Origin: Amphiscolops sp. MND2022
Lineage: Eukaryota
DNA: 64,000 nucleotides
Assembly: GCA_964187785.1 (NCBI GenBank)
Contig: OZ076409.1
Span: forward strand, 55,616,001 to 55,680,000
Direction of reading: 5' to 3'
Under the pieces are notes generated by a model. That model did not search any database. It had not been told where the DNA came from and saw nothing but the letters and a program-made list of their open reading frames with translations. Shown here piece after piece: positions 1 through 64,000 of the stretch. The translations under genes and the position numbers were made by a program. Each line of letters opens with the position of its first letter. Positions within the stretch are counted from its first letter, which is position 1.

Positions 1-2
1 TG

Positions 3-548
3 AAACCTCTCAGAATTGGACCATTCAAAATAATAAATAAAATTTCTGATATAACATATGAAATTGTTAATCAAGATGGTTACACGTCTCAAATTCATAG
101 AAATCATTTAGTTCTTTATTATTCAAAAGAACCAATCATTTTTCCTTTTTTACAACAGTATAATCCTCATTCAATTAACAACAATTATAATAACTCGGAT
201 CTAAATGACCCACTACAATCTTTTGACTTCTTATCCGACGAAGAACAATTAATTGAAGACGACCAGTTCACACATTCAAATTCTAATAAAGAAACGGATA
301 TACCATCCACAATTGATTTCCAACCAGAACCATTTAGTCAATATTTTTCATTTCCGTACCAACAAAATACACCAAAAACCAATTACAGTAAATCAGAAAG
401 TCAAACTGATATTCACGATTACGATAATTTTATTAATCCCCGAAGACACTCCTATAATAGAAATAATTTCCGCCCACAACCACGAAAAGACTATCGACTT
501 TTCCTCGGTGAAAAGGATATAATTTCACTTTCTCAAAAATCTTGCTGA
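3..548 (+). CDS. pol: C-terminus of gypsy Pol (integrase GPY/F module and tail), 5'-partial
   Basis: Frame 3 from base 3 reads KPLRIGPFKIINKISDITYEIVNQDGYTSQIHRNHLVLYY...RNNFRPQPRKDYR... to TGA at 546-548. The GPF...YEI...HRNHL pattern parallels GPYKVEKVLPNNNYIV...HRIRL in the Pol at 28179-33119. Confidence 0.8.
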   Translation, partial: KPLRIGPFKIINKISDITYEIVNQDGYTSQIHRNHLVLYYSKEPIIFPFLQQYNPHSINNNYNNSDLNDPLQSFDFLSDEEQLIEDDQFTHSNSNKETDIPSTIDFQPEPFSQYFSFPYQQNTPKTNYSKSESQTDIHDYDNFINPRRHSYNRNNFRPQPRKDYRLFLGEKDIISLSQKSC

Positions 549-917
549 AAGAAAGAAAGTTTTGATTTCGAAACCGATTGTTGAAAGAAAGAAAGTTTTG
601 AAACTGAACGTGAAAATCAATAAAAAACAATACAAAACAAAGCAAAATCTGAAATAAATAATATAAGATAAACACATTTCAAAATTGACCGAAATACACA
701 CTCTTCTTCATCTAGCTCAACATATTCACTCCAAACATTACCCGTATACACAGCATTTTTAAACTCAGATACTGACATACTGGATTCCTCGTCCTCAAAC
801 CCCAGCCCATCTGCTCCATATTCTCCTGATAGAGCACCAGCTACACCCACTAATACACCTATACTTCAAACTCAAACTTCAGTAAAAACAACTCAACCAC
901 AAGCAATTCCACAAAAT

Positions 918-2126
918 TTGTTATTTTTAGAAACAAGTTCACCAACAAGTGACTCTTGTGATGAATCAAATACAACACAAAATACTGTACAAGATACCTC
1001 AAGTATCCTAAATAGACCCCCTCTTCCTCCAATTCCTACCACCCGTACTGTTCATATCCCTGATCCAAGTTCTGTTGTTCAATATATTTCTTCTGGCCCA
1101 CATAAAAAACCAACAGCAACCAAAACACAAAGAAAAACTCCTTTACCTACACTGCCAAAAAATCTTACCTTACCATCAAGTCAAACTCCAATAACTACTA
1201 TACCAGAACATACAACTAAATCACCAATAAAGAAATTACCAGAACTCCCAAGTAAATCACCATCAGAACTAAGTTCATTCACAATTTCTCAATTATATCC
1301 AAGATTAGAACTACAACGTGTACAATCAACAACTACTTCTTTTCTAACAGACGTATATTGCAAAGATAAAGACTCTGATTCAACTGCCAGTACTAGAGTA
1401 CCACGACATAGTTACAACCTAAGATCTCAACCAAGACGAAATTCTCAAGAATTACAATCTTTAATTAGTTCTAGTACTAACTCTAGACAACTAGTTAGAC
1501 AACAAGCACAACCCAGATTAGATACTCCTTCTCTTTCCTCATCTCATCCTACAATACCATCTTCTTTATCACTACCATTTCAAGTCACATCAGGATTTGA
1601 AACAGCATATCTTCTTTCTGAAGATCCACAAACTATATCAGACAGTGCAGCTAACTATTCACAAACTTATTCACCTAGTTCAATACAATCTAACTCATCT
1701 ATACAGTTACCTGAATATTTCTTAGAAGATTATTCAAGACCTCCTACACCAAATCCACACGAATACCCTATCCGTGTTAATTCAAGAATTATTCGTAGTT
1801 TTAACGAAGACCCTCGATATACTGTACTACCTATTAGATTTATAAACAATAGCTCTCTTTCAAATCCAAGAAAACAAAGAGAATTGCAAAGATTACAAGA
1901 AGACCATATAATTTTAAAATTTGAAGTCGAAGTTACTTTCAACTCATTTAGACCTCATCCAATTTCGCTTTCAACAAGGGTAGCACATAAAACAACTCCC
2001 TCACCAGTTTTAGTCACATCTATATCCTATCTTTGTGACCCAGATTTACCAGAAACTAGAACAGGACATATAAACTTTTTGAATCCTCATTCAGGACTTA
2101 TAGAACAATATTTTAACGATAAATAA
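918..2126 (+). CDS. Ser/Thr/Pro-rich 402-aa accessory ORF between pol and env, function unknown
   Basis: Long open frame of low complexity; contains RHSYNLRSQPRR, which resembles the YNLR motif in gypsy Pol tails. True start uncertain. Confidence 0.55.
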   Translation: MLFLETSSPTSDSCDESNTTQNTVQDTSSILNRPPLPPIPTTRTVHIPDPSSVVQYISSGPHKKPTATKTQRKTPLPTLPKNLTLPSSQTPITTIPEHTTKSPIKKLPELPSKSPSELSSFTISQLYPRLELQRVQSTTTSFLTDVYCKDKDSDSTASTRVPRHSYNLRSQPRRNSQELQSLISSSTNSRQLVRQQAQPRLDTPSLSSSHPTIPSSLSLPFQVTSGFETAYLLSEDPQTISDSAANYSQTYSPSSIQSNSSIQLPEYFLEDYSRPPTPNPHEYPIRVNSRIIRSFNEDPRYTVLPIRFINNSSLSNPRKQRELQRLQEDHIILKFEVEVTFNSFRPHPISLSTRVAHKTTPSPVLVTSISYLCDPDLPETRTGHINFLNPHSGLIEQYFNDK

Positions 2127-2189
2127 TACACATTTTAATTTATACATTGTATACATATTACAAGCCGTTAAATACGCATACATAATACA

Positions 2190-4611
2190 CTTAGTTCATT
2201 CCTCCTATGTTCCTAAAGTTGATACAACCAATTCCGAAAATCACATCTCAGAACAAGGTCCAAATATTTTACCCTTAATGGTATCTCACTATGATTGTGC
2301 AAAACAAAATAACCTGAGACAATTTAGCTTACTAAATGTTGAACCATGTAAACAAGCACCCTCAGATATACAACACACAAAAACCCAAGCAACAGTCAAT
2401 GTTAGAGCAAAAGCCAAAAGAATTAAAGCCTTCAAATGCGAAGCATATATAAATACTGAAAAGGTGTGGTGTTCACAAACATTCACATCTAGTAGACGAT
2501 ATGATCGTTTACAATGGGGACAAAACACATTAGAACTACCAAAAACACTTGACCATATTCAATGCAAAAACATGATAAGATATTTAAACGCCACTGATAG
2601 TGAAGAATTAAACAACTACAATATACAAAATTCTTTCAAAATTTTTTACAAAATTATTAAAAATTATTTACAAAATTATTTACAAAATATTTAAAAAATT
2701 ATTTGACGATAGTAAGTATCAAAATAAAATTGAACGAGTTCAAAAACCATTTAGAGTAACACAATTAAACACTTGGCATTGGAACATTTATATTTGATGA
2801 AAATTATCCTGATTGGATAGTTAATTTTACGAAAAATTCATACTCAAGATGTAGAAGTGACCGAGAACATTTAATTACCCGACAAAGTTGGAAACTTAGA
2901 ATAGTTAATACTATAATAGACTACGATGATGAAAACAATCAATTGATTCATGATGGACATATATTACCATGTTACCATTCAGACGGATTTTGTAAACGAA
3001 CAACAAGGACTCCATATACATTAACATGGTTTGATGAAAAATTTTGCCTCATATTTCAAATACAAGAATTCATTGGAAGAATGACAAGAATTAAAGATCG
3101 ATAATGGATAGAAACAGATACCTTTATCGAAGCCTCAAATATCACACAAATTTTTCAAACTGAAGGAATACAAGGAACAAAATTTCCAAATTTTAAAACA
3201 CCGCAATCACCTGGAGACAATCCAAGCCTTTCCAGAATTGAAATATATCCAATTGCTCAAACGTTTTGTGGAAAACCAGATCCATCATACTCAACACAAT
3301 ATGAAGACATCTTTGTTACATACTTAGATGGTTTTGATATGAACACTGGACAACCAAGAACACACACAATGATAGATCAAAGAATTAGTGGACAGATACA
3401 ATACGACAATACAAAAAAATATATATACTCCCTGCACTAAATATATCGAACAACTTCGCCACTCTAGACTATGATGCTCACATTAATACAAAAATTGACT
3501 TCACCATAAATCATGTATTTAAATCCATGTCAGTACAAGAATTAAACACACGTCATACAGTATGTGAACTAGAAAGAACTCAATTGTTAACAATCTTAGC
3601 TATGTCAGTTAAGAATCCTCAATTAGCCGGTTTTCTTTTAACTGGAAATCGTAGTAATTTCCTCTACGTTGAAGGATCTACAGCATGGCTGTATGATTGC
3701 CCTCATTTTAAATCACCACTATACAAGACAGATAAATGCTTTGATAGAATTCCCATACACTATAGAGAAACTATAATGTATGTTGATCCTATAACAAGAC
3801 AAACTTTTTACTATGCAACACCAATTGAATGTGGAAATAACCCACAAAATATAATCGAATTAGACCCTGATTCAGATGACGAAGATTTTCATGTGTTTAC
3901 ACCAGAACCACTTAAAAGGGAAGCACCACAGATGTTTAAACCTACTCAAATTAAAACAACAATAACACCCAATACTTTTACCGCCAAAGACGCTGGTATA
4001 TATTCAAATGCAGAATTAGATCAATTCTGGAATAGAGTATTATTCGCAAAACACTCAGACACCACTCTCCAATTACTTGGAAAATCATTAAGTTATGATT
4101 TCATTACTGTACATAATGAACGTCACTCCCATTCAGGACCCAATCCGTATAATCATTTAAGAATTGGAATACAAGATCACTTATTGAACCTTTTACCACT
4201 TTTTAACCCTGACTGGTTTAGTCAAGCTTTCATTAACTTCTTTGGATATCCATGTTATGTTTTAACACAATGTGGAATTTATTTTTCAACATTTCTTTTC
4301 ATCAGAGAAGTTTTACCATTTTTACTTAATTTTTAGAGAACAATTAGTATAAAATACAATCTCCAAAGTAACATTTCTATTTTGAGTTCAATGGCTCATG
4401 GTTTTTTTATATAGTTACATCGGAAATGGTAACTGATTTAAACAATACAGGAAAGCGAAAACGGATATATACTAAACACAAAATTACCACTAGCGAAAAT
4501 GACAATATCCTATTGCCGGAAAAAGGAACACAAAATAAAATGAGAAGATACTCTGATAGCGACTCCCTTTATTTGCCGCCCAAATATACAAGTAAAAATT
4601 CAACGCTTTAA
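2190..4611 (+). pseudogene. env: Frameshifted env-like glycoprotein resembling chuvirus G / class III fusogens
   Basis: Consecutive fragments: HYDC..EPC..AFKC..WC (2278-2694); LPCYHSDGFC..LTWFDEKFC..FCGKPDPSYSTQYEDIFV (~2960-3320); CELERTQLLTILAM..NPQLAGFLLTG..VEGSTAWLYDC..KCFDRIPI..YVDPITR (3527-4336); then a C-terminal hydrophobic TM-like stretch. Broken by an AAAATTATTTAC tandem expansion (~2630-2700), an in-frame stop and indels. Confidence 0.7.
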
Positions 4612-5190
4612 TCACCAAAAAAGACACACCCAAACAATGATTCTGATACTAATTCACAGGACTATGACCCCATAGTACAAAATGTAATAGCTTTACCGGA
4701 AAGCCCCGCTAAAGTCTTTATAAAATTTAATCCCACCTAACCGAAAAGCAATAACAAAATAAAACAAATTAAGTAAAAAAAAATCAAAAAATTAAAAACA
4801 ATTTCCCCACCGATTTTACTTTCATTCAAACTCAAATTCTCATTTGGACAAGTTGCCAACTTCAACTCAACACAGGTTGCCCACATCAATTTAACCAAAA
4901 GAACTTAGAAATTCTTCTTCTTGCCTACTTCAACTCAGCCGAACAATCTTCAACTGGGCCCTCAGTCCCTGTAAACAGACTGAAATCACAGAAGTTTCTA
5001 TTCCGGGAATAGAGACCACTGTGATTGTTGATGATTTTAACCCTCAACTAACTCAAAGTATTTCAATACTGTAAGTACAAATTAAACCTTATTTTCAATA
5101 ATGGATCAAAAGTACTTAGCAATAATATTAATCTTTGTTAAAAGGTATAATTACTATTTTAGCGCTACAAAATACACGCAAATTTAAATA

Positions 5191-6482
5191 ATGGAATCCT
5201 TGCCCGATGTTGATGTAGTTAATTCTAGCCCTTCTGAATTGCTTGCATCCCCTCTAAACACAACTATTCAACAAAATGTTAACGAAGATAATAATTCATC
5301 TTCAAATTCTCAAGATAACATGGAAGTTAATCCAGTTGATCAAATTGATTATATAAACCCAAGAACTCAAAAACGAAAATACCCAGATATAACTGCTGAC
5401 AAACCTTTTATGGAATCTGGCGCTTGCCCTCCTTTCAAAAAAAATGAAACAAGAAGAAGATAGAGACTGTGAATTAACTTCTATTTTATCATCAAAACAA
5501 TTTCCATTTCAATCTCATTTAATCTCATTATACAAGATACCAACAAAATACAAATTCATTATCAGAGAATTCAAAAATGATTATCATACTTCAACTGCTT
5601 CAAAACTAATCACCCCCTATGACTGGTGGTTAAGCAACAAAGTGAAAATTTTCTCAATCCAATACGATTTTCTCAGACCATCTCTATACGACCTCAGAGC
5701 TGAAGAAAATGATGCAAATTTCTTACCATATCAAATATAGAAATCTCATGATGTCTCTTACCAAAAGGTTTTTCAATACAAAGAACCTGAAAATTACTTG
5801 TTCTTCAATCCGAAATACCCATCACCCTTCACTTTAAACTCAGAATATCTGATAGTTCATACTAAAACAAAAGGAAAACTCCGAAATTACGATCCTTAAA
5901 AACAAAGTTTCCTTTTCCTTCCAAAAGATAACCCGAAAAGACCAATTATTGTTCCACAAGAATACCTCATTTTAAACGACGATTCGCTACTACGGGAAGA
6001 TATACCTCAAAATATATCAGATCCTCTTCCTCCACTTCAATACATAGCCTCTCAACCCCTTGGAGACAGCGAAAAATCTTATTACTACGCTATGACCAAA
6101 AAGGAATATTCATACAATGAATTAATATTCATTATTTCTCATCTGCTTTCACTTCTTATAAAAGGAAATAATAAAGAACACAAAAAGACAAAACACGACT
6201 CTCCAAAAAAAAACAAAAATGGACATTCCTCAATCACAAATTTTTCTCCCAACTGAAGAATTACAAAAATACAAAGAAAAATTGGATGTCATAAAACCGT
6301 ATCATCATTCAAAAAGAGATATTATTGTCACTACTGCCGAAATCGTAAACACCCTCGAACAAGCTCGAAATTTAATACAAAATATCGTATTTGATACGAC
6401 GAGAGTGAGCCAATCAGCATCATGTATACGCACATCTTTAGATGAACTCAACTACATATTTGAAAAAATGCAAAGATCTTAA
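5191..6482 (+). pseudogene. Broken accessory ORF(s) downstream of env (5191-5463, 5444-5740, 6219-6482)
   Basis: Adjacent same-strand ORF pieces switch frame at A-runs (e.g. ~5437-5444) and share the element's codon bias. No recognisable domain. Confidence 0.4.
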
Positions 6483-8533
6483 CTGGTATTTATGGGATAA
6501 TAGCATTATAATTGTTAACATTTATCACTTAATCTCTTAACAACCTGTCAAAATGAATTGAGTCTACCCGCATTAGCTTGCTATGCATGACAGTACTCTA
6601 TAATAAATAATAAAATACACTCCATACTGAAATAATAAAATTGTTTTCAATAGCGACATAAAAATTTTTTAACAAAATTCCTCGAATGCCCCTCCTTTTT
6701 TTAGTGGACCGATTTTAACCAATAAGATCTTTAATGAAAGATAAGTAAATAACCTACAAAAGACTTCCAAAATACACCAACTTAATCCTTAAAATTAAAA
6801 AGATGTAACACATTAAATTACATCAGAAAAATGTCAACTATAAAAATCCATTTTTAAATGAAATTCAATGTGAACAAACCAATCTATTTTGGGTGAAATT
6901 CGCCGAAACCTCTTCTTCTACATTTCTTCCTCATCTCAAGACATTAATCCACTGGCTCTGCGCGACAATTCTTTAATTATTCAGTCAATTCCTTCAAATT
7001 CTTCTAAAAATGACATCACTGGATTCAATTATAGAAGAATCTCCAATTGCCCCTCTGCTTTCAGTTTCTTCAACTCGACTCCGATCAGTCATCCTGAAAA
7101 AACATTTACCAACATTCTATACACAACTTACAAAAGAAAAAAGAGCTGACCCTCACTTAACCAGATTAATTCTTTAATTAATTTAAACTAAATATGTTTC
7201 AAATCTTCCAAGTAACGGAGATCAATTTTGACAAATACCTCAAACTTCACAAACATCCGGATACATATATAATCCAATGCGACACTACCACACAAACTAA
7301 ATGTACTATCATACGTCCAAAGCCTTTTTCGAGAACTTTATCCAATAGATCTCGTACAGAACTCGAAAAACAAAATACATCATATTGGCCCTCCGATGAA
7401 TGTGACACAACTGACGAAGAACTTCAAAAAGACCCCCCTGAAGCTTTTGTCGACAACAATTCTGTGTACAAATCATATACGTACGTTTCCTTTTGATGGA
7501 AATCTTCAACCAATTCAATCAGTCAATATCCCAGATGACATCATTCCACAATAACAGCGACATCGCCCATATGAACAGATTGCAGTGACGACTTCAAAAA
7601 GATCATCCTCCATCCAGCTGACCCACCATCGACTCAAGCCACCCAAGATGATCCAATCAATCAACAGATGATATGCAGATAAGATGAATCACAATAAATA
7701 ATCGACAGCAGAAAAACAAAAGAACATTGTACTTGATTATGAGTAAAACTTTAGAAGCACTTAACTGAAATATACTGCAATAAAATTTATCTTAAAATAT
7801 ACATTAATAATTCCCACCCATATTAATATGCCCTCATATTACTCTCATCTTGTGCCCATACCGATATTTATTTGCAAATTTTTAATGAATATTTCATTAA
7901 TATTATTATTTTTCAGTGCAGTTCAGTCCTAATAATTCAACATGTTAACAAAATTCTTTTCAAAATTTCAACAAAAATGAGTTCAAAAATTAGATCAAGC
8001 ACACTGTTCAATCTCAATTCGAATAATGAGAAACCCAATTTCTCAAAGATTTCAACATTTCTGACATAATAAACCCGCCAAAGTTGAAAACAACCTGAAA
8101 TCTTTTCAGACAGTTTTCAAACAAAAATTTCAACAACATATTTCACAAGAACTCTTTGACTTTTAACTCATATGATGAAAGCTCAAGATTTGTCCAATGC
8201 GAAGCTTTTTAGCAACTTCAACAAAGGCATAGAACCGAGCCACTACCAGTTCAAAAACAAGCCTGATGAAAGCATAGTGAAATAGACCACTTTGACGCTT
8301 TTGAACTACAGTCGCACTTATGAGATGTCAATCAAAATTTTGATAGACAATTCGAGGTATACCACTGAGTCGAACTTACACCAACTCTAAAGAGACTGAT
8401 GCCAATCATCCATCAAATGAAAAAATGTTAACTAGCGTTTCAGCTTGCTAAAAAAACAACAAAATTTTTTTCTACCCTATCTTATTCATGTGAAATAATG
8501 TAAAATTTTAATTTATTTAAAAACCGGGATGGA

Positions 8534-8730
8534 TGTACTGACCTACATTAATAACCAATAGTATTTAGATGTTTGTAGAATGTTCTAGAATGTACATTTA
8601 TTTAATATTGAATGACTGTAAAACTCTACTCCTTCAGAGAGAGAAAACTAATAATCAGTATTTGGTCGACTTCCTTTTTGTTCTACTTCTACCATCTCAT
8701 AGCTAGCTAGCCAGACCTCGAAGCAGCCTT
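8534..8730 (+). repeat. Probable start of the 3' LTR of the env-bearing element; 3' end not defined
   Basis: TGTA directly after a purine-rich tract. The partner LTR is not in the window. Confidence 0.45.
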
Positions 8731-10081
8731 TCTTAGTAAGCCTTTAAGTAGCCACCACCACCTTTCAATAAAATAAAAGGCATACCACCCAACAAGTATT
8801 TAAGGCAGCACAGAAATAAGCTGTGACTAGCCGAAAACTGAATTTTAAATTGCATCAGCGCCACGTCAAAATTAAGGCTAGAATCTGAAAATGCAATGTT
8901 CGCGACGTGTTGCGTCAAATACTTTAAATAGGATGATCTACATTTTTTGTCATGATTGAAATAAGGAAGTCGCAGCTTTCGTTCAGTCTGTGAAATTCAA
9001 ATTTTTCTTGAACATAAACGTCTTGATAATCTCTCTTGTTATAAACCAGTTTTGTAATCTCTATACCGAGTGTTATGAGTGCTAAAATAACTGTTTAGTA
9101 CATATCAAATCAAAACCTGTCCTAAATTACTTATTGCAGGACGTAGTCAATTTGTCACACAATCGAAAAAAAACTCGTCAAACGTGATTTAAAGAAAACA
9201 CTGCTGGAGTATTATCGTTTTTCTGCCCAAAACGCTTGATATGTTGAGAAGTGCAACTTTTTCTATTTAATGATGTCACAGTAATTATGGTTTATGTTGT
9301 CCCGATAAACTGTTGATTTTACTTGGTGTTTGACGTTGTCACTTCGCCCACTGTTAATGCTTACAAATGTTGCCTTTATTTTACACTGTTTTAACAAAGT
9401 TAATTGTCAGTTGCTGAAAACCTAATTAAATAATCCCATGTGAGGTATACCACGTTTCCCTTACCTAGCATTATGGAAAATATCCGTCTAAAGTTTATCC
9501 TTATTTTTTCTATATGAATATCAGAATTTTAAAGAATAATTGTTGACGCAAGCACCATCTCTGCGTCATTTTCCCCGTCACTTTAGGTAAGTAGCAAACA
9601 GGAAGTCTCAGTAAAAATCTGGTGAGCATAATAATAACAACCTAACTATGCGGATAATATAAAATCTGACAAAATGTCGACGTAGATTGAATTTCTAAAG
9701 GAATTTCACGGCGAAATTACCAAGGTGGCTGTCAACTCGGTACGATGCCCAAGTAAAAGACATTTACGATGCGCAAGTATGAACAGCTGATGCTAGGAAG
9801 GTATATTCAATTCGAAACTTGTAAATTGATTAATTCAACCTGTTTTTGGTTTCGTTGCCTTTTCTAACTGGATTCTAGTTTCTGAAATTGCGAAGCTCAA
9901 GTTTTTAAACTCCGAAGAAGCAAATTAAAAAAATATGAATTGAAACTTCAAAAATACAATCTCTGCAACACAGATGTGTTCCAAACGCCAAAAGAGGAAA
10001 GCTACTCAAATTCGAGGAGATCCACTAATGCAAGTTATACTCAAACCCAAGTATTATTTTCATTTTTTCCTTTTTTCGAAG

Positions 10082-10342
10082 ACATTGACGAATGTAAACG
10101 GGTTCTGTGCAACACAGTTGGGGAAAGGTGTTTGAATTCTATTGGATCTTTTGGGTGTGAGTGTATCGAAGGCTATTCCCGGAATCCAGATAACACATGT
10201 ACAAATATCAACGAGTGTGAATTGGAGGACGTTTGTTTGGGAGATCATGAGACGTGTGAAGATTTTGATGGGGGATATTCATGCGAATGTGAACCGGGCT
10301 ATCAAAACACGATTGCCGGTGGCGAGTCTGAAGCGTGTTACG
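10082..10342 (+). CDS. Host gene exon with two calcium-binding EGF domains (fibrillin/LTBP-like)
   Basis: Acceptor ttttttcgaag at 10081 and donor GTGAGT at 10343, phase 1-1, 261 nt. Reads DIDECK..CLNSIGSFGCEC..NINECE..CEDFDGGYSCEC (cbEGF consensus). Confidence 0.9.
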
Positions 10343-11732
10343 GTGAGTTCCATAAACCTTTGAACACTATGTTTAATCATCATATCGATAGATACCGCCT
10401 TTTTTGTTTTAATTTTTGCAGGCTTGACCTCTTTCTCCGTGGAAGTTACATTCATTTCTCAAGTGTTCTCAATTAACGTATTGTTTGACGCTGTGAACTG
10501 ACAGAAGGATGTTAGAAAAGTAAACAGCAGTTTCACTCCGAATCCTAATTTGGAATTTCTCTATGCTTAGCAAGTAAAATTCTCATGAATCAGATTTTAT
10601 GTACCACGCAGCACTCAGATCTCAATGACTGGCAGCGGGTCTGGAAAAAACCGAGTCAAACATTAAACAAGCCGGGAACGGCCCAAGTCGGCGCCATATC
10701 TAAGGCTCAAAAAGACTCGAAAACCACTTTTTCTACAACTGGAGACAACAAAAGCTCTCAAAAAACTAAAAAATGAGAAAAAAAATTTCCGATTTTTTTG
10801 AATTTTTTTTCGAAGTTTCCGGTAAGTCGCATAGTGCCGAAAAATGTAAAAGGGGGACGCTTTTTATCTCATGTTAGACGCTTTGGATGCGTTGAAAATG
10901 AAGTACTAAGTACATATGGTAAAAATTGGTAAATGTGCATTAATTGTCTTAATGCACAAAAAGTGGACGTTCGCGTTGAACTGTCGAAAAAAAAACTAGC
11001 CACTGTAAGAGTCGGGATTTTCTTCGAAAACGCCGACTAATAAAAAACAGGGCACCTCGTGAAAAGATCATCTCGATTGTGTTCGACGTGTGTTTTTTCA
11101 GAATACATTGCACTCAACAAAAACGTTCTAAATGTTCAGAAAGAGCACTTTTTGACTGGTTTAGACATGTTTCAATTTGACAGATCCGATCAAGGCAGGA
11201 GTGGGGTAGCGGCTTTGAATTCTTCTTTCCCACGTGGCTGTGAAATTTCAAAGCATTCAAATGAGTGTTTTTTTCGAACATCTGAAAATTTTTGAACGTC
11301 TCAAAAATACTTGGAAAACACTAAAAATCCTTTTTTCTTCAGTTTTGTTAAACAAAAACAAATGAGGCAGCCATCGAGGAAAATGTTTGTATTCCGTCAA
11401 GAAATTAGACCTTAGTTGTATCCCCGTCCATACGTTCTATCCTAGGGTTTTCACGAGATATGTGTTTTATCAGAATACTACTAGTGTCGTTGAGTTTTTT
11501 GGCTTTTGCCAAATTTGAGCCCACTGTCCGAGTGCGGAAACAGAAAAAAAAACAGACGATGCAAATGAAATAATACCATTTTTATACAGATGGCTTTTCG
11601 CATTTTTCGATTTTAAAACCTGAATGAAACTTGGTCAAGAGCGGAATTCAAACCCACGTTTTTCGACTTAAGGAGCGAATGTTAAGGTCATCGAGTGTCA
11701 ACATTGAGACTTTCCAATGGCCGCATTTCGAC

Positions 11733-14570
11733 AAAAAAAGCCACAACTGTGTTCAGCACTTTTCATGAAAGTGCCACTTAAGGTAAGACATTTAAATCTT
11801 GAGGAATCGAAGATAAACCTAGCAATCGTTTTGCTACAAAGGTCTACTGTGTTCACATAAAGTAAACCAATATGATTGTCGCGAGAAATGTGATTATCTG
11901 TGTCGTATGCTGCCTCCTGTAAATACTTATTTGTATAACTAGACCTTAAGTCAACCTAACTACGGCAAACTAATATTACATGTATTGCTCATGAAGTAGA
12001 CGCTTTACTATTTCTCGCCCACATGTAGTGGTAATTGGGGAATAAAATCATATTCTGTGTTGCGTTTTTTCCGTCATTCTGCCAAAACTCCACTTTATAT
12101 CCACTCCAATTATCTTAGTTACTTGACTATTTTATCAGCGGAAAAAATCCCAATGCTTAGCGGGCGTCTTGTTTTGTTTAAAAATTTGTTTTGAGACAAA
12201 GAATAAACATTAATGGACTTGAAGTCGCTTCGACCACATCAACTATTGTCCGATGCAAACAATAATACTCAACTTTATTGTTTTTATAAATCGTTTTGTA
12301 CATCGTTTTGTATAATTTAAAACTGTACTTTTAGTTGTGTAAACTACTTTTATTTTATTATGAACAAACTCATTGCGATTATATTAGCAAGAAAATTGCA
12401 GTTGCGGAAATGTGATCAATTTAACATTCACAAAAAACGCGTTCGAATAATGCGGCTCTTTAGCTAGCTCAACGCACGGTCTTTTGGAATTCTTAACCAA
12501 TCAGAAGCGCTCTTAGCTCCAGTCAAAGGGAACGCTAGTTCAATAACTTCATTAGAAACTGCTATCAATTATGTTATTATTTTCCGCCCATGTATATTGG
12601 CGGAAAACTCTGCCAAATCTCTATTACCTCCATCTTTACTTGACTATTTTTTTTACTTGTCTACTAGGAAAGAAAAGAAAGTTTATTAGGCTGCATACTC
12701 GAAAAGATACAATTTCATCTCATGGTATTGAAGAAATTCTAAATTTACACCCAGCCAGGAGAGAGGATGGCCTTAAGCAGCTCTTCTAGCCTCTCCCCTT
12801 AAAATGAATAACATAAAGAGGAAAGTTGCAAAACAATTATTGTGTCAAATTTCTGTTGTTCAAGGGTTTTTCTTTCGGATTGCAAAACCGACGGTTTTGG
12901 GATAATTAGAATAGTTTCATATAGGCGACTTCCCTTTACATACAAATGAGATGTGACTGTGTTCCAGCTGTGTTCATTTTCGGTAAGTCAACTGGTATTA
13001 ATTTATGGTCTTTCAACCAATTATCTGCCTTCCGCAATCTGTTGTCCACTGATTTGGCTCGGGTAACAGTTCGACGGGTGAAAGTCAATGGTGGAAATTT
13101 TTTTCTTTTAATCTGGTATTACATTGGCAAAGTCCGAGTCTATCTTGAAAAAAAAAGCCACAACTGTGTTCAGCACTTTTCATGAAAGTGCCACTTAAGG
13201 TAAGACATTTAAATCTTGAGGAATCGAAGATAAACCTAGCAATCGTTTTGCTACAAAGGTCTACTGTGTTCACATAAAGTAAACCAATATGATTGTCGCG
13301 AGAAATGTGATTATCTGTGTCGTATGCTGCCTCCTGTAAATACTTATTTGTATAACTAGACCTTAAGTCAACCTAACTACGGCAAACTAATATTACATGT
13401 ATTGCTCATGAAGTAGACGCTTTACTATTTCTCGCCCACATGTAGTGGTAATTGGGGAATAAAATCATATTCTGTGTTGCGTTTTTTCCGTCATTCTGCC
13501 AAAACTCCACTTTATATCCACTCCAATTATCTTAGTTACTTGACTATTTTATCAGCGGAAAAAATCCCAATGCTTAGCGGGCGTCTTGTTTTGTTTAAAA
13601 ATTTGTTTTGAGACAAAGAATAAACATTAATGGACTTGAAGTCGCTTCGACCACATCAACTATTGTCCGATGCAAACAATAATACTCAACTTTATCGTTT
13701 TTATAAATCGTTTTGTACATCGTTTTGTATAATTTAAAACTGTACTTTTAGTTGTGTAAACTACTTTTATTTTTTAATGAACAAACTCATTGCGATTATA
13801 TTAGCAAGAAAATTGCAGTTGCGGAAATGTGATCAATTTAACATTCACAAAAAACGCGTTCGAATAATGCGGCTCTTTAGCTAGCTCAACGCACGGTCTT
13901 TTGGAATTCTTAACCAATCAGAAGCGCTCTTAGCTCCAGTCAAAGGGAACGCTAGTTCAATAATTTCATTAGAAACTGCTATCAATTATGTTATTATTTT
14001 CCGCCCATGTATATTGGCGGAAAACTCTGCCAAATCTCTATTACCTCCATCTTTACTTGACTATTTTTTTTACTTGTCTACTAGGGAAGAAAAGAAAGTT
14101 TCTTTGGCTGCATACTCGAAAAGATACAATTTCATCTCATGGTATTGAAGAAATTCTAAATTTACACCCAGCCAGGAGAGAGGATGGCCTTAAGCAGCTC
14201 TTCTAGCCTCTCCCCTTAAAATGAATAACATAAAGAGGAAAGTTGCAAAACAATTATTGTGTCAAATTTCTGTTGTTCAAGGGTTTTTCTTTCGGATTGC
14301 AAAACCGACGGTTTTGGGATAATTAGAATAGTTTCATATAGGCGACTTCCCTTTACATACAAATGAGATGTGACTGTGTTCCAGCTGTGTTCATTTTCGG
14401 TAAGTCAACTGGTATTAATTTATGGTCTTTCAACCAATTATCTGCCTTCCGCAATCTGTTGTCCACTGATTTGGCTCGGGTAACAGTTCGACGGGTGAAA
14501 GTCAATGGTGGAAAACTTTTTTCTTTTAATCTGGTATTACATTGGCAAAGTCCGAGTCTATCTTGAAAAA
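11733..14570. repeat. Near-identical head-to-tail tandem duplication, unit 1417 bp (11733-13149, 13150-~14570)
   Basis: AAAAAAAGCCACAACTGTG at both unit starts; matching ORFs are offset by 1417 (12571/13988, 12946/14363); only a few substitutions/indels. Confidence 0.93.
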
Positions 14571-14579
14571 TATGGTGAT

Positions 14580-16960
14580 TCAGGTTTTAGCTGTTTTAAT
14601 ATTTCTCTGCAAACTTCTATACTTTATAGCTCAAATACCGTTAGTATAATCTTCTCGAAAAGTTGTTTGATACTCTTATATTCATTTTTGCAGAAAATTG
14701 CTCTCAAAGATCTCCTCTGTATACTTTCAATTTTTTTTCAAATTCGTTTTTGCGGCACTGCCATAGAAAAGCAAACGATTTGCGATGATTGATTTTGCGA
14801 GCTATAGAAGTTGAGAAGGCAGGTAACGGGATACATATCTCTGACTTATATCAGAAGTATATCACACCACTGAATTTATTCAATTTTTTGTAACATGTTC
14901 AATATGATCACGGAGTGTAAGTTTACTGTCTAAGTAAACTCCTAAGTATTTAGCCGAATCCTTTATTGAAAGCTTCTGTCCCAGTAAATCTCATCAGGCT
15001 GTAGCAATGATCCCGTTCGTTTTCCTGATTTAAGGATTGAGGTGTCGTCAGCAAAAACAGCAATCTTATTGCTGTTTTGAGCATAGCTTGCTAAATCGTT
15101 GATATAAACGAGGAAAAGGAACGGCCCGAGAAAAGATCCTCGAGGAACACCGGTTGAAATTGCTTGGTATTCTGTTTTCTTTTGATTGACTTCCACAAAT
15201 TGTCATCTATTACTCAAGTAATCGTTAATCAATTCGTAAATTCGACCCCTAAATTCGTACGAGTGCAGTTTGTTCAACAGTAACCGTATGATCCAACGAA
15301 TCGAATGTTTTCTTCAAGCCCAAAAAACAAGCATGACCAGAGCTTTTTTGTCCATTTCCTCTATTATAGTCGGTGACACTAGTAATGGCATGCACACATG
15401 AACGTTTAGCTCGAAATCCAAATTGCATAGGTGAAAATAGTTTATTGGTATTGAAGAAACCCGAAAGTCTAGAATAGAGAAATTTTTCAAGTAGTTTACT
15501 TATTGAGCATAGTAAAATAATAGGTCGATAGTTTTCTGCCCTAACTCGCTCGCCTTTTTTGAATATTGGTACAATTTTTGCTACTTTTGGACAATTTGGA
15601 ATTTTTTGCGAATCTATATATTTTGAATGCCTTCACTATGTCTTTTTCAACTATGGGGGTGCAGCATTTTAACATTTCTTTGCCAATTCCATCTTGACCC
15701 TACCTTTTTTGTTCTTTAAATTTTGAATGATTTTTAAGACTTCAGTTTCATCAGTTTATGATAAAACCATAGATTTGACATTGTTTGGAACTTTTACGGG
15801 TTCGTCGTCTATCGGATTTTTTGTTGACAAGACAGAACCAATGGTTACAAAATACTCATTCAATTTTTCGATATCTGGAACTTCAGGTTGCTTTTGGTTA
15901 TTTGATAGCTGATTTTTCAAGTTTTTGCAAATGGTTCTGCTCAATGGATTGGGTCCCATTTTTTTGAAACAGCAGTCTCCCTTGGCATTTCGTATTAGTG
16001 ATGTTGTCACGTTATGTTGTTTTTTGTACTTTTTGTTATTGTTTACACTAGGCGTCATTGTCCAGCTTGGAAACAATTGATTTCGTTTAGTAATGGCGTT
16101 TTTATTGTATTGGTTATCCAATTATCAGGATTTTCGTTCGTTGTGATTTCTGTTACAAGTGCGAAACGCTCAATGCAATCTAGTAAACATCTTGAAACTT
16201 GTTCAATATGATTCAAGTTGTTTCTATCTAGCTTCATTAACCTTTGTTCTAGGATAAAATTTTTAGAGCATTGTCGTCTTTAATGTTTTCATGTTCCTAG
16301 AATTTCGCTGAGAATACTTACTGTTACTTCAATTTTCACATCAGGAATTTCACCTAGTACTGTACAATGATCACTCATTGTGTTTTTTTTCAGTTTGATG
16401 GACCGTCTGGTAATTAGTAATGTAATGATCTAGACATGTTATCCTATTTCAAGACCATTGACCGCAATACATTTTAATCATTGTCCCCCGTTGAGTGTTC
16501 TGCAGATTTGTCATTTTGACGAGGAGCTTTCTGTTGCATACTATCTTCCCCAGGTGAAGTTCGTAGTCTCTTCAAGTAATTGTTGTTGCTACAATGTTTT
16601 TGGTGAGGAGTTGTCGCAGCCATAGCGGTGGTTTTTTCGATGGCCTTTTCCTTAATGTCAACAGCTTTTTTGGAATTGTCGATCACGCTCCGAAATTGGT
16701 TGTCTTCAGTTTTCGTGAAAATTTTCACCTCACAATTGTAGGTTGAAGCGATAAGACCTTCTCGTTTGGCACGTTCAATCATTTCTTTTTGGCAGCGAGG
16801 CAGTCGTTCTTTCATGAATATTGGTCTGGTGTTAATTGGAAGTTGTTTCCTGCAAGCCATGATTTTCTGCCATACAGCTCGTTTTTTTCATCAAAGTACA
16901 AAAAAGTGACAATGATGGCTGGAGGAAACCTTTCATCACGCCAACTACTGAGATTTAGCT
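14580..16960 (-). mobile_element. Degenerate non-LTR retrotransposon (LINE, CR1/L2/Jockey-like): ORF1 tail plus endonuclease-RT remnants
   Basis: RT motifs TGVPRGSFLGPFLFLVYINDL and VFADDT (14963-15196), KYLGVYLDSKL (~14930-14960), YRPI (~15520), endonuclease-end SDH (~16370), and an ORF1-like IFMKERLP segment (16474-16860). Many stops and frameshifts. Confidence 0.85.
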
Positions 16961-16987
16961 ACTAGCGATAGTTACAATTTAGTTCAC

Positions 16988-18274
16988 TGTTATAATCGTC
17001 TCCTGTACGGTCTTCATTTACAACTTTACAACAAAAGTATCATCCAAATCAAAGGTTTTTGTACAAACTGATTGCATCGGCGTTCTACGTTCATTTGTTC
17101 CTGATGGCTTGAAAGGACTATCGTGTATTCCGTTTTCTTGATTATCGGTATCAGATGCGGTCATTTCACCGCCTTCATCATTTGTGCATGTTGGTGTTTC
17201 TAATCGTGATGTTGTTTGTCCATTATTTTTCTTCTTGGGAACTGTTTGCATTCTTTTGCTATTCTTTCTTTCTCTCATCAATTTTTTAAACTTTTTCTTT
17301 CATTTCTTTTCTCAGTTCACCGTTTGTTTCATCTGCCCTTCTTTCAGTCCACACTTGCAACTCGTTCGTTTTTGTGTAGCATCATTTAAAGCTGCTTCTC
17401 TGTCTTCAACTGAATTGACATTATCAAAACTATCAAGTGTCTCAACCATTGTTTTCTTGGCTTGTGTTGCCTTTGCTTGTTAAGCACTTATTTCTCTCTG
17501 AATTAAGGCGACTGTCGTTGTTTAGATCTTCTGTTCCTTTTTCCCATCGCAAGTAGGTTAAAAGGATGTTCCGTTAGAGAGAAAAGAATAATGCGAAGTT
17601 AAGAACATATTCGAATAACTTATTCCTACTATCAGATAATCAAAATAGAGTAGGCATTATAATAGGATAAACTGTGTTTCTTATCTTCAAGGGGATAAGA
17701 AAAGTAAGTCTTGGTTCTACGGTGATTTTTGAAGGAATGAACTTTTCAGGAGGTTTTTTGCTCTAACTGTCCCTTTGTTGAGGTCTGTTTTTAGCAACAT
17801 GACAGTCTTTATTTGAGAAATCATCATTTCGTCATTATTATGTTATGTTTTATAAAAAGGGTTTAACAAGACAAATTATTTAAAAACAGAATCATACATG
17901 ACGTAATGCACTGCCTTCTGATTGGCTACAAAATGTATCATACTGTTTTCGACAAATATCAATGGAAGTAAAAGGAATATGCAGTATGTGTCGTTTATCT
18001 TACTTTCAGCAACCAACTGAATAGATGCTATTGTTTACGGATGAGTCATACCACTAATGTCACATTTAATATATCGCACGAAGGAAATTGTACTGCATTA
18101 TGCTGTAAGTTCAAAACGGCAGTTGAAACAAATGGTTAAGTTCTATACGCATTAGTGCTGCATAAGAACTACATATAATTTATTCCTTTCATAACTGAAC
18201 GTACAAAATGGTATTATGCATTAGATAAACAAACAAAATGCACTATGGATTGATTTGTATGTAAACCAACGTCA
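16988..18274 (-). mobile_element. Possible solo LTR of a related gypsy family, carrying a gag N-terminal fragment
   Basis: Minus strand ends ...GACGATTATAACA (EDRTGDDY), compared with GAGGATTATCACA (LEDYH) at the end of the main element's LTR. ORF 17018-17281 PFKPSGTNERRTP resembles Gag PVRASKMTELKQP. Candidate TSD TTCAC at 16983-16987 and 18275-18279; the right boundary is tentative. Confidence 0.5.
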
Positions 18275-19085
18275 TTCACAAAGTTTATTTAGCATCAATA
18301 GTGAACAAATTCCACCATCGATGTCATCAAAATGTTATATATAAAATTACGTGACACAAGTCCTAAAGAGTAGCAAGTTCTTGAATGATTGTTCCGAAGA
18401 CGGGATGAAGCATTGAACTTCGGACCCAACGCAAACTCTAGGCTGCGACATCACTTGTATTATTTTACCATCATTATTATAATATTCTATCAACTCTAGA
18501 TAAGCTGAATTAACATGCAACTCTGGAGCTTTTGAATTCAAAGATCAGCAACTTTGAAACCTGAAGTCCCAAAAAAATGCACTTCGATGTCTAGTTGAAA
18601 AACGTACGTACTACGGAAGTATTTATAGAGACTATATATCACAGAAAACACAATTGTATTACAACTGATGTTACTTGTATCAGAAGTAATTTAATGGCCA
18701 CTTCTCTATAAAACCATATATATAATAAACAACAATACAACAGTTTTCGAACGCTGGATTTGCAGGTGAGACAATTCCTTGGTAACATAGTAAAAGCTAA
18801 GCACCAGAAAAGTCCACTGAATAATCATCAAACTTAAAGAGGAAGGTTATCTCTGCCTATGAATTAGCCTTATTTATGAACAACGTGAGCAATTACAATA
18901 ATCAGGCAGGTATGGAAAGCTTTGGACGCGAATATGACTGGAGGTAATTCAAAAGTGAAAAAGAAGACTCAAAAGTAGATTTAGTTCATCAATTATCTAT
19001 GAAGGTCAAATTCTGAAAAAAGATAGAGGTGGAAACTCATTGATGCAAAACAAATCATGCTCCTTGACTGAAATGTCATTACAAG

Positions 19086-20807
19086 TGTGATAATCCTCTA
19101 GGGACTCTGCATCTGACTCTTCGTCTGAATGAATGGTTACATCTACGTCGGATTCACTTCGAAACAAAGGCTTTGCAGGTTGTTTTAATTCTGTCATTTT
19201 AGATGCCCTAACAGGATTACTCTCATCTTCAGATTCAGTACTTTCTATATTGGATGCATGAACTCCTATAGACTCTTTACTTTTAGATCCCGTGGGTTGT
19301 ATATCTTCAATTTCATTAGTTATAGACCTTGGGTTCGTTACTGTTGAGTGACTCCTGTTTGATTTTATCTCTTTCAGAATAGCATCTAGTTTATTCTCCA
19401 TCTCCTCTCTCATTTTTTCAATCCTATCATTGTTTCTCTGATCAATAATCTCGGTCCAAGCTTGCATCTCAGAACTAGCTTGACTGGGTTCGACAAGTTG
19501 ATTTCCTGGGTTCGGTTCTCCTAAATCTCCATCAACATTTAAGTTGGAATTAGTTAAAGTTATATTACCTGTCTCAGAAAAATCAGTTCTAGTTCTATCT
19601 TCCTCTCTTTCTGGGGACGGGGTTGCCAGTCTCCTTGATCTTCTACTTCTCTTATTCCCCATCTTGTTGAGTAAAAAACTAGTTATGGTTGTTGGGGAAG
19701 AATTTTAATTAGTTTCAGATTGGAAAATCCAAACTTCGGGAAAACAATGAAAATGAAAATGAAGACAAAATGAAGGCAAAAGCTTGTATGAATTGATTCA
19801 ACTGCACTTTATGAAGGTTATCTCAATTATATCTTTATCACAAATCACCCTTTTCTCCAAAATAAAAACAATGACAACCATTTTTACAGATATCATAGAA
19901 TCCTGGAAAAACCCAAATATAGTATGATATCATAGTTGCGTAATTCTATTTATAACATCATCACAATGATTCGAATGCACTCAAATGAACTTAAGACCCT
20001 AGAAAAATGCTTTAAAACCGTAGATATAACATCACGAACAGCATAAATTGTATAACGAATGAATACTGCATTATATCGCCGAAAACCGTATATCACCGCA
20101 TATGCAACATATCTCGCAACGTATGGTAACGTATAATGTATATGAACATCGTTGTCAATACGCAAGTTGATGTATATGCTACTTCATTCATTACGCACAA
20201 TCATTCATAATTCAATTATGTGAAACGTATGTTAATGCGTGGTGACTGTCCACAAAACCGCATAGTGACGCATAATGGTAGTGAAAAAAGGTATATCACC
20301 GCATGCTTTTAATACTTAAACGTGCATAATGATGTATGTTCAAAAGCGTATATTGACGTATACTCGTTAAGCTGAAATGCGTATGTTGGTGTATACTTGC
20401 CAAGCCAAAACGTGTATGATGACGTATATACAATAAACCTAATTATGCGTGATACCGCTCTTTGGTATTTACAAAATGTTCAATGACACATGTTAACCAT
20501 CTTGATAACAGTATGATCGCGCATAATGATAAATCAAAAACCACGAGTAAGTCATTCTTATGCAATCACAAAACATATGTTACGTCCATGAATGAAATTT
20601 AAACGGGTCAAGGAGCTTTGAAGGGTCTGCAAAAACAATTAAAAAGGAAACATCCTCAATAAGAACAAATGGATGATCATCAAGATACGGTAGAAAATGT
20701 TATTAGAATGAGTTTTGATGGGTTTAAAATGTTTGTTTCACCAAGTTTTGGGGTTGTTCCTTTTTAGTGCTGCTCTACGGAACCATCGCATCTTGGTGGA
20801 TGCGACA
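19086..20807 (-). repeat. 3' LTR (1722 bp)
   Basis: Matches 34230-35951 at a constant offset of 15144; I counted five substitutions by eye. Confidence 0.97.
20087..20524 (+). promoter_or_regulatory. Phased CGYAT-N5-CGYAT motif array in LTR U3 (copy at 35231-35668)
   Basis: Units, some degenerate, start at 20087, 20120, 20161, 20194, 20226, 20259, 20290, 20323, 20347, 20380, 20413, 20446, 20477 and 20510; spacing is mostly 31-33 bp. Confidence 0.8.
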
Positions 20808-21792
20808 GTCCCGCATTTTTAAAAAGGAACAATGCCGCCTCAAATCCATGGACGAATGCCCTTGATCTTATGGTTCTCTCTTTTACTGTCTCGCCCTCAT
20901 ATTCCGTTGCAGCTAGATACTCGCCCAGGGTCTCCAATGCTATCTGATCGTAGCATTTTCCACATAGTTGACAGTAACATGCGACGTTTGCCATCACTGT
21001 GGGTATCAGTCGAATGCTGTGTCTTTCCTGGGCTGGGATTAATAAAGAGTTAGCACTGTGAGTGGTATTGAAAGGGAACCCGAGTTGAACCATAGGTTGC
21101 ATCAACTGTGTCACTCTTCGAGTCTCATGACTAGTCTCACCGATGTTAAGGGGGAACAACATTGGAGATAAGTTGAATCCCACTACATTTCCCTGCACAG
21201 TACTTTGTGGAGGAACTATATTCCCTTGTGTTTCTTGTTCCATCGGCTCATTTAAAGGCTGTTGTTGGATGCTTGTTAACTCGGGCCTATAGTTTGGCGG
21301 GTACAGAGGTATTGGGCGTGCAAGAATTCCTGAGTCATCAGAACTTCTCCTCTGGTTCGGTGGGACAATAGCGGTGGGTCGGCCATAACTATTGGTGGGT
21401 TCTCTACATCTGTCTCTTTGAGTCCAAGGGGATAAATTCCCTTCTTCAAATTCGCTGTCCACAAACGAATTTGGAGAGGCCACCTGCTCGCTTTGGGGGT
21501 CCCCGATCAAATTCATAAGGTCCCTTTCCAGTTGGGTTCCTGACGCAATAGTGGTTACATCTTGAGTCAGTGATTCGCTTGTACTCGGGAACAAAGTAGC
21601 TGTTGTTGCGCCCACAAATGCCGACATTAGATTGCTCCCAGATGTATTTATTCGAAACTTGTCATCTAGGTGGGTAATGTCTCCGGGGGCGAGGGAAAAA
21701 GAGTCTTCTGATCCGCTTGAAATATCCACCACATCGGGCGATATGGGGGAATAAAGATAGGCATCATCAATGTTGAATTGAGATTTATTCAT
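20764..21792 (-). CDS. 342-aa accessory protein (sense to gag-pol): disordered N-terminus, C-terminal CxCxxCxxC cluster and helical domain
   Basis: Intact ATG-to-TAA ORF containing VACYCQLCGKCYDQ. It reads through the PPT and stops inside the 3' LTR. Confidence 0.8.
   Translation of the reverse strand: MNKSQFNIDDAYLYSPISPDVVDISSGSEDSFSLAPGDITHLDDKFRINTSGSNLMSAFVGATTATLFPSTSESLTQDVTTIASGTQLERDLMNLIGDPQSEQVASPNSFVDSEFEEGNLSPWTQRDRCREPTNSYGRPTAIVPPNQRRSSDDSGILARPIPLYPPNYRPELTSIQQQPLNEPMEQETQGNIVPPQSTVQGNVVGFNLSPMLFPLNIGETSHETRRVTQLMQPMVQLGFPFNTTHSANSLLIPAQERHSIRLIPTVMANVACYCQLCGKCYDQIALETLGEYLAATEYEGETVKERTIRSRAFVHGFEAALFLFKNAGLSHPPRCDGSVEQH
20808..20823 (-). other. Polypurine-tract position (atypical TTTAAAAATGCGGGAC)
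   Basis: Immediately precedes the 3' LTR TGT on the minus strand; similar to TTAAAAACCGGGATGGA before the LTR of element 1. Confidence 0.6.
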
Positions 21793-23310
21793 TTTTTCAA
21801 AGTTACAGAAATGTTACTTGAAGTTTGAAATTTTGAAGGTTTTACAAGCGACTGATTTTCAGTTTAGCAAAGACCATATGGTGAAAATTCTACTTAAAAT
21901 TTCCTGACTTCACTGAAACCCCGCAAAAAACTTGAGTGTCATTGTAGCGTGGGGTCGACAAAGCCTTATATGGAAGTAAGGTTGATAAAACCTTATAAAC
22001 AAAGGTGTTTAGTCTGAGTTCTCTCCTTTAAGGTAAATAAACGAAGTAGGTGTAAGTTTTCCACACCTTCACCAATCGGAACTTTCTTTTGATCATCATT
22101 CAACTTTGTTCCAACTATAACTTGATTAGATGTAAACAAAAAATATCATGAGTTGAGATTTTACCGGGAGGGCAATTCAAAGATTTCATGGAGTTCCGTA
22201 TAAAAATGATCATGAACTTGTATTGATAGAATTAGCTACATGACTATTTTAAAGTTTTACAAAGGGAATAGTAAAATATTGGGTGTCCCGCACTTGAAAA
22301 GTGCGCAATTTCTTACTTCAAATATGATCAAACAGACAGTTCGTTTGTGAGATATCAATAGATTATTTTTGGTCCAAAAGTTTATTTCTAGGTACATCTC
22401 CACAGATTTCTCTTGTAGGCTTATAGTCCATCAACTGGTGTCTGTTTTTTCGTATCGACACTGTATTGCGTATGTTTATCTAAAGTTCTGCGCAAATGCG
22501 CATAACCACCATCACTGAGTGTGTGTATTAGCGTTGCATAATCGTATCACAGCAGCAAGCCATCAAATGAATAATCTCGTTGATTACATAATGTTCGGCG
22601 TAGTCATTCCACTGCAATAGTAGATATTAGCACGTGTTTATACTAGTCATATTTCAGCATAATGTCGTACAATCTGTATCCTTCTTTCCGCGGGTTGCCG
22701 CATACTCGTAGACTATTATTACGTATGCTGTCGTATATTATATATCTGTGAATCCGCATATTGACGTATATGCGCTGGCTGTAAATACGCATGTCACCGC
22801 ATATCAGTACTTTATCTCCGTGTATACACGTGTGCCTTCTGTGACAACTCCGCAGGTTACCGCATATGCCCTCAACACAAGTCCGCACGTTTGTGCTGTG
22901 GCAATTATGTTTGTTTTTATATTGCTTAAATGTCAATTACGTAATCAGACACTCTGGCAGGAAATGACTGACTTTTGAATCGACCAATCAGATTTAAGTA
23001 TATTGTATCTTTTGGTACAACCGCCATATTTATTTGCTTTTTGCCTTTCGTTTGAAACGCCACACCTTTACATTGCATCTTGATCATCACGATTTTACAT
23101 TGTATCTCTCAACGATTATCAACACTTTTTGAATCTTTAATTTTCCCAACTATCCTTTCTTCTCTTTTACTCCAGTTAGAGTTACAGTTCGAGTCCTTAA
23201 AGTCACAAATTTTACTCTTTTCCAATTATTAATTTGATATTGTTGATAAAGTTCTTCAATTTTGTACCCGATTTCTTTTTGGATAAACGTCAGTTGCTTC
23301 CAAATTCGTC
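21793..23310. promoter_or_regulatory. Divergent promoter region between the 342-aa ORF (-) and the six-exon gene (+)
   Basis: Head-to-head ATGs 1.5 kb apart; TATAAG on the minus strand (~21965-21970); CCAAT at ~22072 and ~22984; YY1-like CCGCCATATT at 23021-23030; central motif array. Confidence 0.55.
22656..22865 (+). promoter_or_regulatory. Phased CGYAT-N5-CGYAT array in the divergent promoter
   Basis: Units at 22656, 22689, 22722, 22755, 22788 (exact 33-bp period), then 22819 and 22851. Examples: CGTATGCTGTCGTAT, CGCATATTGACGTAT, CGCATGTCACCGCAT. Confidence 0.82.
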
Positions 23311-26300
23311 ATGGATCCAGGACACCACAGAAAGTCAAGGAAGGACCAAATTTCGCGACGGCAAGGAACTTCTTGGGGATACAAATCCCCGACTTCTACT
23401 ACACCCCGTAAGTACAACTTTGATTCTGTTCAAAATTTTCGAGTTCATTTCAATTTTCCGATCGGACTAATTTGAGCAATTAGCTGGCCAGGCTAATTAT
23501 TTTGAGAAAGTCGACTCTAATTTAGAATCTTGGTTTTGAATTTGTCGGAAGTTAACAACTTCCGGTTTGTTTCATCGGTAACTTCCGCTCATTTTTGAAA
23601 TAATCTGAAACCGCGTCCGGTAGTAGACTATCTTTTGAGTGAAGCTTTTACCTGTTGTGAATAAGCTCCTTATTTATTGTTAGCAGCAAATTCAAATGTT
23701 TTAGTTGAACTCGGAGCTACAGAGAAGTCACCTGCTCGTTCACCGACCAGAACTTACACGCCGCTGGAAGTTGCCTCCCCCAGTAAAACTGCAAATCTTA
23801 TTCAGACGACTGTCCACGACGAGAACGTCGCTACTATTCAGACAGCCGATCCACTTCTTGCTTCAAACATTGCCCCAGCTACTGGCAATGAGCAGGTTGA
23901 AGTGATCACCATTGAGAGTTCAACTGTTGCCTCAACTATAGAAGAAGTTGAGCCGGAGTCTCCTATTATCGACATTCTTAACGAGTCTCCTCCAACGCCC
24001 GAAAATCCCGTAAGTCCAATTCTCACTGGAATCACCATGATGAACATGGACCCATCTGATAATTCAACCGCTAATACAACTAATGTGGATCCAATTCTTC
24101 CTTCCGATCTGCAAATTTCATCACCAAAGTTGACGCAATTCCTCCTTTTATCACAACAAGGGACCTCCACTCGCCAAGGGGCGAAGAAACCTGAATTTCC
24201 TACTGATTTGGAAGAGGGAGATTTTGACATCACCATGGATACCACCCCCACTGAAAATCAAGGAGACGATCAACCTGGGTCAAGTGTCCCAAATATCAGT
24301 TTGACACGGAACGAACTTCTGGTAATCTCCAACGTTTTAGGGAGAGTCCCTACTTCTTTTTTGGGAGAAGAGATTACCCTAACTGGACCGGAAATTTCAG
24401 TGTCGGTGGTGGACAACCCACCAAATCCTCCTCAACGGGTTAATCCTTCGATGGAGAATAACTTGCCGGGAGATAGCTACGTTTACCAAGAGCAAACTGA
24501 GACTGATTTAAACGATGAGCCTGTAGTTCGCAACAAGAGGCAAAGGCCAAGATATTCCCTCAAAGGGAGTATGTTACGTAAACATCCTGTCTTGAAATTT
24601 TCGGCAACAGGACCTATCGATCGCGAAAAAACTCCACATAAATGGTGGTGCCGAGTGTGCAGATTAGAGCTTTCTTTAATGAGCAGAGGCGTCCTTGAAG
24701 TATTAGCACACTATAAAACTGATTCTCACCTAGTTCGAGAACACCGTATAAGGATGGACACACCAGGAATGCCTTTATACGACAAAAATGGACACGAATT
24801 ACAGGGTATTGCCCTTTCAGAAGCCAAAAAGATCGCAAAGGAAACATATCCGATTGTCCCTCAACTGGATCCTTATCGCCTCTTGGTAGGCCAGGACTCA
24901 TTACCCAAATTTGGTGCTGAAAAGAGTCCTATGGAAACCGTCATCTCTCAAATTTGCCTTCTTGAAATTGGACTCAGACGCGGCGGGGATCTTTCTTGTC
25001 TCTCCGATATCTTCGAGGAAGTCAATCGTTTTTCCAGCGAAGGGGGTCCTACTGTTGCTTTTGATTGGAGTCCCCACCGACTTTTCGTAAGTATCTTTCG
25101 CATTTGACAATTTCACATATACATTTATACCTAGTACGATCTTGTAACCATAATTATATTTTAAATAATGTCAGGCTACGTTTAATATATCATCTCTGAA
25201 AATGTTTATTGAATACCGACTTTGCTTTCCAGGGAATGATCACTCATATGTTCCGAGAGCTACTTAACTACTGTGTAACCAACATCACATCTAACGGGAC
25301 ATATTCTCTATCCCTAACACATCTTACAACTGAATCCAACCTCTACTTGGGATTCTGGTCAGGAAATGTGTTTCACCAAGTATGTGTTGGAACTGGACCG
25401 CGAGGATTTTTGATTCCCCGGAGGATTTTGACTTTGGTCTCATCTCTTATTAGCTTGTTCGAGACCCCACCTCCATGTGCCTGTCTAGTTGGGATGGGAG
25501 AAAGGTTGAATTCCTGCCTTGTATCTGCGCTTCCTGGTCAACAGCGTCCCAACTTGCTCAACAATTTCGGTGTGGAAGAGTTTGAAAGATGCCTTGCTTT
25601 GCCCACCGCAAAGATTATTGAAAGACATGATTACAAAACGATTATTGACTTTCTCTTACTTAAGCTGCGCACTGCCCTTGACAGGGATTGGCTGCAAAGT
25701 CTCCCTCTTCTACACAAAGTACGTGGTAGCATGTCAGTTTTGAAAATTCTATTGTTTTTTCCTTTTCATAATCTTATTATTTTATCTCTGTTCTGTTTCC
25801 AGTGCGTGGTGTCTCTACAGTACACCCTGAGTGAAGCTTCTTCTCTCATTGATTGTTTCTCCCGTAATTGGAATCGAATTCAGGACCATCTCACTCAAGT
25901 TTCTCGATTGCCGGCCTACCGATTTCATATGAGAGAAGTGAGTATATTTGATATAAATCTTTCGTAGGGTGATCTTATCCTCTTCAATTTTGGTATATCA
26001 TTTGGTTTCAGCCCAACACACTAGACGAATGTTTTCGTTTGGACACAGCGTACCTTGCGCGCCTATTCATCATTCGCTGTGTCATTGATCATTGTTAGTT
26101 CCCAATTTTCAACTATCTTGTTGTGTGGTTAAGTCTCTTTTTTACCATGCGATATCACATCCACACTGATGTACATTAGCAATTACTATTTAAATTTATC
26201 GTAATACCTCCTTCTTCATCATATTTGACGAACTTAGATGTTTGCTTCGTTTTTGTAACTCTTTCCCATATTTTGTATTCCAGTACTATCCGTAGGGAAA

Positions 26301-27984
26301 ATGAGTATACGGTATATCATTCACCGCATTATGACGTATAAGCGGCTCAACTCTTTCTGTATGGTGACTCATTATCAAGATTAGCATTGATAATTTGGTG
26401 TATTTCTAAAATTTGTCATCCTCGTATGTACGCATATGCGTCATACTAAAATCAGCATTGTTACGTATAGCACATACTGTTTGTCTGTAGAGATATAGGG
26501 CGAAGCTCGATTTCCGTTGGATAACGCATGATTACTGGCTGCAGATATGTATCATGACGCAGATTCAAACTACAAATTCCGCATGATACCGCATAGCTGC
26601 TGTTGATGAAAATGAGGAGTGACGTGTAATGAAATTCAGAATGCGTATGATGCCGTATAGTCGCCGTTGATAAAAGCGAGTAGTGACGTACCATGAAATT
26701 CAGAATGCGTATTATGCCGTATATCTACTGTCTGGAAAGATGCATTATCGCGGGTACTAGAATTATATTTCCGCGTAATAACGTATAATCGCTATCCAAT
26801 AATGCGTACAGTGATGTACATTGATCATTAATGGAGCTGTATATAGATGTTTATTCTCATGTATCTTCTGTTTAGACAATTCCGCTTTCTCCGAGGTGAA
26901 TCGTCGAGTCGATAACGGGTTCAGACTGTACAATCAATTTGCAGTTTTTACGTACAGTCAACTCCAGAATCTGTTTCATGACAGCTTCCTTGGAGATATA
27001 TCCGACTGGGATGGATATTTGGAAATTGACTTGACTAAACCTGATCTGCCGTTTAAAAGCCCGGCTGAGTTCGTCTTACAGCCTGATTATCATGCCTTGG
27101 TTGTTTCCAGTCATCTTCCGAGACCCAGTGTGTTTGTAGTACAATCTCTTGCGTTCTGCAAATCGTTTTGTGCTGCTTTGCTTAATCACGAGATTGTCAA
27201 GTCTAAACTTATCCGAGGTCTTTCATCTTTCGACTATGCTGTCATGTTAGATGGGCCTGAGAAGAATTACTTGTCTGCGATTGAAGATCTCACTAGTCAT
27301 TTCTTTTCCAGTGGATGGTTGTCTTCCAGTGATAAGGTTACAGCTGTAAGTCAGTACCGATCATTTGCCACCAAATTGCGATCTGAGGATGAGGTCAATA
27401 GAGATGATTGGATCAGATTTCTCATCAGCCACCATGAGATGCAGAGTCGTCCTGAGCTTTTGGATGTTTTCAAATTCGCTTGTCTTTGTTTGCCCCCCGT
27501 GGTTGCTGAGCCTGCCAAATTTTGTGTTTCTGTACCTGGACTGTTGTCTGATGTCAATACCTTTAACTCCGTAGTCCGTAGTCTACAGTTATCGTACGTT
27601 ACTGTCCCCAATGTCTCCAGTCTTTATAAAGATCCTAAGACTATCTGCCGAATCTTTCGACTGTTGGGAAGAGGTCCCGGGCTAATACGGGATAGAAAAT
27701 TCTCGATCTGGAGTTTTCTGAAGGGAAACGAGGCACGACGGGCAGCACTATACGAGAAAATGGAGCTTGCTTATAAAAAATCTGTTTTACAAGGGGAAGG
27801 ATTGCCTTTATTCTTGGATGTGCCGACCCCTAGCGCAAGCCGATCGCCAAGTACTAGCAGTTCTTCCAATTCCGGACCCAGGCTCGGACGTGTTTCTTTG
27901 GCTGTCTCACGTTGTGGGGGTGAAGAAGCTGCCTGTAGTTCTAAGAAGGTTGCTAAAAAGGCTGCTAAATCCAAGAAGAATTGA
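23311..27984 (+). CDS. Six-exon antisense gene, 1103 aa: BED/TTF-like zinc finger plus probable inactive hAT-transposase-derived fold. Exons 23311-23407, 23684-25086, 25233-25718, 25803-25937, 26012-26093, 26876-27984
   Basis: Five GT-AG introns (donors GTAAGT, GTAAGT, GTACGT, GTGAGT, GTTAGT; pyrimidine-rich acceptors) with phases 1,0,0,0,1. They join into one 3312-nt frame from ATG to TGA. Zinc-finger motif WWCRVC-x16-H-x5-H at 24643-24729. The hAT assignment is by motif resemblance only. Confidence 0.85.
26325..26819 (+). promoter_or_regulatory. Phased CGYAT-N5-CGYAT array in intron 5 of the antisense gene
   Basis: Units at 26325, 26358, 26454, then 26515, 26548, 26580, 26613, 26644, 26677, 26708, 26741, 26772, 26805 (31-33 bp period). 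A 64-bp higher-order repeat ATGAAATTCAGAATGCGTAT is present. Confidence 0.82.
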
Positions 27985-28178
27985 TCTTCAAAATTCAAAT
28001 CGTTGCAAACTACTCTTTTGTTTATTACACTTATATTTATTGTGTTTTGTGTTTGTCATATTCTAGCGTAAAATGCAGGAAGTTATACTTCAAGGAACTA
28101 GTATTAAAGTAAAGTGCAAAGTCACTGGAGTTCCGAAGAAGAAAGTTAAGAGAAAGAGAAACTTTGTCATCAGTCTTT

Positions 28179-31100
28179 TTAATATCTGAAAGAGTCTGAG
28201 TAATTTGGGTTAGGGTTAGGTCGTAGATTGTATCTTTCACCACGGGTATTTATAGGTTCTTCTTGCAATGGGGTATTTTGTGAATTCTCTGGGGAATTTT
28301 GTGTGTTTTTTGAAACATTTTGAGTATTTTCTGGGGTTTTTTGTATTTCATTGCTCGATGTATTATTTTGTTCTTTTTGGGTTATTTGGGTATTTTGATC
28401 ATCTTCACTGGTGTGTTGTGGAATTTCATCAGCTTGATTCTCATGATTTTGATCTGGTTCAGTGGTCTGATCCACTGGGCTCCCCCCACTATTTTTTGAA
28501 GATACTGGGGAGGGTGGGCGGCTATTGTCAGGTATTTGAATTGGGACATATTCGGTATCCTCAGTATTGTGTATTGCATCTGAGGGAATGTCATCAAATG
28601 GATTTGCTCCAAAATTCGTGTTCCATGATTGGGCATATAGATCATCATTTGCTATAGTCATTTGATCATCTTTTTGCCAGTCGGTTTCGCGAACAAAAAT
28701 GTCTGCTAAAGGGGCCTGCGGTGTGAATTTCCGCAAACGAATCCGATGTAGTAGTTGGGTTTTATTTGTGCCGAGTCTCCTCACAATGTAGTTATTGTTA
28801 GGGAGCACTTTTTCAACTTTATAAGGTCCACACCATCTGAATTCTCGGAATGGTATTTTCGTTGCTTGTGTATCAGCTTTTGGATTAAGAATATAGCAGT
28901 AATCTGTTGTTTCTAACGGGGCTGCTTTTGCTTTTCTATCGTAGTATGCCTTGTATTTAAGGTAAGATTGCATGATATTCTTTTTAGTTTGGTCTGAAAG
29001 TGTTCTCATGCGCTTTTGAATTTCTTCTGCAATATCAGTATGTGGTTGATACCTCGGATTTGGATTGTATCCAAGTTTGTAGTCAAGGATATTGTGTGGT
29101 ATGCGGCCATGGAAAACTCGTGAGGGTTCACAACCGAGTGATGCATGGTATGTTGTGTTATGATTAAGGACTGCTAGAGGAAGATATTTGTGCCAGTTGT
29201 TCCTGAATTCACCTGTGGCGGCTTTTAGGTGTGTTTTAACTGAGGCATGGGTTCTTTCTAAGAGTCCTATGGTTTGTGCATGTTTCATTGTGGCATGTTT
29301 CATTTCGATTCCAAGCACTGCCGCAATTTCATGAGTGACTTGTGCGTTGAATTGAGTGCCTAGATCCGTGATTATAGTTGTTGGAAGGTAGGTGTGTTTG
29401 CATAAGATATCCATTATGACTTTTGAAACTGCTGTTGCGGTAATTCGAGTCACAGGATAGGCAAACAAATACCTTGAGAAGACATCTATTGCTGTGATGA
29501 TGTGATCGTAGCCTCCGCTTGGGGGGAGGTTTGGCAAAATATCCATCTGTAAGATGTCTTCCGGTCCAAGGTCCCATTCGGGACAATTAAGGAGTTCGGT
29601 CCTGAGGAGATCATTGTTGATACGTTTTGTTTGTATACAAATCTGACAATTACTGACCCCTTTCTTTATGTATTTGGCCATACATGGGTAGTAATATTTT
29701 TGACGTGTTTCTTGAATCATCTTGGTAATTCCTGGATGGTTTGAGTTATGTCCATGGAGGGCTTGAAGTAGTTCTTCAAGAAGTTGGATTGGTAAGAGGA
29801 TTTGATAATGCGAGATCATTCCTGTGTCTGTATAGTATTTGCGTGTGAGAACTTCGTGTTTAATCTCGATTCGTGTTATGTTTTGTAAGTAGTGTTGATA
29901 TCTGAAATCGGAAGCTAATTCATTTTCATCAAACGGTTCGCCTTCTATTTTGGCTCTCAGGTTTCGAAGGACTATGTCATTGTTCTGTTCAAGGCGTATC
30001 CTCGCATTGTCCTTGAAGTGTCCAGAGGAGCAGGAGATCAATCCGGATGTAGGTTTGTGAAATTGTTGTAATTCAGAGACGTCGTTCTCTGGGTCATTGT
30101 GAGTTTCGTTTTGTGCTTGATTGCGAGTGTTTTGTTTTTCTTCCCAAAGTTGATTTTCATCGATTTCTTCATCAGGAAGGATGTAAATTTGTTCTTCTTC
30201 TACAATTCCAGTTGATTGTATATTCACTTCAATTGCTTTTGTATGAATATCGTTGCGAATTGTCATTTCGAGCTTCTCGGTTGGGTTACTTTCGGTTCTA
30301 GATAAGAAATCGGCGGCTGTGTTCATCGATCCAGCTACATGGGCGATTACAAAATTGTATTGTAATACATAATCGCATGCATTCCAAAGCGCTGGAGGAA
30401 TCATTTTCGTTTGAAAAAACCGGGTTACAGACCGATTATCCGTGAACACGATGACAGGGAAGGTACTCCCCCACATGAGGTGTCCGAACTCTACGAATGC
30501 AAAATATATTGAGAGGAATTCTTTTGCATAGATTGACATTTTCGTTTGTGTTGGATTGAACGTTTTTGATCCAAACGCAATGGGTGCGTAGGTTTTTCGT
30601 TTGGATTGGAGCTTCTGATTGGGATCGTCTTCAATCATGATGGCATATCCTGCAGCTGTGAAGCTTGCATCGGACATGACTATGAGTTGTTTGTCTTTCA
30701 AGGGTTGTTTCAACGCGAGTTGGCAAGAATTTCCCAAAAGTTGATTGAGGTTTGTAAAGTCTTCAACCAAGTTTGTAGGAACATAAATTTTGGAGGTTTC
30801 TTTGAGGAGTTTGAAAAACGGGGTGAGTCGTTCTGAAAGGTGAGGTATATAGTTTCGGTAATAATTCAAGAATCCGATATACCTTTGTAGTGCCTTTTTC
30901 GATTTTGGGAATTTGAGTTTTGCCAAAAAATCTTTCACTTTGTCGGCTTGAGGGGCAACTCCATCTGGTCTGATTGTGCGTCCTAAAAAGTCGACTTGTT
31001 TAACTCCGAAATGACATTTCGACATGGAGAGTTTCAGTCCGGCATTCCGGATGCATTCAAAAACGGTTTTTATGTTGATACACAATTGGTTTGAGTCGTT

Positions 31101-33119
31101 TGCTGCAATGCCTATATCATCGACATATTGTGCACATTGGTCCGCTTTTATTGCTCTGTCCAGATATTCTCTCATAAAGCTGGAAAAAGCTGAGAGGGAT
31201 CTGCTGAGGCCTTGGGCAAGGCGACGATAAGCAAATGTTCTGCTTGCAAAATTGAAAGCGAGCATTTGTATGGATTGATAATCTGCCATCTGTAGGCAAT
31301 GGTAAGCTTGGGAGCAGTCCAATTTGCAGAAAAGTTTTTTCCCTGCCATGTGTTGAGCTGCATCAGATAAAGTGCTTACCGGATGGTTGTTGTTTGCGTA
31401 ATCTTCAGTTATAAGATTATTGATTTTCCTGAGATCTACAAGGAGTCTGAGGCGCCCGTTCGGTTTGCGTTGCGCGAAGATCGGGCTAGCGTATTTGGAG
31501 AATGGTAAGGTTGTAATGATGCCATATTTATGGAGAAGTGCAAGTTCTACTGTGATGTCATCTTTCAAGTTTATTGGGGTTGGCAGACTTTGGCTGTAAG
31601 CTGGTCTGTCATCGTTTGGTGTTAGCTTTACTTTGAACTCACGATTTATGCCTATGTCAAAGCGATGTCGGGCAAAAACGTCGTGGAATTCGACGAGAAT
31701 TTCTTCAATTTCAGCTTGTTCAGTTTGACTGAGTGTTGTGTCGGACCAATCAAAGTTTGAGAGGAATGCTTTCCTGGATGATTCATTGTCATGTGGGTTA
31801 AGTTTTTCGAGTTCTTTTAGCTCTAGGAGTTCGTTGTATATCCGTTGTTGGATTGGAGTATATGTAGTTGGGTCGCCTGGGTCTTCTGGTGTAGGGAACC
31901 AGTACGACTCTTGTTCTGAGTTTTGTTGAGGTACTTTTAGTAGTTCGTTGATGTATACTTCTGTGGTTTCCTCATGTTGTATCATAAACGATAGTACCGA
32001 TGGGTCTATTGGTTGAATGTGTTTGATTTGTTCTGGAGTAAGAATTTTGAAATCTGCTAAATGGGTATCAAGGGTTATTGTATAGGGCAATTCCGAAAAA
32101 TTTATGATTTGATATCCAATAGCATTGTTATTAACTGTGCTAAGGGATGCAGTTATAAAAATACTATCATGGTTTTCGAATTGGTGTGAAGGGGTGACTA
32201 TTCCGGTTACATTATGGTCCATTAGATGAGGCATTTTGCTTGCTATGGCGAGTGTTTCGCCTGGTCGGAGGGTGTATGTATTTTCTGCAAACAATGGTGT
32301 TGCCTGCCTTATTGCTGTTTGGGTATCGGGTTTAAGTTGCATTGAAAGATAAGGAAAGGTTAGAATGCCTTGGGTGACATCGAAAATTGCATTGTTCCTT
32401 CGAAGGAAACACAGTCCGATTAGCGGATTTGGTAGGTTCTTCATAATGATAAAATTTTCCTTGAGCATGAAATCAGCTACTTCAAATTCTAGTAAGACTG
32501 TACCAGTGGGAACTTCTAATTGACCGTTTGCCACCATGATCTGGAAGTTAGGTGGGGGACCGGTTTCTTTGATAGCTTCATTTGCTAACAGCTTGATTTT
32601 ATTGAGGTCTTGTTCAGAAATGGCGCTTGTTAGGGCTCCTGTATCAATAAGACCGTCAAGAGTGAGTTTTTCAAAATCCATCGGTAAGTAGTACATGTGG
32701 CGTTTTCGTTTCAACGTTAAAGAGGTGGAGATTGGGAGATATTGCAAATTCCGTTCTTTGTCAAATTGTATGTGTTCTGTAAGATCTTCATTTAATAGAG
32801 GTTGTTTTTGATCATCACAAGAAGTTTTTATGGTGACGAGGTTTTTAATGGGTGAGTCTTGTGGGTGAATTTCGGGGTTTGAGTCAATGTCGGAGTGGGT
32901 TGGTTGCTCTATAAAGTAGTTGTCTGGTGCATCACGGAGGAGTTCGTATATGTCTTCAGATTGAGTTTTTTGTGTTGATTGTTGAGAGTTTTGTGTTGTT
33001 AAATCTGTTTGTGCAATGATTGTTTTTGTGATTTTAGGGCTCAGTTGATGCTGCCAGTCATCAGCTGAGTTTGGTTTATGTTGAGATTTGGTGTAAAGGC
33101 GTGGCGTTTCTAGTTTAAA
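28179..33119 (-). CDS. pol: Pol polyprotein (aspartic protease, dUTPase-like remnant, RT, RNase H, integrase), expressed by -1 frameshift
   Basis: Uninterrupted ORF with LIDTGA; YTLRPGETL..GIV..IINFS..TIT (dUTPase-like); YVDD; SDAS..FTDN (RNase H); HGHNSNHPG..CQIC zinc finger; D..D..E core; GPY. Confidence 0.96.
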   Translation of the reverse strand, partial: FKLETPRLYTKSQHKPNSADDWQHQLSPKITKTIIAQTDLTTQNSQQSTQKTQSEDIYELLRDAPDNYFIEQPTHSDIDSNPEIHPQDSPIKNLVTIKTSCDDQKQPLLNEDLTEHIQFDKERNLQYLPISTSLTLKRKRHMYYLPMDFEKLTLDGLIDTGALTSAISEQDLNKIKLLANEAIKETGPPPNFQIMVANGQLEVPTGTVLLEFEVADFMLKENFIIMKNLPNPLIGLCFLRRNNAIFDVTQGILTFPYLSMQLKPDTQTAIRQATPLFAENTYTLRPGETLAIASKMPHLMDHNVTGIVTPSHQFENHDSIFITASLSTVNNNAIGYQIINFSELPYTITLDTHLADFKILTPEQIKHIQPIDPSVLSFMIQHEETTEVYINELLKVPQQNSEQESYWFPTPEDPGDPTTYTPIQQRIYNELLELKELEKLNPHDNESSRKAFLSNFDWSDTTLSQTEQAEIEEILVEFHDVFARHRFDIGINREFKVKLTPNDDRPAYSQSLPTPINLKDDITVELALLHKYGIITTLPFSKYASPIFAQRKPNGRLRLLVDLRKINNLITEDYANNNHPVSTLSDAAQHMAGKKLFCKLDCSQAYHCLQMADYQSIQMLAFNFASRTFAYRRLAQGLSRSLSAFSSFMREYLDRAIKADQCAQYVDDIGIAANDSNQLCINIKTVFECIRNAGLKLSMSKCHFGVKQVDFLGRTIRPDGVAPQADKVKDFLAKLKFPKSKKALQRYIGFLNYYRNYIPHLSERLTPFFKLLKETSKIYVPTNLVEDFTNLNQLLGNSCQLALKQPLKDKQLIVMSDASFTAAGYAIMIEDDPNQKLQSKRKTYAPIAFGSKTFNPTQTKMSIYAKEFLSIYFAFVEFGHLMWGSTFPVIVFTDNRSVTRFFQTKMIPPALWNACDYVLQYNFVIAHVAGSMNTAADFLSRTESNPTEKLEMTIRNDIHTKAIEVNIQSTGIVEEEQIYILPDEEIDENQLWEEKQNTRNQAQNETHNDPENDVSELQQFHKPTSGLISCSSGHFKDNARIRLEQNNDIVLRNLRAKIEGEPFDENELASDFRYQHYLQNITRIEIKHEVLTRKYYTDTGMISHYQILLPIQLLEELLQALHGHNSNHPGITKMIQETRQKYYYPCMAKYIKKGVSNCQICIQTKRINNDLLRTELLNCPEWDLGPEDILQMDILPNLPPSGGYDHIITAIDVFSRYLFAYPVTRITATAVSKVIMDILCKHTYLPTTIITDLGTQFNAQVTHEIAAVLGIEMKHATMKHAQTIGLLERTHASVKTHLKAATGEFRNNWHKYLPLAVLNHNTTYHASLGCEPSRVFHGRIPHNILDYKLGYNPNPRYQPHTDIAEEIQKRMRTLSDQTKKNIMQSYLKYKAYYDRKAKAAPLETTDYCYILNPKADTQATKIPFREFRWCGPYKVEKVLPNNNYIVRRLGTNKTQLLHRIRLRKFTPQAPLADIFVRETDWQKDDQMTIANDDLYAQSWNTNFGANPFDDIPSDAIHNTEDTEYVPIQIPDNSRPPSPVSSKNSGGSPVDQTTEPDQNHENQADEIPQHTSEDDQNTQITQKEQNNTSSNEIQKTPENTQNVSKNTQNSPENSQNTPLQEEPINTRGERYNLRPNPNPNYSDSFRY

Positions 33120-34806
33120 TCCTTCGATGAGGATTGTTGGGGTCTTTCCATTTTTGGCTTGATTGGTTTTTTGGCTTGTTTGTATGCTTCTATGACTTTC
33201 TTTTGTGCCTCGGTGAGTGGCCATTTAGGTGGGCGGTTTTCCATATTGGCACCAAAATAACAATTTTCCTCTTCATGCCCTGGGGTGTTGCAGTTCTGGC
33301 ATTTTTCAGCCTCAGGGTCTTCCTCAAGTTTTCAAGTTTTCGCCGTTTAGCTAACTTGGGGCAGTCAGTCATCATATGGCCCGTTTCCTTGCAGTAACGG
33401 CACTGGTCATTTTTAAGAGTTTTGTCTGGTACTGTTTTGGGAGTTTGTTTCTTGCCTTTATCCGTTTGTTTTTTGTCAGTTTTTTCAGTGTTTTGGTCTT
33501 TTTTAGTTACGGTCATTTGAGTTTTGACAAGGGGTTCGTCTGCCTCTAGACCGTTAAGTTCCATTTCGCGTTCTAGGTGTTTAACGATTTGGTCATAGGT
33601 GCCATTTTCAAGGTATGCTTGATTAATGGACTTCTTTAAATGGGGAGGCATTTTAGCATAGAGTAGATTCTCTATCATTTGATGTGCATTTTCCCCAAAT
33701 GCCTTTTCTGCGCTTTCTTGAAGTTCTTCAAGGAAGTCAGGGAGTTTTTGATTTTCGGGTTGGAACGAAAGTCTGTGAAATCTGTGTTTTGCTGATGCAC
33801 TAGACTCCGGTTTTACATATTTCCTGCGAAACACCTTCAAGATGTCTTCCAGTGTGGTATTGGGGGTTCTTTGTATGTTTTTGAATGTTTTGAGTGCCAA
33901 GCCTCTGAGGTGTGCATGAAAATGATTGATTTTCATCTCCTCTGTGAGGTTGGGTTGCATGCGAAGAGTTGTATGAAATAGGTCTTCAAAGTATTCAAAT
34001 TGTTCATTTTTCTCATTTTTGCCATTAAATGTAAGTGTATTTTTGGGATGAAAGAGTGATTGTGGAGTATTTTTGTTGGCTAATTTCTCTATTGCGAGTG
34101 CAATTTGATTAACTGGGTCGAGTGGTTTGGTTGTTGATGTTGATGTGTTTTGGTCTGCGCGGGATCCTAAGGTATCATTAAGTTTTTGAGAACTTTGTCT
34201 ATGGAGTTGTCGGTTGGCTCCTGTCACCATGTGATAATCCTCTAGGGACTCTGCATCTGACTCTTCGTCTGAATGAATGGTTACATCTACGTCGGATTCA
34301 CTTCGAAACAAAGGCTTTGCAGGTTGTTTTAATTCTGTCATTTTAGATGCCCTAACAGGATTACTCTCATCTTCAGATTCAGTACTTTCTATATTGGATG
34401 CATGAACTCCTATAGACTCTTTACTTTTAGATCCCGTGGGTTGTATATCTTCAATTTCATTAGTTATAGACCTTGGGTTCGTTACTGTTGAGTGACTCCT
34501 GTTTGATTTTATCTCTTTCAGAATAGCATCTAGTTTATTCTCCATCTCCTCTCTCATTTTTTCAATCCTATCATTGTTTCTCTGATCAATAATCTCGGTC
34601 CAAGCTTGCATCTCAGAACTAGCTTGACTGGGTTCGACAAGTTGATTTCCTGGGTTCGGTTCTCCTAAATCTCCATCAACATTTAAGTTGGAATTAGTTA
34701 AAGTTATATTACCTGTCTCAGAAAAATCAGTTCTAGTTCTATCTTCCTCTCTTTCTGGGGACGGGGTTGCCAGTCTCCTTGATCTTCTACTTCTCTTATT
34801 CCCCAT
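33110..34806 (-). CDS. gag: Gag; 562 aa once an 8-bp duplication at 33324-33339 is removed, frameshifted as assembled
   Basis: Capsid-like TFNGKNEK..FEYFEDLF..HLRGLALKTF; knuckle CRYCKETGHMMTDC; a second knuckle CQNCNTPGHEEENC in the shifted frame; ends GAT TTA AAC TAG. Confidence 0.9.
33113..33119 (-). other. -1 ribosomal frameshift slippery heptamer T TTA AAC
   Basis: X XXY YYZ in the restored gag frame directly before the gag TAG; a -1 shift enters the pol frame (TTT AAA CTA GAA). Confidence 0.85.
34212..34229 (-). other. Primer-binding site TGGTGACAGGAGCCAACC (tRNA-Leu-like, tentative)
   Basis: Begins TGG directly after the LTR terminal CA. The first 12 nt resemble the complement of eukaryotic tRNA-Leu 3' ends (TGGTGTCAGGAG) with one mismatch. 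Confidence 0.75.
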
Positions 34807-35951
34807 CTTGTTGAGTGAAAAACTAGTTATGGTTGTTGGGGAAGAATTTTAATTAGTTTCAGATTGGAAAATCCAAACTTCGGGAAAACAATGAAAATGA
34901 AAATGAAGACAAAATGAAGGCAAAAGCTTGTATGAATTGATTCAACTGCACTTTATTAAGGTTATCTCAATTATATCTTTATCACAAATCACCCTTTTCT
35001 CCAAAATAAAAACAATGACAACCATTTTTACAGATATCATAGAATCCTGGAAAAACCCAAATATAGTATGATATCATAGTTGCGTAATTCTATTTATAAC
35101 ATCATCACAATGATTCGAATGCACTCAAATGAACTTAAGACCCTAGAAAAATGCTTTAAAACCGTAGATATAACATCACGAACAGCATAAATTGTATAAC
35201 GAATGAATACTGCATTATATCGCCGAAAACCGTATATCACCGCATATGCAACATATCTCGCAACGTATGGTAACGTATAATGTATATGAACATCGTTGTC
35301 AATACGCAAGTTGATGTATATGATACTTCATTCATTACGCACAATCATTCATAATTCAATTATGTGAAACGTATGTTAATGCGTGGTGACTGTCCACAAA
35401 ACCGCATAGTGACGCATAATGGTAGTGAAAAAAGGTATATCACCGCATGCTTTTAATACTTAAACGTGCATAATGATGTATGTTCAAAAGCGTATATTGA
35501 CGTATACTCGTTAAGCTGAAATGCGTATGTTGGTGTATACTTGCCAAGCCAAAACGTGTATGATGACGTATATACAATAAACCTAATTATGCGTGATACC
35601 GCTCTTTGGTATTTACAAAATGTTCAATGACGCATGTTAACCATCTTGATAACAGTATGATCGCGCATAATGATAAATCAAAAACCACGAGTAAGTCATT
35701 CTTATGCAATCACAAAACATATGTTACGTCCATGAATGAAATTTAAACGGGTCAAGGAGCTTTGAAGGGTCTACAAAAACAATTAAAAAGGAAACATCCT
35801 CAATAAGAACAAATGGATGATCATCAAGATACGGTAGAAAATGTTATTAGAATGAGTTTTGATGGGTTTAAAATGTTTGTTTCACCAAGTTTTGGGGTTG
35901 TTCCTTTTTAGTGCTGCTCTACGGAACCATCGCATCTTGGTGGATGCGACA
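34230..35951 (-). repeat. 5' LTR (1722 bp): U3 motif array, TATAAATA at 35091-35098, AATAAA at 34952-34957, Gag ATG at 34806
   Basis: Matches 19086-20807, has TG...CA ends and is followed by the PBS. Confidence 0.97.
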
Positions 35952-35980
35952 ACAAGTAAACAGACAGTTGCGCGTATTAG

Positions 35981-36265
35981 ATTACGATGAATGCCAAGAC
36001 GATCATAACACGGTGTGCGATGACATTTATGCTATCTGTGTCAACAGTGAAGGAAGTTTCCACTGTGAGTGCAATCAGGGATACTGGAGAGCTGATGACT
36101 CACAATCATGTGAAGATTGGGATGAATGTAAATGCGGCCTGAACAAAACTGAATGCGACACGTTTATTTGTGGACAGTTTCGTGTGTGTACAAACACTCC
36201 CGGCTCATTCACGTGTGATTGTCAAGAAGGATATGCAAACGTTGTCGCTAGTCTCATTTGCGTAG
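35981..36265 (+). CDS. Host gene exon with two cbEGF domains
   Basis: Acceptor attag at 35980 and donor GTGAGT at 36266, phase 1-1. Reads DYDECQ..CVNSEGSFHCEC..DWDECK..CTNTPGSFTCDC. Confidence 0.9.
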
Positions 36266-36668
36266 GTGAGTTCAGCCAAGCTGAAGACAGAACACTGAGA
36301 GGGTTTGATTTTGGGCCGGACGCTTTCGCTTAATAAATGATGCTCGCCAAAATCAACCTGTGTTCAAAATGAGCTCAATGGCTGCTCTGGAAATTTTAAA
36401 TTATTTCGAATCACAGAAAATACAGCTCTTTTGCGTAGAATCTCTTTCATAATACAGCGTTATTTGATCCCTTTTGTCTCAAAAAAAAAGTTTTTTGGAC
36501 TCGATTATGTAACAGATAGTTTTACACCTTTCGACCATAAACTCAATCCGGAACTAAGTAAGAGAGCATCAATCATCTGACTCTTGCAGCAACCGGGTAA
36601 AACACCTGATTCGAACCAAGATTCAAAACTACTGATCACTAATAATATTTTAAACGCGTTTCATTCAG

Positions 36669-36794
36669 ATCTCAACGAATGCCTAAATGAACATGATAGA
36701 TGTGGATCTCACGGATATTGTCTTAACACGATGGGATCATACTCTTGTAGATGTAGAGTGGGCTACATTTGGAAATCCTCTGGAGAATGCGAAA
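36669..36794 (+). CDS. Host gene exon with one cbEGF domain
   Basis: Acceptor ttcag at 36668 and donor GTTAGA at 36795, phase 1-1. Reads DLNECL..CLNTMGSYSCRC. Confidence 0.88.
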
Positions 36795-36880
36795 GTTAGA
36801 TAATGGTTTCATTTAATTGGTCGTCGAGGTTTAGTCGATTAAGAGACATGAATTTTCACACATTCGTTGGTTTGTTTCAG

Positions 36881-37473
36881 AGGAATATCCTGGATGGGAA
36901 GTTCAATTGCACTATCATACTAACCTTGGATTACGTTTCCAACATATTATCCAAACTGACAATTATGGTTCTGCTAACAGCTATCATAATGAAAATTACA
37001 AAAACGAACAGTTTGGACACAATATCCAAGTAGCTGACATGATTATGTTTGTCTTGTACGACGAACAGGGGAAGACGTTTGAAGAACTACTATTTGTTGA
37101 TAACAGCGATGATCCGAACTATAAGAGTCGATGGTTTTCAGCTAAAATAGATCACTCAAATGGCATTTGGAACTATAAAACGTTGAAGAGCGCCAAGGAA
37201 TTTACTTTCAACTCCTCAATTTTTGAGATAACAACTAAAAATGATGTCACTTGTGAAGAGGTAGGGTTCCTGAAGTTGACCTGCGACCGCGAAACCAAGT
37301 GTGATCAGTTCAAATGGTGGTTAACTGACCCAAGCTTGTTGAATTTGTCCTGTGGGATTGTGTTTTCCAAGGAAAGCGCTCCTGTTAACTACCGAAATGG
37401 CTCGTGGTCGAAAGGCATTCAAATTCTTACATATTCATCTTTAAACCTTGACATTGATAATACTAGTCAATAA
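36881..37473 (+). CDS. Host gene probable terminal exon, Cys-containing non-EGF extracellular domain
   Basis: Phase-1 acceptor tttgtttcag at 36880 is in frame with ORF 36907-37473 (EYPGWEVQLHYHT...). The stop overlaps AATAAA. Confidence 0.7.
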
Positions 37474-40400
37474 ACAATACATTGATAATTTAACTCTGTT
37501 CCATTTTCATTGCTCCTTTCACAACTATATTAGCGAATTGCATAAATCTTTTGTGGCTGGTTGTTGTTTAAGTATATCTCGACAATTATTATCGTTTTAA
37601 ATTTCACGGCATTCCGTGACTTCGTTTCAAAAGTGTTTCCATCATCCCAATTTAACCTCTTTGATTACTTTAATGTTTGTGAATCACTTAGAAACAAAAA
37701 GTGACCAACGGCCGCATCTAAGAATTCTGGACCTTCCCACAAGCCACTTCAAAAATTTTCTCGAACAAACAGACTTAAGCTAGTTTAACTGACGTTCCGC
37801 ACTTTGAGCATTAGGCCGAATGTCCCCGCTCATTATTATTGATGGGCTGAACTAGATGGCTTAAACATGACGGGATAGATGTTTGTGAAACTGATGTCAA
37901 CGACACAATCAAGAAGCCAGAAGTGGAGTTGGAAAAAGACACAAAAGTGATTGGGAAAAACTGTTTGTTGAAATCACTGGAAAAACTAAATTCTTTTATT
38001 GATGATTGTCTAGTTTACATGTTGCCAGGGACTGATTGTGTTTACATTAGAAGTGCACCTTAGACACTCATCAAAGTTCCTCTAGTGGCAGCTGATAAGT
38101 TCACTGGGCACTGATCTGAAATCTATGCCTTAGTTTGAGGAAAACGTAGTCAAAATTTCTCTTGAATCCATTAAACTGTCGACTTCTTGGATGTAGAACA
38201 TCAAAACACAATTGAATACACACTGCTTACGGTATTTTCACAACAACTATTTTTTGACAAAACCTTAGTTTTGAAAACTTAGGTTATTGACATTTGTAAT
38301 GTTTTGTTTAAAGTAAGGAACGGACGTTCTAGGGATGATTCATTTATTCGATTTTTCTTAACTAGCTTGCAGAAAGTTGCCAACGTAGTGCTGAAGCAAA
38401 AACTACTCGGCGTACACTTTGAAAGTTTCGAAAGTTTAAGAAACCTGAAAATGACATTCGAATAAAAGAGTGCGAAAAATATGATTAGTAAATGATAAGT
38501 AAACCAAAGTATGAAGCTAGGCAGCAGTTTAACCTGAGGGAGAACTATCTATTCGAAGACTTCATGGAGAATATTTCTTAATCCTGACGTCAATGAAAAT
38601 TTTTACATTGCTCTCACAGTAAACCAGTACAAATCGCCGCCTATCTACATTTTGTCTGATATTCGATGTAAATAAAGTAATGGAGGTGTTTTCAAACTGC
38701 CGTCGCGATAAAACCGAAAGCTTCAGCGGCTGCTCCGAAAAGCCTTCAAGAGAAACTTTCTGTAACTTAACTTCATTAAAAATCTGCATGTTTCGGATGT
38801 TTTACAATTCCTGAAGCAACCTTAACGGTGAAAAAACTCGACCTGTTCCAGTCTGTAGTTGCTGCTAGTGACGCAAAATATGCTTTTCTCTTCAAAATCA
38901 CTGTTTTTAAAAACGAAGATTGTGGTGCCAAAAGCGAATTCTTCCAAAAATCAGGACATTGTGAAATAGTAGGCCACGAGCTATTAAATTGTGAAAACAC
39001 TATAAATCACTGCATTATTGACAATTTACGGCAAATAGCAGGAGGCTACAAGTACCGTAGGCTTGATTAGGCATTGAGACTCATTTCAAGCAATTATTAC
39101 TATAAGAACCATTTTGCTAAGAAAGCCTAAGCTTCTATTCACAGTTTGTCTTGACGAAACTAGCAATTTGCTAATTCAGTCTTCTCGGAAGAGTTTAGAG
39201 TCATTCTAAACTTCTTTTTCTGGTCTGCTACGTGGTTGTTATGATTTCGGGCAATGTTTTTCCTATTCTCCGGACAGGTATTTTTACTGACACGGGCACG
39301 ATTTGCGGTAACCAATTGAAATTTGTAGTTCCCTCGTTTCTTGAACGAATTTTTCAAGCGTGATAAAAGAGCTGATCGTCACAGTACAAAATGTGAAAAT
39401 CTTTTTGCTTCATTTTTGAAATTTGCTAATGGAATATGACCGCAACAGTTTGCAGAATCAAAAGGCCATTGGATTTGAATAAAAGTTGCAGAGGGCAGAG
39501 TGTAGCGGCAAGCGCTGAGCGATTGTATCGTAACATTGGAGTGGAGGAACTTGTACCATGGATATGGTCCGGGACAAACCACCATGATATCAGCTCACTT
39601 TGTCCTCCTCAGGATAGCCGGTCCCGAGGAGGGGGAACCGTCTTAAAGGATGCTCTCCGGCCTGTTCCAGTCTGTAACTGCTGAGAATATCGGGCATTAT
39701 GCTTTTTCTCTTCACAACCATCGTCTAGACAGCCTTTAAAAACAATAAACAATGCCAAGGAAAAACCGTGTAAGTTTCCAATTCCAGGGTGAATTTCCAG
39801 GGTGTCATGAAAATAAGGTCTAAAATGGGGAATAAGATCTAAACTGCGAAAGCGCTCGAGACAGCTAAAACAAGTGAAAATACATAGAAACAGGCATAAA
39901 TATGGTAAACGACACACCTACAAGCTGGGGCGTAGGGACTCCAAGCACCAAACAAGTATAATTAAGCGAAAAGACGCATTTTTCCGGTTCTTGCTACATT
40001 GGGTAGCATAACTCTGAAAATCGGTATAAACCGGGGTTAGCACCTCAAAAAGTGTCTATTTATGAGTTTTCTAAGCGCTCCGGCTTTTGCATTCCGTGCT
40101 CCCGTTTGGTCGTCTCCGAGGGCCGCTTGCTTTGTCTTCTGAACAGCTTTTTTGACAGACATTACAGTGCACAGGCAAGCTTTTTGCTGCTTTTCGTGGA
40201 ATCCGGGACACGAAAATTTCTGTTTGATGTTAAGCGTGTCTTGGATTCCACGACAGTGCTTGTCCTGGATTCCACGCCAATACTGCTGCTATAATGACAC
40301 TTTTGCCGCTGCTCTCTGATTGGTCCGCTGATTTTGAGTAATCATTTTTGGAAAGGTAGAAAAATTTAAATTAATTCAATTTTATATCAATGGAACTTGT

Positions 40401-41379
40401 TTTGATTGACACGAAAAGTCCCAGAGTACGAATAGAGATACTCATGACTGGTACCAAAATTAAAGCATGTCATCAAATAATGGCAGATTGTGATGATCTG
40501 GCAGTTTGTTCAAAACTGGTACTAAACCTAAAAATACGAATATTTGTGTAATATAATATTCATTTTACATGATCATTATTAGAAAGGCAGAAGAACTCGA
40601 ATTAAATCAATTTTACATCGAAGGAAATTGTTTTGATTGACACGAAAAATCCAAGAAGTACGAATAGAGATATTCATGACTGGTACCAAAGTTAAAGCAT
40701 GTCATCAAATAATGGCAGATTGTGATGATCTGACAGTTTGTTCAAAACTGGTACCAAACCTAAAATTACGAATATTTGTGTAATATAATATTCATTTTAC
40801 ATGATCATTATTAGAAAGGCAGAAAAACTTGAATTAAATCAATTTTACATCAAAGGAAATTGTTTTGATTGACACAAAAAATCCAAGAAGTACGAATAGA
40901 GTTAGAATTTCTTAGAAATTTTATGCAGTTTACAAGAATGTTTGTTTGAAATTTCTGCGACAAAAAGTACAAAAGTTTAAAATTGCAAATTTTGACAAAA
41001 ATTAATCTAATTGGCACTTTTTTTTTATTTTCACCAAGTTGAAAAAATTTACATATCACTGGAACTTGTTTTGATTGACACGAAAAGTCCCAAAGTACGA
41101 ATAGAGATACTCGTAACTGGTACCAAAAATGAAGCATGTCATTAAAAAATGGCAGATTGTGATGATCTGGCAGTTTGTTCAAAACTGGAATAAACTGTGA
41201 AAAATACGAATATTTGTATTCGTACGAAACCACCTACACATCTTAAACGGTAAAGAAACAACTACCAAAAGGGGTACGTCAAAATTTAAATTCGAATATA
41301 CAGAGCCATACAACAAAAAGCTATTTATTTTAGCTTTAAATTTTAGATTTTTTTAGCTTATTTATATTTTAGATAGAGA

Positions 41380-42329
41380 CCCGCTGATTGAAATAGAGAC
41401 AGAAGACTTCAGTGACGAAGCAGATTCTACCATTTTGATCCGCGAACGTGTGCGAGGCACAAAAATAGAAGGAGGCTCCCAAAAAGAGAGAGGCAACATC
41501 GTGAAAGAGAACGGAAACACTCTAACCATTCTGCCAAGATGTGGAAAAAGCACAATCATTTCAAAGATGGATGTAGCAAACACAAGGCACAGCTCAACAA
41601 GGCAACACAAAGCCAAATTCGGCAGAAAAGAAGAAACGTCGAAAAATGCCAAAAGGTGAAAAAGTGACAATTACGAAGAAAGTGCCAATTTACATAAGAT
41701 CCCAAAAATACACATTGAAAGAAGAAATGGGACAAGTGACTCAAAGTGGAAGCTTAGCAAAAGCAGATGTACGAGAACAAGACGAAAGAAAGAACAAAGT
41801 TGAAGAGAATGAGACTGAGTCAGGATCGGAATATTATGAAACACAGGCAGAGGGAGAAGCTACTGCAGTGGCGACTGAGAACAACGGACAAGAAGAAGAA
41901 GAAAACCTTAGACAAAACAACAAGCATGTAATCCAAGAAGAGGTCAAGTCGGAAGTAAGCCAACAGAGATTCTCAAAAAGAAACAGAAGAAAGCCTGATC
42001 GGTTGGAGCAAAATTTGATGGTCGCCAAGCGTTTTTGAGATAGAGAAGCCCTGAAACAAAACATCATATGTTAAAGTAATTTTATGTTCTTGTTGCCTAT
42101 GTTGTATAAGCTATTAATGAGTTGTAATCTTAAACTTTTTTACATGTCATATGTGGTTGTAGTAACCATACTAGTAACCCGTGCTTAAACCCCATTTACC
42201 GAGTGGTGTAGTAAAACCGAATGTATTTGAGCAGTAAGCTGAGACTTTTGTACTATTCGTTTCAATTTAGTCGTAAGAGACGACATTTTTTATACTCTGC
42301 TGACACGTGAAGTCTTAAGATCAGCTACA
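41380..42329 (+). mobile_element. 3' relic of an LTR retrotransposon (integrase tail plus short LTR 42158-42329)
   Basis: Acidic tail ending RFSKRNRRKPDRL (41646-42038), followed by a TGTAG...CTACA-bounded 172-bp segment. Confidence 0.45.
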
Positions 42330-42350
42330 GTGAAGGAGAAACCAACACAT

Positions 42351-42546
42351 CAGGGGCGGTTTTAGGGGGCATGCGGGGGTGCGGTAGCATCACCCTTTTT
42401 TGAAAAAATATAGTGCCATTGCTCAAAGATTGAACTCTTCTAGGTTTAACTTTAATTTTTATATGTATGAAATAGGCGCTTTTCTAAGCAAAAAGCGTTT
42501 TCACACAATCAGCATCCCCCTTAAAAATATTTTGAAACCGCCGCTG
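42351..42546. mobile_element. hAT-type MITE (196 bp); duplicate at 44148-44343
   Basis: TIRs CAGGGGCGGTTT / AAACCGCCGCTG with a perfect 8-bp TSD CAACACAT (42343-42350, 42547-42554). Confidence 0.9.
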
Positions 42547-43256
42547 CAACACATCGTACCCCGTTACGTCGCAAGAAGTAGAGGACATGATAAACCAGGG
42601 TAAACTAATCGAAAAGTTGAAGTTTAACAAAATCTACCAGATTTCAATTACGAGCAAAACAACAATAAATGCCAGAATACTATAAAACGCCGTTCAAAAT
42701 TGAGCCATTGTTCCATGACACTAATACGGTATATTAAAATTTACATATTGACGTACTACCCCCTTTGGTAGTTGTTTTCTTACAGTTTAAGATATGTATG
42801 CGGTTTCCGCGACACATGTATAAAGATATGGTCCTATTTTCCACAGTCGCTTTCGTGGCCATCGAACAGCGAATGCTATTTTCGTGGAATCCAGGACAAT
42901 ATGGTCAAAATGGTGGAAACCTGGACAATACATTCAGATTTAAATATTGACGTAGTACCTACCCACCTACCCCCTTTGGTAGTTGTTTTCTTACAGTTTA
43001 AGATATGTATGCGGTTTCCACCACACATGTATAATGATACAAAAAACGAGAAGGGATCGTGAGCAAAGGGGACTTTCCCTTTAGTTGAAATCTTTCAATG
43101 TTTGATGAAACTTCGGTTACCGGTTTAACCAGTCATTCATTTGCAATACTGCCTACCAAGTTCCAATTCTGCTCTTTTTCCTACCTTCAGTTTTCATCTT
43201 ATAGTTTTCATCTTATAGTTTTCATCTCACCATAAGTTTTCATCTTATATCACAAA

Positions 43257-43496
43257 ATGTCTCAGTGCATGGTCTGCCACGAAGAAACACGAACGAGCCT
43301 CCACGACCAACACTTCCTCTGTGAGGAATGCCGCAATCGTTGGATTGAGGTGAAGGATCGCGACAACGAGCGCAGAGGGGTGACCCAGGCGAGACTCGAA
43401 GTTGCGTGCCCCCTTTGCAGGAAGAACTGTGTCTTAAGGAACGGGCCCAGCGGAAGCGTAAGAATCGACATCTTCTTCGGCTTTAGGATGCGCTGA
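43257..43496 (+). CDS. 79-aa single-exon RING-variant zinc-finger protein, copy 1
   Basis: CMVC-x8-H-x2-H-x2-CEEC-x3-W...CPLCR; AAAATG start context; GC-rich relative to the flanks. Confidence 0.65.
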   Translation: MSQCMVCHEETRTSLHDQHFLCEECRNRWIEVKDRDNERRGVTQARLEVACPLCRKNCVLRNGPSGSVRIDIFFGFRMR

Positions 43497-45684
43497 CTGT
43501 CATTTAGACGAAAGCTCGTCAAGTGTGTTTGAAATCGCGGCACCCAAATGAATGGAAAGAAAGAAAAAGATGAACAACAAAAGTGTTTGTTAAACTGTTG
43601 AGTTTATACATTAACTCTAGTACTAACCATTCCTAGTGCTGAACGACCCCACCATACATAAACCTTTCGTACTCCTCAGTATACAGCGCTAAATGCGTTG
43701 TAGAAACACCAGTGATTTTAGTTATTAAGAAGAGGTCAAGTCGGAAGTAAGCCAACAGAGATTCTCAAAAAGAAACAGAAGAAAGCCTGATCGGTTGGAG
43801 CAAAATTTGATGGTCGCCAAGCGTTTTTGAGATAGAGAAGCCCTGAAACAAAACAAAACATCATATGTTAAAGTAATTTTATGTTCTTGTTGCCTATATT
43901 GTATAAGCTATTAATGAGTTGTAATCTTAAACTGTTTTACATGTCATATGTGTTTGTAGTAACCATACTAGTAACCCGTGCTTAAACCCCATTTACCGAG
44001 TGGTGTAGTAAAACCGAATGTATTTGAGCAGTAAGCTGAGACTTTTGTACTATTCGTTTCAATTTAGTCGTAAGAGACGACATTTTTTATACTCTGCTGA
44101 CACGTGAAGTCCTAAGATCAGCTACAGTGAAGGAGAAACCAACACATCAGGGGCGGTTTTAGGAGGCATGCGGGGGTGCGGTAGCATCACCCTTTTTTGA
44201 AAAAATATAGTGCCATTGCTCAAAGATTGAACTCTTCTAGGTTTAACTTTACTTTTTATATGTATGAAATAGGCGCTTTTCTAAGCAAAAAGCGTTTTCA
44301 CACAATCAGCATCCCCCTTAAAAATATTTTGAAACCGCCGCTGCAACACATCGTACCCCGTTACGTCGCAAGAAGTAGAGGACATGATAAACCAGGGTAA
44401 ACTAATCGAAAAGTTGAAGTTTAACAAAATCTACCAGATTTTAATTACGAGCAAAACAACAATAAATGCCAGAATACTATAAAACGCCGTTCAAAATTGA
44501 GCCATTGTTCCATGACACTAATACGGTATATTAAAATTTACATATTGACGTACTACCCCCTTTGGTAGTTGTTTTCTTACAGTTTAAGATATGTATGCGG
44601 TTTCCGCGACACATGTATAAAGATATGGTCCTATTTTCCACAGTCGCTTTCGTGGCCATCGAACAGCGAATGCTATTTTCGTGGAATCCAGGACAATATG
44701 GTCAAAATGGTGGAAACCTGGACAATACATTCAGATTTAAATATTGACGTAGTACCTACCCCCTTTGGTAGTTGTTTTCTTACAGTTTAAGATATGTATG
44801 CAGTTTCCACCACACATGTATAATGATATGGTTTCACTTTCCACAGACGTTTTAGGACCATTCAAGAACGAGCTCATTCGTTGAATGCTCATGAAAAATG
44901 GCAGTTGATAGAAATCTGCCAAATTTTGATGACAAGACAGTTATAAATAAATGCCACGTTTCCAAAAAATGCCATGCAAAATTGTTTTTAGTGTTTTCGT
45001 GTGACTAGGACTTTTGAGACCAATTTTGTGTTCATTACAAGTCAGAGAGCCAAAATCTGCCCATGATATTTTTCGTTAGGACAAAATACCGGCCTCTTAG
45101 TTTTTCAATATGAAGGAAGATTTTGTGAAAATTTGGCCCCTTTGGTGAGTATTTTTTACCAACGATTGGGATCAAAAATTTTCTGGTACAATTTCACGTT
45201 TGAATCACTTTTGAGACAATCTTCGTTGCTATTACATGTCATGATTGGAGACATAGTCATACTTACAATTTGAAGTTGACTCAATTGAAATATAAAGAAG
45301 TGGCTGAGAAGCAGCGAGGTTCTGATTCACGGTTCAATAGCAATAGCTGAACAAAGAGAAATTGTTGATCTCACTTGTCCGTAATTAAGGGTCTAATTAA
45401 TTGTTAGCTCAAAAAAGGTTGTTAATGCGTCTGCGTGTTCAGTAGAGAAAGCAAGTAATGCATCAAAGCCAATTTAAGTTTGAAAAAACGAGAAGGGATC
45501 GTGAGCAAAGGGGACTTTCCCTTTAGTTGAAATCTTTCAATGTTTGATGAAACTTCGGTTACCGGTTTAACCAGTCATTCATTTGCAATACTGCCTACCA
45601 AGTTCCAATTCTGCTCTTTTTCCTACCTTCAGTTTTCATCTTATAGTTTTCATCTCACCATAAGTTTTCATCTTATATCACAAA

Positions 45685-45924
45685 ATGCCTCAGTGCATGG
45701 TCTGCCACGAAGAAACACGAACGAGCCTCCACGACCAACACTTCCTCTGTGAGGAATGCCGCAATCGTTGGATTGAGGTGAAGGATCGCGACAACGAGCG
45801 CAGAGGGGTGACCCAGGCGAGACTCGAAGTTGCGTGCCCCCTTTGCAGGAAGAACTGTGTCTTAAGGAACGGGCCCAGTGGAAGCGTAAGAATCGACATC
45901 TTCTTCGGCTTTAGGATGCGCTGA
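45685..45924 (+). CDS. 79-aa RING-variant protein, copy 2 (S2P)
   Basis: Protein identical to copy 1 except residue 2. Confidence 0.65.
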   Translation: MPQCMVCHEETRTSLHDQHFLCEECRNRWIEVKDRDNERRGVTQARLEVACPLCRKNCVLRNGPSGSVRIDIFFGFRMR

Positions 45925-46998
45925 CTGTCATTTAGACGAAAGCTCGTCAAGTGTGTTTGAAATCGCGGCACCCAAATGAATGGAAAGAAAGAAAAAGATG
46001 AACAACAAAAGTGTTTGTTAAACTGTTGAGTTTATACATTAACTCTAGTACTAACAATTCCTAGTGCTGAACGACCCCACCATACATAAACCTTTCGTAC
46101 TCCTCAGTATACAGCGCTAAGTGCGTTGTAGAAACACCAGTGATTTTAGTTATTATTACAGTTATTTTTTAAAGTTACTTGGTCAGTAATTCTGTACAGT
46201 GCTAGTATGATATTATTGACTAATGCAGTAACCAATCATCGCATTGTGCGTAACTCCCCCCTAACTTCAAGTTCTAAGGTGGGAAGTGTAGTAGAGTCAG
46301 AGTTTAGACAACTCTTGCAATTTGCCCTTCATTTTTTTAAAAATTTTGCTATTTATTTGCCGCCCTTTATTTTAAAACTTTCCCCTTATTTGCTCTTTAT
46401 CGGGACGCGTTTGAAAACCAGGATTTAGCAAAGAAGTCAATTTCACTTCTTGAAGTGAAATGTTACAATAAATGCATATGTAATTCTCGATATTTGTAAT
46501 ATCAAAATTACGGTCCTTGGTTAGCAGTATAGGTAACATTTTTTTCAGAGAGAGTTTCGGCATCCTGCTCATGACACACTAACAATCTGAAATGGTTTGT
46601 ATGATATGTATCTCTGAGAAAGTCCTGTACACAAACTCACACCGACGCGTATTTCTAAGAAAAAAGGGTGATTCTATACGAAAAAGTACAAGATTCGATG
46701 TATTTTGCCCTTTTTGCCTTTTATTGAAATTTTTGCACCTAACCTTAATTTCTGCCCTTTTAGCCCCTTTTGCCTGTTTTGATCGCCTTACTCATGAACT
46801 TAATTGATGATAAAATAGAAGTGCGAAAACAATTAAAATGACAACCTGCCAAACTTAGCCAAAGTCGCGGGATAGCAGAAATTGCCATAACATCATTCAT
46901 CATATTATTTCACAGTTACTGCCAAATTCTCTTCTTCCGCCTTTAGTTCGTAGACGTTAACAACGGTATATTAAAATTTACATATTGACGTGCAGGTA

Positions 46999-47465
46999 TA
47001 GTAGTGTGATTTGGAAAACGTCCCCCGGGCGATTTCAGGCTCGATTTTCTCAAATTGGTTGCGAGTTTTGAAAAACATCAGAAGCAAAAGGTTCTTAGAA
47101 TTTTATCTAATTTACATTAGTATTTTTTTAAAAATTTCACAGACAAAAATTGAGAAAGTTACAAAGAGCTAATTTTGAGCAAAAGTGGGAGGTTTTGCCG
47201 TTTTTCTTTTTTTTTGACCGCTTTATCCACAGTTTTTTGGCAAGTTTTATGCTCAATTAACTCACAAAAATCTACTGAATCCATGGATGCATTTAGATTT
47301 CAAAAAGGATCAACCGTTTTTGAATTATGAGACTCAAAACGTAAAATTTCCTCAATTTGCGCGAATTTCACTTGATGCGCCAATCAGAATTGAAAGTGAG
47401 AGCAAATAAACATTTTTGAATGGCTGAGAACGTCATAGGGGGACGATTATTTAATCACAGTACTG
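46999..47465. mobile_element. Tc1/mariner-like MITE
   Basis: Imperfect TIRs TAGTAGTGTGATTTGGAAAACGTCCCCC / GGGGGACGATTATTTAATCACAGTACTG flanked by TA. It interrupts the CATATTGACG-TACTACCC repeat seen intact at 42744 and 44541. Confidence 0.65.
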
Positions 47466-47880
47466 TACTACCCTTTGGTAGTTGTTTTCTTACAGTTTAA
47501 GATATGTATGCGGTTTCCACGACACATGTATAAAGATATGGTCTTACTTTCCATAGTCGTTTTAGTACCATTCAAGATCTAGCTCATTCCTTAAATGCTT
47601 TTGAAAAATGGCAGTTGATGAATAATTGCCATATTTTGACAAAAAAGACAATTATAAATAAATGCCATTTTTTTAAAAAACGCCTTGCAAAATTGTTTTC
47701 ATTGTTTTCGTGAGACAAAGACTTTTTAGAGCCAAAATTCGTTACTATTGGAAGTCAGACAATTAAAATATGTCCAAAAAATCTTCCGTGAGGACGAAAA
47801 AGAGGCCTCTTAGTATAACTATTTTCTCAATTTATAAAAGAGGAAATGTTATATAGCAAATAACAAATCGTCCAATCAAA

Positions 47881-48020
47881 GGCGCTCTGGCCGAATGGTT
47901 AGAGCGTTGGCTTCCTAATTATGAGGTTTCGAGTTCGATTCTCTCCTACCACAAAATCTGCTCTTGACTGCTCTTTTTCTAGAAATTCAGTTTGAGATTG
48001 CTCTCTCTCTCTCTCCCACA
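47881..48020 (+). mobile_element. tRNA-derived SINE head or tRNA pseudogene (Arg-CCT-like)
   Basis: A box TGGCCGAATGG, D stem GCTCT/AGAGC, B box GAGTTCGATTCTC. Acceptor and anticodon stems do not pair; a (CT)n tract follows. Confidence 0.6.
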
Positions 48021-50027
48021 CACATCCCTTCTTTTACAGGTAAAGTGTACCGATAATACCTGTTCATACTATTGAATAAGTATTCTAACAAAAATGGTTA
48101 TCATCAAATCTCAATTGGGTATCGTTTAATATAGGTAGTACCACGAGTAATAAGTAGCAACTTGTAGTGTTTGTATGTTTGGACTTTTATCAGTATTCGT
48201 TTTCGCTTCCTTCGCCTTCGCTTCCTGTGGCTTGTGGCCCGTTATTTTTGTGATCATCACATTTTGCCCGAAGAAGTCCGTTTTTGTGCGGTTTAGCTCT
48301 CTCCCCTGCGCAGTTCTCGTTCAGCTGTCTGGACCTGGAAATGAGTTAGAATTTCTAAGAAATTTTATGCAGTTTACAAGAATGTTTGTTTGAAATTTCT
48401 GCGACAAAATGTACAAAAGTTTAAAATTGCAAATTTTGACAAAAATTAATCTAATTGGCACTTTTTTTTATTTTCACCAAGTTGAAAAAATTTACATATC
48501 AATGGAACTTGTTTTGATTGACACGAAAAGTCCCAAAGTACGAATAGAGATACTCATGACTGGTACCAAAATTGAAGCATGTCATCAAATAATGGCAGAT
48601 TGTGATGATCTGGCAGTTTGTTCAAAACTGGTACTAAACTTAAAAATACGAATACTTGTGTAATATAATATTCATTTTGCATGATCATTATTAGAAAGGC
48701 AGAAGAACTTAAATTAAATCAATTTTACATCGAAGGAAATTGTTTTGATTGACACGAAAAATCCAAGAAGTACGAATAGAGATACTCGTGACTGATACCA
48801 AAAATGAAGCATGTCATTAATAAATGGCAGATTGTGATGATCTGGCAGTTTGTTCAAAACTGGTACTAAACTCCGAAAATACGAATATTTTGTGTGATAT
48901 TGGTGTGTTTGTCTGAATCATTTTGAATTAATATACGAAAAGTAGTGCATAATATTATGTTTGTTCAGTCTTCCACTTGAATTTAATTCAAGAAGAGATG
49001 CCGCGTATTGCGTCAAGCATAAAGTCGTGGAATCCAGGAAATTTATGATTTCTGCTATCTGATTGGTTCATTTCGCAAAACTTACGTTTTTGTGGAATCC
49101 GGGACACCGCTGCATGCCGACAGTTCGTACAGCTAAGCATTTGTTACTGGAAATCACGAAACCGGAAATCCGTGGAATCCGGGACAAATGACGTAATTTG
49201 CCAATTTTGCACGGTTAAAGGTATGGTCGTGGAATCCGAGATATTGAAAGCACTATGTTGCGCTTTGAGCAAATAAGGCTCGCCTGTGCACTCTAATGGA
49301 TACTTTGGCCAAAACATGCTCAATTTGCCACGTCAGATTTGAACGAATTTTTGTCGATTTTTTCTGAAACTCGTTGCACCACAGGCTTCCGTTACAGAGT
49401 GAATATTGTGGAATTGCTGAAAGCAACATCCGAGTGTTTCACACCAGTTTACAACAGAAAATGTGAAAAATATACAAGAGGAGAAAAGATATCTCCATTG
49501 ACTAAGTTTGGAGAGGACTGACATGGAATTTTGGAATTTGGAAGCGAGTCATTCAAACAATAATGTAATCTCCTCCCATTGCCAAAAATTCAAGTAGGAG
49601 AAGTTGAAAATCGAGTACGTGATTTGGCGAATAGCTCCAAATGAAAAGTCAAAAACAGCAAGAAAACGATGATGGAGATCATCTCACTGACAATTTTCTA
49701 TATTTCATAATGTGTATACCCACATTGGATGGGGAGAGCCAACGTAGAGTAAAAACATTATCAATGTAAAGTCAACAATGTCATTCGACATGTACAATCG
49801 ACAATTGACATGATTAAAAAGTCCATCGATTAACGAATTCAATATTTTTATGCCGCTGTCTAATCACAATTATCGTCGAATCCTGAACAATATCACCCCT
49901 TTAAAAAACTCCAAACTATAACCTGGAGTGTTGACACTATAAGTGAACGTGTAGTCCACAATACTACAGCAAAACTAGCCACAAACGGTATCAACTTTTT
50001 CATGTAATGTTACAGCATGTAATATAC

Positions 50028-50576
50028 ACAGTAAAAAAGTTATTTGGCTTAGAGTCGTTTGACTGAATTTTCTTGCCGAGTCATTTGGCTCAAAATTTTT
50101 GAGCCAAATGACCACAGAAGTGAGCCAAGTCTATTCTAACTCAAGCAATAGCTTAAAACAAGTTATTGAAGACCAAAACTGAAATGAATTTTAACGAAAT
50201 AACGAAATGTTCAAGAAAGGGATGGTTGAAAATATATGAAGCATATTTGTTAGCGTCTTTGTTGTATGGCTCGGTCGCTCCGCTGCCTTCTCCAAGTAGC
50301 AGCATTGAAGCATGGCCGCGTCGATTCGCTCCTGCATTTAGGTCAATAGGGGTATGTGAACCTAGCTGACTACGTTATAATAATGATTTGGAGAAAATTT
50401 GCCATGCGTTTTTAACTTTTTGAGCCAAAACTTTTTGAACGATTTTGAGCCAAATTCATTTACGCCAAGTGACCATTACCCGAGACATTTGGCTTCAAAA
50501 TTCAGCCAAATGACCAAATGTATTAGGCTGAATGACTTTAAGCCAAATGATTTCAAGCCAAGTCACTAATTACCAT
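50028..50576. mobile_element. Possible MITE with inverted TTTGGCT/AGCCAAA subterminal repeats
   Basis: ATTTGGCTTAGAGTCGTTT on the left is inverted to GAATGACTTTAAGCCAAAT on the right; many AGCCAA copies. Confidence 0.4.
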
Positions 50577-51269
50577 ATACACATGTTTCACTTATAGCAG
50601 ACAAGTGTAATAAAATATATCCATGTGAAAATGAATAAAGTCATCTATTTATCAAGATATGTCTGCGAGTAATCAAAAGAACTTGACAAGATAAAAACTG
50701 AGTGTCCTGTAAATATTTCAGGTGTATGATACTTCTGAATATTATCACAAGTATCACGACTGAGAAGTATTGCTTTTTCCACACGTTTCACATTGTTCAC
50801 AGCATTCACAATTTTCATAATTTCGAAAAAATAGCTATTTAATCTGATATTGCTTCCTACTACTTCAACAATTCGCTCATGCTTGTTCCAATTCTACTTT
50901 AATGACCTGTTGATTTGAAGTATTTAGATCCTATTTGCACCTGTTCGAGTTGTTGTTCTCAAAATACAAAAATATATGTGATCATGTAAATCAAATCTAC
51001 ATCAAAGTCTTTCCATGAAAAAACAGCAATCTAAAGGAAAAAGTCGGATCCATTTCACTATGTCCCACTCATCATCCCCTGTTGGCTAATCGGTAATCTC
51101 TCATCGTATTCTGTCAATCAATTGATCTCGTCATAACTATCGACACTTTTTATTGGCTCTTATTATCAAAATCCCCATTCAGCCAATCAGAAGCGTTGTT
51201 AAACAGGAGCAGATCTGCACTATTAGAATGTGCAATACACGTGTTTAATAGTGTTTCACAATGTCCCCG

Positions 51270-53650
51270 CTTTTTGCTGGAGGGGGGACATAGTGAAAGA
51301 GATCCAAAACGTCTTGCCAGTCTGGCATCATGTCAAATCACGAATGCAATGTTGAGAAGTTACAAAAGGAACAGATCCTCAGCAAACTGTAAGTCCCTTG
51401 AACAAACTAGGGCTTAACGTCTGTCCTAGCCAATGGGGAAAGGAAACAATCGGACGGTGAAATGAAACCGAGAGCATTTGGAAGCAGATTTTTAAACAAC
51501 ACCGAAAAATCTTCTCAATTGGAGAATTCGAGTTGCTAGAAGTTGCCTAGGGATCTAAAAAATTGGGTTTTTCTTTTTACGGAAAGAAAGTAACTTTACA
51601 TACCGACCACCAAGCCCTAGAACCGCTAAATAAACGAATTAGAAGGAATAAATACTATAGCGCACGATTAACCAGATGGCGTGACCGGCTGGCACACTTT
51701 GGTAGTGCTATACAACACAAAGCCGGAAGCAATCTAGAACTCGCGGATTTTTTCAACAGATATCCCATATAGGGCGCTGCGACTAAAAACGTTTACGATG
51801 AGCAATACATGATATACAATCTGAAAGAACGAGCCCAATTATATTTGAAATACGGAGGCATCTTGGCAAGCTAATCACAAAAGGAATTGAAAAAGGCAAT
51901 GACACACGAGAACAATTTAATCAACCAATCAGAAAGCAGTAGAACAATCGAGAAAAACCGAAACGTGAACAAGCTAAAAGTACAAAGAGAAGCCAGTCCC
52001 AATAACTGTTTGGAAAAGTTCAAATGCGAACAGATTCAAACAGAGCGAATTACCATTACCGCATCATCAAATCAAAGTGTACCAAAATTCTTTCCACTGA
52101 TGCGAATCGGCCGAAGTCATGGAAGTCATCAGAAATACAAGGAAGAGTCCGGAAACACTACGGTTGGTGGAAAGAAGGCTGGATAGTGCTAGACCTTGAA
52201 CTATGAGAAGATATGACCAAATCACGCAGAGAATAATTTGGGTCCCAGCCACACTAAATAAAAGGAGTAGGAAAGAAATTGCGGAAACAGTCTGAAGCCA
52301 GCAGATTGGGTAGAGGCTACCAACCAAAAGCAGCAAACGGAAACGAACCACCGGAAGAGATTGAACCGGAACCCAAAGAACCACTAGAAGACACCGAAAT
52401 TGAAGGGGAAAGTCAAATTATCAGAGGCAATAGTCTGCCGATTGTCGACCTACGAAATTACAACACGGACGGAAAAGAAGCACACTACGTCCGAATAAAT
52501 CAAATAGTCGAAGCAGTAACTGAAGGGAAGAAAGGTTTCAACGGCTTGTCAATGAAGCGGGAGCTGACATTCGATGACGACAATATCAGTGTCCCGAACG
52601 AGCTCACCAAGAAACTTCTGGATACCCTTCACAACGGTGACGCCGGAACAACAAAAATGGCGGAACCAGCGAATCTTTTCTGGCGACCCAACTTTACAGA
52701 GGACATCGAAGAAAGCGTGTAAACGTGCGTAGCCTGTCTAGCATCCTTTAAGAATTAAAAATGCCAAAGACCGAAAAAAAGCGGAAATTAAAAACACCAA
52801 AACAAAAAATTACACTGGGAAAAAGAAATTGTAGTAGCGGTTGATGGATTTAACAAAAGGCCGACCGTGAAAATTTGCAAAACAAAAATTTCTAAAAACA
52901 AAACTTAACCTTTACTGAACTCCGGAATATATCAAATCGGATAAGGCGGACAAAATCGTGCCATTCTGATTGGTTCGATATATCTGTTTCAGCAGGAAAG
53001 CAGCCAAAAATTCCGATACACGTTACCAGAGAAGAAAATGGTGACGAGTCCTAATATTTGGTAATGGCAAAAACCAGTGCCGAAGAAAAAGCGGCAGAAA
53101 AGATACCGAGAAAGAAAGCTTCGTTTATTGAGTAAACTTTTCAATTAGTTGAGACTAATTTCAACAAGAAATCACCTGAAGGGAGATTCCAAAAGGAACT
53201 GAAAACCACAGTAAGCGGAACGGAACATACTGTAACCACCGAAGTCGGATAATTGATTCACTGAAACCATATTTCCGGACCAATTGTATTTCAGAACGAA
53301 AAAAAAAAGAAAGAAGTAGCCCCGCAAATCGGTGACAAAGAAAAACCGAAAACAGACACTGTTTACGCGGCGTAGACGTGAAGCACATTCAATGGAATAA
53401 AATATTACAAAATATTCTGATTCGAAAACTGAAAGCAATTCGAAACCGATTGCCAAAATCAGATTTGCCAAAAAAGAATAAAAACTAATAACTACCAAAC
53501 CCGAAGACGAGTTGAAACTACATACGGCGAAATGCATACCGGTGAGAATAAGAACGAAAAGATGATTACCGAAAATACTTTCACAAGGTAAAAATCGGGA
53601 ACGTAGACAACCGAATAAATACGAGGGGATAACATACACAAAAACTTTTG
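51270..53650 (+). pseudogene. pol: Highly degenerate gypsy pol fragment (RNase H to integrase)
   Basis: GKKVTLHTDHQALEPL..YSARLTRW..HKAGSNLELADFFNR (51563-51772) and LLDTLHNGDAGTTKM..FWRPNFTEDIE followed by CVAC (52279-52740). Confidence 0.75.
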
Positions 53651-53883
53651 GACATAATGAAGAAGGGTTTCGATAATCTGTTTCAGGATTCATCGGAAAA
53701 CCAGGAAAAATACCGAAACCTGCAGATTTCAAGAGAGAGCAAAGCCCGATGCCAGCCTCGTGAAATCTGTAGAAAAAAACACCCACGAGGTGTGAATGAT
53801 ATACGGTCCTCTGCTGATTCCGAATTATTCTGTTCACAAACTGTCAATCAATTTGATTTCAAAAGAGCCCATAGATTCGAATT

Positions 53884-54083
53884 NNNNNNNNNNNNNNNNN
53901 NNNNNNNNNNNNNNNNNNNNNNNNNNNNNNNNNNNNNNNNNNNNNNNNNNNNNNNNNNNNNNNNNNNNNNNNNNNNNNNNNNNNNNNNNNNNNNNNNNNN
54001 NNNNNNNNNNNNNNNNNNNNNNNNNNNNNNNNNNNNNNNNNNNNNNNNNNNNNNNNNNNNNNNNNNNNNNNNNNNNNNNNNNN
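53884..54083. other. Assembly gap (200 N)
   Basis: Run of N. Confidence 1.
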
Positions 54084-54607
54084 ATGACGACGCGTCAACT
54101 AGACTGCAACGGCGCGTGGTTGACGCATTTTATTTATTACTATGGCAAACAACAAATAAATATAGCAAGTATTTTCATGGGTCAACGTGACCTTAGGTCA
54201 AAACAATAAGATAGCTATTTTCATGGCTAAGTGATCGCTAAATTGGATTAACATTGACAATTTCATGTAAAACATTTTACATCAATCATAGTTTGAGTTG
54301 TTTTAGTTTCTACAAGGGGAGCACTCCGGGTGCGGGGTTCGTTTGGAAGTTTTCGGGCATGACTTGGTATAACAAACCGTCACAGGCGGCAGCCTGCGAC
54401 AACTCCAATTCAACAATTTGCTCTTTTTGAAACTCAAATTGATTGGTTTGAACTCAAATTCTTTCAAAAAACATCTTTAGATTCTTCAATGAATTCCATA
54501 TTTGCCATTTTGCATTCGTTATCCAAAAATAATAATTTCTTCTCTTTTTTATATCACGATCTCTCTGCATTTTGCCTCCGTAAAACCTTGGTTCTCCAAT
54601 TGAATGC

Positions 54608-54949
54608 TTGGAATTTTCGCGGGCTGTCAACACTGTTAACAAAATTTTAGAAACCAATTTTACTTCTATGGACTATAATTATAACTCATTAGGATTCAAA
54701 AATGTCAATTTCATTTCAAGGTGTTTAGATTTTCCCGACTTCGCCTTGGAAGGTGTTTCTATCACCGTTTGTGCAAAAAAGACCGGTTGCAGAAAATTTG
54801 GTCTCATAAGAAACGCGGGAATGGGAGAATGGACTTCAGTACGCACAAGTACTCCCAATGACGCCCCGGAGGGAGACCTAGTAATGTTGGAAATCCCAAA
54901 GGTCGACTGGGCACTTTGTGAAGTGAGGATCATCGGTCGCCTTGATTGA
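54608..54949 (+). CDS. Possible exon or relic resembling the C-terminal half of an F-type lectin (fucolectin/discoidin-like) domain
   Basis: V-x-F-x-SR...LEGVSITVC...GDLVMLEIPKVDWALCEVRI resembles the fucolectin LCEV ending. Resemblance by eye only. Confidence 0.3.
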   Translation: MEFSRAVNTVNKILETNFTSMDYNYNSLGFKNVNFISRCLDFPDFALEGVSITVCAKKTGCRKFGLIRNAGMGEWTSVRTSTPNDAPEGDLVMLEIPKVDWALCEVRIIGRLD

Positions 54950-55089
54950 AGGTACGCATGTGGCAGACTATGCAAGATATGAAGAATAATTCTCCACGAC
55001 CAACTACTGTTTGTCCGAAAACTACGATGGCATCTGAACAGTAAATAAAACAAGACGCCCGCGGACCAGCGGGATATTTTCCGCCTCAA

Positions 55090-55790
55090 ATCTATTCGAA
55101 AAAGACTACTGGACAACAAATTTGTTCCTTGTTGACTCTTTTCAACATTCCAATCTACGAAGTCTGTCGAAAATTTGACAAAAATTGCATAAAAAACTTT
55201 GAAAATTGGAAAATTTTGGGTTTTATGTCATTTTCGGTTTCAATTTGATATATTTTTCATTTAGAAAACAGTCATTATCTCTTCGGAAAAGCATACTGGA
55301 CAACGAATTCCTGCCATTCCTGTCACGTTAAGCGTTTTCAACATTCTAATCCACGAAGTCTATCGAAAATTTGACAAAAATTGCATAGAAACGTTAAAAT
55401 TCGAAAAATTTTGGAATTTTTTAATCATTTTTTTGGTAATTTTTCTTTTAAAAAAACCGCATTTATCTCTTCAGAATACTATTGGACAACGAATTCGTGC
55501 CTTGTTGAACGTTTTCAACATTCTAATCCACGATGTTTATCGAAAAAATGACAAAAATTGCATTAAAACGTTAAAAGTCGAAAAATTTTGGAATTTTTGT
55601 CATTTTTTTGGTAATTTTTCTTTTAAAAAACCGCATTTATCTCTTCAGAATACTATTGGACAACGAATTCGTGCCTTGTTGAACCTTTTCAACATTCTAA
55701 TCGACGATGTTTATCGAAAAAATGGCAAAAAATGCATGAAAACGGTGAAAATTGGGAAAGTTTTGAATTTTTGTCATTTTCGGGGTCATT
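55090..55790. repeat. Tandem repeat, about 4 copies of a ~180-195 bp unit
   Basis: Recurrent TTGGACAACGAATTCGTGCC..TTTTCAACATTCTAATC..GACAAAAATTGCAT. Confidence 0.85.
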
Positions 55791-56594
55791 ATGGGGTCAT
55801 TTCCGTCATTCCCAAAAAAGTCCAAAAATCTTTACAAATACATATCGCATGGAACTAAATTTATGTCAGTTGAATTCTGTGAATGTACTTCTTCATATTA
55901 CGTAAACAATAATTCTTGGCAAATTTTGTAAAAAAAAACCCGTTTGATTTAAATATTTTCCTTTCCCATATGAAATATGGGCGGAAAATAATCCTTTCCC
56001 ATATGAAATATGGGCGGAAAATAACAAGTGTTCAATGTACTAAGATTTATTGGAAACCAATGAATCATTATCTTAGTTGTTGCGCCATAAGTTGTTTGAA
56101 AGACTCATGACATAAATGGTGTAAACAATCATACAAAATATTAATTCAGTTTTTTCTAAAGAGGAATTTCATTGCTAACAATCAGTTTCTTCTTCATTGT
56201 TTATAAACGTTGTTATAAAGATTTATAAACATTGCTTACTATGGTAATCTTCATGTTCGGCGCAAGTTGGCGATTAATAGAAACTAATTTTCCATGGTTA
56301 AAAATTTAATAGTTTATAATACGAATATTGCATGATTCAGTTCATCAAAGTATCGAATTGTCTTTTTTTGGAATATCAGTGCTTCATTTTTTTTCCAAAC
56401 AAAAACGTGGATTAAATATTTTTTCACGAGGAAACGACTTTTTCTGTTGAAATAAACGTTCTTAACATGAAAGAGGTATTTTTCCATCCGTTTATGTCAT
56501 CCAAATTTTATTTCGAGTTAAGCATATTGAATATTCGAATCATTACAAAATTGATAATTATAAATGAAAAATCGAATTCGAGGTCTAATAATAG

Positions 56595-58125
56595 CCCAGT
56601 GCAAAATATATTGAAACTCTTGACAAGAATCTTGCAAATTCTTGAAACCCTTGGTAAGAATCTTGGCAAGATTCTTACCAAGAGCGCTAAGAATATGTAC
56701 GATCTTGCAAGATTTTGCCAAGAACTTCAAGAAAAACCTCTCAGGAAAAACCAAGAAGTACCAAGAATCTTGTCAAATAATCCAAAAAAAATACAAAAAC
56801 CTTGCCACGAAATCCGGGAAAATTCAAGAATAAGCGGGAAAAGGCGTGAGGTCTCAAGATTCCCGGTTACAACCTAGCCCACCGCCAAGAAACCCGAACC
56901 ACAAAAGTTAAGGAAGGAGATCTAAAGTCAATGGAAATAAGATTTATAAGCATCCAAAAGTCGATCAGATAGTTGTAGGATATGTTTTCCAACCGCAAAC
57001 AAAGTTTGCAGCTATTTCGAACTACAATCCTTATATTGAGTTCGCGAACGCTCTCAGCTAGCGGAACCATTTTGATTCCACGTTAGAGGACCCACGACGA
57101 GAACGTGGCCTCCAAATAATCCCACGAAAGAACCCATTTCTAATAAAGATTAAGAAAAATTCTAAAAAACACGAAACGAAGAAAGACTTCAAAATGAAAA
57201 TAGAGAAGTAAATCAGCTGAAAAGCTGGCCAAAAACTAACACTATGGCAGAGAATTGCACACCAAGAAATCTAAGCCAAAACGATGGTTTTTCGTTTTAG
57301 TGATTTTAAACGTTCTTCTACCAGAATACGGTTCTTATTCCGTTATTCTTATACGTTATTCCACTGAAATACAGTGTTTTTGGATCTTATTCCACCAAAA
57401 TACATTGATTGTAGACGGTATTCTACAAAAATAGTGATTTTAGACGTTATTCCACAAAAATAAATATTTTAGAGGTTATTCCTCAAAAATAGTGATTTTA
57501 GACGTTATTCTACCAGAATATGGGTCATTTAAATGTTATTCCAGTGAAATACAGCGATTTTAGATCTTATTCTATCAAATTACACTGATTTTAAACGTTA
57601 ATCCACAAAATTAGTGATTTTAGACGTTATTCCTAGAAAAAGTGATTTCAGACATTATTCCTTAAAAATAGTGATTTTAGACGTTATTCTACCAGCATAC
57701 GGTTCTTTCAAACGTTATTCCAGTAAAATACAGTGTTTTTGGATCTTATTTTACCAAATTACACTGATTTTAGACGTTATTTCACAAAATTAGTGATTTT
57801 AGACGTTATTCCCAGAAAACGTGATTTTAGACGTTATTCCTGAAAAATAGTGATTTTAGACGTTATTTTACCGAAATACAAATTTCACGCCCAAAGGAAA
57901 AACTTGGCGCCCAAACAAATGCAAACTTCACGCCCAAACAATGAATTCGAATTTTTAACCTCTTGAATTTCTTGATAAGAATCTTGACAAGAATCTTGTC
58001 AAGAATTTCAAGATTTTTTAACGGTCAAGAATAATTCAAGGTCTTATCAAGGGTTTCAAGAGGTATCGGGAATTTGCCGGAAAATCCAAGATATTGGCAG
58101 GAGTTTCTAGATATTTTGCACTGGG
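56595..58125. mobile_element. Non-autonomous EnSpm/CACTA (CMC)-like DNA transposon
   Basis: 15-bp perfect TIR CCCAGTGCAAAATAT / ATATTTTGCACTGGG, 2-bp TSD AG, and CAAGAATCTTG subterminal repeats at both ends. Confidence 0.75.
57290..57880. repeat. Minisatellite, ~30-33 bp unit AGTGATTTTAGACGTTATTC.., with ~187-bp higher-order period
   Basis: Directly visible degenerate tandem copies inside the EnSpm-like element. Confidence 0.88.
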
Positions 58126-60212
58126 AGTCCATTGCAAAAATTTTCAGCAAATCAAATTCTTGAATCTTTTCATACATGATCTAGACATGCCATGGATGGT
58201 AACTCTAAATAGACAGAACACAGAACAAGACTCCCAAAAAATGGTTCTAATTTGATTTTGGTTTCTGTCAAACCGTTGGATTCGACTAGTTAAAAGTTTG
58301 TTGTCAACCATTGAGTTACGTACAGGTTCACGCCTTGTTATTCAGAGTTGCGGTTGATTACGAACTTTTTCCCGGTTTACTTTTAGAATCAAAAATCAGG
58401 CCAGATGTTTCATCAAAAATCACTGTATCAAATGACTAAACTTTTTTTCGCCAACACATCTTGAAAGTGTGGTGTATTAGAACCCGGCTTGAACCTCCGA
58501 TCGTAAAAAATGTCTGCAGTTTCACGCAGAGCAACTTCACCTGAATTTGATTCTTTCTGCATCTAAAGCAAAATTCAGTTCCTAGAAGTACAACTTTTTG
58601 AACGTAAGATACTGCATCTACAAGTGAGCACGAATTTCTTCAAATATGTTTCGATTACCAAATCTGATTATGCGGAATTTGCTTGATTGGGCGTCTTTAG
58701 CACTCAGTGTTATCATTTCCCTTTGAATGATGTCGTTTAGGCGCTGAAAAGAAATGTTTTTGTCACTATCTGGAACTTTTTGATCAGTCAGATGAGAAAC
58801 AAATCTTCGAAATGAAGCATGGCAGTTAGATGTTCAATTTCAATGCATCCTTGTGCACCAGCATTGCAAGGGTATCTGGATCCAGCAACCAATGAAGCCC
58901 ATCTGACTTTTCTGCGAGAGCCATTTTATAGCATTGAACCATTGTGAAATTTCTTTTCCTTGAACTCGATACTGAAGTTTTTAAGTTTTTGATTGCCCGA
59001 TATATGTTCTGCCACTTGTTCGGTGTAGAAAGCGCCATCGAAACTCATGCTGAATTACCTGACGGGAATAGGAAGGTGCGAATTTTCCATGATAAATTTC
59101 AGCGAAATGTCTTTCTAGGTAGCTTTTTTGTTTCAAAATTCACTGTTATGCATGCTTTCTTAGGATTTAATCGACAAGTCAAAGTCTCCCAGGCTGCCGC
59201 CTGCGATGGTAATTTATATACCAATGACCCGGACCGACAGATCGCCCTGCCAGGAACACTACCATTGCAATGAATCTTTCAAAACTCTCAACTGTATTTC
59301 TGCAGTTTTATACATATTTGCGATACTTCATGTTGCTTTCAATACATGTAAATGCTGTTGATGTAATTTTGTATTATAAAATTTCACAGCAAGCAATACT
59401 GACAGGCAGAAAGGAAACGTGTTCCAGCGTCTGCCCGCTCAGTATAGCTAGCATAGCCGTCCTAGGCGGATTGGCCAATCATGGCATTGTATTTAATCAC
59501 CGTTGCTTTGAAATATAGTGTAGTGCTATAAACAACCGGAATGAACAGGCAAGGCTATGCGGCCTTACCAGTCTTAATATACATTTACTTGATGACGCTA
59601 AATTAACCAATGAAAGCGAGAACTATTGAAGCTGTATTACATACGCGCAAATAAAGCCCCTCATGTATTAGTACCTTGACCGACCATTTTGCAAACTATT
59701 ACCATTAATTGTTTTACATTGCCCCCTGTACTATATCTCGAAATGACCAACAAGCTCATTTGCCGAACGGGTCCTTTTGTGCATCAGATAACAAGAAGTA
59801 AAATCGATGCTAATCAGTTACTTCATGTTATTAGCCGTATTAGGCCACATGTCACTCCCCTTTTTTGTGCTAACCGCGACAGGCTTTGATCGTGCCGCCC
59901 CAATGAAAGAAAGTGACGTCATGTTATATGTTCGAAGAATGGAATGTAGTTATTTTTAGACTTATTCTCTTTTTAGCAACATGACCACAAAAACTCTGAG
60001 TGTCATTTCCACTTGGGTATATATACCCGAGCTGGGCCTTCGAGAAACACAATTTTCTTGATCTATGTCCAAGTTACAATGCTAAAAGTTCCACTGTAAA
60101 ACCTGAAGTCGATAAAATAACATTACAGGAACATTTTAAACATTCTTTCTTGTGCAAACTTTAATGACTTCTACCGGTAAACAAAAGGCGAAACTCTAGA
60201 ACATCTAGCGAA

Positions 60213-60665
60213 ATGGACATATTGTCTCACTATGGTAACATGGACGTCAGGCTAGGTGAGGGAAATTCAAACGCAATAGAAAGAGAGTTAGACAATGTCC
60301 TGAATGGCCCTGAGTCGGTACCAAATAGAGAATGTTTTTCCCAAGAAAACGAAATCAGGGGCATATACAGTGGTATTGACGCAAGAAGTCACAATAGACT
60401 AACAAAGTCTATCGAGGTTTTATCAGATGAAAAGAATGCTGGATTATCTCATGAAATATACTCAATATTGGACACGATGCGAACGCAGATGAACAGGGCA
60501 TTTAGCTTGGCTATAAACGACACGTGTTTTACCAGAAATATTCAAGTTGGTCCCCAAATGAATTTGGTATTGGTAATGCGTGGAAGACGCCAAACGATAA
60601 AGTAACAAAGAAGGACTCACAGTCCGCATGCGATCTAGGAGAAAACGTGGACATTACCCCTTACA
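60213..60665 (+). mobile_element. Relic gag N-terminus or LTR end of another gypsy family
   Basis: Broken frames MDILSHYGNMDVRLGEG..SQENEIR..DLGENVDITPY ending TTACA, with upstream CCAAT/TATA-like motifs. Analogous to the gag-in-LTR layout; no partner LTR or PBS found. Confidence 0.35.
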
Positions 60666-63600
60666 CAAAAGGCGGATCATTCGTTTCACTTTGTAACCCA
60701 CCATTTGACCATCTTCTGGAACCACTGTCCCAATTAGCATGGACTCCGCCATCAGTTTTACGCCATTTTAACTCAGCCACGCAATAAACTCCAAACTAGA
60801 TTCAACTTCAGCGTGCTATTTGACGAATGATGTACAAGTCAGATGGGTAGTTGAGAAAACAAACTGTTAATACAACGAAATAGTGTCGGAAAGGAAACGG
60901 AATCTAATGCACATTGTGAAACTTTAAATGCACAGTGTAAACTACGGTGTATTTCTATGAGGTTTAACACCTGAAGCGTACTGAAATTCCGAGGTGTCCA
61001 CGAACGAACTTCTACAGAATGTACCCTGATGGTAGAAATACAAAACCACCGCCAGGTGTGCTCCCAAGTCAAAGCTCAAGGACCTTGGGTTTGTTCGGCC
61101 ACAGCATAAAACTGTGAATTGTTGTCAACTATTTTGAGCATACTGTTTTGTTACTAGTTGATATTTTCTGCGTTTATATCACCAAGGAATGTGCTTTTTC
61201 TAGTAAATCATGTAAAAGCTGTTGCCAATGTTAACCAGTACTCGTTCTTAATTTCGTCTAGTTGAATTTACTGGAAAAAATTGAACTAATCAAAATTCTA
61301 TAGCCCATGAAGCGTCCTCGACGTATCAAGAGATAGTATTTACCAGTGAATTTACTGCTAATTTCGGGAAAAGTATTTCAAACAACCTATCTGTGTCTAT
61401 TTGTTGAAAAACGCATTTTATATCTTTGTAACTACTTTTAGATTGGATTCAGTTGTAATTTCCCATGAAACAAACACAAGCAAAAAAGTGTTCAAATTTC
61501 ACCAACCGATGCACACTGCCGAGAGTTGTATTTGCTTGCTCAAAGTTAGGCCTTCGCCGTCGAGCGTTATTTTTAATCACAACGCTGTTTTCAGCGATCA
61601 AAAGCGTCTAGAAATCGATGTGACGTAAATTAGAGAATCTTTTCGTAACGTTTTTATTCTCGACAAGTGACTCAGTATTTGTTGTGGTTGCAATTCAAAC
61701 TCAATAAAAAGTTTTTTAATGCTCAAAATCAACAGATCAAACCATTGACGTTCACAATTTCTTTTTTTTTGATAGGTGCCAACCATAAGGTGTTTGATTT
61801 ACATGTTGCACAAAACTAATTATATATGGAGATGTGTTTCGACGTTCAATTAGTTCATACTTCCTTTTTCCAATGTTTCAAAGCGTTTTTTGATAATACA
61901 CTCCTTTAATAATGTTACGGCAGGCATTAATCGATCGCTTAACAGAATACTAGAAGTGGAGGAACATGCTGAATGGGAACATTGCCCGGGCCCGGGACTG
62001 GAACCATCGCAACAAATCCAACTTGTCTCCAAGGTGAAAGAACTCTCGTAAAGCCGTGGGGAAGTCCGCTTCAGATGAATGTTTTCCGACCTGTGCTAAC
62101 CTTTTACTGTCATAAGTAACGCGCATCTTTCTATAATTCTGAGGACCAAGGCTCAAATACCCCATAGAAACTGGGTCAAGAATTAGGGAAATTTGCAACT
62201 CCAGGGTGAAAGAGCGAAAGTGATCTAAAATCGCCTAAGTAGCTTTCGATGCAACAATACATCAAAACAATGGATCACACAGCTAAAGCTGGGCCTCGCA
62301 AATATCAAACAAAGGTTATCAGGGGAAAAGACTCATTTTTCTGTTTTTGCTACTTTAGGTTACAATTCACTAAAATATATCAAAACCGTGGGTTTAGCAA
62401 CTGTAATTGGAGTTATTTTAAAGTTTTTCATCTCTCTGTCTCTGTCTGCCGTCGGGCTCTCTCTATCTGCTCTCGTCTTTGATTTTTGTTCAAAATCTTG
62501 CGGAGACAGCAAATATAGCAATCACATGCCCAATGCCACGTCAAATTCCGGAACATATAATTTCACAACTTCTCATGTTGAGCACTCCCTGCGAATCTGT
62601 ACAGATCTGCACAGATCCTGACAGATATTCCAGGATTGTTCGAAAATTGAATAGTCATAAATTCAGTTTTCGAAAAAGAAATTAGTTGGTTAAAAAGTGC
62701 TCCACGAAAAAAAAGTCTTCTTCTCTTATTTGAAGTTTTAAAACAATTAACCATACCAATAAATTACTATAACGTATTCCGAGTTTCCAGCAATTACTAA
62801 AACTACTCCAGCAAACCATGTTCCCGAAATATTACAACCACAGCACTCTATCAACACCTCTACCAACCCAGAAGGTTGTCACATGTCAAATTTCATCCGT
62901 CAAAACGAAGTCAATATGGCAAACGAGCCTCTCAAAGTTGAAAAACCACTTCTGGAAAGTTCAAGTGAAATGGATAAATTGAAGTGTATAACCAACACCA
63001 AAATTACCGTGATGGGGAAAAGATTTCCTGCTCAAGAAGTTTGGGCGATGGAGACTTTCAACTGACTGAGAATTGGTCAGCAAAAATACTTCTTGAAGAA
63101 TCCTACATCTCATGCTTGGCGTGATTTCCGCTTCACCTGATTTATCGCCCTGTAAAACTTGAAAAAATCATTTATGCTTCAGCATAAATCAATCTACACT
63201 TATTGTATACTGGCATCAGCTATCCCTATACAATAATACAGTGTTTTCTCTCCCTCTCTCTCCCAAAAATGCAATATATTGTTTCCCAGAAGCTCCGGAA
63301 AAAAATTTCCTGAAAAATCTGTACAGAAAATCCATGAACATCTGTAAAGATCCTTGCAGATCTGCAGTTGTCCTTACGTAGCAGTGGCACGATCTTTATA
63401 GATCCTCAAGGAAAATTGGCTCACAGATCTGTACAGATCTCAAGGAAAGCTCAACATGGGTTTCTGCAACCTCATGTAACGGTAAGCTAATATGGCGACT
63501 TAGGAAGTTACACAAGGGTAGCAAGCAGCAAAAAACGTTCAGGACTCACTATCATTTGTCAATAAACCATTTTTCCTCCGGTTGGGTTGTCGCGTCGTGA

Positions 63601-64000
63601 GGGAAGAGGTCCCGTCTCTGTAAGAAGCTCTCTAACAGATTCTGGTCTGTAAATGCTTTCTTTGGTGTGCATCTTGCTCTTTCTCAGCACCACCACTCTA
63701 ACAACCTTTAAAAACGGGTTCACGAACTGCCAAATCGATAAATACAGGAGTGCCGGAAGATGTAATAAACAGCAGCTCTCAAGTATACGACAGTTTAGTA
63801 ACATTACATTACAATACATCAAAACAAGAGAAAATGCCAAATTTCCGCCTTGCTAGCAAACTGTGGGATCCACTGATTATATAACGTTCACGCGAAGTAC
63901 ACTATTTGGAAAGGGTTTATTCTTCAGGTTGAGACAAGAACTCTTCCGCACAAGGTAGCACGCGCGCCTACTTCCACGCATATCATAGTCTACTGGATTC

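Follow-up and report, generated by a model that had tools for sequence, protein, structure and literature searches.

A probable hAT-derived transposase without catalytic residues as a candidate DNA-binding regulator encoded antisense in a Ty3/Gypsy retrotransposon of Amphiscolops

The origin and function of the antisense accessory genes of LTR retrotransposons are called an open question in the accessible text of a report on plant elements, which also describes, for Gypsy elements of the Retand, Grande and RIRE2 type, a region between pol and the 3' LTR that holds antisense ORFs (TRP28, PF04195) together with tandem arrays (PMC11963269). VANC21 binds dense same-orientation motifs in introns, intergenic and terminal non-coding DNA, according to the available portion of its description (PMC5735166). 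The Spm protein TnpA is transposase-derived, and dead transposases become regulators, as stated in the accessible part of a preprint (bioRxiv 10.64898/2026.08.24.746577). In hAT transposases, an N-terminal C2H2 finger is followed by a helical domain and then the core, and the catalytic triad of Hermes consists of D180, D248 and E572, as far as the available text of that work goes (PMC6027215). The Hermes BED domain binds subterminal repeats, as given in the accessible part of another report (PMC10368747). Its fingers act cooperatively on these short repeats.

We analysed a stretch of 64,000 nucleotides from Amphiscolops sp. MND2022 (contig OZ076409.1, hereafter the window) and further copies of an antisense gene that it contains. 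The features are, in order:

19086-35951, - strand: complete Ty3/Gypsy LTR retrotransposon of 16,866 bp; 5-bp target-site duplication; Pfam matches to RT, RNaseH, IN, protease and gag
19086-20807, - strand: 3' LTR, 1722 bp, TG..CA; motif array at ~20086-20427
20764-21792, - strand: ORF3, an extra sense ORF, 342 aa from ATG
22698-22865, + strand: spacer array of MCGYAT half-sites, paired at 22754 and 22787, just upstream of the antisense promoter region
22930-23075, + strand: promoter-like conserved blocks of the antisense gene, from an alignment of 9 subfamilies; CCAAT at 22984-22988, pyrimidine-rich block at ~23030-23070
23311-23407, + strand: exon 1, with ATG and basic patch
23705-25086, + strand: exon 2, with variable acidic/Ser-Pro-rich N-terminus, NLS-like basic patch (aa 308-316), C2H2 finger and helical region
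25233-25718, + strand: exon 3 (aa 494-655), RNase H-like core mapping to Hermes 153-327; D1/D2 and CxxH positions lost
25803-25937, + strand: exon 4 (aa 656-700)
26012-26093, + strand: exon 5 (aa 701-727)
26324-26786, + strand: intron-5 array of MCGYAT half-sites, paired at 26324 and 26579
26876-27984, + strand: exon 6 (aa 728-1096), a helical part resembling an insertion domain plus a C-terminal region, mapped to Hermes 368-609; ERxFS glutamate absent, C-terminal tail basic
28179-33224, - strand: pol (protease, RT, RNase H, integrase), 1681-aa open frame
33190-34806, - strand: gag, starting within the 5' LTR and reading across a PBS-like site at 34229
34230-35951, - strand: 5' LTR, 99.7% identical to the 3' LTR; motif array at ~35230-35635, upstream of the gag ATG (34806)

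The element at 19086-35951 has the TG..CA LTRs, 5-bp duplication, gag and protease-RT-RNase H-integrase order of Ty3/Gypsy retrotransposons, and it is young. Its gag and pol lie on the - strand, in agreement with an earlier note on this DNA that had described the + strand protein as antisense. The antisense gene is located between pol and the 3' LTR. ORF3, which is acidic and Q-P-rich with a conserved, Cys-rich C-terminal block, has no Pfam match and was found in all 31 elements of clades 1 and 2 that were examined at length.

The association of the antisense gene with Gypsy elements is not a peculiarity of this copy. In 87 of 89 loci, a non-random set picked from best-match lists, a Gypsy pol adjoined the gene on the opposite strand; for the two exceptions (L048 and L126), RT and IN were absent from the stretch fetched. 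No free DNA-transposon copy or free donor of the gene was present among the 89 loci. LTR pairs, 95-100% identical, were found in all 49 elements examined at length (31/31 and 18/18), and TG..CA ends with a 5-bp duplication in 25/31 (shifts of up to 6 nt allowed). The gene occupies the same position in lineages whose RTs are ~20% different. Around it, hAT-type TIRs and an 8-bp target duplication were absent, the boundaries being those of the LTR element with its 5-bp duplications, and a comparison of its flanks for inverted or direct repeats gave nothing of note (best E 0.059).

The antisense gene (23311-27984, + strand) reads as a single intact ORF of 1096 aa in six GT-AG coding exons. The splicing is predicted, with support from the comparison with other copies: in 31 of 40 (those with all exons mappable; 9 that were split or lacked an exon were skipped), four introns had the same position and phase, with GT at 122/124 donors and AG at 122/124 acceptors, and varied in length (68-148, 65-85, 67-100 and 371-1045 nt). 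The motifs singled out in the earlier note all lie at the places it gave, on the + strand and in this one spliced ORF: RNKRQRPRY at aa 308, WWCRVC at aa 346 (24643), LIRGLSS at aa 839, RPELLDV at aa 919, and NGTYSLSLTHLTT at aa 514 (25293-25331), the last with a correction of one base. The 5' exon (exon 1) and the motif arrays are additions to that description. A hidden coding exon in intron 1 of clade 1 was considered and discarded, only short non-coding blocks being conserved there.

The gene is under purifying selection, and its synonymous sites are saturated (mean pS 0.86 versus pN 0.26 over 153 pairs); between the window copy and one other copy (L034), dN/dS was 0.034. Exon 5 is the exon most conserved at the protein level in clade 1 (mean pN 0.088, pS 0.91), and because synonymous sites are saturated, we rejected its conservation as an RNA element. 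Copies of the gene from different Gypsy lineages share only ~20-28% identity. A metagenome scan with the query P0140 found no relative, and a search for longer homologues with exon 6 found none; for want of a spliced protein of full length, models were made exon by exon.

The finger of the predicted protein has the form C348-x2-C351-x16-H368-x5-H374, a spacing kept in the printed rows of all three protein clades. For the BED/TTF-like finger of the earlier note, none of 15 exon-2 proteins matched Pfam zf-BED. 'TTF-type' is a label used for the N-terminal finger of hAT proteins.

The exon 3 model (pLDDT 78.7) shows the succession helix-b1-b2-b3-helix-b4-helix. Foldseek placed Hermes (4d1q) at rank 1 (E 0.016, prob 0.98), and VIA aligned 148 of 162 residues to Hermes 153-327 at Z 6.3. 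ISCth4, of the Mutator/IS256 type, ties with Hermes or slightly leads (Z 7.0, 99 residues, rmsd 3.0), integrases and kinases also tie, and P-element transposase aligns over 148 residues (Z 4.6). For the exon 6 model (pLDDT 76.9), Hermes ranked first among 48,161 chains by VIA with 172 residues aligned (model 1-270 to Hermes 368-609), at a Z of 4.9 tied with small bundles. Foldseek gave nothing for this exon, and its candidates, among which Hermes was absent, included no transposase when VIA looked at them again. All structural scores lie below the clear-match levels of the tools, Z 4.9 and 6.0-6.3 being in the range that the tool calls common, and the long Hermes alignments have an rmsd of 7-8 A. 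Hermes maps colinearly on both exons (153-327 and 368-609) with the longest alignments. The RNase H-like core and the helical insertion domain are each matched, with weak scores and from exons folded singly. ESM-Atlas neighbours of the finger-plus-core region were hAT-family clusters (DUF4371, FAM200/ZBED5, DUF659, ZBED1; 0.85-0.92), and exon 6 alone retrieved unnamed or DUF3684/DUF8348 clusters with low recognition. The hAT-like motif order proposed in the earlier note is joined by a weak structural match beyond the finger.

Sequence profiles did not find this relationship. No hAT match was obtained in Pfam for the window exons, 52 exon-3 rows, or 23 and 27 further proteins; the sole hAT row (PF05699, E 0.16, in one of the 52 exon-3 rows) was judged to be chance because it fell in the wrong region. 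Dimer_Tnp_hAT (PF05699) had no Pfam match in exon 6 or 27 relatives, and the structural range reaches Hermes 609. PDB profile searches gave no hAT match, and HMM and HHalign comparisons with hAT frames from 20 host loci gave no link. A DUF4371 search of the own genome was negative throughout, with controls likewise silent, and a DUF4371-type host hAT query yielded 8 matches, too few for a profile. One sequence hint is the E-G-A-S at the end of b4 in 6/15 far-clade rows, which resembles D-G-A-S of a host hAT.

The catalytic residues were compared in a register taken from strand position rather than from residue-level superposition. The window protein has no acidic residue at 517-526 or 575-582. 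Strand b1 (517-523) and position 579 were acidic in none of 52 rows of clades 1 and 2, and position 580 was D in 10/52. The third acid is missing in all clades: no conserved Glu follows CLCLP, and D953, present in 68/83 close rows, is lost in a wide set of 46 rows. Both the loss of catalysis and the missing ERxFS glutamate of the earlier note are supported, and with a structural match present and the triad broken, the protein is in all probability catalytically dead in the clade of the window. Far-clade rows carry an acid at or beside the first catalytic position (523 in 10/15 rows, 522 in 5/15), which makes 'dead' less certain there.

A CxxH motif follows the core in hAT transposases. For Hermes C265/H268, H268 aligns at model residue 112, which is F605 and where the range ends; this position was F or Y in 67/67 rows, and CxxH was absent. 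W646, invariant in 34/34 rows, lies near the expected place of R318-W319 (model 162 = Hermes 327), but is preceded by Asp, and both residues are absent from an alternative register in exon 4. DNA binding and oligomerisation may be kept by the protein, as the earlier note suggested.

MCGYAT half-sites occur on the same strand, paired at 10 bp and with a 32-33 bp period, in the LTR, the spacer and intron 5. In 43.6 kb of clade-1 non-coding DNA, 469 half-sites were on the + strand versus 56 on the - strand, and 133 10-bp pairs were observed against a null mean of 13.9 (maximum 25 of 1000; dinucleotide shuffles gave 0.1). All 15 clade-1 elements had paired MCGYAT, though BLAST matches existed in only 32/105 LTR pairs and 27/105 intron-5 pairs. 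Elsewhere, paired sites numbered 2 in 234 kb of flanks and 0 in the remaining 47 kb of the window, and there was no pair in 187 kb of host hAT loci.

Each protein clade has a paired motif of its own. Across clades 1, 2 and 3, the three motifs were counted 133/0/0, 2/19/0 and 0/0/27 times, with motifs chosen from the clades carrying them and three clades amounting to three data points. One clade-2 element (L138) was excluded from the motif and tree counts because an insertion had disturbed its compartments, and two copies (L128 and L130) were unused as near-duplicates or without flanks. The clade-1 consensus is CCGCAT. A full CRE (TGACGTCA in 18/18) forms part of the clade-3 motif, which is missing from 5/18 clade-3 elements; clade 2 is rich in AP-1 sites and did not show the 32-33 bp period, and 34/133 clade-1 pairs contain TGACGT. 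Given these CRE and AP-1 words, the arrays could in part be due to host bZIP factors. The window shows no CpG depletion (o/e 0.92), and a target of VANC-like demethylation is therefore not evident.

We consider descent from a DDE transposase with an insertion domain highly likely, and descent from hAT in particular likely. That the protein binds the arrays of its element is somewhat favoured, and an activating or anti-silencing rather than repressive action seems to us a little less likely than not. The whole reading, a captured dead hAT-type transposase that would serve a Gypsy lineage as antisense accessory gene and self-targeting DNA-binding regulator, seems to us evenly poised. An intron-bearing hAT gene would have inserted antisense into an ancestral Gypsy element, once, before the three clades split; being antisense, its introns would not be spliced from the genomic RNA and could survive reverse transcription. 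TIRs and catalysis may then have decayed, since the element would be cut up by a transposase that still worked, with finger and oligomer scaffold retained. As with Hermes BED fingers on subterminal repeats, several fingers of an oligomer would contact half-sites at distances of one (10 bp) and three helical turns (32-33 bp) in three compartments, namely the LTR, intron 5 and the spacer between ORF3 and the antisense gene. Once bound, the protein would act in trans to activate the element or lift its silencing, in the way of VANC and TnpA on plant DNA transposons, and so keep its promoters active. More tentatively, a retrotransposon lineage may have domesticated a DNA-transposon transposase with its introns and rebuilt the subterminal-repeat logic of hATs within itself. 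In LTR, spacer and intron alike, the dead transposase would read the paired half-sites of the periodic arrays and so turn on, or free from silencing, the element that carries it; protein and motif would have co-evolved within each clade, and families would have exchanged the cassette.

Host factors offer another account of the arrays. The protein could be of hAT origin and without catalysis, the arrays being bZIP/CREB/AP-1 sites, and it might for instance tether the integration complex to chosen chromatin or shield cDNA ends. CRE and AP-1 words do dominate clades 3 and 2, selection on the whole scaffold including the insertion domain exceeds the needs of a simple activator, and the target duplications lack a hAT-like 8-bp pattern. 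However, CCGCAT in the strict same-strand 10/32-33 bp geometry of clade 1 differs from a palindromic bZIP site, the 43.7 kb of non-coding DNA from clade 1 include just 3 full CREs, and arrays within the gene's own intron are VANC-like, so we regard this account as unlikely. The same array evidence would serve a protein whose binding represses the element or limits its copy number, or one that inhibits host hAT transposases in the manner of overproduction inhibition; in each case the element would cost the host less. Domesticated hAT proteins include repressors such as ZBED6, and antisense transcription alone could dampen gag-pol RNA. Such a brake sits poorly with a family that is young and abundant (6991 first-look candidates, LTR pairs as above) and with host hAT loci free of the array motif, and hetero-oligomers with host hATs are improbable because the protein has diverged from them beyond profile detection; we hold it to be decidedly unlikely.

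The donor itself could have been another insertion-domain DDE family (Mutator/IS256, P element, Kolobok), or the RNase H-like match could reflect a widespread fold, with exon 6 a helical bundle of other origin. The ISCth4 and P-element scores and the tie of exon 6 with small bundles speak for this, but Hermes alone leads or nearly leads the ranking of both exons, with colinear ranges and the longest alignments, and the Atlas neighbours are hAT families. The succession of finger, helical domain and core is also that of hATs in the accessible text (PMC6027215), and we find a non-hAT donor very unlikely. A DNA transposon within the retroelement, still active or nested there only recently, would fit a frame that is open and conserved and the far-clade acids near D1 and D2. 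It is extremely unlikely in view of flanks without inverted repeats of note, 89 loci without a free copy, a third acid missing in all clades, and the same position where RTs differ by ~20%.

Under the preferred reading, that of a captured, self-targeting regulator, the antisense accessory gene gains a traceable origin and a candidate target sequence, and the regulatory hypothesis therefore becomes directly testable on a defined paired site of 16 bp, using a short finger domain. Dead transposases are known as regulators from host genomes and within DNA transposons; here the domesticator would be another class of mobile element. Animal retroelements could then carry their own sequence-specific counter-silencing, and the clades would provide natural finger/motif pairs with different specificities.

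With hAT transposases (Hermes, PDB 4D1Q/8EDG) and the domesticated ZBED, FAM200 and DUF4371 proteins, the antisense protein shares the order of finger, helical domain, RNase H-like core, helical insertion and C-terminal region, the structural matches of exons 3 and 6, and the Atlas neighbours. In contrast to them, it lacks equivalents of D180/D248/E572 and CxxH, its element lacks TIRs and 8-bp duplications, the gene is beyond profile detection, and the carrier is a retrotransposon rather than a DNA transposon or a fixed host locus.

Like the Retand-type elements in the accessible text on them (PMC11963269), the family has an antisense gene throughout, placed between pol and 3' LTR; its product is predicted to bind DNA, the repeat arrays are family-specific, and a regulatory role is proposed. 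PF04195 had no match in the window exons or further proteins, though the position is the same. Unlike in those elements, the host is an animal, arrays also lie in the LTR and the gene's own intron, and the gene has several introns, which the accessible text does not mention; TRP28 is reported there to be without similarity to other known TEs, whereas the antisense protein maps onto a DDE transposase (PMC11963269). Our literature search, with subscription papers, Repbase reports and supplements outside its scope, found no report of a DDE transposase as accessory gene of an LTR retrotransposon, and the available part of the TnpA preprint mentions neither retrotransposons nor LTRs (bioRxiv 10.64898/2026.08.24.746577).

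A further close parallel is to VANC of VANDAL and TnpA of Spm, going by the accessible parts of the sources. There too, an element-encoded protein, transposase-derived in the case of TnpA, goes with short same-orientation motifs forming degenerate tandem repeats in introns, spacers and termini, and the motif differs between protein clades; such dense, lineage-specific motifs are what we observe in the non-coding regions here. Unlike the regulators of these plant DNA transposons, which act through DNA methylation, the system here is carried by a class I element, its protein would stem from a different class of element, and binding and activity are predicted. If the prediction is right, the system would be an animal counterpart, reaching across element classes, to the VANC/TnpA anti-silencing of plants, and ORF3 might be its effector.

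The antisense gene lies within a complete Ty3/Gypsy element, where it shares the interval between pol and the 3' LTR with an extra sense ORF (ORF3):

19086-35951, minus strand: complete Ty3/Gypsy element, host of the antisense gene, with LTR pair, target duplication, gag and pol
20764-21792, minus strand: ORF3, sense to the Gypsy element, in the interval between pol and the 3' LTR, no Pfam match

The LTRs of the element (1722 bp each, 99.7% identity) have TG..CA termini and a 5-bp target duplication. The coding part consists of gag and a 1681-aa pol, in which Pfam identified protease, RT, RNase H and integrase. The gag start is within the 5' LTR (34806-34229, minus strand) and the frame continues over the LTR end and a PBS-like site, so that each LTR bears about 190 gag codons. 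The gag 3' end (about 33330, minus strand) is frame-shifted relative to four close copies. The element appears to sit in an intron of a host gene with EGF_CA exons on the plus strand (9886-10476 by Pfam, about 35980-36270 by eye). Elsewhere in the window, two plus-strand ORFs at 2104-4336, preceded by a 484-aa ORF without Pfam match, match PF24664, the fusion glycoprotein of Monjiviricetes (E 2e-19 and 1e-05), and probably represent the env-like gene of a different element. There is also a 1.4-kb tandem duplication (11730-14570, 99.3% identity), and 29-bp and 174-177-bp tandem arrays with nested repeats (57286-57885, 55102-55776, 40350-48900), some flanked by short inverted repeats (56595/58125).

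The antisense gene has six GT-AG exons and an intact 1096-aa frame (plus strand, ATG 23311 to stop 27984). All motifs named in the earlier note were found within this frame, at the positions it had reported. Splicing, deduced from sequence, is supported by the comparison of copies. In 31 of 40 other copies, those with every exon mapped, introns 2-5 were unchanged in position and phase (GT 122/124, AG 122/124) despite wide variation in length. Conservation over 9 subfamilies extends to exon 1 and its donor, the acceptor of exon 2, and blocks that resemble a promoter. Introns can persist in a retroelement only if the gene runs opposite to the packaged RNA, as it does here. Synonymous sites were saturated (mean pS 0.86 versus pN 0.26, 153 pairs), and dN/dS was 0.034 in the sole divergent pair with finite dS and 0.105 in one close pair. 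Intron 1 contains a short block (23480-23495, 23545-23625) with a CTGGCCAG palindrome, invariant in 9/9 subfamilies, and several ETS-like CTTCCG words.

A homolog search of the same genome returned 6991 first-look candidates, of which 150 were scored; 89 loci, drawn from best-hit lists, were sampled. The proteins form three clades, with identities to the window protein of 53-100% per exon (clade 1, which includes the window copy), 33-48% (clade 2) and 20-28% (clade 3, tblastn matches). RT or integrase adjoined the antisense gene on the other strand in 87/89 loci, and LTR pairs (95-100% identity) were present in 31/31 and 18/18 loci examined at length. RT identity to the window parallels the clades (about 91-98%, 90-92% and 72-83% for clades 1, 2 and 3), which fits a single old capture of the gene. 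Within clade 1, antisense distances do not follow pol (rho 0.00, with pol divergence of merely 1-10%), so the cassette is swapped among families. The exon-6 profile matches 350 representative clusters, and the best matches of proteins P0140 and P0293 in this genome are at 47% and 30%, indicating that relatives are present in other genomes. Introns were gained or lost between clades (loci L129/L133, L201-L219): in clade 2 intron 3 is long and intron 5 short, and the three clade-3 stretches viewed have no intron between exons 3 and 4. ORF3, with 31-99% identity over clades 1-2, was undetected by tblastn in clade 3. It has acidic motifs resembling SUMO-interacting motifs, a Q/P-rich middle and a conserved C-terminal block with CxxCxxC, and could be a partner effector of the antisense protein.

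Pfam, PDB profiles and HMM/HHalign comparison with host hATs found no sequence-level link between the antisense protein and hAT transposases. The host genome contains hAT transposase frames, 597-697 aa long, whose catalytic motifs can be recognised (L101-L105); no relationship between any of them and the cargo protein was detected. The structure models support the proposed hAT-derived origin. The exon-3 model (52-row alignment, pLDDT 78.7) has the RNase H order of helix, three strands, helix, strand, helix, and Hermes, a hAT transposase of known structure, was Foldseek rank 1 (E 0.016, prob 0.98). The structure-comparison tool VIA aligned 148/162 residues with Hermes 153-327 (Z 6.3, rmsd 7.0), and 105-107 residues of model 1-112 with Hermes 153-268 (Z 6.0-6.1, rmsd 3.4). 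The exon-6 model (84-row alignment, pLDDT 76.9) had no Foldseek match; among 48,161 chains its top VIA match was Hermes (Z 4.9, rmsd 8.1), with 172 residues aligned, at most 102 in other rows, and model 1-270 corresponding to Hermes 368-609. The two Hermes ranges are colinear, leaving 40 Hermes residues for the 72 residues of exons 4-5. In the ESM Atlas, finger-plus-core fell among DUF4371, FAM200/ZBED5, DUF659 and ZBED1 clusters (0.85-0.92), with 136-165 shared features, where same-family matches typically have 170. These lines are each weak individually; the evidence is that they concur on a target named beforehand.

Hermes requires D180, D248, R318, W319 and E572 (PMC6027215). The window protein has no acidic residue at 517-526 (b1 and the three residues after it) or 575-582 (b4 end), and the 52 rows of clades 1-2 have no D/E in columns 517-523 or 579, with D at 580 in 10/52. 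The CxxH position is occupied by F/Y, no glutamate column is conserved after CLCLP, and D953, found in 68/83 close rows, is not kept in the wide set. The suggested loss of catalysis is highly probable for clade 1. Clade 3 likewise lacks the third acid; its D/E at 523 (10/15 rows) and E-G-A-S at 579 (6/15) support homology and temper the term "dead" for this clade. W646 is invariant and may be the counterpart of Hermes W319.

The half-site word MCGYAT clusters in three non-coding compartments: the LTR beyond its gag-coding part, the spacer between ORF3 and the antisense gene, and intron 5. Chosen from the window and then checked on 14 other clade-1 elements, it recurred in 14/14, though their compartments are mostly unalignable. 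The 15 elements together have 469 sites on the plus strand versus 56 on the minus strand, with spacing peaks at 10, 22-23, 32-33 and 42-43 bp and 133 pairs at 10 bp versus 13.9 in the null (maximum 25 in 1000) and 0.1 in shuffles. Outside, there were 2 pairs in 234 kb of flanks, 0 in 47 kb of the rest of the window and 0 in 187 kb of host hAT loci. Clades 2 and 3 lack this pairing and have paired words of their own, selected after inspection (19 pairs in 8/8 elements and 27 pairs in 13/18, respectively). The arrays are a candidate target of the antisense protein.

We favour the reading that a captured, disarmed transposase, which is predicted to be expressed, would dock on the arrays via its finger and oligomer scaffold and would activate or de-silence the carrier element. 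Alternatively, the arrays may serve host factors, with a different job for the antisense protein: the clade-3 word contains a full CRE, and clade 2 is AP-1-rich and lacks the 32-33 bp period, so that host bZIP factors may explain part of the arrays. The protein could also act as a repressor. A donor other than hAT would agree with the exon-3 comparison, in which ISCth4, a Mutator/IS256-type transposase (Z 7.0), integrases and kinases tie with Hermes in VIA.

The favoured activator mechanism combines three precedents. The BED fingers of Hermes attach to short repeats in subterminal DNA (PMC10368747); VANC21, a plant anti-silencing regulator, binds dense same-orientation motifs within its own element, in introns, between genes and in terminal DNA (PMC5735166); and TnpA descends from a transposase, regulators resulting from catalytic loss (bioRxiv 10.64898/2026.08.24.746577). 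In the portions of the literature searched, we found no LTR element described as carrying a DDE transposase that came from a DNA transposon. In plants, Retand elements are already known to have antisense accessory ORFs accompanied by repeat arrays (PMC11963269), and a domain resembling a host one is present in ATLANTYS (PMC13547354).

Follow-up and report, generated by a model that had tools for sequence, protein, structure and literature searches.

A Ty3/gypsy retrotransposon with two extra genes

The window (the whole 64,000-nt stretch of DNA that was analysed) contains a full-length LTR retrotransposon on the minus strand (19086..35951), bounded by TG...CA ends and a 5-bp target-site duplication (19081-19085 / 35952-35956). 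The 5′ LTR (34230..35951, 1722 nt) and the 3′ LTR (19086..20807) are 99.7% identical, with 5 differences, and the element is young. The gag frame (33190..34848), which starts within the 5′ LTR, gave weak to moderate matches to Retrotrans_gag, Ty3_capsid, and zf-CCHC, and the pol frame (28179..33224) encodes protease, RT, RNase H, and integrase in gypsy order. Paired LTRs, the terminal dinucleotides, the duplication, and gag followed by this order of domains are all present, and the element belongs to Ty3/gypsy.

Some details of the element can be recorded here. About the first 190 codons of gag lie inside the LTR (34230-34848, 19086-19704), which would give an exceptionally long U5; the primer-binding site (34205-34229) falls within the gag frame. 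Position 19813, one of the five at which the LTRs differ, belongs to a candidate poly(A) signal in R. Sense-strand AATAAA hexamers directly after pol (28026 and 28041, minus strand) are possible early poly(A) sites, as is another at 26855 (minus strand), just beyond the intronic array described below. Calcium-binding EGF exons flank the element (9886-10476 and 35872-36333, plus strand), which indicates an animal host and insertion into an intron; a likely splice acceptor of the host gene follows about 25 nt downstream of the element.

The stretch from pol to the 3′ LTR is 7.4 kb long and holds two extra genes, the sense ORF3 (20764..21792, minus strand), which has 342 codons and extends into the 3′ LTR, and a spliced antisense gene (23311..27984, plus strand). 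It also holds two arrays of a short motif, one inside an intron of the antisense gene and one between the two genes.

The antisense gene and its predicted product

The exons of the antisense gene are predicted at 23311-23407, 23684-25086, 25233-25718, 25803-25937, 26012-26093, and 26876-27984 (plus strand). Each of the introns between them (276, 146, 84, 74, and 782 nt) runs from GT to AG, and joining the exons gives 1103 codons without an internal stop. Intron 5 (26094..26875) was described earlier as 782 nt long against 74-276 nt for the others, and the splice model bears this out. The model is backed by two relatives without this intron, P0238 and P0346, in which exon 5 continues into exon 6 at the predicted junction, and by the matches to exon 3, most of which span about two thirds of a query containing intron 3 and exon 4. 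Intron 3 (25719-25802, 84 nt) is itself in frame and free of stops, and its retention would add 28 residues. The gene is conserved, with 65/498 related clusters for exon 2, 79/867 for exons 3-4, and 199 for exon 6. An exact-sequence lookup in a protein collection did not find three ORFs that lie within the intronic array or two forms of exon 6.

Two parts of the predicted protein appear to resemble an hAT transposase. In exon 2, a BED/Spin-doc-like zinc finger region (24505..24800, plus strand) has two invariant Cys and conserved His residues across 52 sequences. Pfam gave no BED match for this region, and its nearest named Atlas clusters were zf-C2H2_12 (0.92) and zf-BED (0.91), which we take as a lead only. 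Exon 3 (25233..25718, plus strand) was modelled with a pLDDT of 75.9 as an RNase H-like core and the start of a helical insertion. In a Foldseek search with this model, the top match was HIV integrase (E 6.7e-4), followed by Hermes (E 1.2e-3). Integrases align over approximately residues 20-108 only, whereas the Hermes chains align from residue 1 of the model (Hermes residue 153) over 105-154 residues with middling scores (Z 5.3-6.3; for the alignments over 150-154 residues, Z 5.3-6.0 and rmsd 5.7-7.5). Exon 3 thus appears to have an RNase H fold with a helical insertion domain as in hAT, on scores that are middling and all below a Z of 8.

The catalytic site seems to have been lost. When the Asp was placed in the alignment by what we take to be the catalytic positions of Hermes, no column where strand 1 ends had it in more than 2 of the 57 sequences; after strand 4 it occurred in 20 of the 57, with Gly in this copy. 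There is no CxxH motif at 105-109 (compare Hermes H268, in excerpts of PMC4763223), and neither the DDE catalytic triad nor the CxxH motif of an hAT transposase is intact. For the C-terminal hAT domain, no conserved Glu was seen in the expected stretch. Exon 6 was modelled with a pLDDT of 84, and the model had no clear structural match. Atlas returned only weak unnamed clusters for this exon and a long-protein search with it returned no matches. No convincing Pfam family emerged for any of the exons or the relatives, and sequence searches of the PDB gave no matches. Among 208 inverted-repeat pairs flanking the gene, the best (73% over 30 nt and 77% over 22 nt) were not convincing. With hAT ancestry drawn from middling fold scores, an Atlas lead, and known hAT motifs, we regard the antisense protein with moderate confidence as a catalytically dead derivative of an hAT-like transposase. 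It would also be a plausible sequence-specific DNA binder of the hAT type; excerpts of PMC10368747 describe hAT transposases as binding repeated short sites through BED fingers, and Hermes as doing so as an octamer.

ORF3 was overlooked in the earlier note and is a second candidate binder. It encodes an acidic, P/Q/S-rich protein with a C-terminal Cys cluster that is possibly a transactivator, and it begins 433 nt downstream of an Inr-like site beside the intergenic array. It is retained in 12 close cluster members, and of the 12 contigs (matched by equal size) in this ORF3 cluster, 11 are also found among 14 in the corresponding close cluster for exon 2; one of those records may be this very copy. 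That the ORF3 product binds the arrays is nevertheless unlikely in our judgement: searches of Pfam and PDB gave no match, no DNA-binding domain can be recognised in it, and it might just as well act together with the finger protein as its partner.

The intronic array

The array in intron 5 occupies 26325..26853 (plus strand) and consists of 15 units of a 16-nt motif. Each unit is made of two CGYAT-like half-sites 10 nt apart, usually with an A/T tract in front. The earlier note had described a run of ten units with a spacing of 33/32/33/31/33/31/33/31/33, and exactly this run was recovered, with starts at 26515, 26548, 26580, 26613, 26644, 26677, 26708, 26741 (a weak unit), 26772, and 26805. 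Five further units stand in register with it (26325, 26358, 26421, 26454, and 26838), and the spacing over all 15 is 33, 63, 33, 61, 33, 32, 33, 31, 33, 31, 33, 31, 33, and 33 nt. The placement of the run at 26325-26819 has to be amended, however. The array is found there, but this span covers 14 units and the ten-unit run extends only over 26515-26820. Likewise, the array does not fill intron 5 as had been proposed, because 26094-26324 (231 nt) is without any unit.

We searched intron 5 with a forward matrix that was trained on 13 sites from the LTR and intergenic arrays only (threshold >5 bits). It found 14 sites on the plus strand and none on the minus strand, compared with a mean of 1.01 and a maximum of 5 in 1000 dinucleotide shuffles of the intron. 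The units of the LTR and intergenic arrays are on the plus strand too, in agreement with the single orientation that had been claimed for all arrays.

The autocorrelation of the intron is strongest at lag 64 (z 9.5, against 3.5 for the 95th percentile of shuffle maxima). A recent 64-nt duplication is present within the array (26580-26723, 82.5% over 80 nt), and several units are degenerate. The duplication and the degenerate units would be expected of a neutral relic, an old promoter- or LTR-like segment that entered intron 5 in a single lineage and then grew, through slippage, as a repeat of 64 nt. Intron 5 is, in addition, short or missing in five related proteins, and its array stands at the same distance from a TATA-like box as that of the LTR. 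Against such an origin, the intron has no similarity to the LTR beyond the motif (pre-array regions, p 0.59; free positions, 0.29), and the identity of the motif cores within the intron (0.6) is far above that of the spacers (0.14 at lag 33, and 0.33 at lag 64 with the youngest pair removed), which drift alone would not yield. We therefore think it improbable that the array is such a relic. Deamination of CpG as the origin of the degenerate units was also considered and rejected, as 16 TG and 1 CA were found at 72 sites in units that are not independent of each other.

A role of the motif in RNA, either in recruiting an accessory protein for export or packaging or in the splicing of intron 5, would suit the location of all three arrays inside the genomic transcript, in its pol-3′ LTR half. 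An accessory export protein has been reported for a nematode LTR element (excerpts of PMC10309623). We consider this role highly improbable. Neither strand of the intronic array folds better than shuffles (z 0.63 and 0.35) and Rfam gave no match for it, by which a structured RNA was ruled out; the 10-nt and 31-33-nt periodicity and the location upstream of TATA-like boxes suit a motif acting in DNA.

Comparison of the three arrays

The LTR array has 14 units in U3 (20087..20525, plus strand; 5′ LTR copy 35231-35669), and the intergenic array has 7 units between the divergent ORF3 and antisense gene (22656..22866, plus strand). A reverse matrix that was trained on intron 5 alone (threshold >10 bits) found 13 plus-strand sites within the 782 nt of that intron, 9 and 10 in the R/U3 parts of the LTRs, and 6 in the intergenic region. 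The genes of the element, 11.6 kb in total, had only 2 such sites, and so did the 47.1 kb of flanking DNA. On the minus strand there were 5 in the element and 4 in the flanks. The motif is thus concentrated in the three large non-coding regions of the element.

Between arrays, core identity was 0.63-0.68 and the free spacer positions were 0.28-0.29 identical, with 0.27 expected by chance; because core and spacer positions were classed from the very units that were compared, this contrast is partly built in. Spacers at the level of chance argue against a recent copy, with motif and spacing having been retained, and together with the dissimilar pre-array regions (p 0.59) they led us to reject the intronic array as a recent copy of the LTR array. 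The motif is constrained, phased, and in a single orientation across the three non-coding regions. The best half-site period was 10.65 nt in the intron and 10.85-10.9 nt in the other arrays, which amounts to about three turns per unit. Since these periods differ from 10.5 nt, the sites are not strictly on one helical face, and strict same-face phasing at 10.5 nt was rejected. CpG in the flanks is little depleted (observed/expected 0.84-0.97), which gives little reason to suppose that the protein acts against DNA methylation.

A host factor is another candidate reader of the motif. The arrays would then be enhancers for a host transcription factor, for example of the bZIP, GMEB/SAND, or CpG-reading families, with the intronic array as a third enhancer or promoter and with the antisense protein acting in some other way. 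A U3 array upstream of a TATA box is the classical layout of a host-factor enhancer, and the LTR array has this layout, with a TATA-like box 141 nt off; several units also have a TGACGT-like core. The motif is, however, nearly absent from the 47 kb of flanking host DNA, strict spacing of 31-33 nt over up to 15 units would exceed the needs of most host factors, and the element maintains a conserved finger protein of 1103 codons. Taken together, we regard the host-factor explanation as unlikely. If it were correct, the arrays would be a tidy yet ordinary regulatory feature.

The explanation that we prefer, to which we give slightly less than an even chance, is that the antisense protein binds the arrays and regulates the element. 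The intronic array would then be a third array of double-stranded DNA binding sites after those in U3 and in the intergenic region. Its binder would be the product of the antisense gene, as an hAT derivative that retains a BED-like finger but no longer catalyses transposition. It would attach to the half-site pairs with their 10-nt offset and serve as the element's own transcription or anti-silencing factor.

Promoter-like sequences beside the arrays

A promoter-like signal is found beside each array, which is new here and was overlooked in the earlier note. The LTR has a TATA-like box and an Inr-like site at 19925..19954 (minus strand; 5′ LTR copy 35069-35098). A candidate core promoter lies upstream of ORF3 at 22224..22252 (minus strand), 412 nt to the left of the intergenic array. 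The third, a candidate sense-strand core promoter in intron 5 (26167..26194, minus strand), is proposed post hoc from a non-canonical TATA-like box at 26194-26186 and an Inr-like site near 26168.

The TATA-like expression has one match in the LTR (19954, minus strand) and one in intron 5 (26194, minus strand). In both, the box stands to the left of the array, and the distances from box to first unit are nearly equal (141 nt in the LTR, 139 nt in intron 5), which differs from the 412 nt of the intergenic region. Allowing no more than one mismatch, the LTR box has 13 occurrences on this strand across the window, and a match within 3 nt of a given place has a p of ~0.0014 before allowing for the choice of first unit. 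A pattern of TATA-like box plus Inr-like site, defined post hoc after the sites had been seen, has 4 matches in the window, compared with 0.26 expected. They are in both LTRs, the intergenic region, and intron 5, and all 4 stand to the left of an array. The box alone is at the level of chance in the window (6 found vs. 6.0 expected), and loosening the pattern brings in four unrelated sites.

Gag comes after the site in the LTR, and ORF3 after the intergenic one. Following the candidate in intron 5, the first 12 ATGs give frames of at most 37 codons and there is no long ORF, so its RNA would be antisense to exons 5-1. Intron 5 may therefore hold an internal promoter that fires antisense to the zinc-finger gene. 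From the similar placement of the intronic and LTR arrays relative to their TATA-like boxes, we infer more weakly that the intronic array could serve this sense-strand internal promoter. As an equally weak suggestion, the resulting RNA, running antisense through exons 5-1, could damp the regulator gene and so provide feedback. The complete scenario, in which a captured hAT transposase that has lost catalysis self-regulates an LTR retrotransposon through phased arrays at three promoters, one of which is an intronic antisense brake, is possible but on balance doubtful.

Intron 5 in related proteins

Related sequences were used to evaluate how general the intronic array is. Three proteins with 39-50% identity to exon 6 (P0179, P0169, and P0180) read through a short intron 5 of about 22, 39, and 42 codons, respectively, as counted by eye. 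This read-through test favours short introns, because it detects only those that are in frame and free of stops and long array-bearing introns are invisible to it. P0238 and P0346, on contigs of 220 kb and 1.0 Mb, have no intron 5. They lack it precisely, even though the intron is antisense to the genomic RNA, which suggests recombination with a spliced antisense transcript.

We also back-translated intron-side peptides and scored them for the motif near the acceptor, with some of the 35 relatives' peptides being exonic. Above 10 bits, 2 of 35 relatives scored compared with 0 of 122 controls, a weak signal; above 8 bits, the counts were 2/35 and 2/122, and P0118 had 1.7 bits. No related loci were found in metagenome, viral, or prokaryote genome collections, and a two-unit motif search of viral contigs gave no match. 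Judging from these sequences, the array is not general across the wider family and the accessory module appears to be lacking in some distant subfamilies.

Comparison with known regulators of transposable elements

The earlier note had likened the array to the targets of VANC proteins. Excerpts of PMC5735166 and PMC10398659 place VANC21 at arrayed motifs within introns and within intergenic and terminal regions, and the present element similarly combines an accessory gene with a short motif arrayed in intronic, intergenic, and terminal non-coding DNA. This part of the parallel stands, including the occurrence of the motif in an intron. The parallel does not extend to the host, and probably not to the protein, as VANDALs are plant Mutator-like DNA transposons and this is an animal LTR retrotransposon whose antisense protein resembles hAT rather than a Mutator-like VANC. 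For the protein, Pfam gave no match to the exons and the fold points to an hAT-like RNase H domain. Unlike in VANC/VANDAL, the units here are phased with unrelated spacers, the flanks are little CpG-depleted, and binding and demethylation are putative. Overall, the earlier interpretation is supported in part: the non-coding motif arrays and a plausible DNA binder stand, and oligomerisation of the protein and looping to the LTR are hypothetical.

Transposases and their catalytically dead derivatives act as regulators (excerpts of bioRxiv 10.64898/2026.08.24.746577). As proposed for Spm TnpA and other transposase-derived regulators, the antisense protein would have lost catalysis and act on cognate motif-bearing copies. 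In the cases described there, the regulator stays in its own DNA-transposon family or is domesticated by the host, whereas here a retrotransposon is proposed to have acquired one; neither "retrotransposon" nor "LTR" is mentioned in that text.

Antisense genes are similarly placed in plant Retand and fungal Boty, in Retand together with arrays (excerpts of PMC11963269 and PMC7264820). [quoted passage not shown] It differs from the Retand lineage in having no match to TRP28 (PF04195) and in its animal, not flowering-plant, host as indicated by the flanking EGF exons. The hAT transposase Hermes shares the RNase H core with helical insertion and the presence of repeated short sites in the element, and the finger of the antisense protein may correspond to its N-terminal BED finger. 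In contrast to Hermes, the first catalytic Asp and CxxH are missing here, there are no convincing terminal inverted repeats, and the arrays are internal and phased where the sites of Hermes are subterminal repeats. Internal promoters occur in foamy viruses and Oikopleura Tor elements (excerpts of PMC8003144 and PMC4402516), which also have accessory genes near the 3′ LTR, although the candidate promoter in intron 5 differs from theirs in having no long ORF and in an RNA that would be antisense to the regulator gene. By analogy, then, the system resembles VANC/TnpA and Retand, and apart from Ty3/gypsy it is a member of none of these groups. Among the papers listed in searches of mostly open full texts, none showed an animal LTR element with an hAT-derived antisense gene or with arrays shared between LTR and intron.

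In plant DNA transposons, sequence-specific self-regulation through arrayed targets is established. For gypsy elements, in contrast, excerpts of PMC7264820 and PMC11963269 state that neither the origin nor the function of such antisense genes and arrays is known, and the present element offers a candidate origin (an hAT-like transposase) and a candidate target (the 16-nt motif in three array locations). Dozens of diverged subfamilies allow the co-evolution of protein and motif to be examined. If regulation by the antisense protein is true, transposase-derived regulation would extend to animal retrotransposons, as a retrotransposon-borne counterpart of VANC/TnpA.

Other features of the window

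Broken ORFs at 2104-4336 (plus strand) are similar to fusion glycoproteins of a Monjiviricetes family (E 1.2e-5 and 2e-19) and may belong to an endogenous viral or env-bearing element; there is a strong strand skew over 1-9000. A reverse transcriptase fragment at 15249-15632 (minus strand, E 5.6e-11) represents another decayed retroelement. An assembly gap of 200 nt of N is located at 53884-54083. Tandem and dispersed repeats outside of the element (57349-57880, 55105-55780, 40341-40901, 11725-13441, and 42054-45930) include 29-31-nt units in a 179-nt higher order, 174-nt and 232-nt units, and kilobase duplications.

What the first reader, a model, noticed from the sequence alone, without database searches (positions are those of the whole stretch)
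35091..35668. LTR U3 enhancer position is occupied by ~14 phased motif units just upstream of the TATA box
On the minus strand the order is U3 array, TATAAATA (35098-35091), AATAAA (34957-34952), then Gag ATG (34806). The array sits where a transactivator response element would be, and it partly explains the long LTR.
Basis: partly seen in the sequence, partly recalled or inferred. Interest (0 to 1): 0.7.

Follow-up and report, generated by a model that had tools for sequence, protein, structure and literature searches.

The report
Retrotransposon promoter array with onboard regulator
A young jumping gene carries the same evenly spaced DNA motif in its promoter and around an extra, backwards-facing gene for a zinc-finger protein that resembles a disarmed DNA transposase, which suggests, untested, that the element makes its own on-switch.

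Summary
The array is real. It lies in U3 of a young, 16.9-kb Ty3/Gypsy element (1722-bp LTRs, 5 mismatches, 5-bp target duplication). It has 14 units of a direct dyad, YATRC-N5-YATRC, spaced mostly 31-33 bp, and ends about 130 bp upstream of a TATA box with an initiator-like site.

That gene travels with the family. It encodes a conserved C2H2/BED-like finger, and several weak leads point to a hAT transposase origin. The layout matches plant VANC/VANDAL and foamy-virus Tas systems.

Best reading (about 0.5): the dyads are binding sites for this element-encoded protein, which regulates both its own promoter and the LTR. Binding, start site and expression are untested; a host-factor enhancer remains possible.

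Two corrections: AATAAA is present only in the 5' LTR (the 3' LTR reads CATAAA), and 577 bp of gag coding sequence adds more to the LTR's length than the array's 440 bp.

The parts
34230..35951 (-). 5' LTR, 1722 bp, TG...CA
   Evidence: 99.7% identical to 19086-20807
35230..35669 (-). U3 array: 14 units of YATRC-N5-YATRC, mostly 31-33 bp apart
35091..35098 (-). TATA box TATAAATA
   Evidence: only minus-strand TATAWAW of the LTR; function inferred
35065..35071 (-). Initiator-like TCATACT; predicted start near 35069
   Evidence: sequence; YYANWYY consensus recalled; not mapped
34952..34957 (-). Poly(A) hexamer AATAAA (CATAAA at 19813 in the 3' LTR), followed by a U-rich tract at about 34930-34870
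33190..34806 (-). gag, 538 aa; first 192 codons lie inside the LTR
   Evidence: Pfam capsid-like and CCHC hits; relatives P0141 and P0145 start at the same Met
34212..34229 (-). Primer-binding site starting TGG directly after the LTR; tRNA not identified
28179..33224 (-). pol, PR-RT-RH-IN order (Ty3/Gypsy)
23311..27984 (+). Antisense spliced accessory gene, 1103-aa model: exons 23311-23407, 23684-25086, 25233-25718, 25803-25937, 26012-26093, 26876-27984; acidic N-part, basic patch, C2H2/BED-like finger, helical C-part
   Evidence: open frame (the exon 2 acceptor and exon 5 donor are one of 16 open combinations); exon 2 donor conserved in 38 of 43 homologues; exons linked in homologues
26324..26820 (-). 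Dyad cluster B (7 sites) in the last intron of the accessory gene; includes a 64-bp tandem repeat
22688..22866 (-). Dyad cluster A (5 sites, 33-bp period) between the divergent 342-aa and 1103-aa genes
22936..22988 (+). Palindromic RTTAYGTAAY site and CCAAT box: candidate internal promoter of the accessory gene
   Evidence: function inferred
20764..21792 (-). 342-aa sense ORF, acidic N-part, Cys cluster near the C-end; last 44 nt lie in the 3' LTR
   Evidence: no Pfam hit; 12 cluster members
20808..20820 (-). Purine-rich tract before the 3' LTR
19086..20807 (-). 3' LTR with its copy of the array (20086-20525) and a 192-codon gag stub
35952..35956 (-). Target-site duplication CTTGT (second copy 19081-19085)

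Best explanation
The U3 units are clustered DNA-binding sites for the element's own 1103-aa zinc-finger protein, probably a hAT-transposase derivative that no longer cuts DNA. Shown: three same-strand, equally phased clusters, confined to non-coding DNA of the element; a conserved finger; a gene that travels with the family. Inferred: two fingers read the two YATRC halves one helical turn apart, and units three turns apart let an oligomer load on one face of the helix. Also inferred: the gene is transcribed from an internal promoter beside cluster A, so the protein feeds back on its own gene and switches on (or keeps unsilenced) the TATA promoter of the LTR that drives gag-pol.
For: 23 of 24 exact minus-strand dyads in the window lie in the element: 9 per LTR, 3 upstream of and 2 inside the accessory gene. 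A U3-trained matrix finds 5 sites in cluster A (shuffle mean 0.22, max 2) and 7 in cluster B (mean 0.25, max 3; 300 shuffles). Cores are 64-77% alike within and between clusters, while spacers are 31-33% alike between clusters and within U3. 18 of 21 spacings are 31-33 or 62-66 bp (null mean 1.9, max 9 of 20,000). Coding parts show 15 hits against 22 expected. Finger residues C55, C58, H75, H81 are 98-100% conserved in 49 sequences. 3 of 49 match zf-BED, one above Pfam's cut-off. 6 of 8 listed Atlas rows carry FAM200/ZBED5, GTF2IRD2, zf-BED or hAT families. The last-exon model ranks Hermes transposase first of 48,161 chains. The N-part is acidic (net -30 over 283 aa). The same layout is proven for VANC (PMC5735166) and foamy Tas (PMC517496).
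Against: No binding, expression or start-site data. The hAT link is weak at every step: Hermes Z 4.9, rmsd 5.9, 167 aligned, tied with unrelated rows; Atlas scores 0.84-0.87 are leads only; 0 of 54 last-exon homologues hit a hAT Pfam family. The finger's best match in the wide fold search is the RNA-associated finger of TUT4 (Z 4.6). All sites lie on the genomic-RNA strand, as an RNA signal would. No DNA of relatives could be fetched, so co-variation of motif and protein is untested. The 64-bp spacings of cluster B come from one recent duplication and are not independent. The internal sites were first picked with a U3-trained matrix, so one search is not a fully independent test.
Confidence: 0.5

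Rival explanations
1. The array is an ordinary U3 enhancer for a host transcription factor, and the internal clusters put the accessory genes under the same host control.
For: U3 varies widely and is thought to adapt to host tissues (PMC3601003). Four U3 units hold a TGACG half-site, and a palindromic bZIP-type site lies next to cluster A.
Against: No full TGACGTCA in the element; the fixed feature is a 10-bp direct dyad. Outside the element the matrix finds only 6 scattered single hits, though only about 47 kb of host DNA was seen. This reading does not explain why the clusters bracket a gene for a nuclear-looking finger protein.
Confidence: 0.25
2. The units are an RNA signal on the genomic transcript (export, packaging or splicing control), read by the element's finger protein or a host RNA-binding protein.
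For: All three clusters have the same orientation on the genomic RNA strand. The finger model resembles the TUT4 and TUT1 fingers.
Against: No RNA structure (z 0.83 and 0.85). Spacings of 10 and 31-33 match DNA helical turns. VANC DNA motifs are also arrayed in one orientation.
Confidence: 0.1
3. The 342-aa protein, not the 1103-aa protein, is the binder or the main activator.
For: It is kept intact in the family (10 of 12 members are 341-342 aa), has an acidic N-part and a Cys cluster, and cluster A lies upstream of it in the same orientation as U3.
Against: No DNA-binding domain was recognised; cluster B lies inside the other gene. Its distant homologues and fold were not searched.
Confidence: 0.07
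4. The arrays are neutral relics: decayed tandem repeats or the subterminal repeats of a DNA transposon once nested in the element.
For: Tandem arrays of unknown function are common in long Gypsy elements (PMC11963269); cluster B holds a recent 64-bp duplication.
Against: Cores are kept while spacers are at background level. No inverted-repeat pair with a target duplication of 5 bp or more flanks the gene among 305 candidates. The largest array is in the LTR, far from any putative transposon end.
Confidence: 0.08

Closest known systems
VANC/VANDAL anti-silencing system of Arabidopsis (PMC5735166, passages read; PMC10398659, abstract read)
   Same: Element-encoded accessory protein; short motif arrayed densely in one orientation in non-coding parts, including upstream of the main gene and in the regulator's own intron.
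   Different: VANDAL is a plant Mutator-like DNA transposon; here an animal LTR retrotransposon, a different motif, no detected similarity to VANC, and no shown binding or demethylation.
Spm TnpA and transposase-derived regulators (bioRxiv 10.64898/2026.08.24.746577; abstract and two Results sections read)
   Same: [quoted passage not shown]
   Different: Described for DNA transposons and host genes; the words 'retrotransposon' and 'LTR' occur 0 times as whole words in that text.
Foamy virus Tas/Bel1 (PMC517496, abstract read)
   Same: Response elements in both the LTR and an internal promoter.
   Different: Tas is a retroviral protein encoded in sense behind env (recalled); here the gene is antisense, multi-exon and about 1100 aa.
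Antisense extra ORFs of plant Retand/Grande/RIRE2 and fungal Boty elements (PMC11963269, PMC7264820; parts read)
   Same: [quoted passage not shown]
   Different: Those encode TRP28 or other domains; in the parts read, their origin is called unknown and no shared motif between LTR and gene is reported.
hAT transposase Hermes and its BED domain (PMC10368747, passages read)
   Same: N-terminal finger that binds short repeated motifs cooperatively; weak fold likeness of the C-part.
   Different: No terminal inverted repeats or target duplication around the gene; the Hermes site is AAGT; catalytic residues not evident here.

Membership tests
Ty3/Gypsy LTR retrotransposon | Paired TG...CA LTRs with target-site duplication | tested here: met
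   1722 bp, 5 mismatches, CTTGT on both sides
Ty3/Gypsy LTR retrotransposon | PBS and PPT next to the LTRs | tested here: met
   TGG-starting site after 34230; purine-rich tract before 20807; tRNA not identified
Ty3/Gypsy LTR retrotransposon | gag, then PR-RT-RH-IN | tested here: met
   Pfam order
hAT transposase | N-terminal BED-type zinc finger | tested here: inconclusive
   Four ligands conserved; 3 of 49 hit zf-BED and 5 of 49 hit zf-C2H2_ZN292; Foldseek BED rows not significant
hAT transposase | Insertion domain and C-terminal fold | tested here: inconclusive
   Hermes 8edg rank 1, Z 4.9, rmsd 5.9, 167 aligned, tied with unrelated rows
hAT transposase | Pfam Dimer_Tnp_hAT match | tested here: not met
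   0 of 54 members at E up to 0.5
hAT transposase | DDE catalytic triad | tested here: inconclusive
   One conserved acidic column in the 6-row exon 3 alignment; the expected register is recalled and judged by eye
hAT DNA transposon (nested element) | Terminal inverted repeats with 8-bp target duplication around the gene | tested here: not met
   None of 305 candidate end pairs has a duplication of 5 bp or more
VANC-type anti-silencing system | Dense, same-orientation motif arrays in non-coding parts, including the regulator's intron | tested here: met
VANC-type anti-silencing system | The element's protein binds the motif | not testable with these tools
   needs EMSA or ChIP
VANC-type anti-silencing system | Loss of silent chromatin marks at target copies | not testable with these tools
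   host DNA in the window shows CpG o/e 0.84 and 0.93, little sign of CpG decay
VANC-type anti-silencing system | Homology to VANC proteins | not tested
   no VANC sequence was in hand; no Pfam family hit the three long exons
Foamy virus Tas circuit | Response elements at both LTR and internal promoter | tested here: inconclusive
   layout matches; response not tested
Retand/Boty antisense extra ORFs | Antisense gene between pol and 3' LTR, shared by family copies | tested here: met
Retand/Boty antisense extra ORFs | TRP28 (PF04195) domain | tested here: not met
   no such hit

The most novel reading that the evidence does not exclude
An animal LTR retrotransposon lineage captured a hAT DNA transposase, disarmed it, and uses it as a subfamily-specific transactivator or anti-silencer of its own LTR, with regulator-plus-array modules diversifying much faster than Pol: a VANC/TnpA-like system in a class I element.
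Probability: 0.33. Interest if true: 0.86.

Novelty: new variant of a known kind. Interest (0 to 1): 0.66.

Why it matters
LTR retrotransposons are normally thought to rely on host factors for transcription, and the antisense extra genes of plant and fungal Gypsy elements have no established function or origin (PMC7264820, PMC11963269). Here the candidate regulator and a precise candidate site sit in one young element, so the question becomes one gel-shift and one reporter assay. If true, it extends self-encoded, sequence-specific regulation from plant DNA transposons and complex retroviruses to animal retrotransposons, and shows a gene passing from class II to class I elements for a regulatory role.

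Tried and rejected
No whole genome is held. No RNA holder was listed, so no reads were laid; this says nothing about expression. No DNA of relatives was found in viral, metagenome or prokaryote-genome contigs. A search for long relatives of the last exon found none; the Atlas had no usable hit for it. PDB sequence searches with both profiles gave only weak unrelated rows. Foldseek gave no match at E 0.001 or better for either model in PDB, or for the last-exon model in BFVD; the second-look alignment was limited to Foldseek's own rows. A two-copy complex prediction of the finger region returned no verdict. RNA structure of the array was rejected; no Rfam match; no tRNA gene in the window. A nested hAT element and a CRE-palindrome reading were rejected. 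Literature searches (titles and abstract starts seen) listed no report of a hAT-derived regulator in an LTR element; the library lacks most subscription journals and no supplements were read. My guess that the host is an acoel is recalled; no call tested it.

Full report
Element. The finding lies in the 5' LTR of a 16,866-bp element on the minus strand, 35951 to 19086. The LTRs are 1722 bp, differ at 5 positions, run TG...CA and are flanked by CTTGT. Pol has the order protease, RT, RNase H, integrase, and Gag has capsid-like and CCHC hits, so it is a young Ty3/Gypsy element. The Gag ATG (34806) lies inside the LTR. Two relatives, P0141 and P0145, start at the same methionine. In the protein collection, 9 of 9 members of the cluster of the 3' LTR gag stub match at 189-192 of the first 192 residues and then run into 9 different tails (one is this window's own). 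That confirms the LTR end and several independent insertions. The in-frame Gag-Pol relative P0141 aligns to this copy in three frames, with switches near 33340 and 33200; whether this is recoding or damage is unresolved.

The array. The unit is a direct dyad, YATRC-N5-YATRC. With a 5-base gap there are 24 exact minus-strand and 2 plus-strand hits in the window; every other gap from 0 to 12 gives at most 3. Nine exact units lie in U3, against a shuffle maximum of 1. Allowing weaker units gives 14 non-overlapping sites from 35669 to 35246, with 11 of 13 spacings at 31-33 bp. The array does not fold as RNA. It covers about 440 bp (26% of the LTR); gag coding sequence covers 577 bp (34%).

Promoter layout. 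TATAAATA at 35098 is the only minus-strand TATAWAW of the LTR. An initiator-like heptamer puts an A at 35069, 29 bases on. The hexamer at 34957 is followed by a U-rich tract, as expected of animal Metaviridae LTRs (PMC3601003, passages). This predicts an R of about 140 nt and a U5 of about 700 nt. The hexamer is AATAAA only in the 5' LTR; the 3' LTR has CATAAA. Which form is the family's is unknown. None of this was mapped on RNA.

The dyad recurs at two internal sites on the same strand: 5 sites at 22866-22704 and 7 at 26820-26340, both above the maximum of 300 shuffles. Cores are 64-77% alike, while spacers are 31-33% alike between clusters and within U3, and 47-53% within the two small internal clusters. 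18 of 21 consecutive spacings are 31-33 or 62-66 bp (null mean 1.9); three of these come from one 64-bp duplication. Coding parts are not enriched (15 against 22 expected), and the 47 kb outside the element gives 6 single hits. So the motif is kept position by position, in non-coding DNA only, at three places.

The gene between the clusters. Cluster A lies upstream of, and cluster B in the last intron of, an antisense gene. The exon 2 donor reads through as Val in 38 of 43 homologues, and homologues join exons 2 and 3, and exon 3 with the last exon. By matching contig lengths only, 14 contigs carry at least two of four family markers (342-aa ORF, exon 3, last exon, gag stub) and 4 carry all four, so the gene moves with the element. 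Relatives are many: 235 clusters for the finger region and 114 for the last exon. Among the 120 listed of 326 Pol hits, clusters at 90% or more hold 839 members, whereas only 11 of 730 last-exon members are at 95% or more and 501 are at 50-59%. Fragments inflate these counts, but the pattern suggests the accessory module diversifies or is swapped faster than Pol.

What the protein is. It has an acidic, P/S/T-rich N-part (net -30), a basic patch, then a C-x2-C-x16-H-x5-H finger whose ligands are 98-100% conserved. Three of 49 aligned sequences match zf-BED, one above the cut-off, and five match another C2H2 family. The model is confident (pLDDT 87), but fold searches are not significant: ZBED1 ranks 2nd in Foldseek (E 1.8), while the TUT4 finger leads the wide search (Z 4.6). 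Atlas neighbours are mostly families I recall as hAT-derived, at lead-level scores. The last-exon model (pLDDT 76) ranks Hermes transposase first of 48,161 chains, at a weak Z of 4.9 over 167 residues, matching Hermes 368-593. Each line is weak; they agree in kind and in order. I put the hAT origin at about 0.65. No transposon ends flank the gene, and by eye no catalytic triad is kept (register recalled).

Mechanism. Most likely (0.5) the dyads bind this protein. BED fingers of hAT transposases bind short repeats cooperatively (PMC10368747, passages). Half-sites one turn apart and units three turns apart would suit an oligomer on one face of DNA. An internal promoter beside cluster A (CCAAT at 22984, palindromic bZIP-type site at 22936) would start the gene; the protein would then feed back on itself and activate or unsilence the LTR. 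All of these steps are inference. Rivals: host-factor enhancer (0.25), RNA signal (0.10), neutral relic (0.08), 342-aa protein as binder (0.07).

Comparison. It works like VANC/VANDAL, where motifs are densely arrayed in one orientation upstream of the main gene and in the regulator's own intron (PMC5735166, passages); like Spm TnpA, a transposase-derived activator of clustered motifs (bioRxiv 10.64898/2026.08.24.746577, abstract and sections 4 and 8); and like foamy Tas, with elements at LTR and internal promoter (PMC517496, abstract). By position it belongs with the antisense extra ORFs of Retand, Grande and Boty (PMC11963269, first part and passages; PMC7264820, parts 1-2 of 3; Botrytis preprint 10.1101/2021.04.13.439636, passages), but it lacks TRP28. 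Internal promoters are known in Oikopleura Tor elements (PMC4402516, passages), and captured third genes in rotifer elements (PMC5408684, abstract). An unchecked note of this scan describes a similar gene-plus-U3-array layout in a fungal element, where co-evolution was not shown. Searches listed no hAT-derived regulator in an LTR element.

Verdict. Observation confirmed; interpretation partly supported and extended. New variant of a known kind; interest 0.66. The lack of DNA from other subfamilies, and of any binding or RNA data, is the main limit.

Noticed in passing
window 34230-34806: The first 192 Gag codons lie inside the LTR, so every 3' LTR carries a Gag stub that reads into flanking DNA; minus-strand strong-stop DNA would be about 840 nt long.
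   Followed up: yes
window 34806-34789 (-): Gag begins MGNKRS, which fits the recalled M-G-x-x-x-S myristoylation pattern, followed by a basic stretch.
   Followed up: no
window about 34712 (-): A strong-looking splice donor (AG|GTAAT) early in gag, inside the LTR; a possible donor for a subgenomic RNA or for suppression of the 5' poly(A) site.
   Followed up: no
window 33190-33350 (-): An in-frame Gag-Pol relative aligns across two frame switches here; this copy may be damaged at the gag-pol junction or use recoding.
   Followed up: partly
window 35952-36333 (+): The element sits antisense in a host gene with EGF_CA exons, apparently in an intron about 30 nt before an acceptor; more EGF-like exons lie near 10093, 10198 and 36680.
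   Followed up: partly
proteins P0355-P0467 versus P0001-P0120: Accessory last exons form many clusters at a median 54% pairwise identity while hundreds of Pol members are over 90% identical to this copy: possible module swapping.
   Followed up: partly
window 11730-14570: Head-to-tail duplicate of about 1.42 kb at 99.3% identity; recent duplication or assembly artefact.
   Followed up: no
window 40331-48900: Nested direct repeats (232-bp tandem units; 0.7-1.1-kb duplicates at 97-98%) with a 50-bp inverted arm at 41226; possibly non-autonomous DNA transposons.
   Followed up: no
window 55090-55783 and 57286-57885: Satellite-like arrays with 174-bp and 29/179-bp periods; a 200-base N gap lies at 53884-54083.
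   Followed up: no
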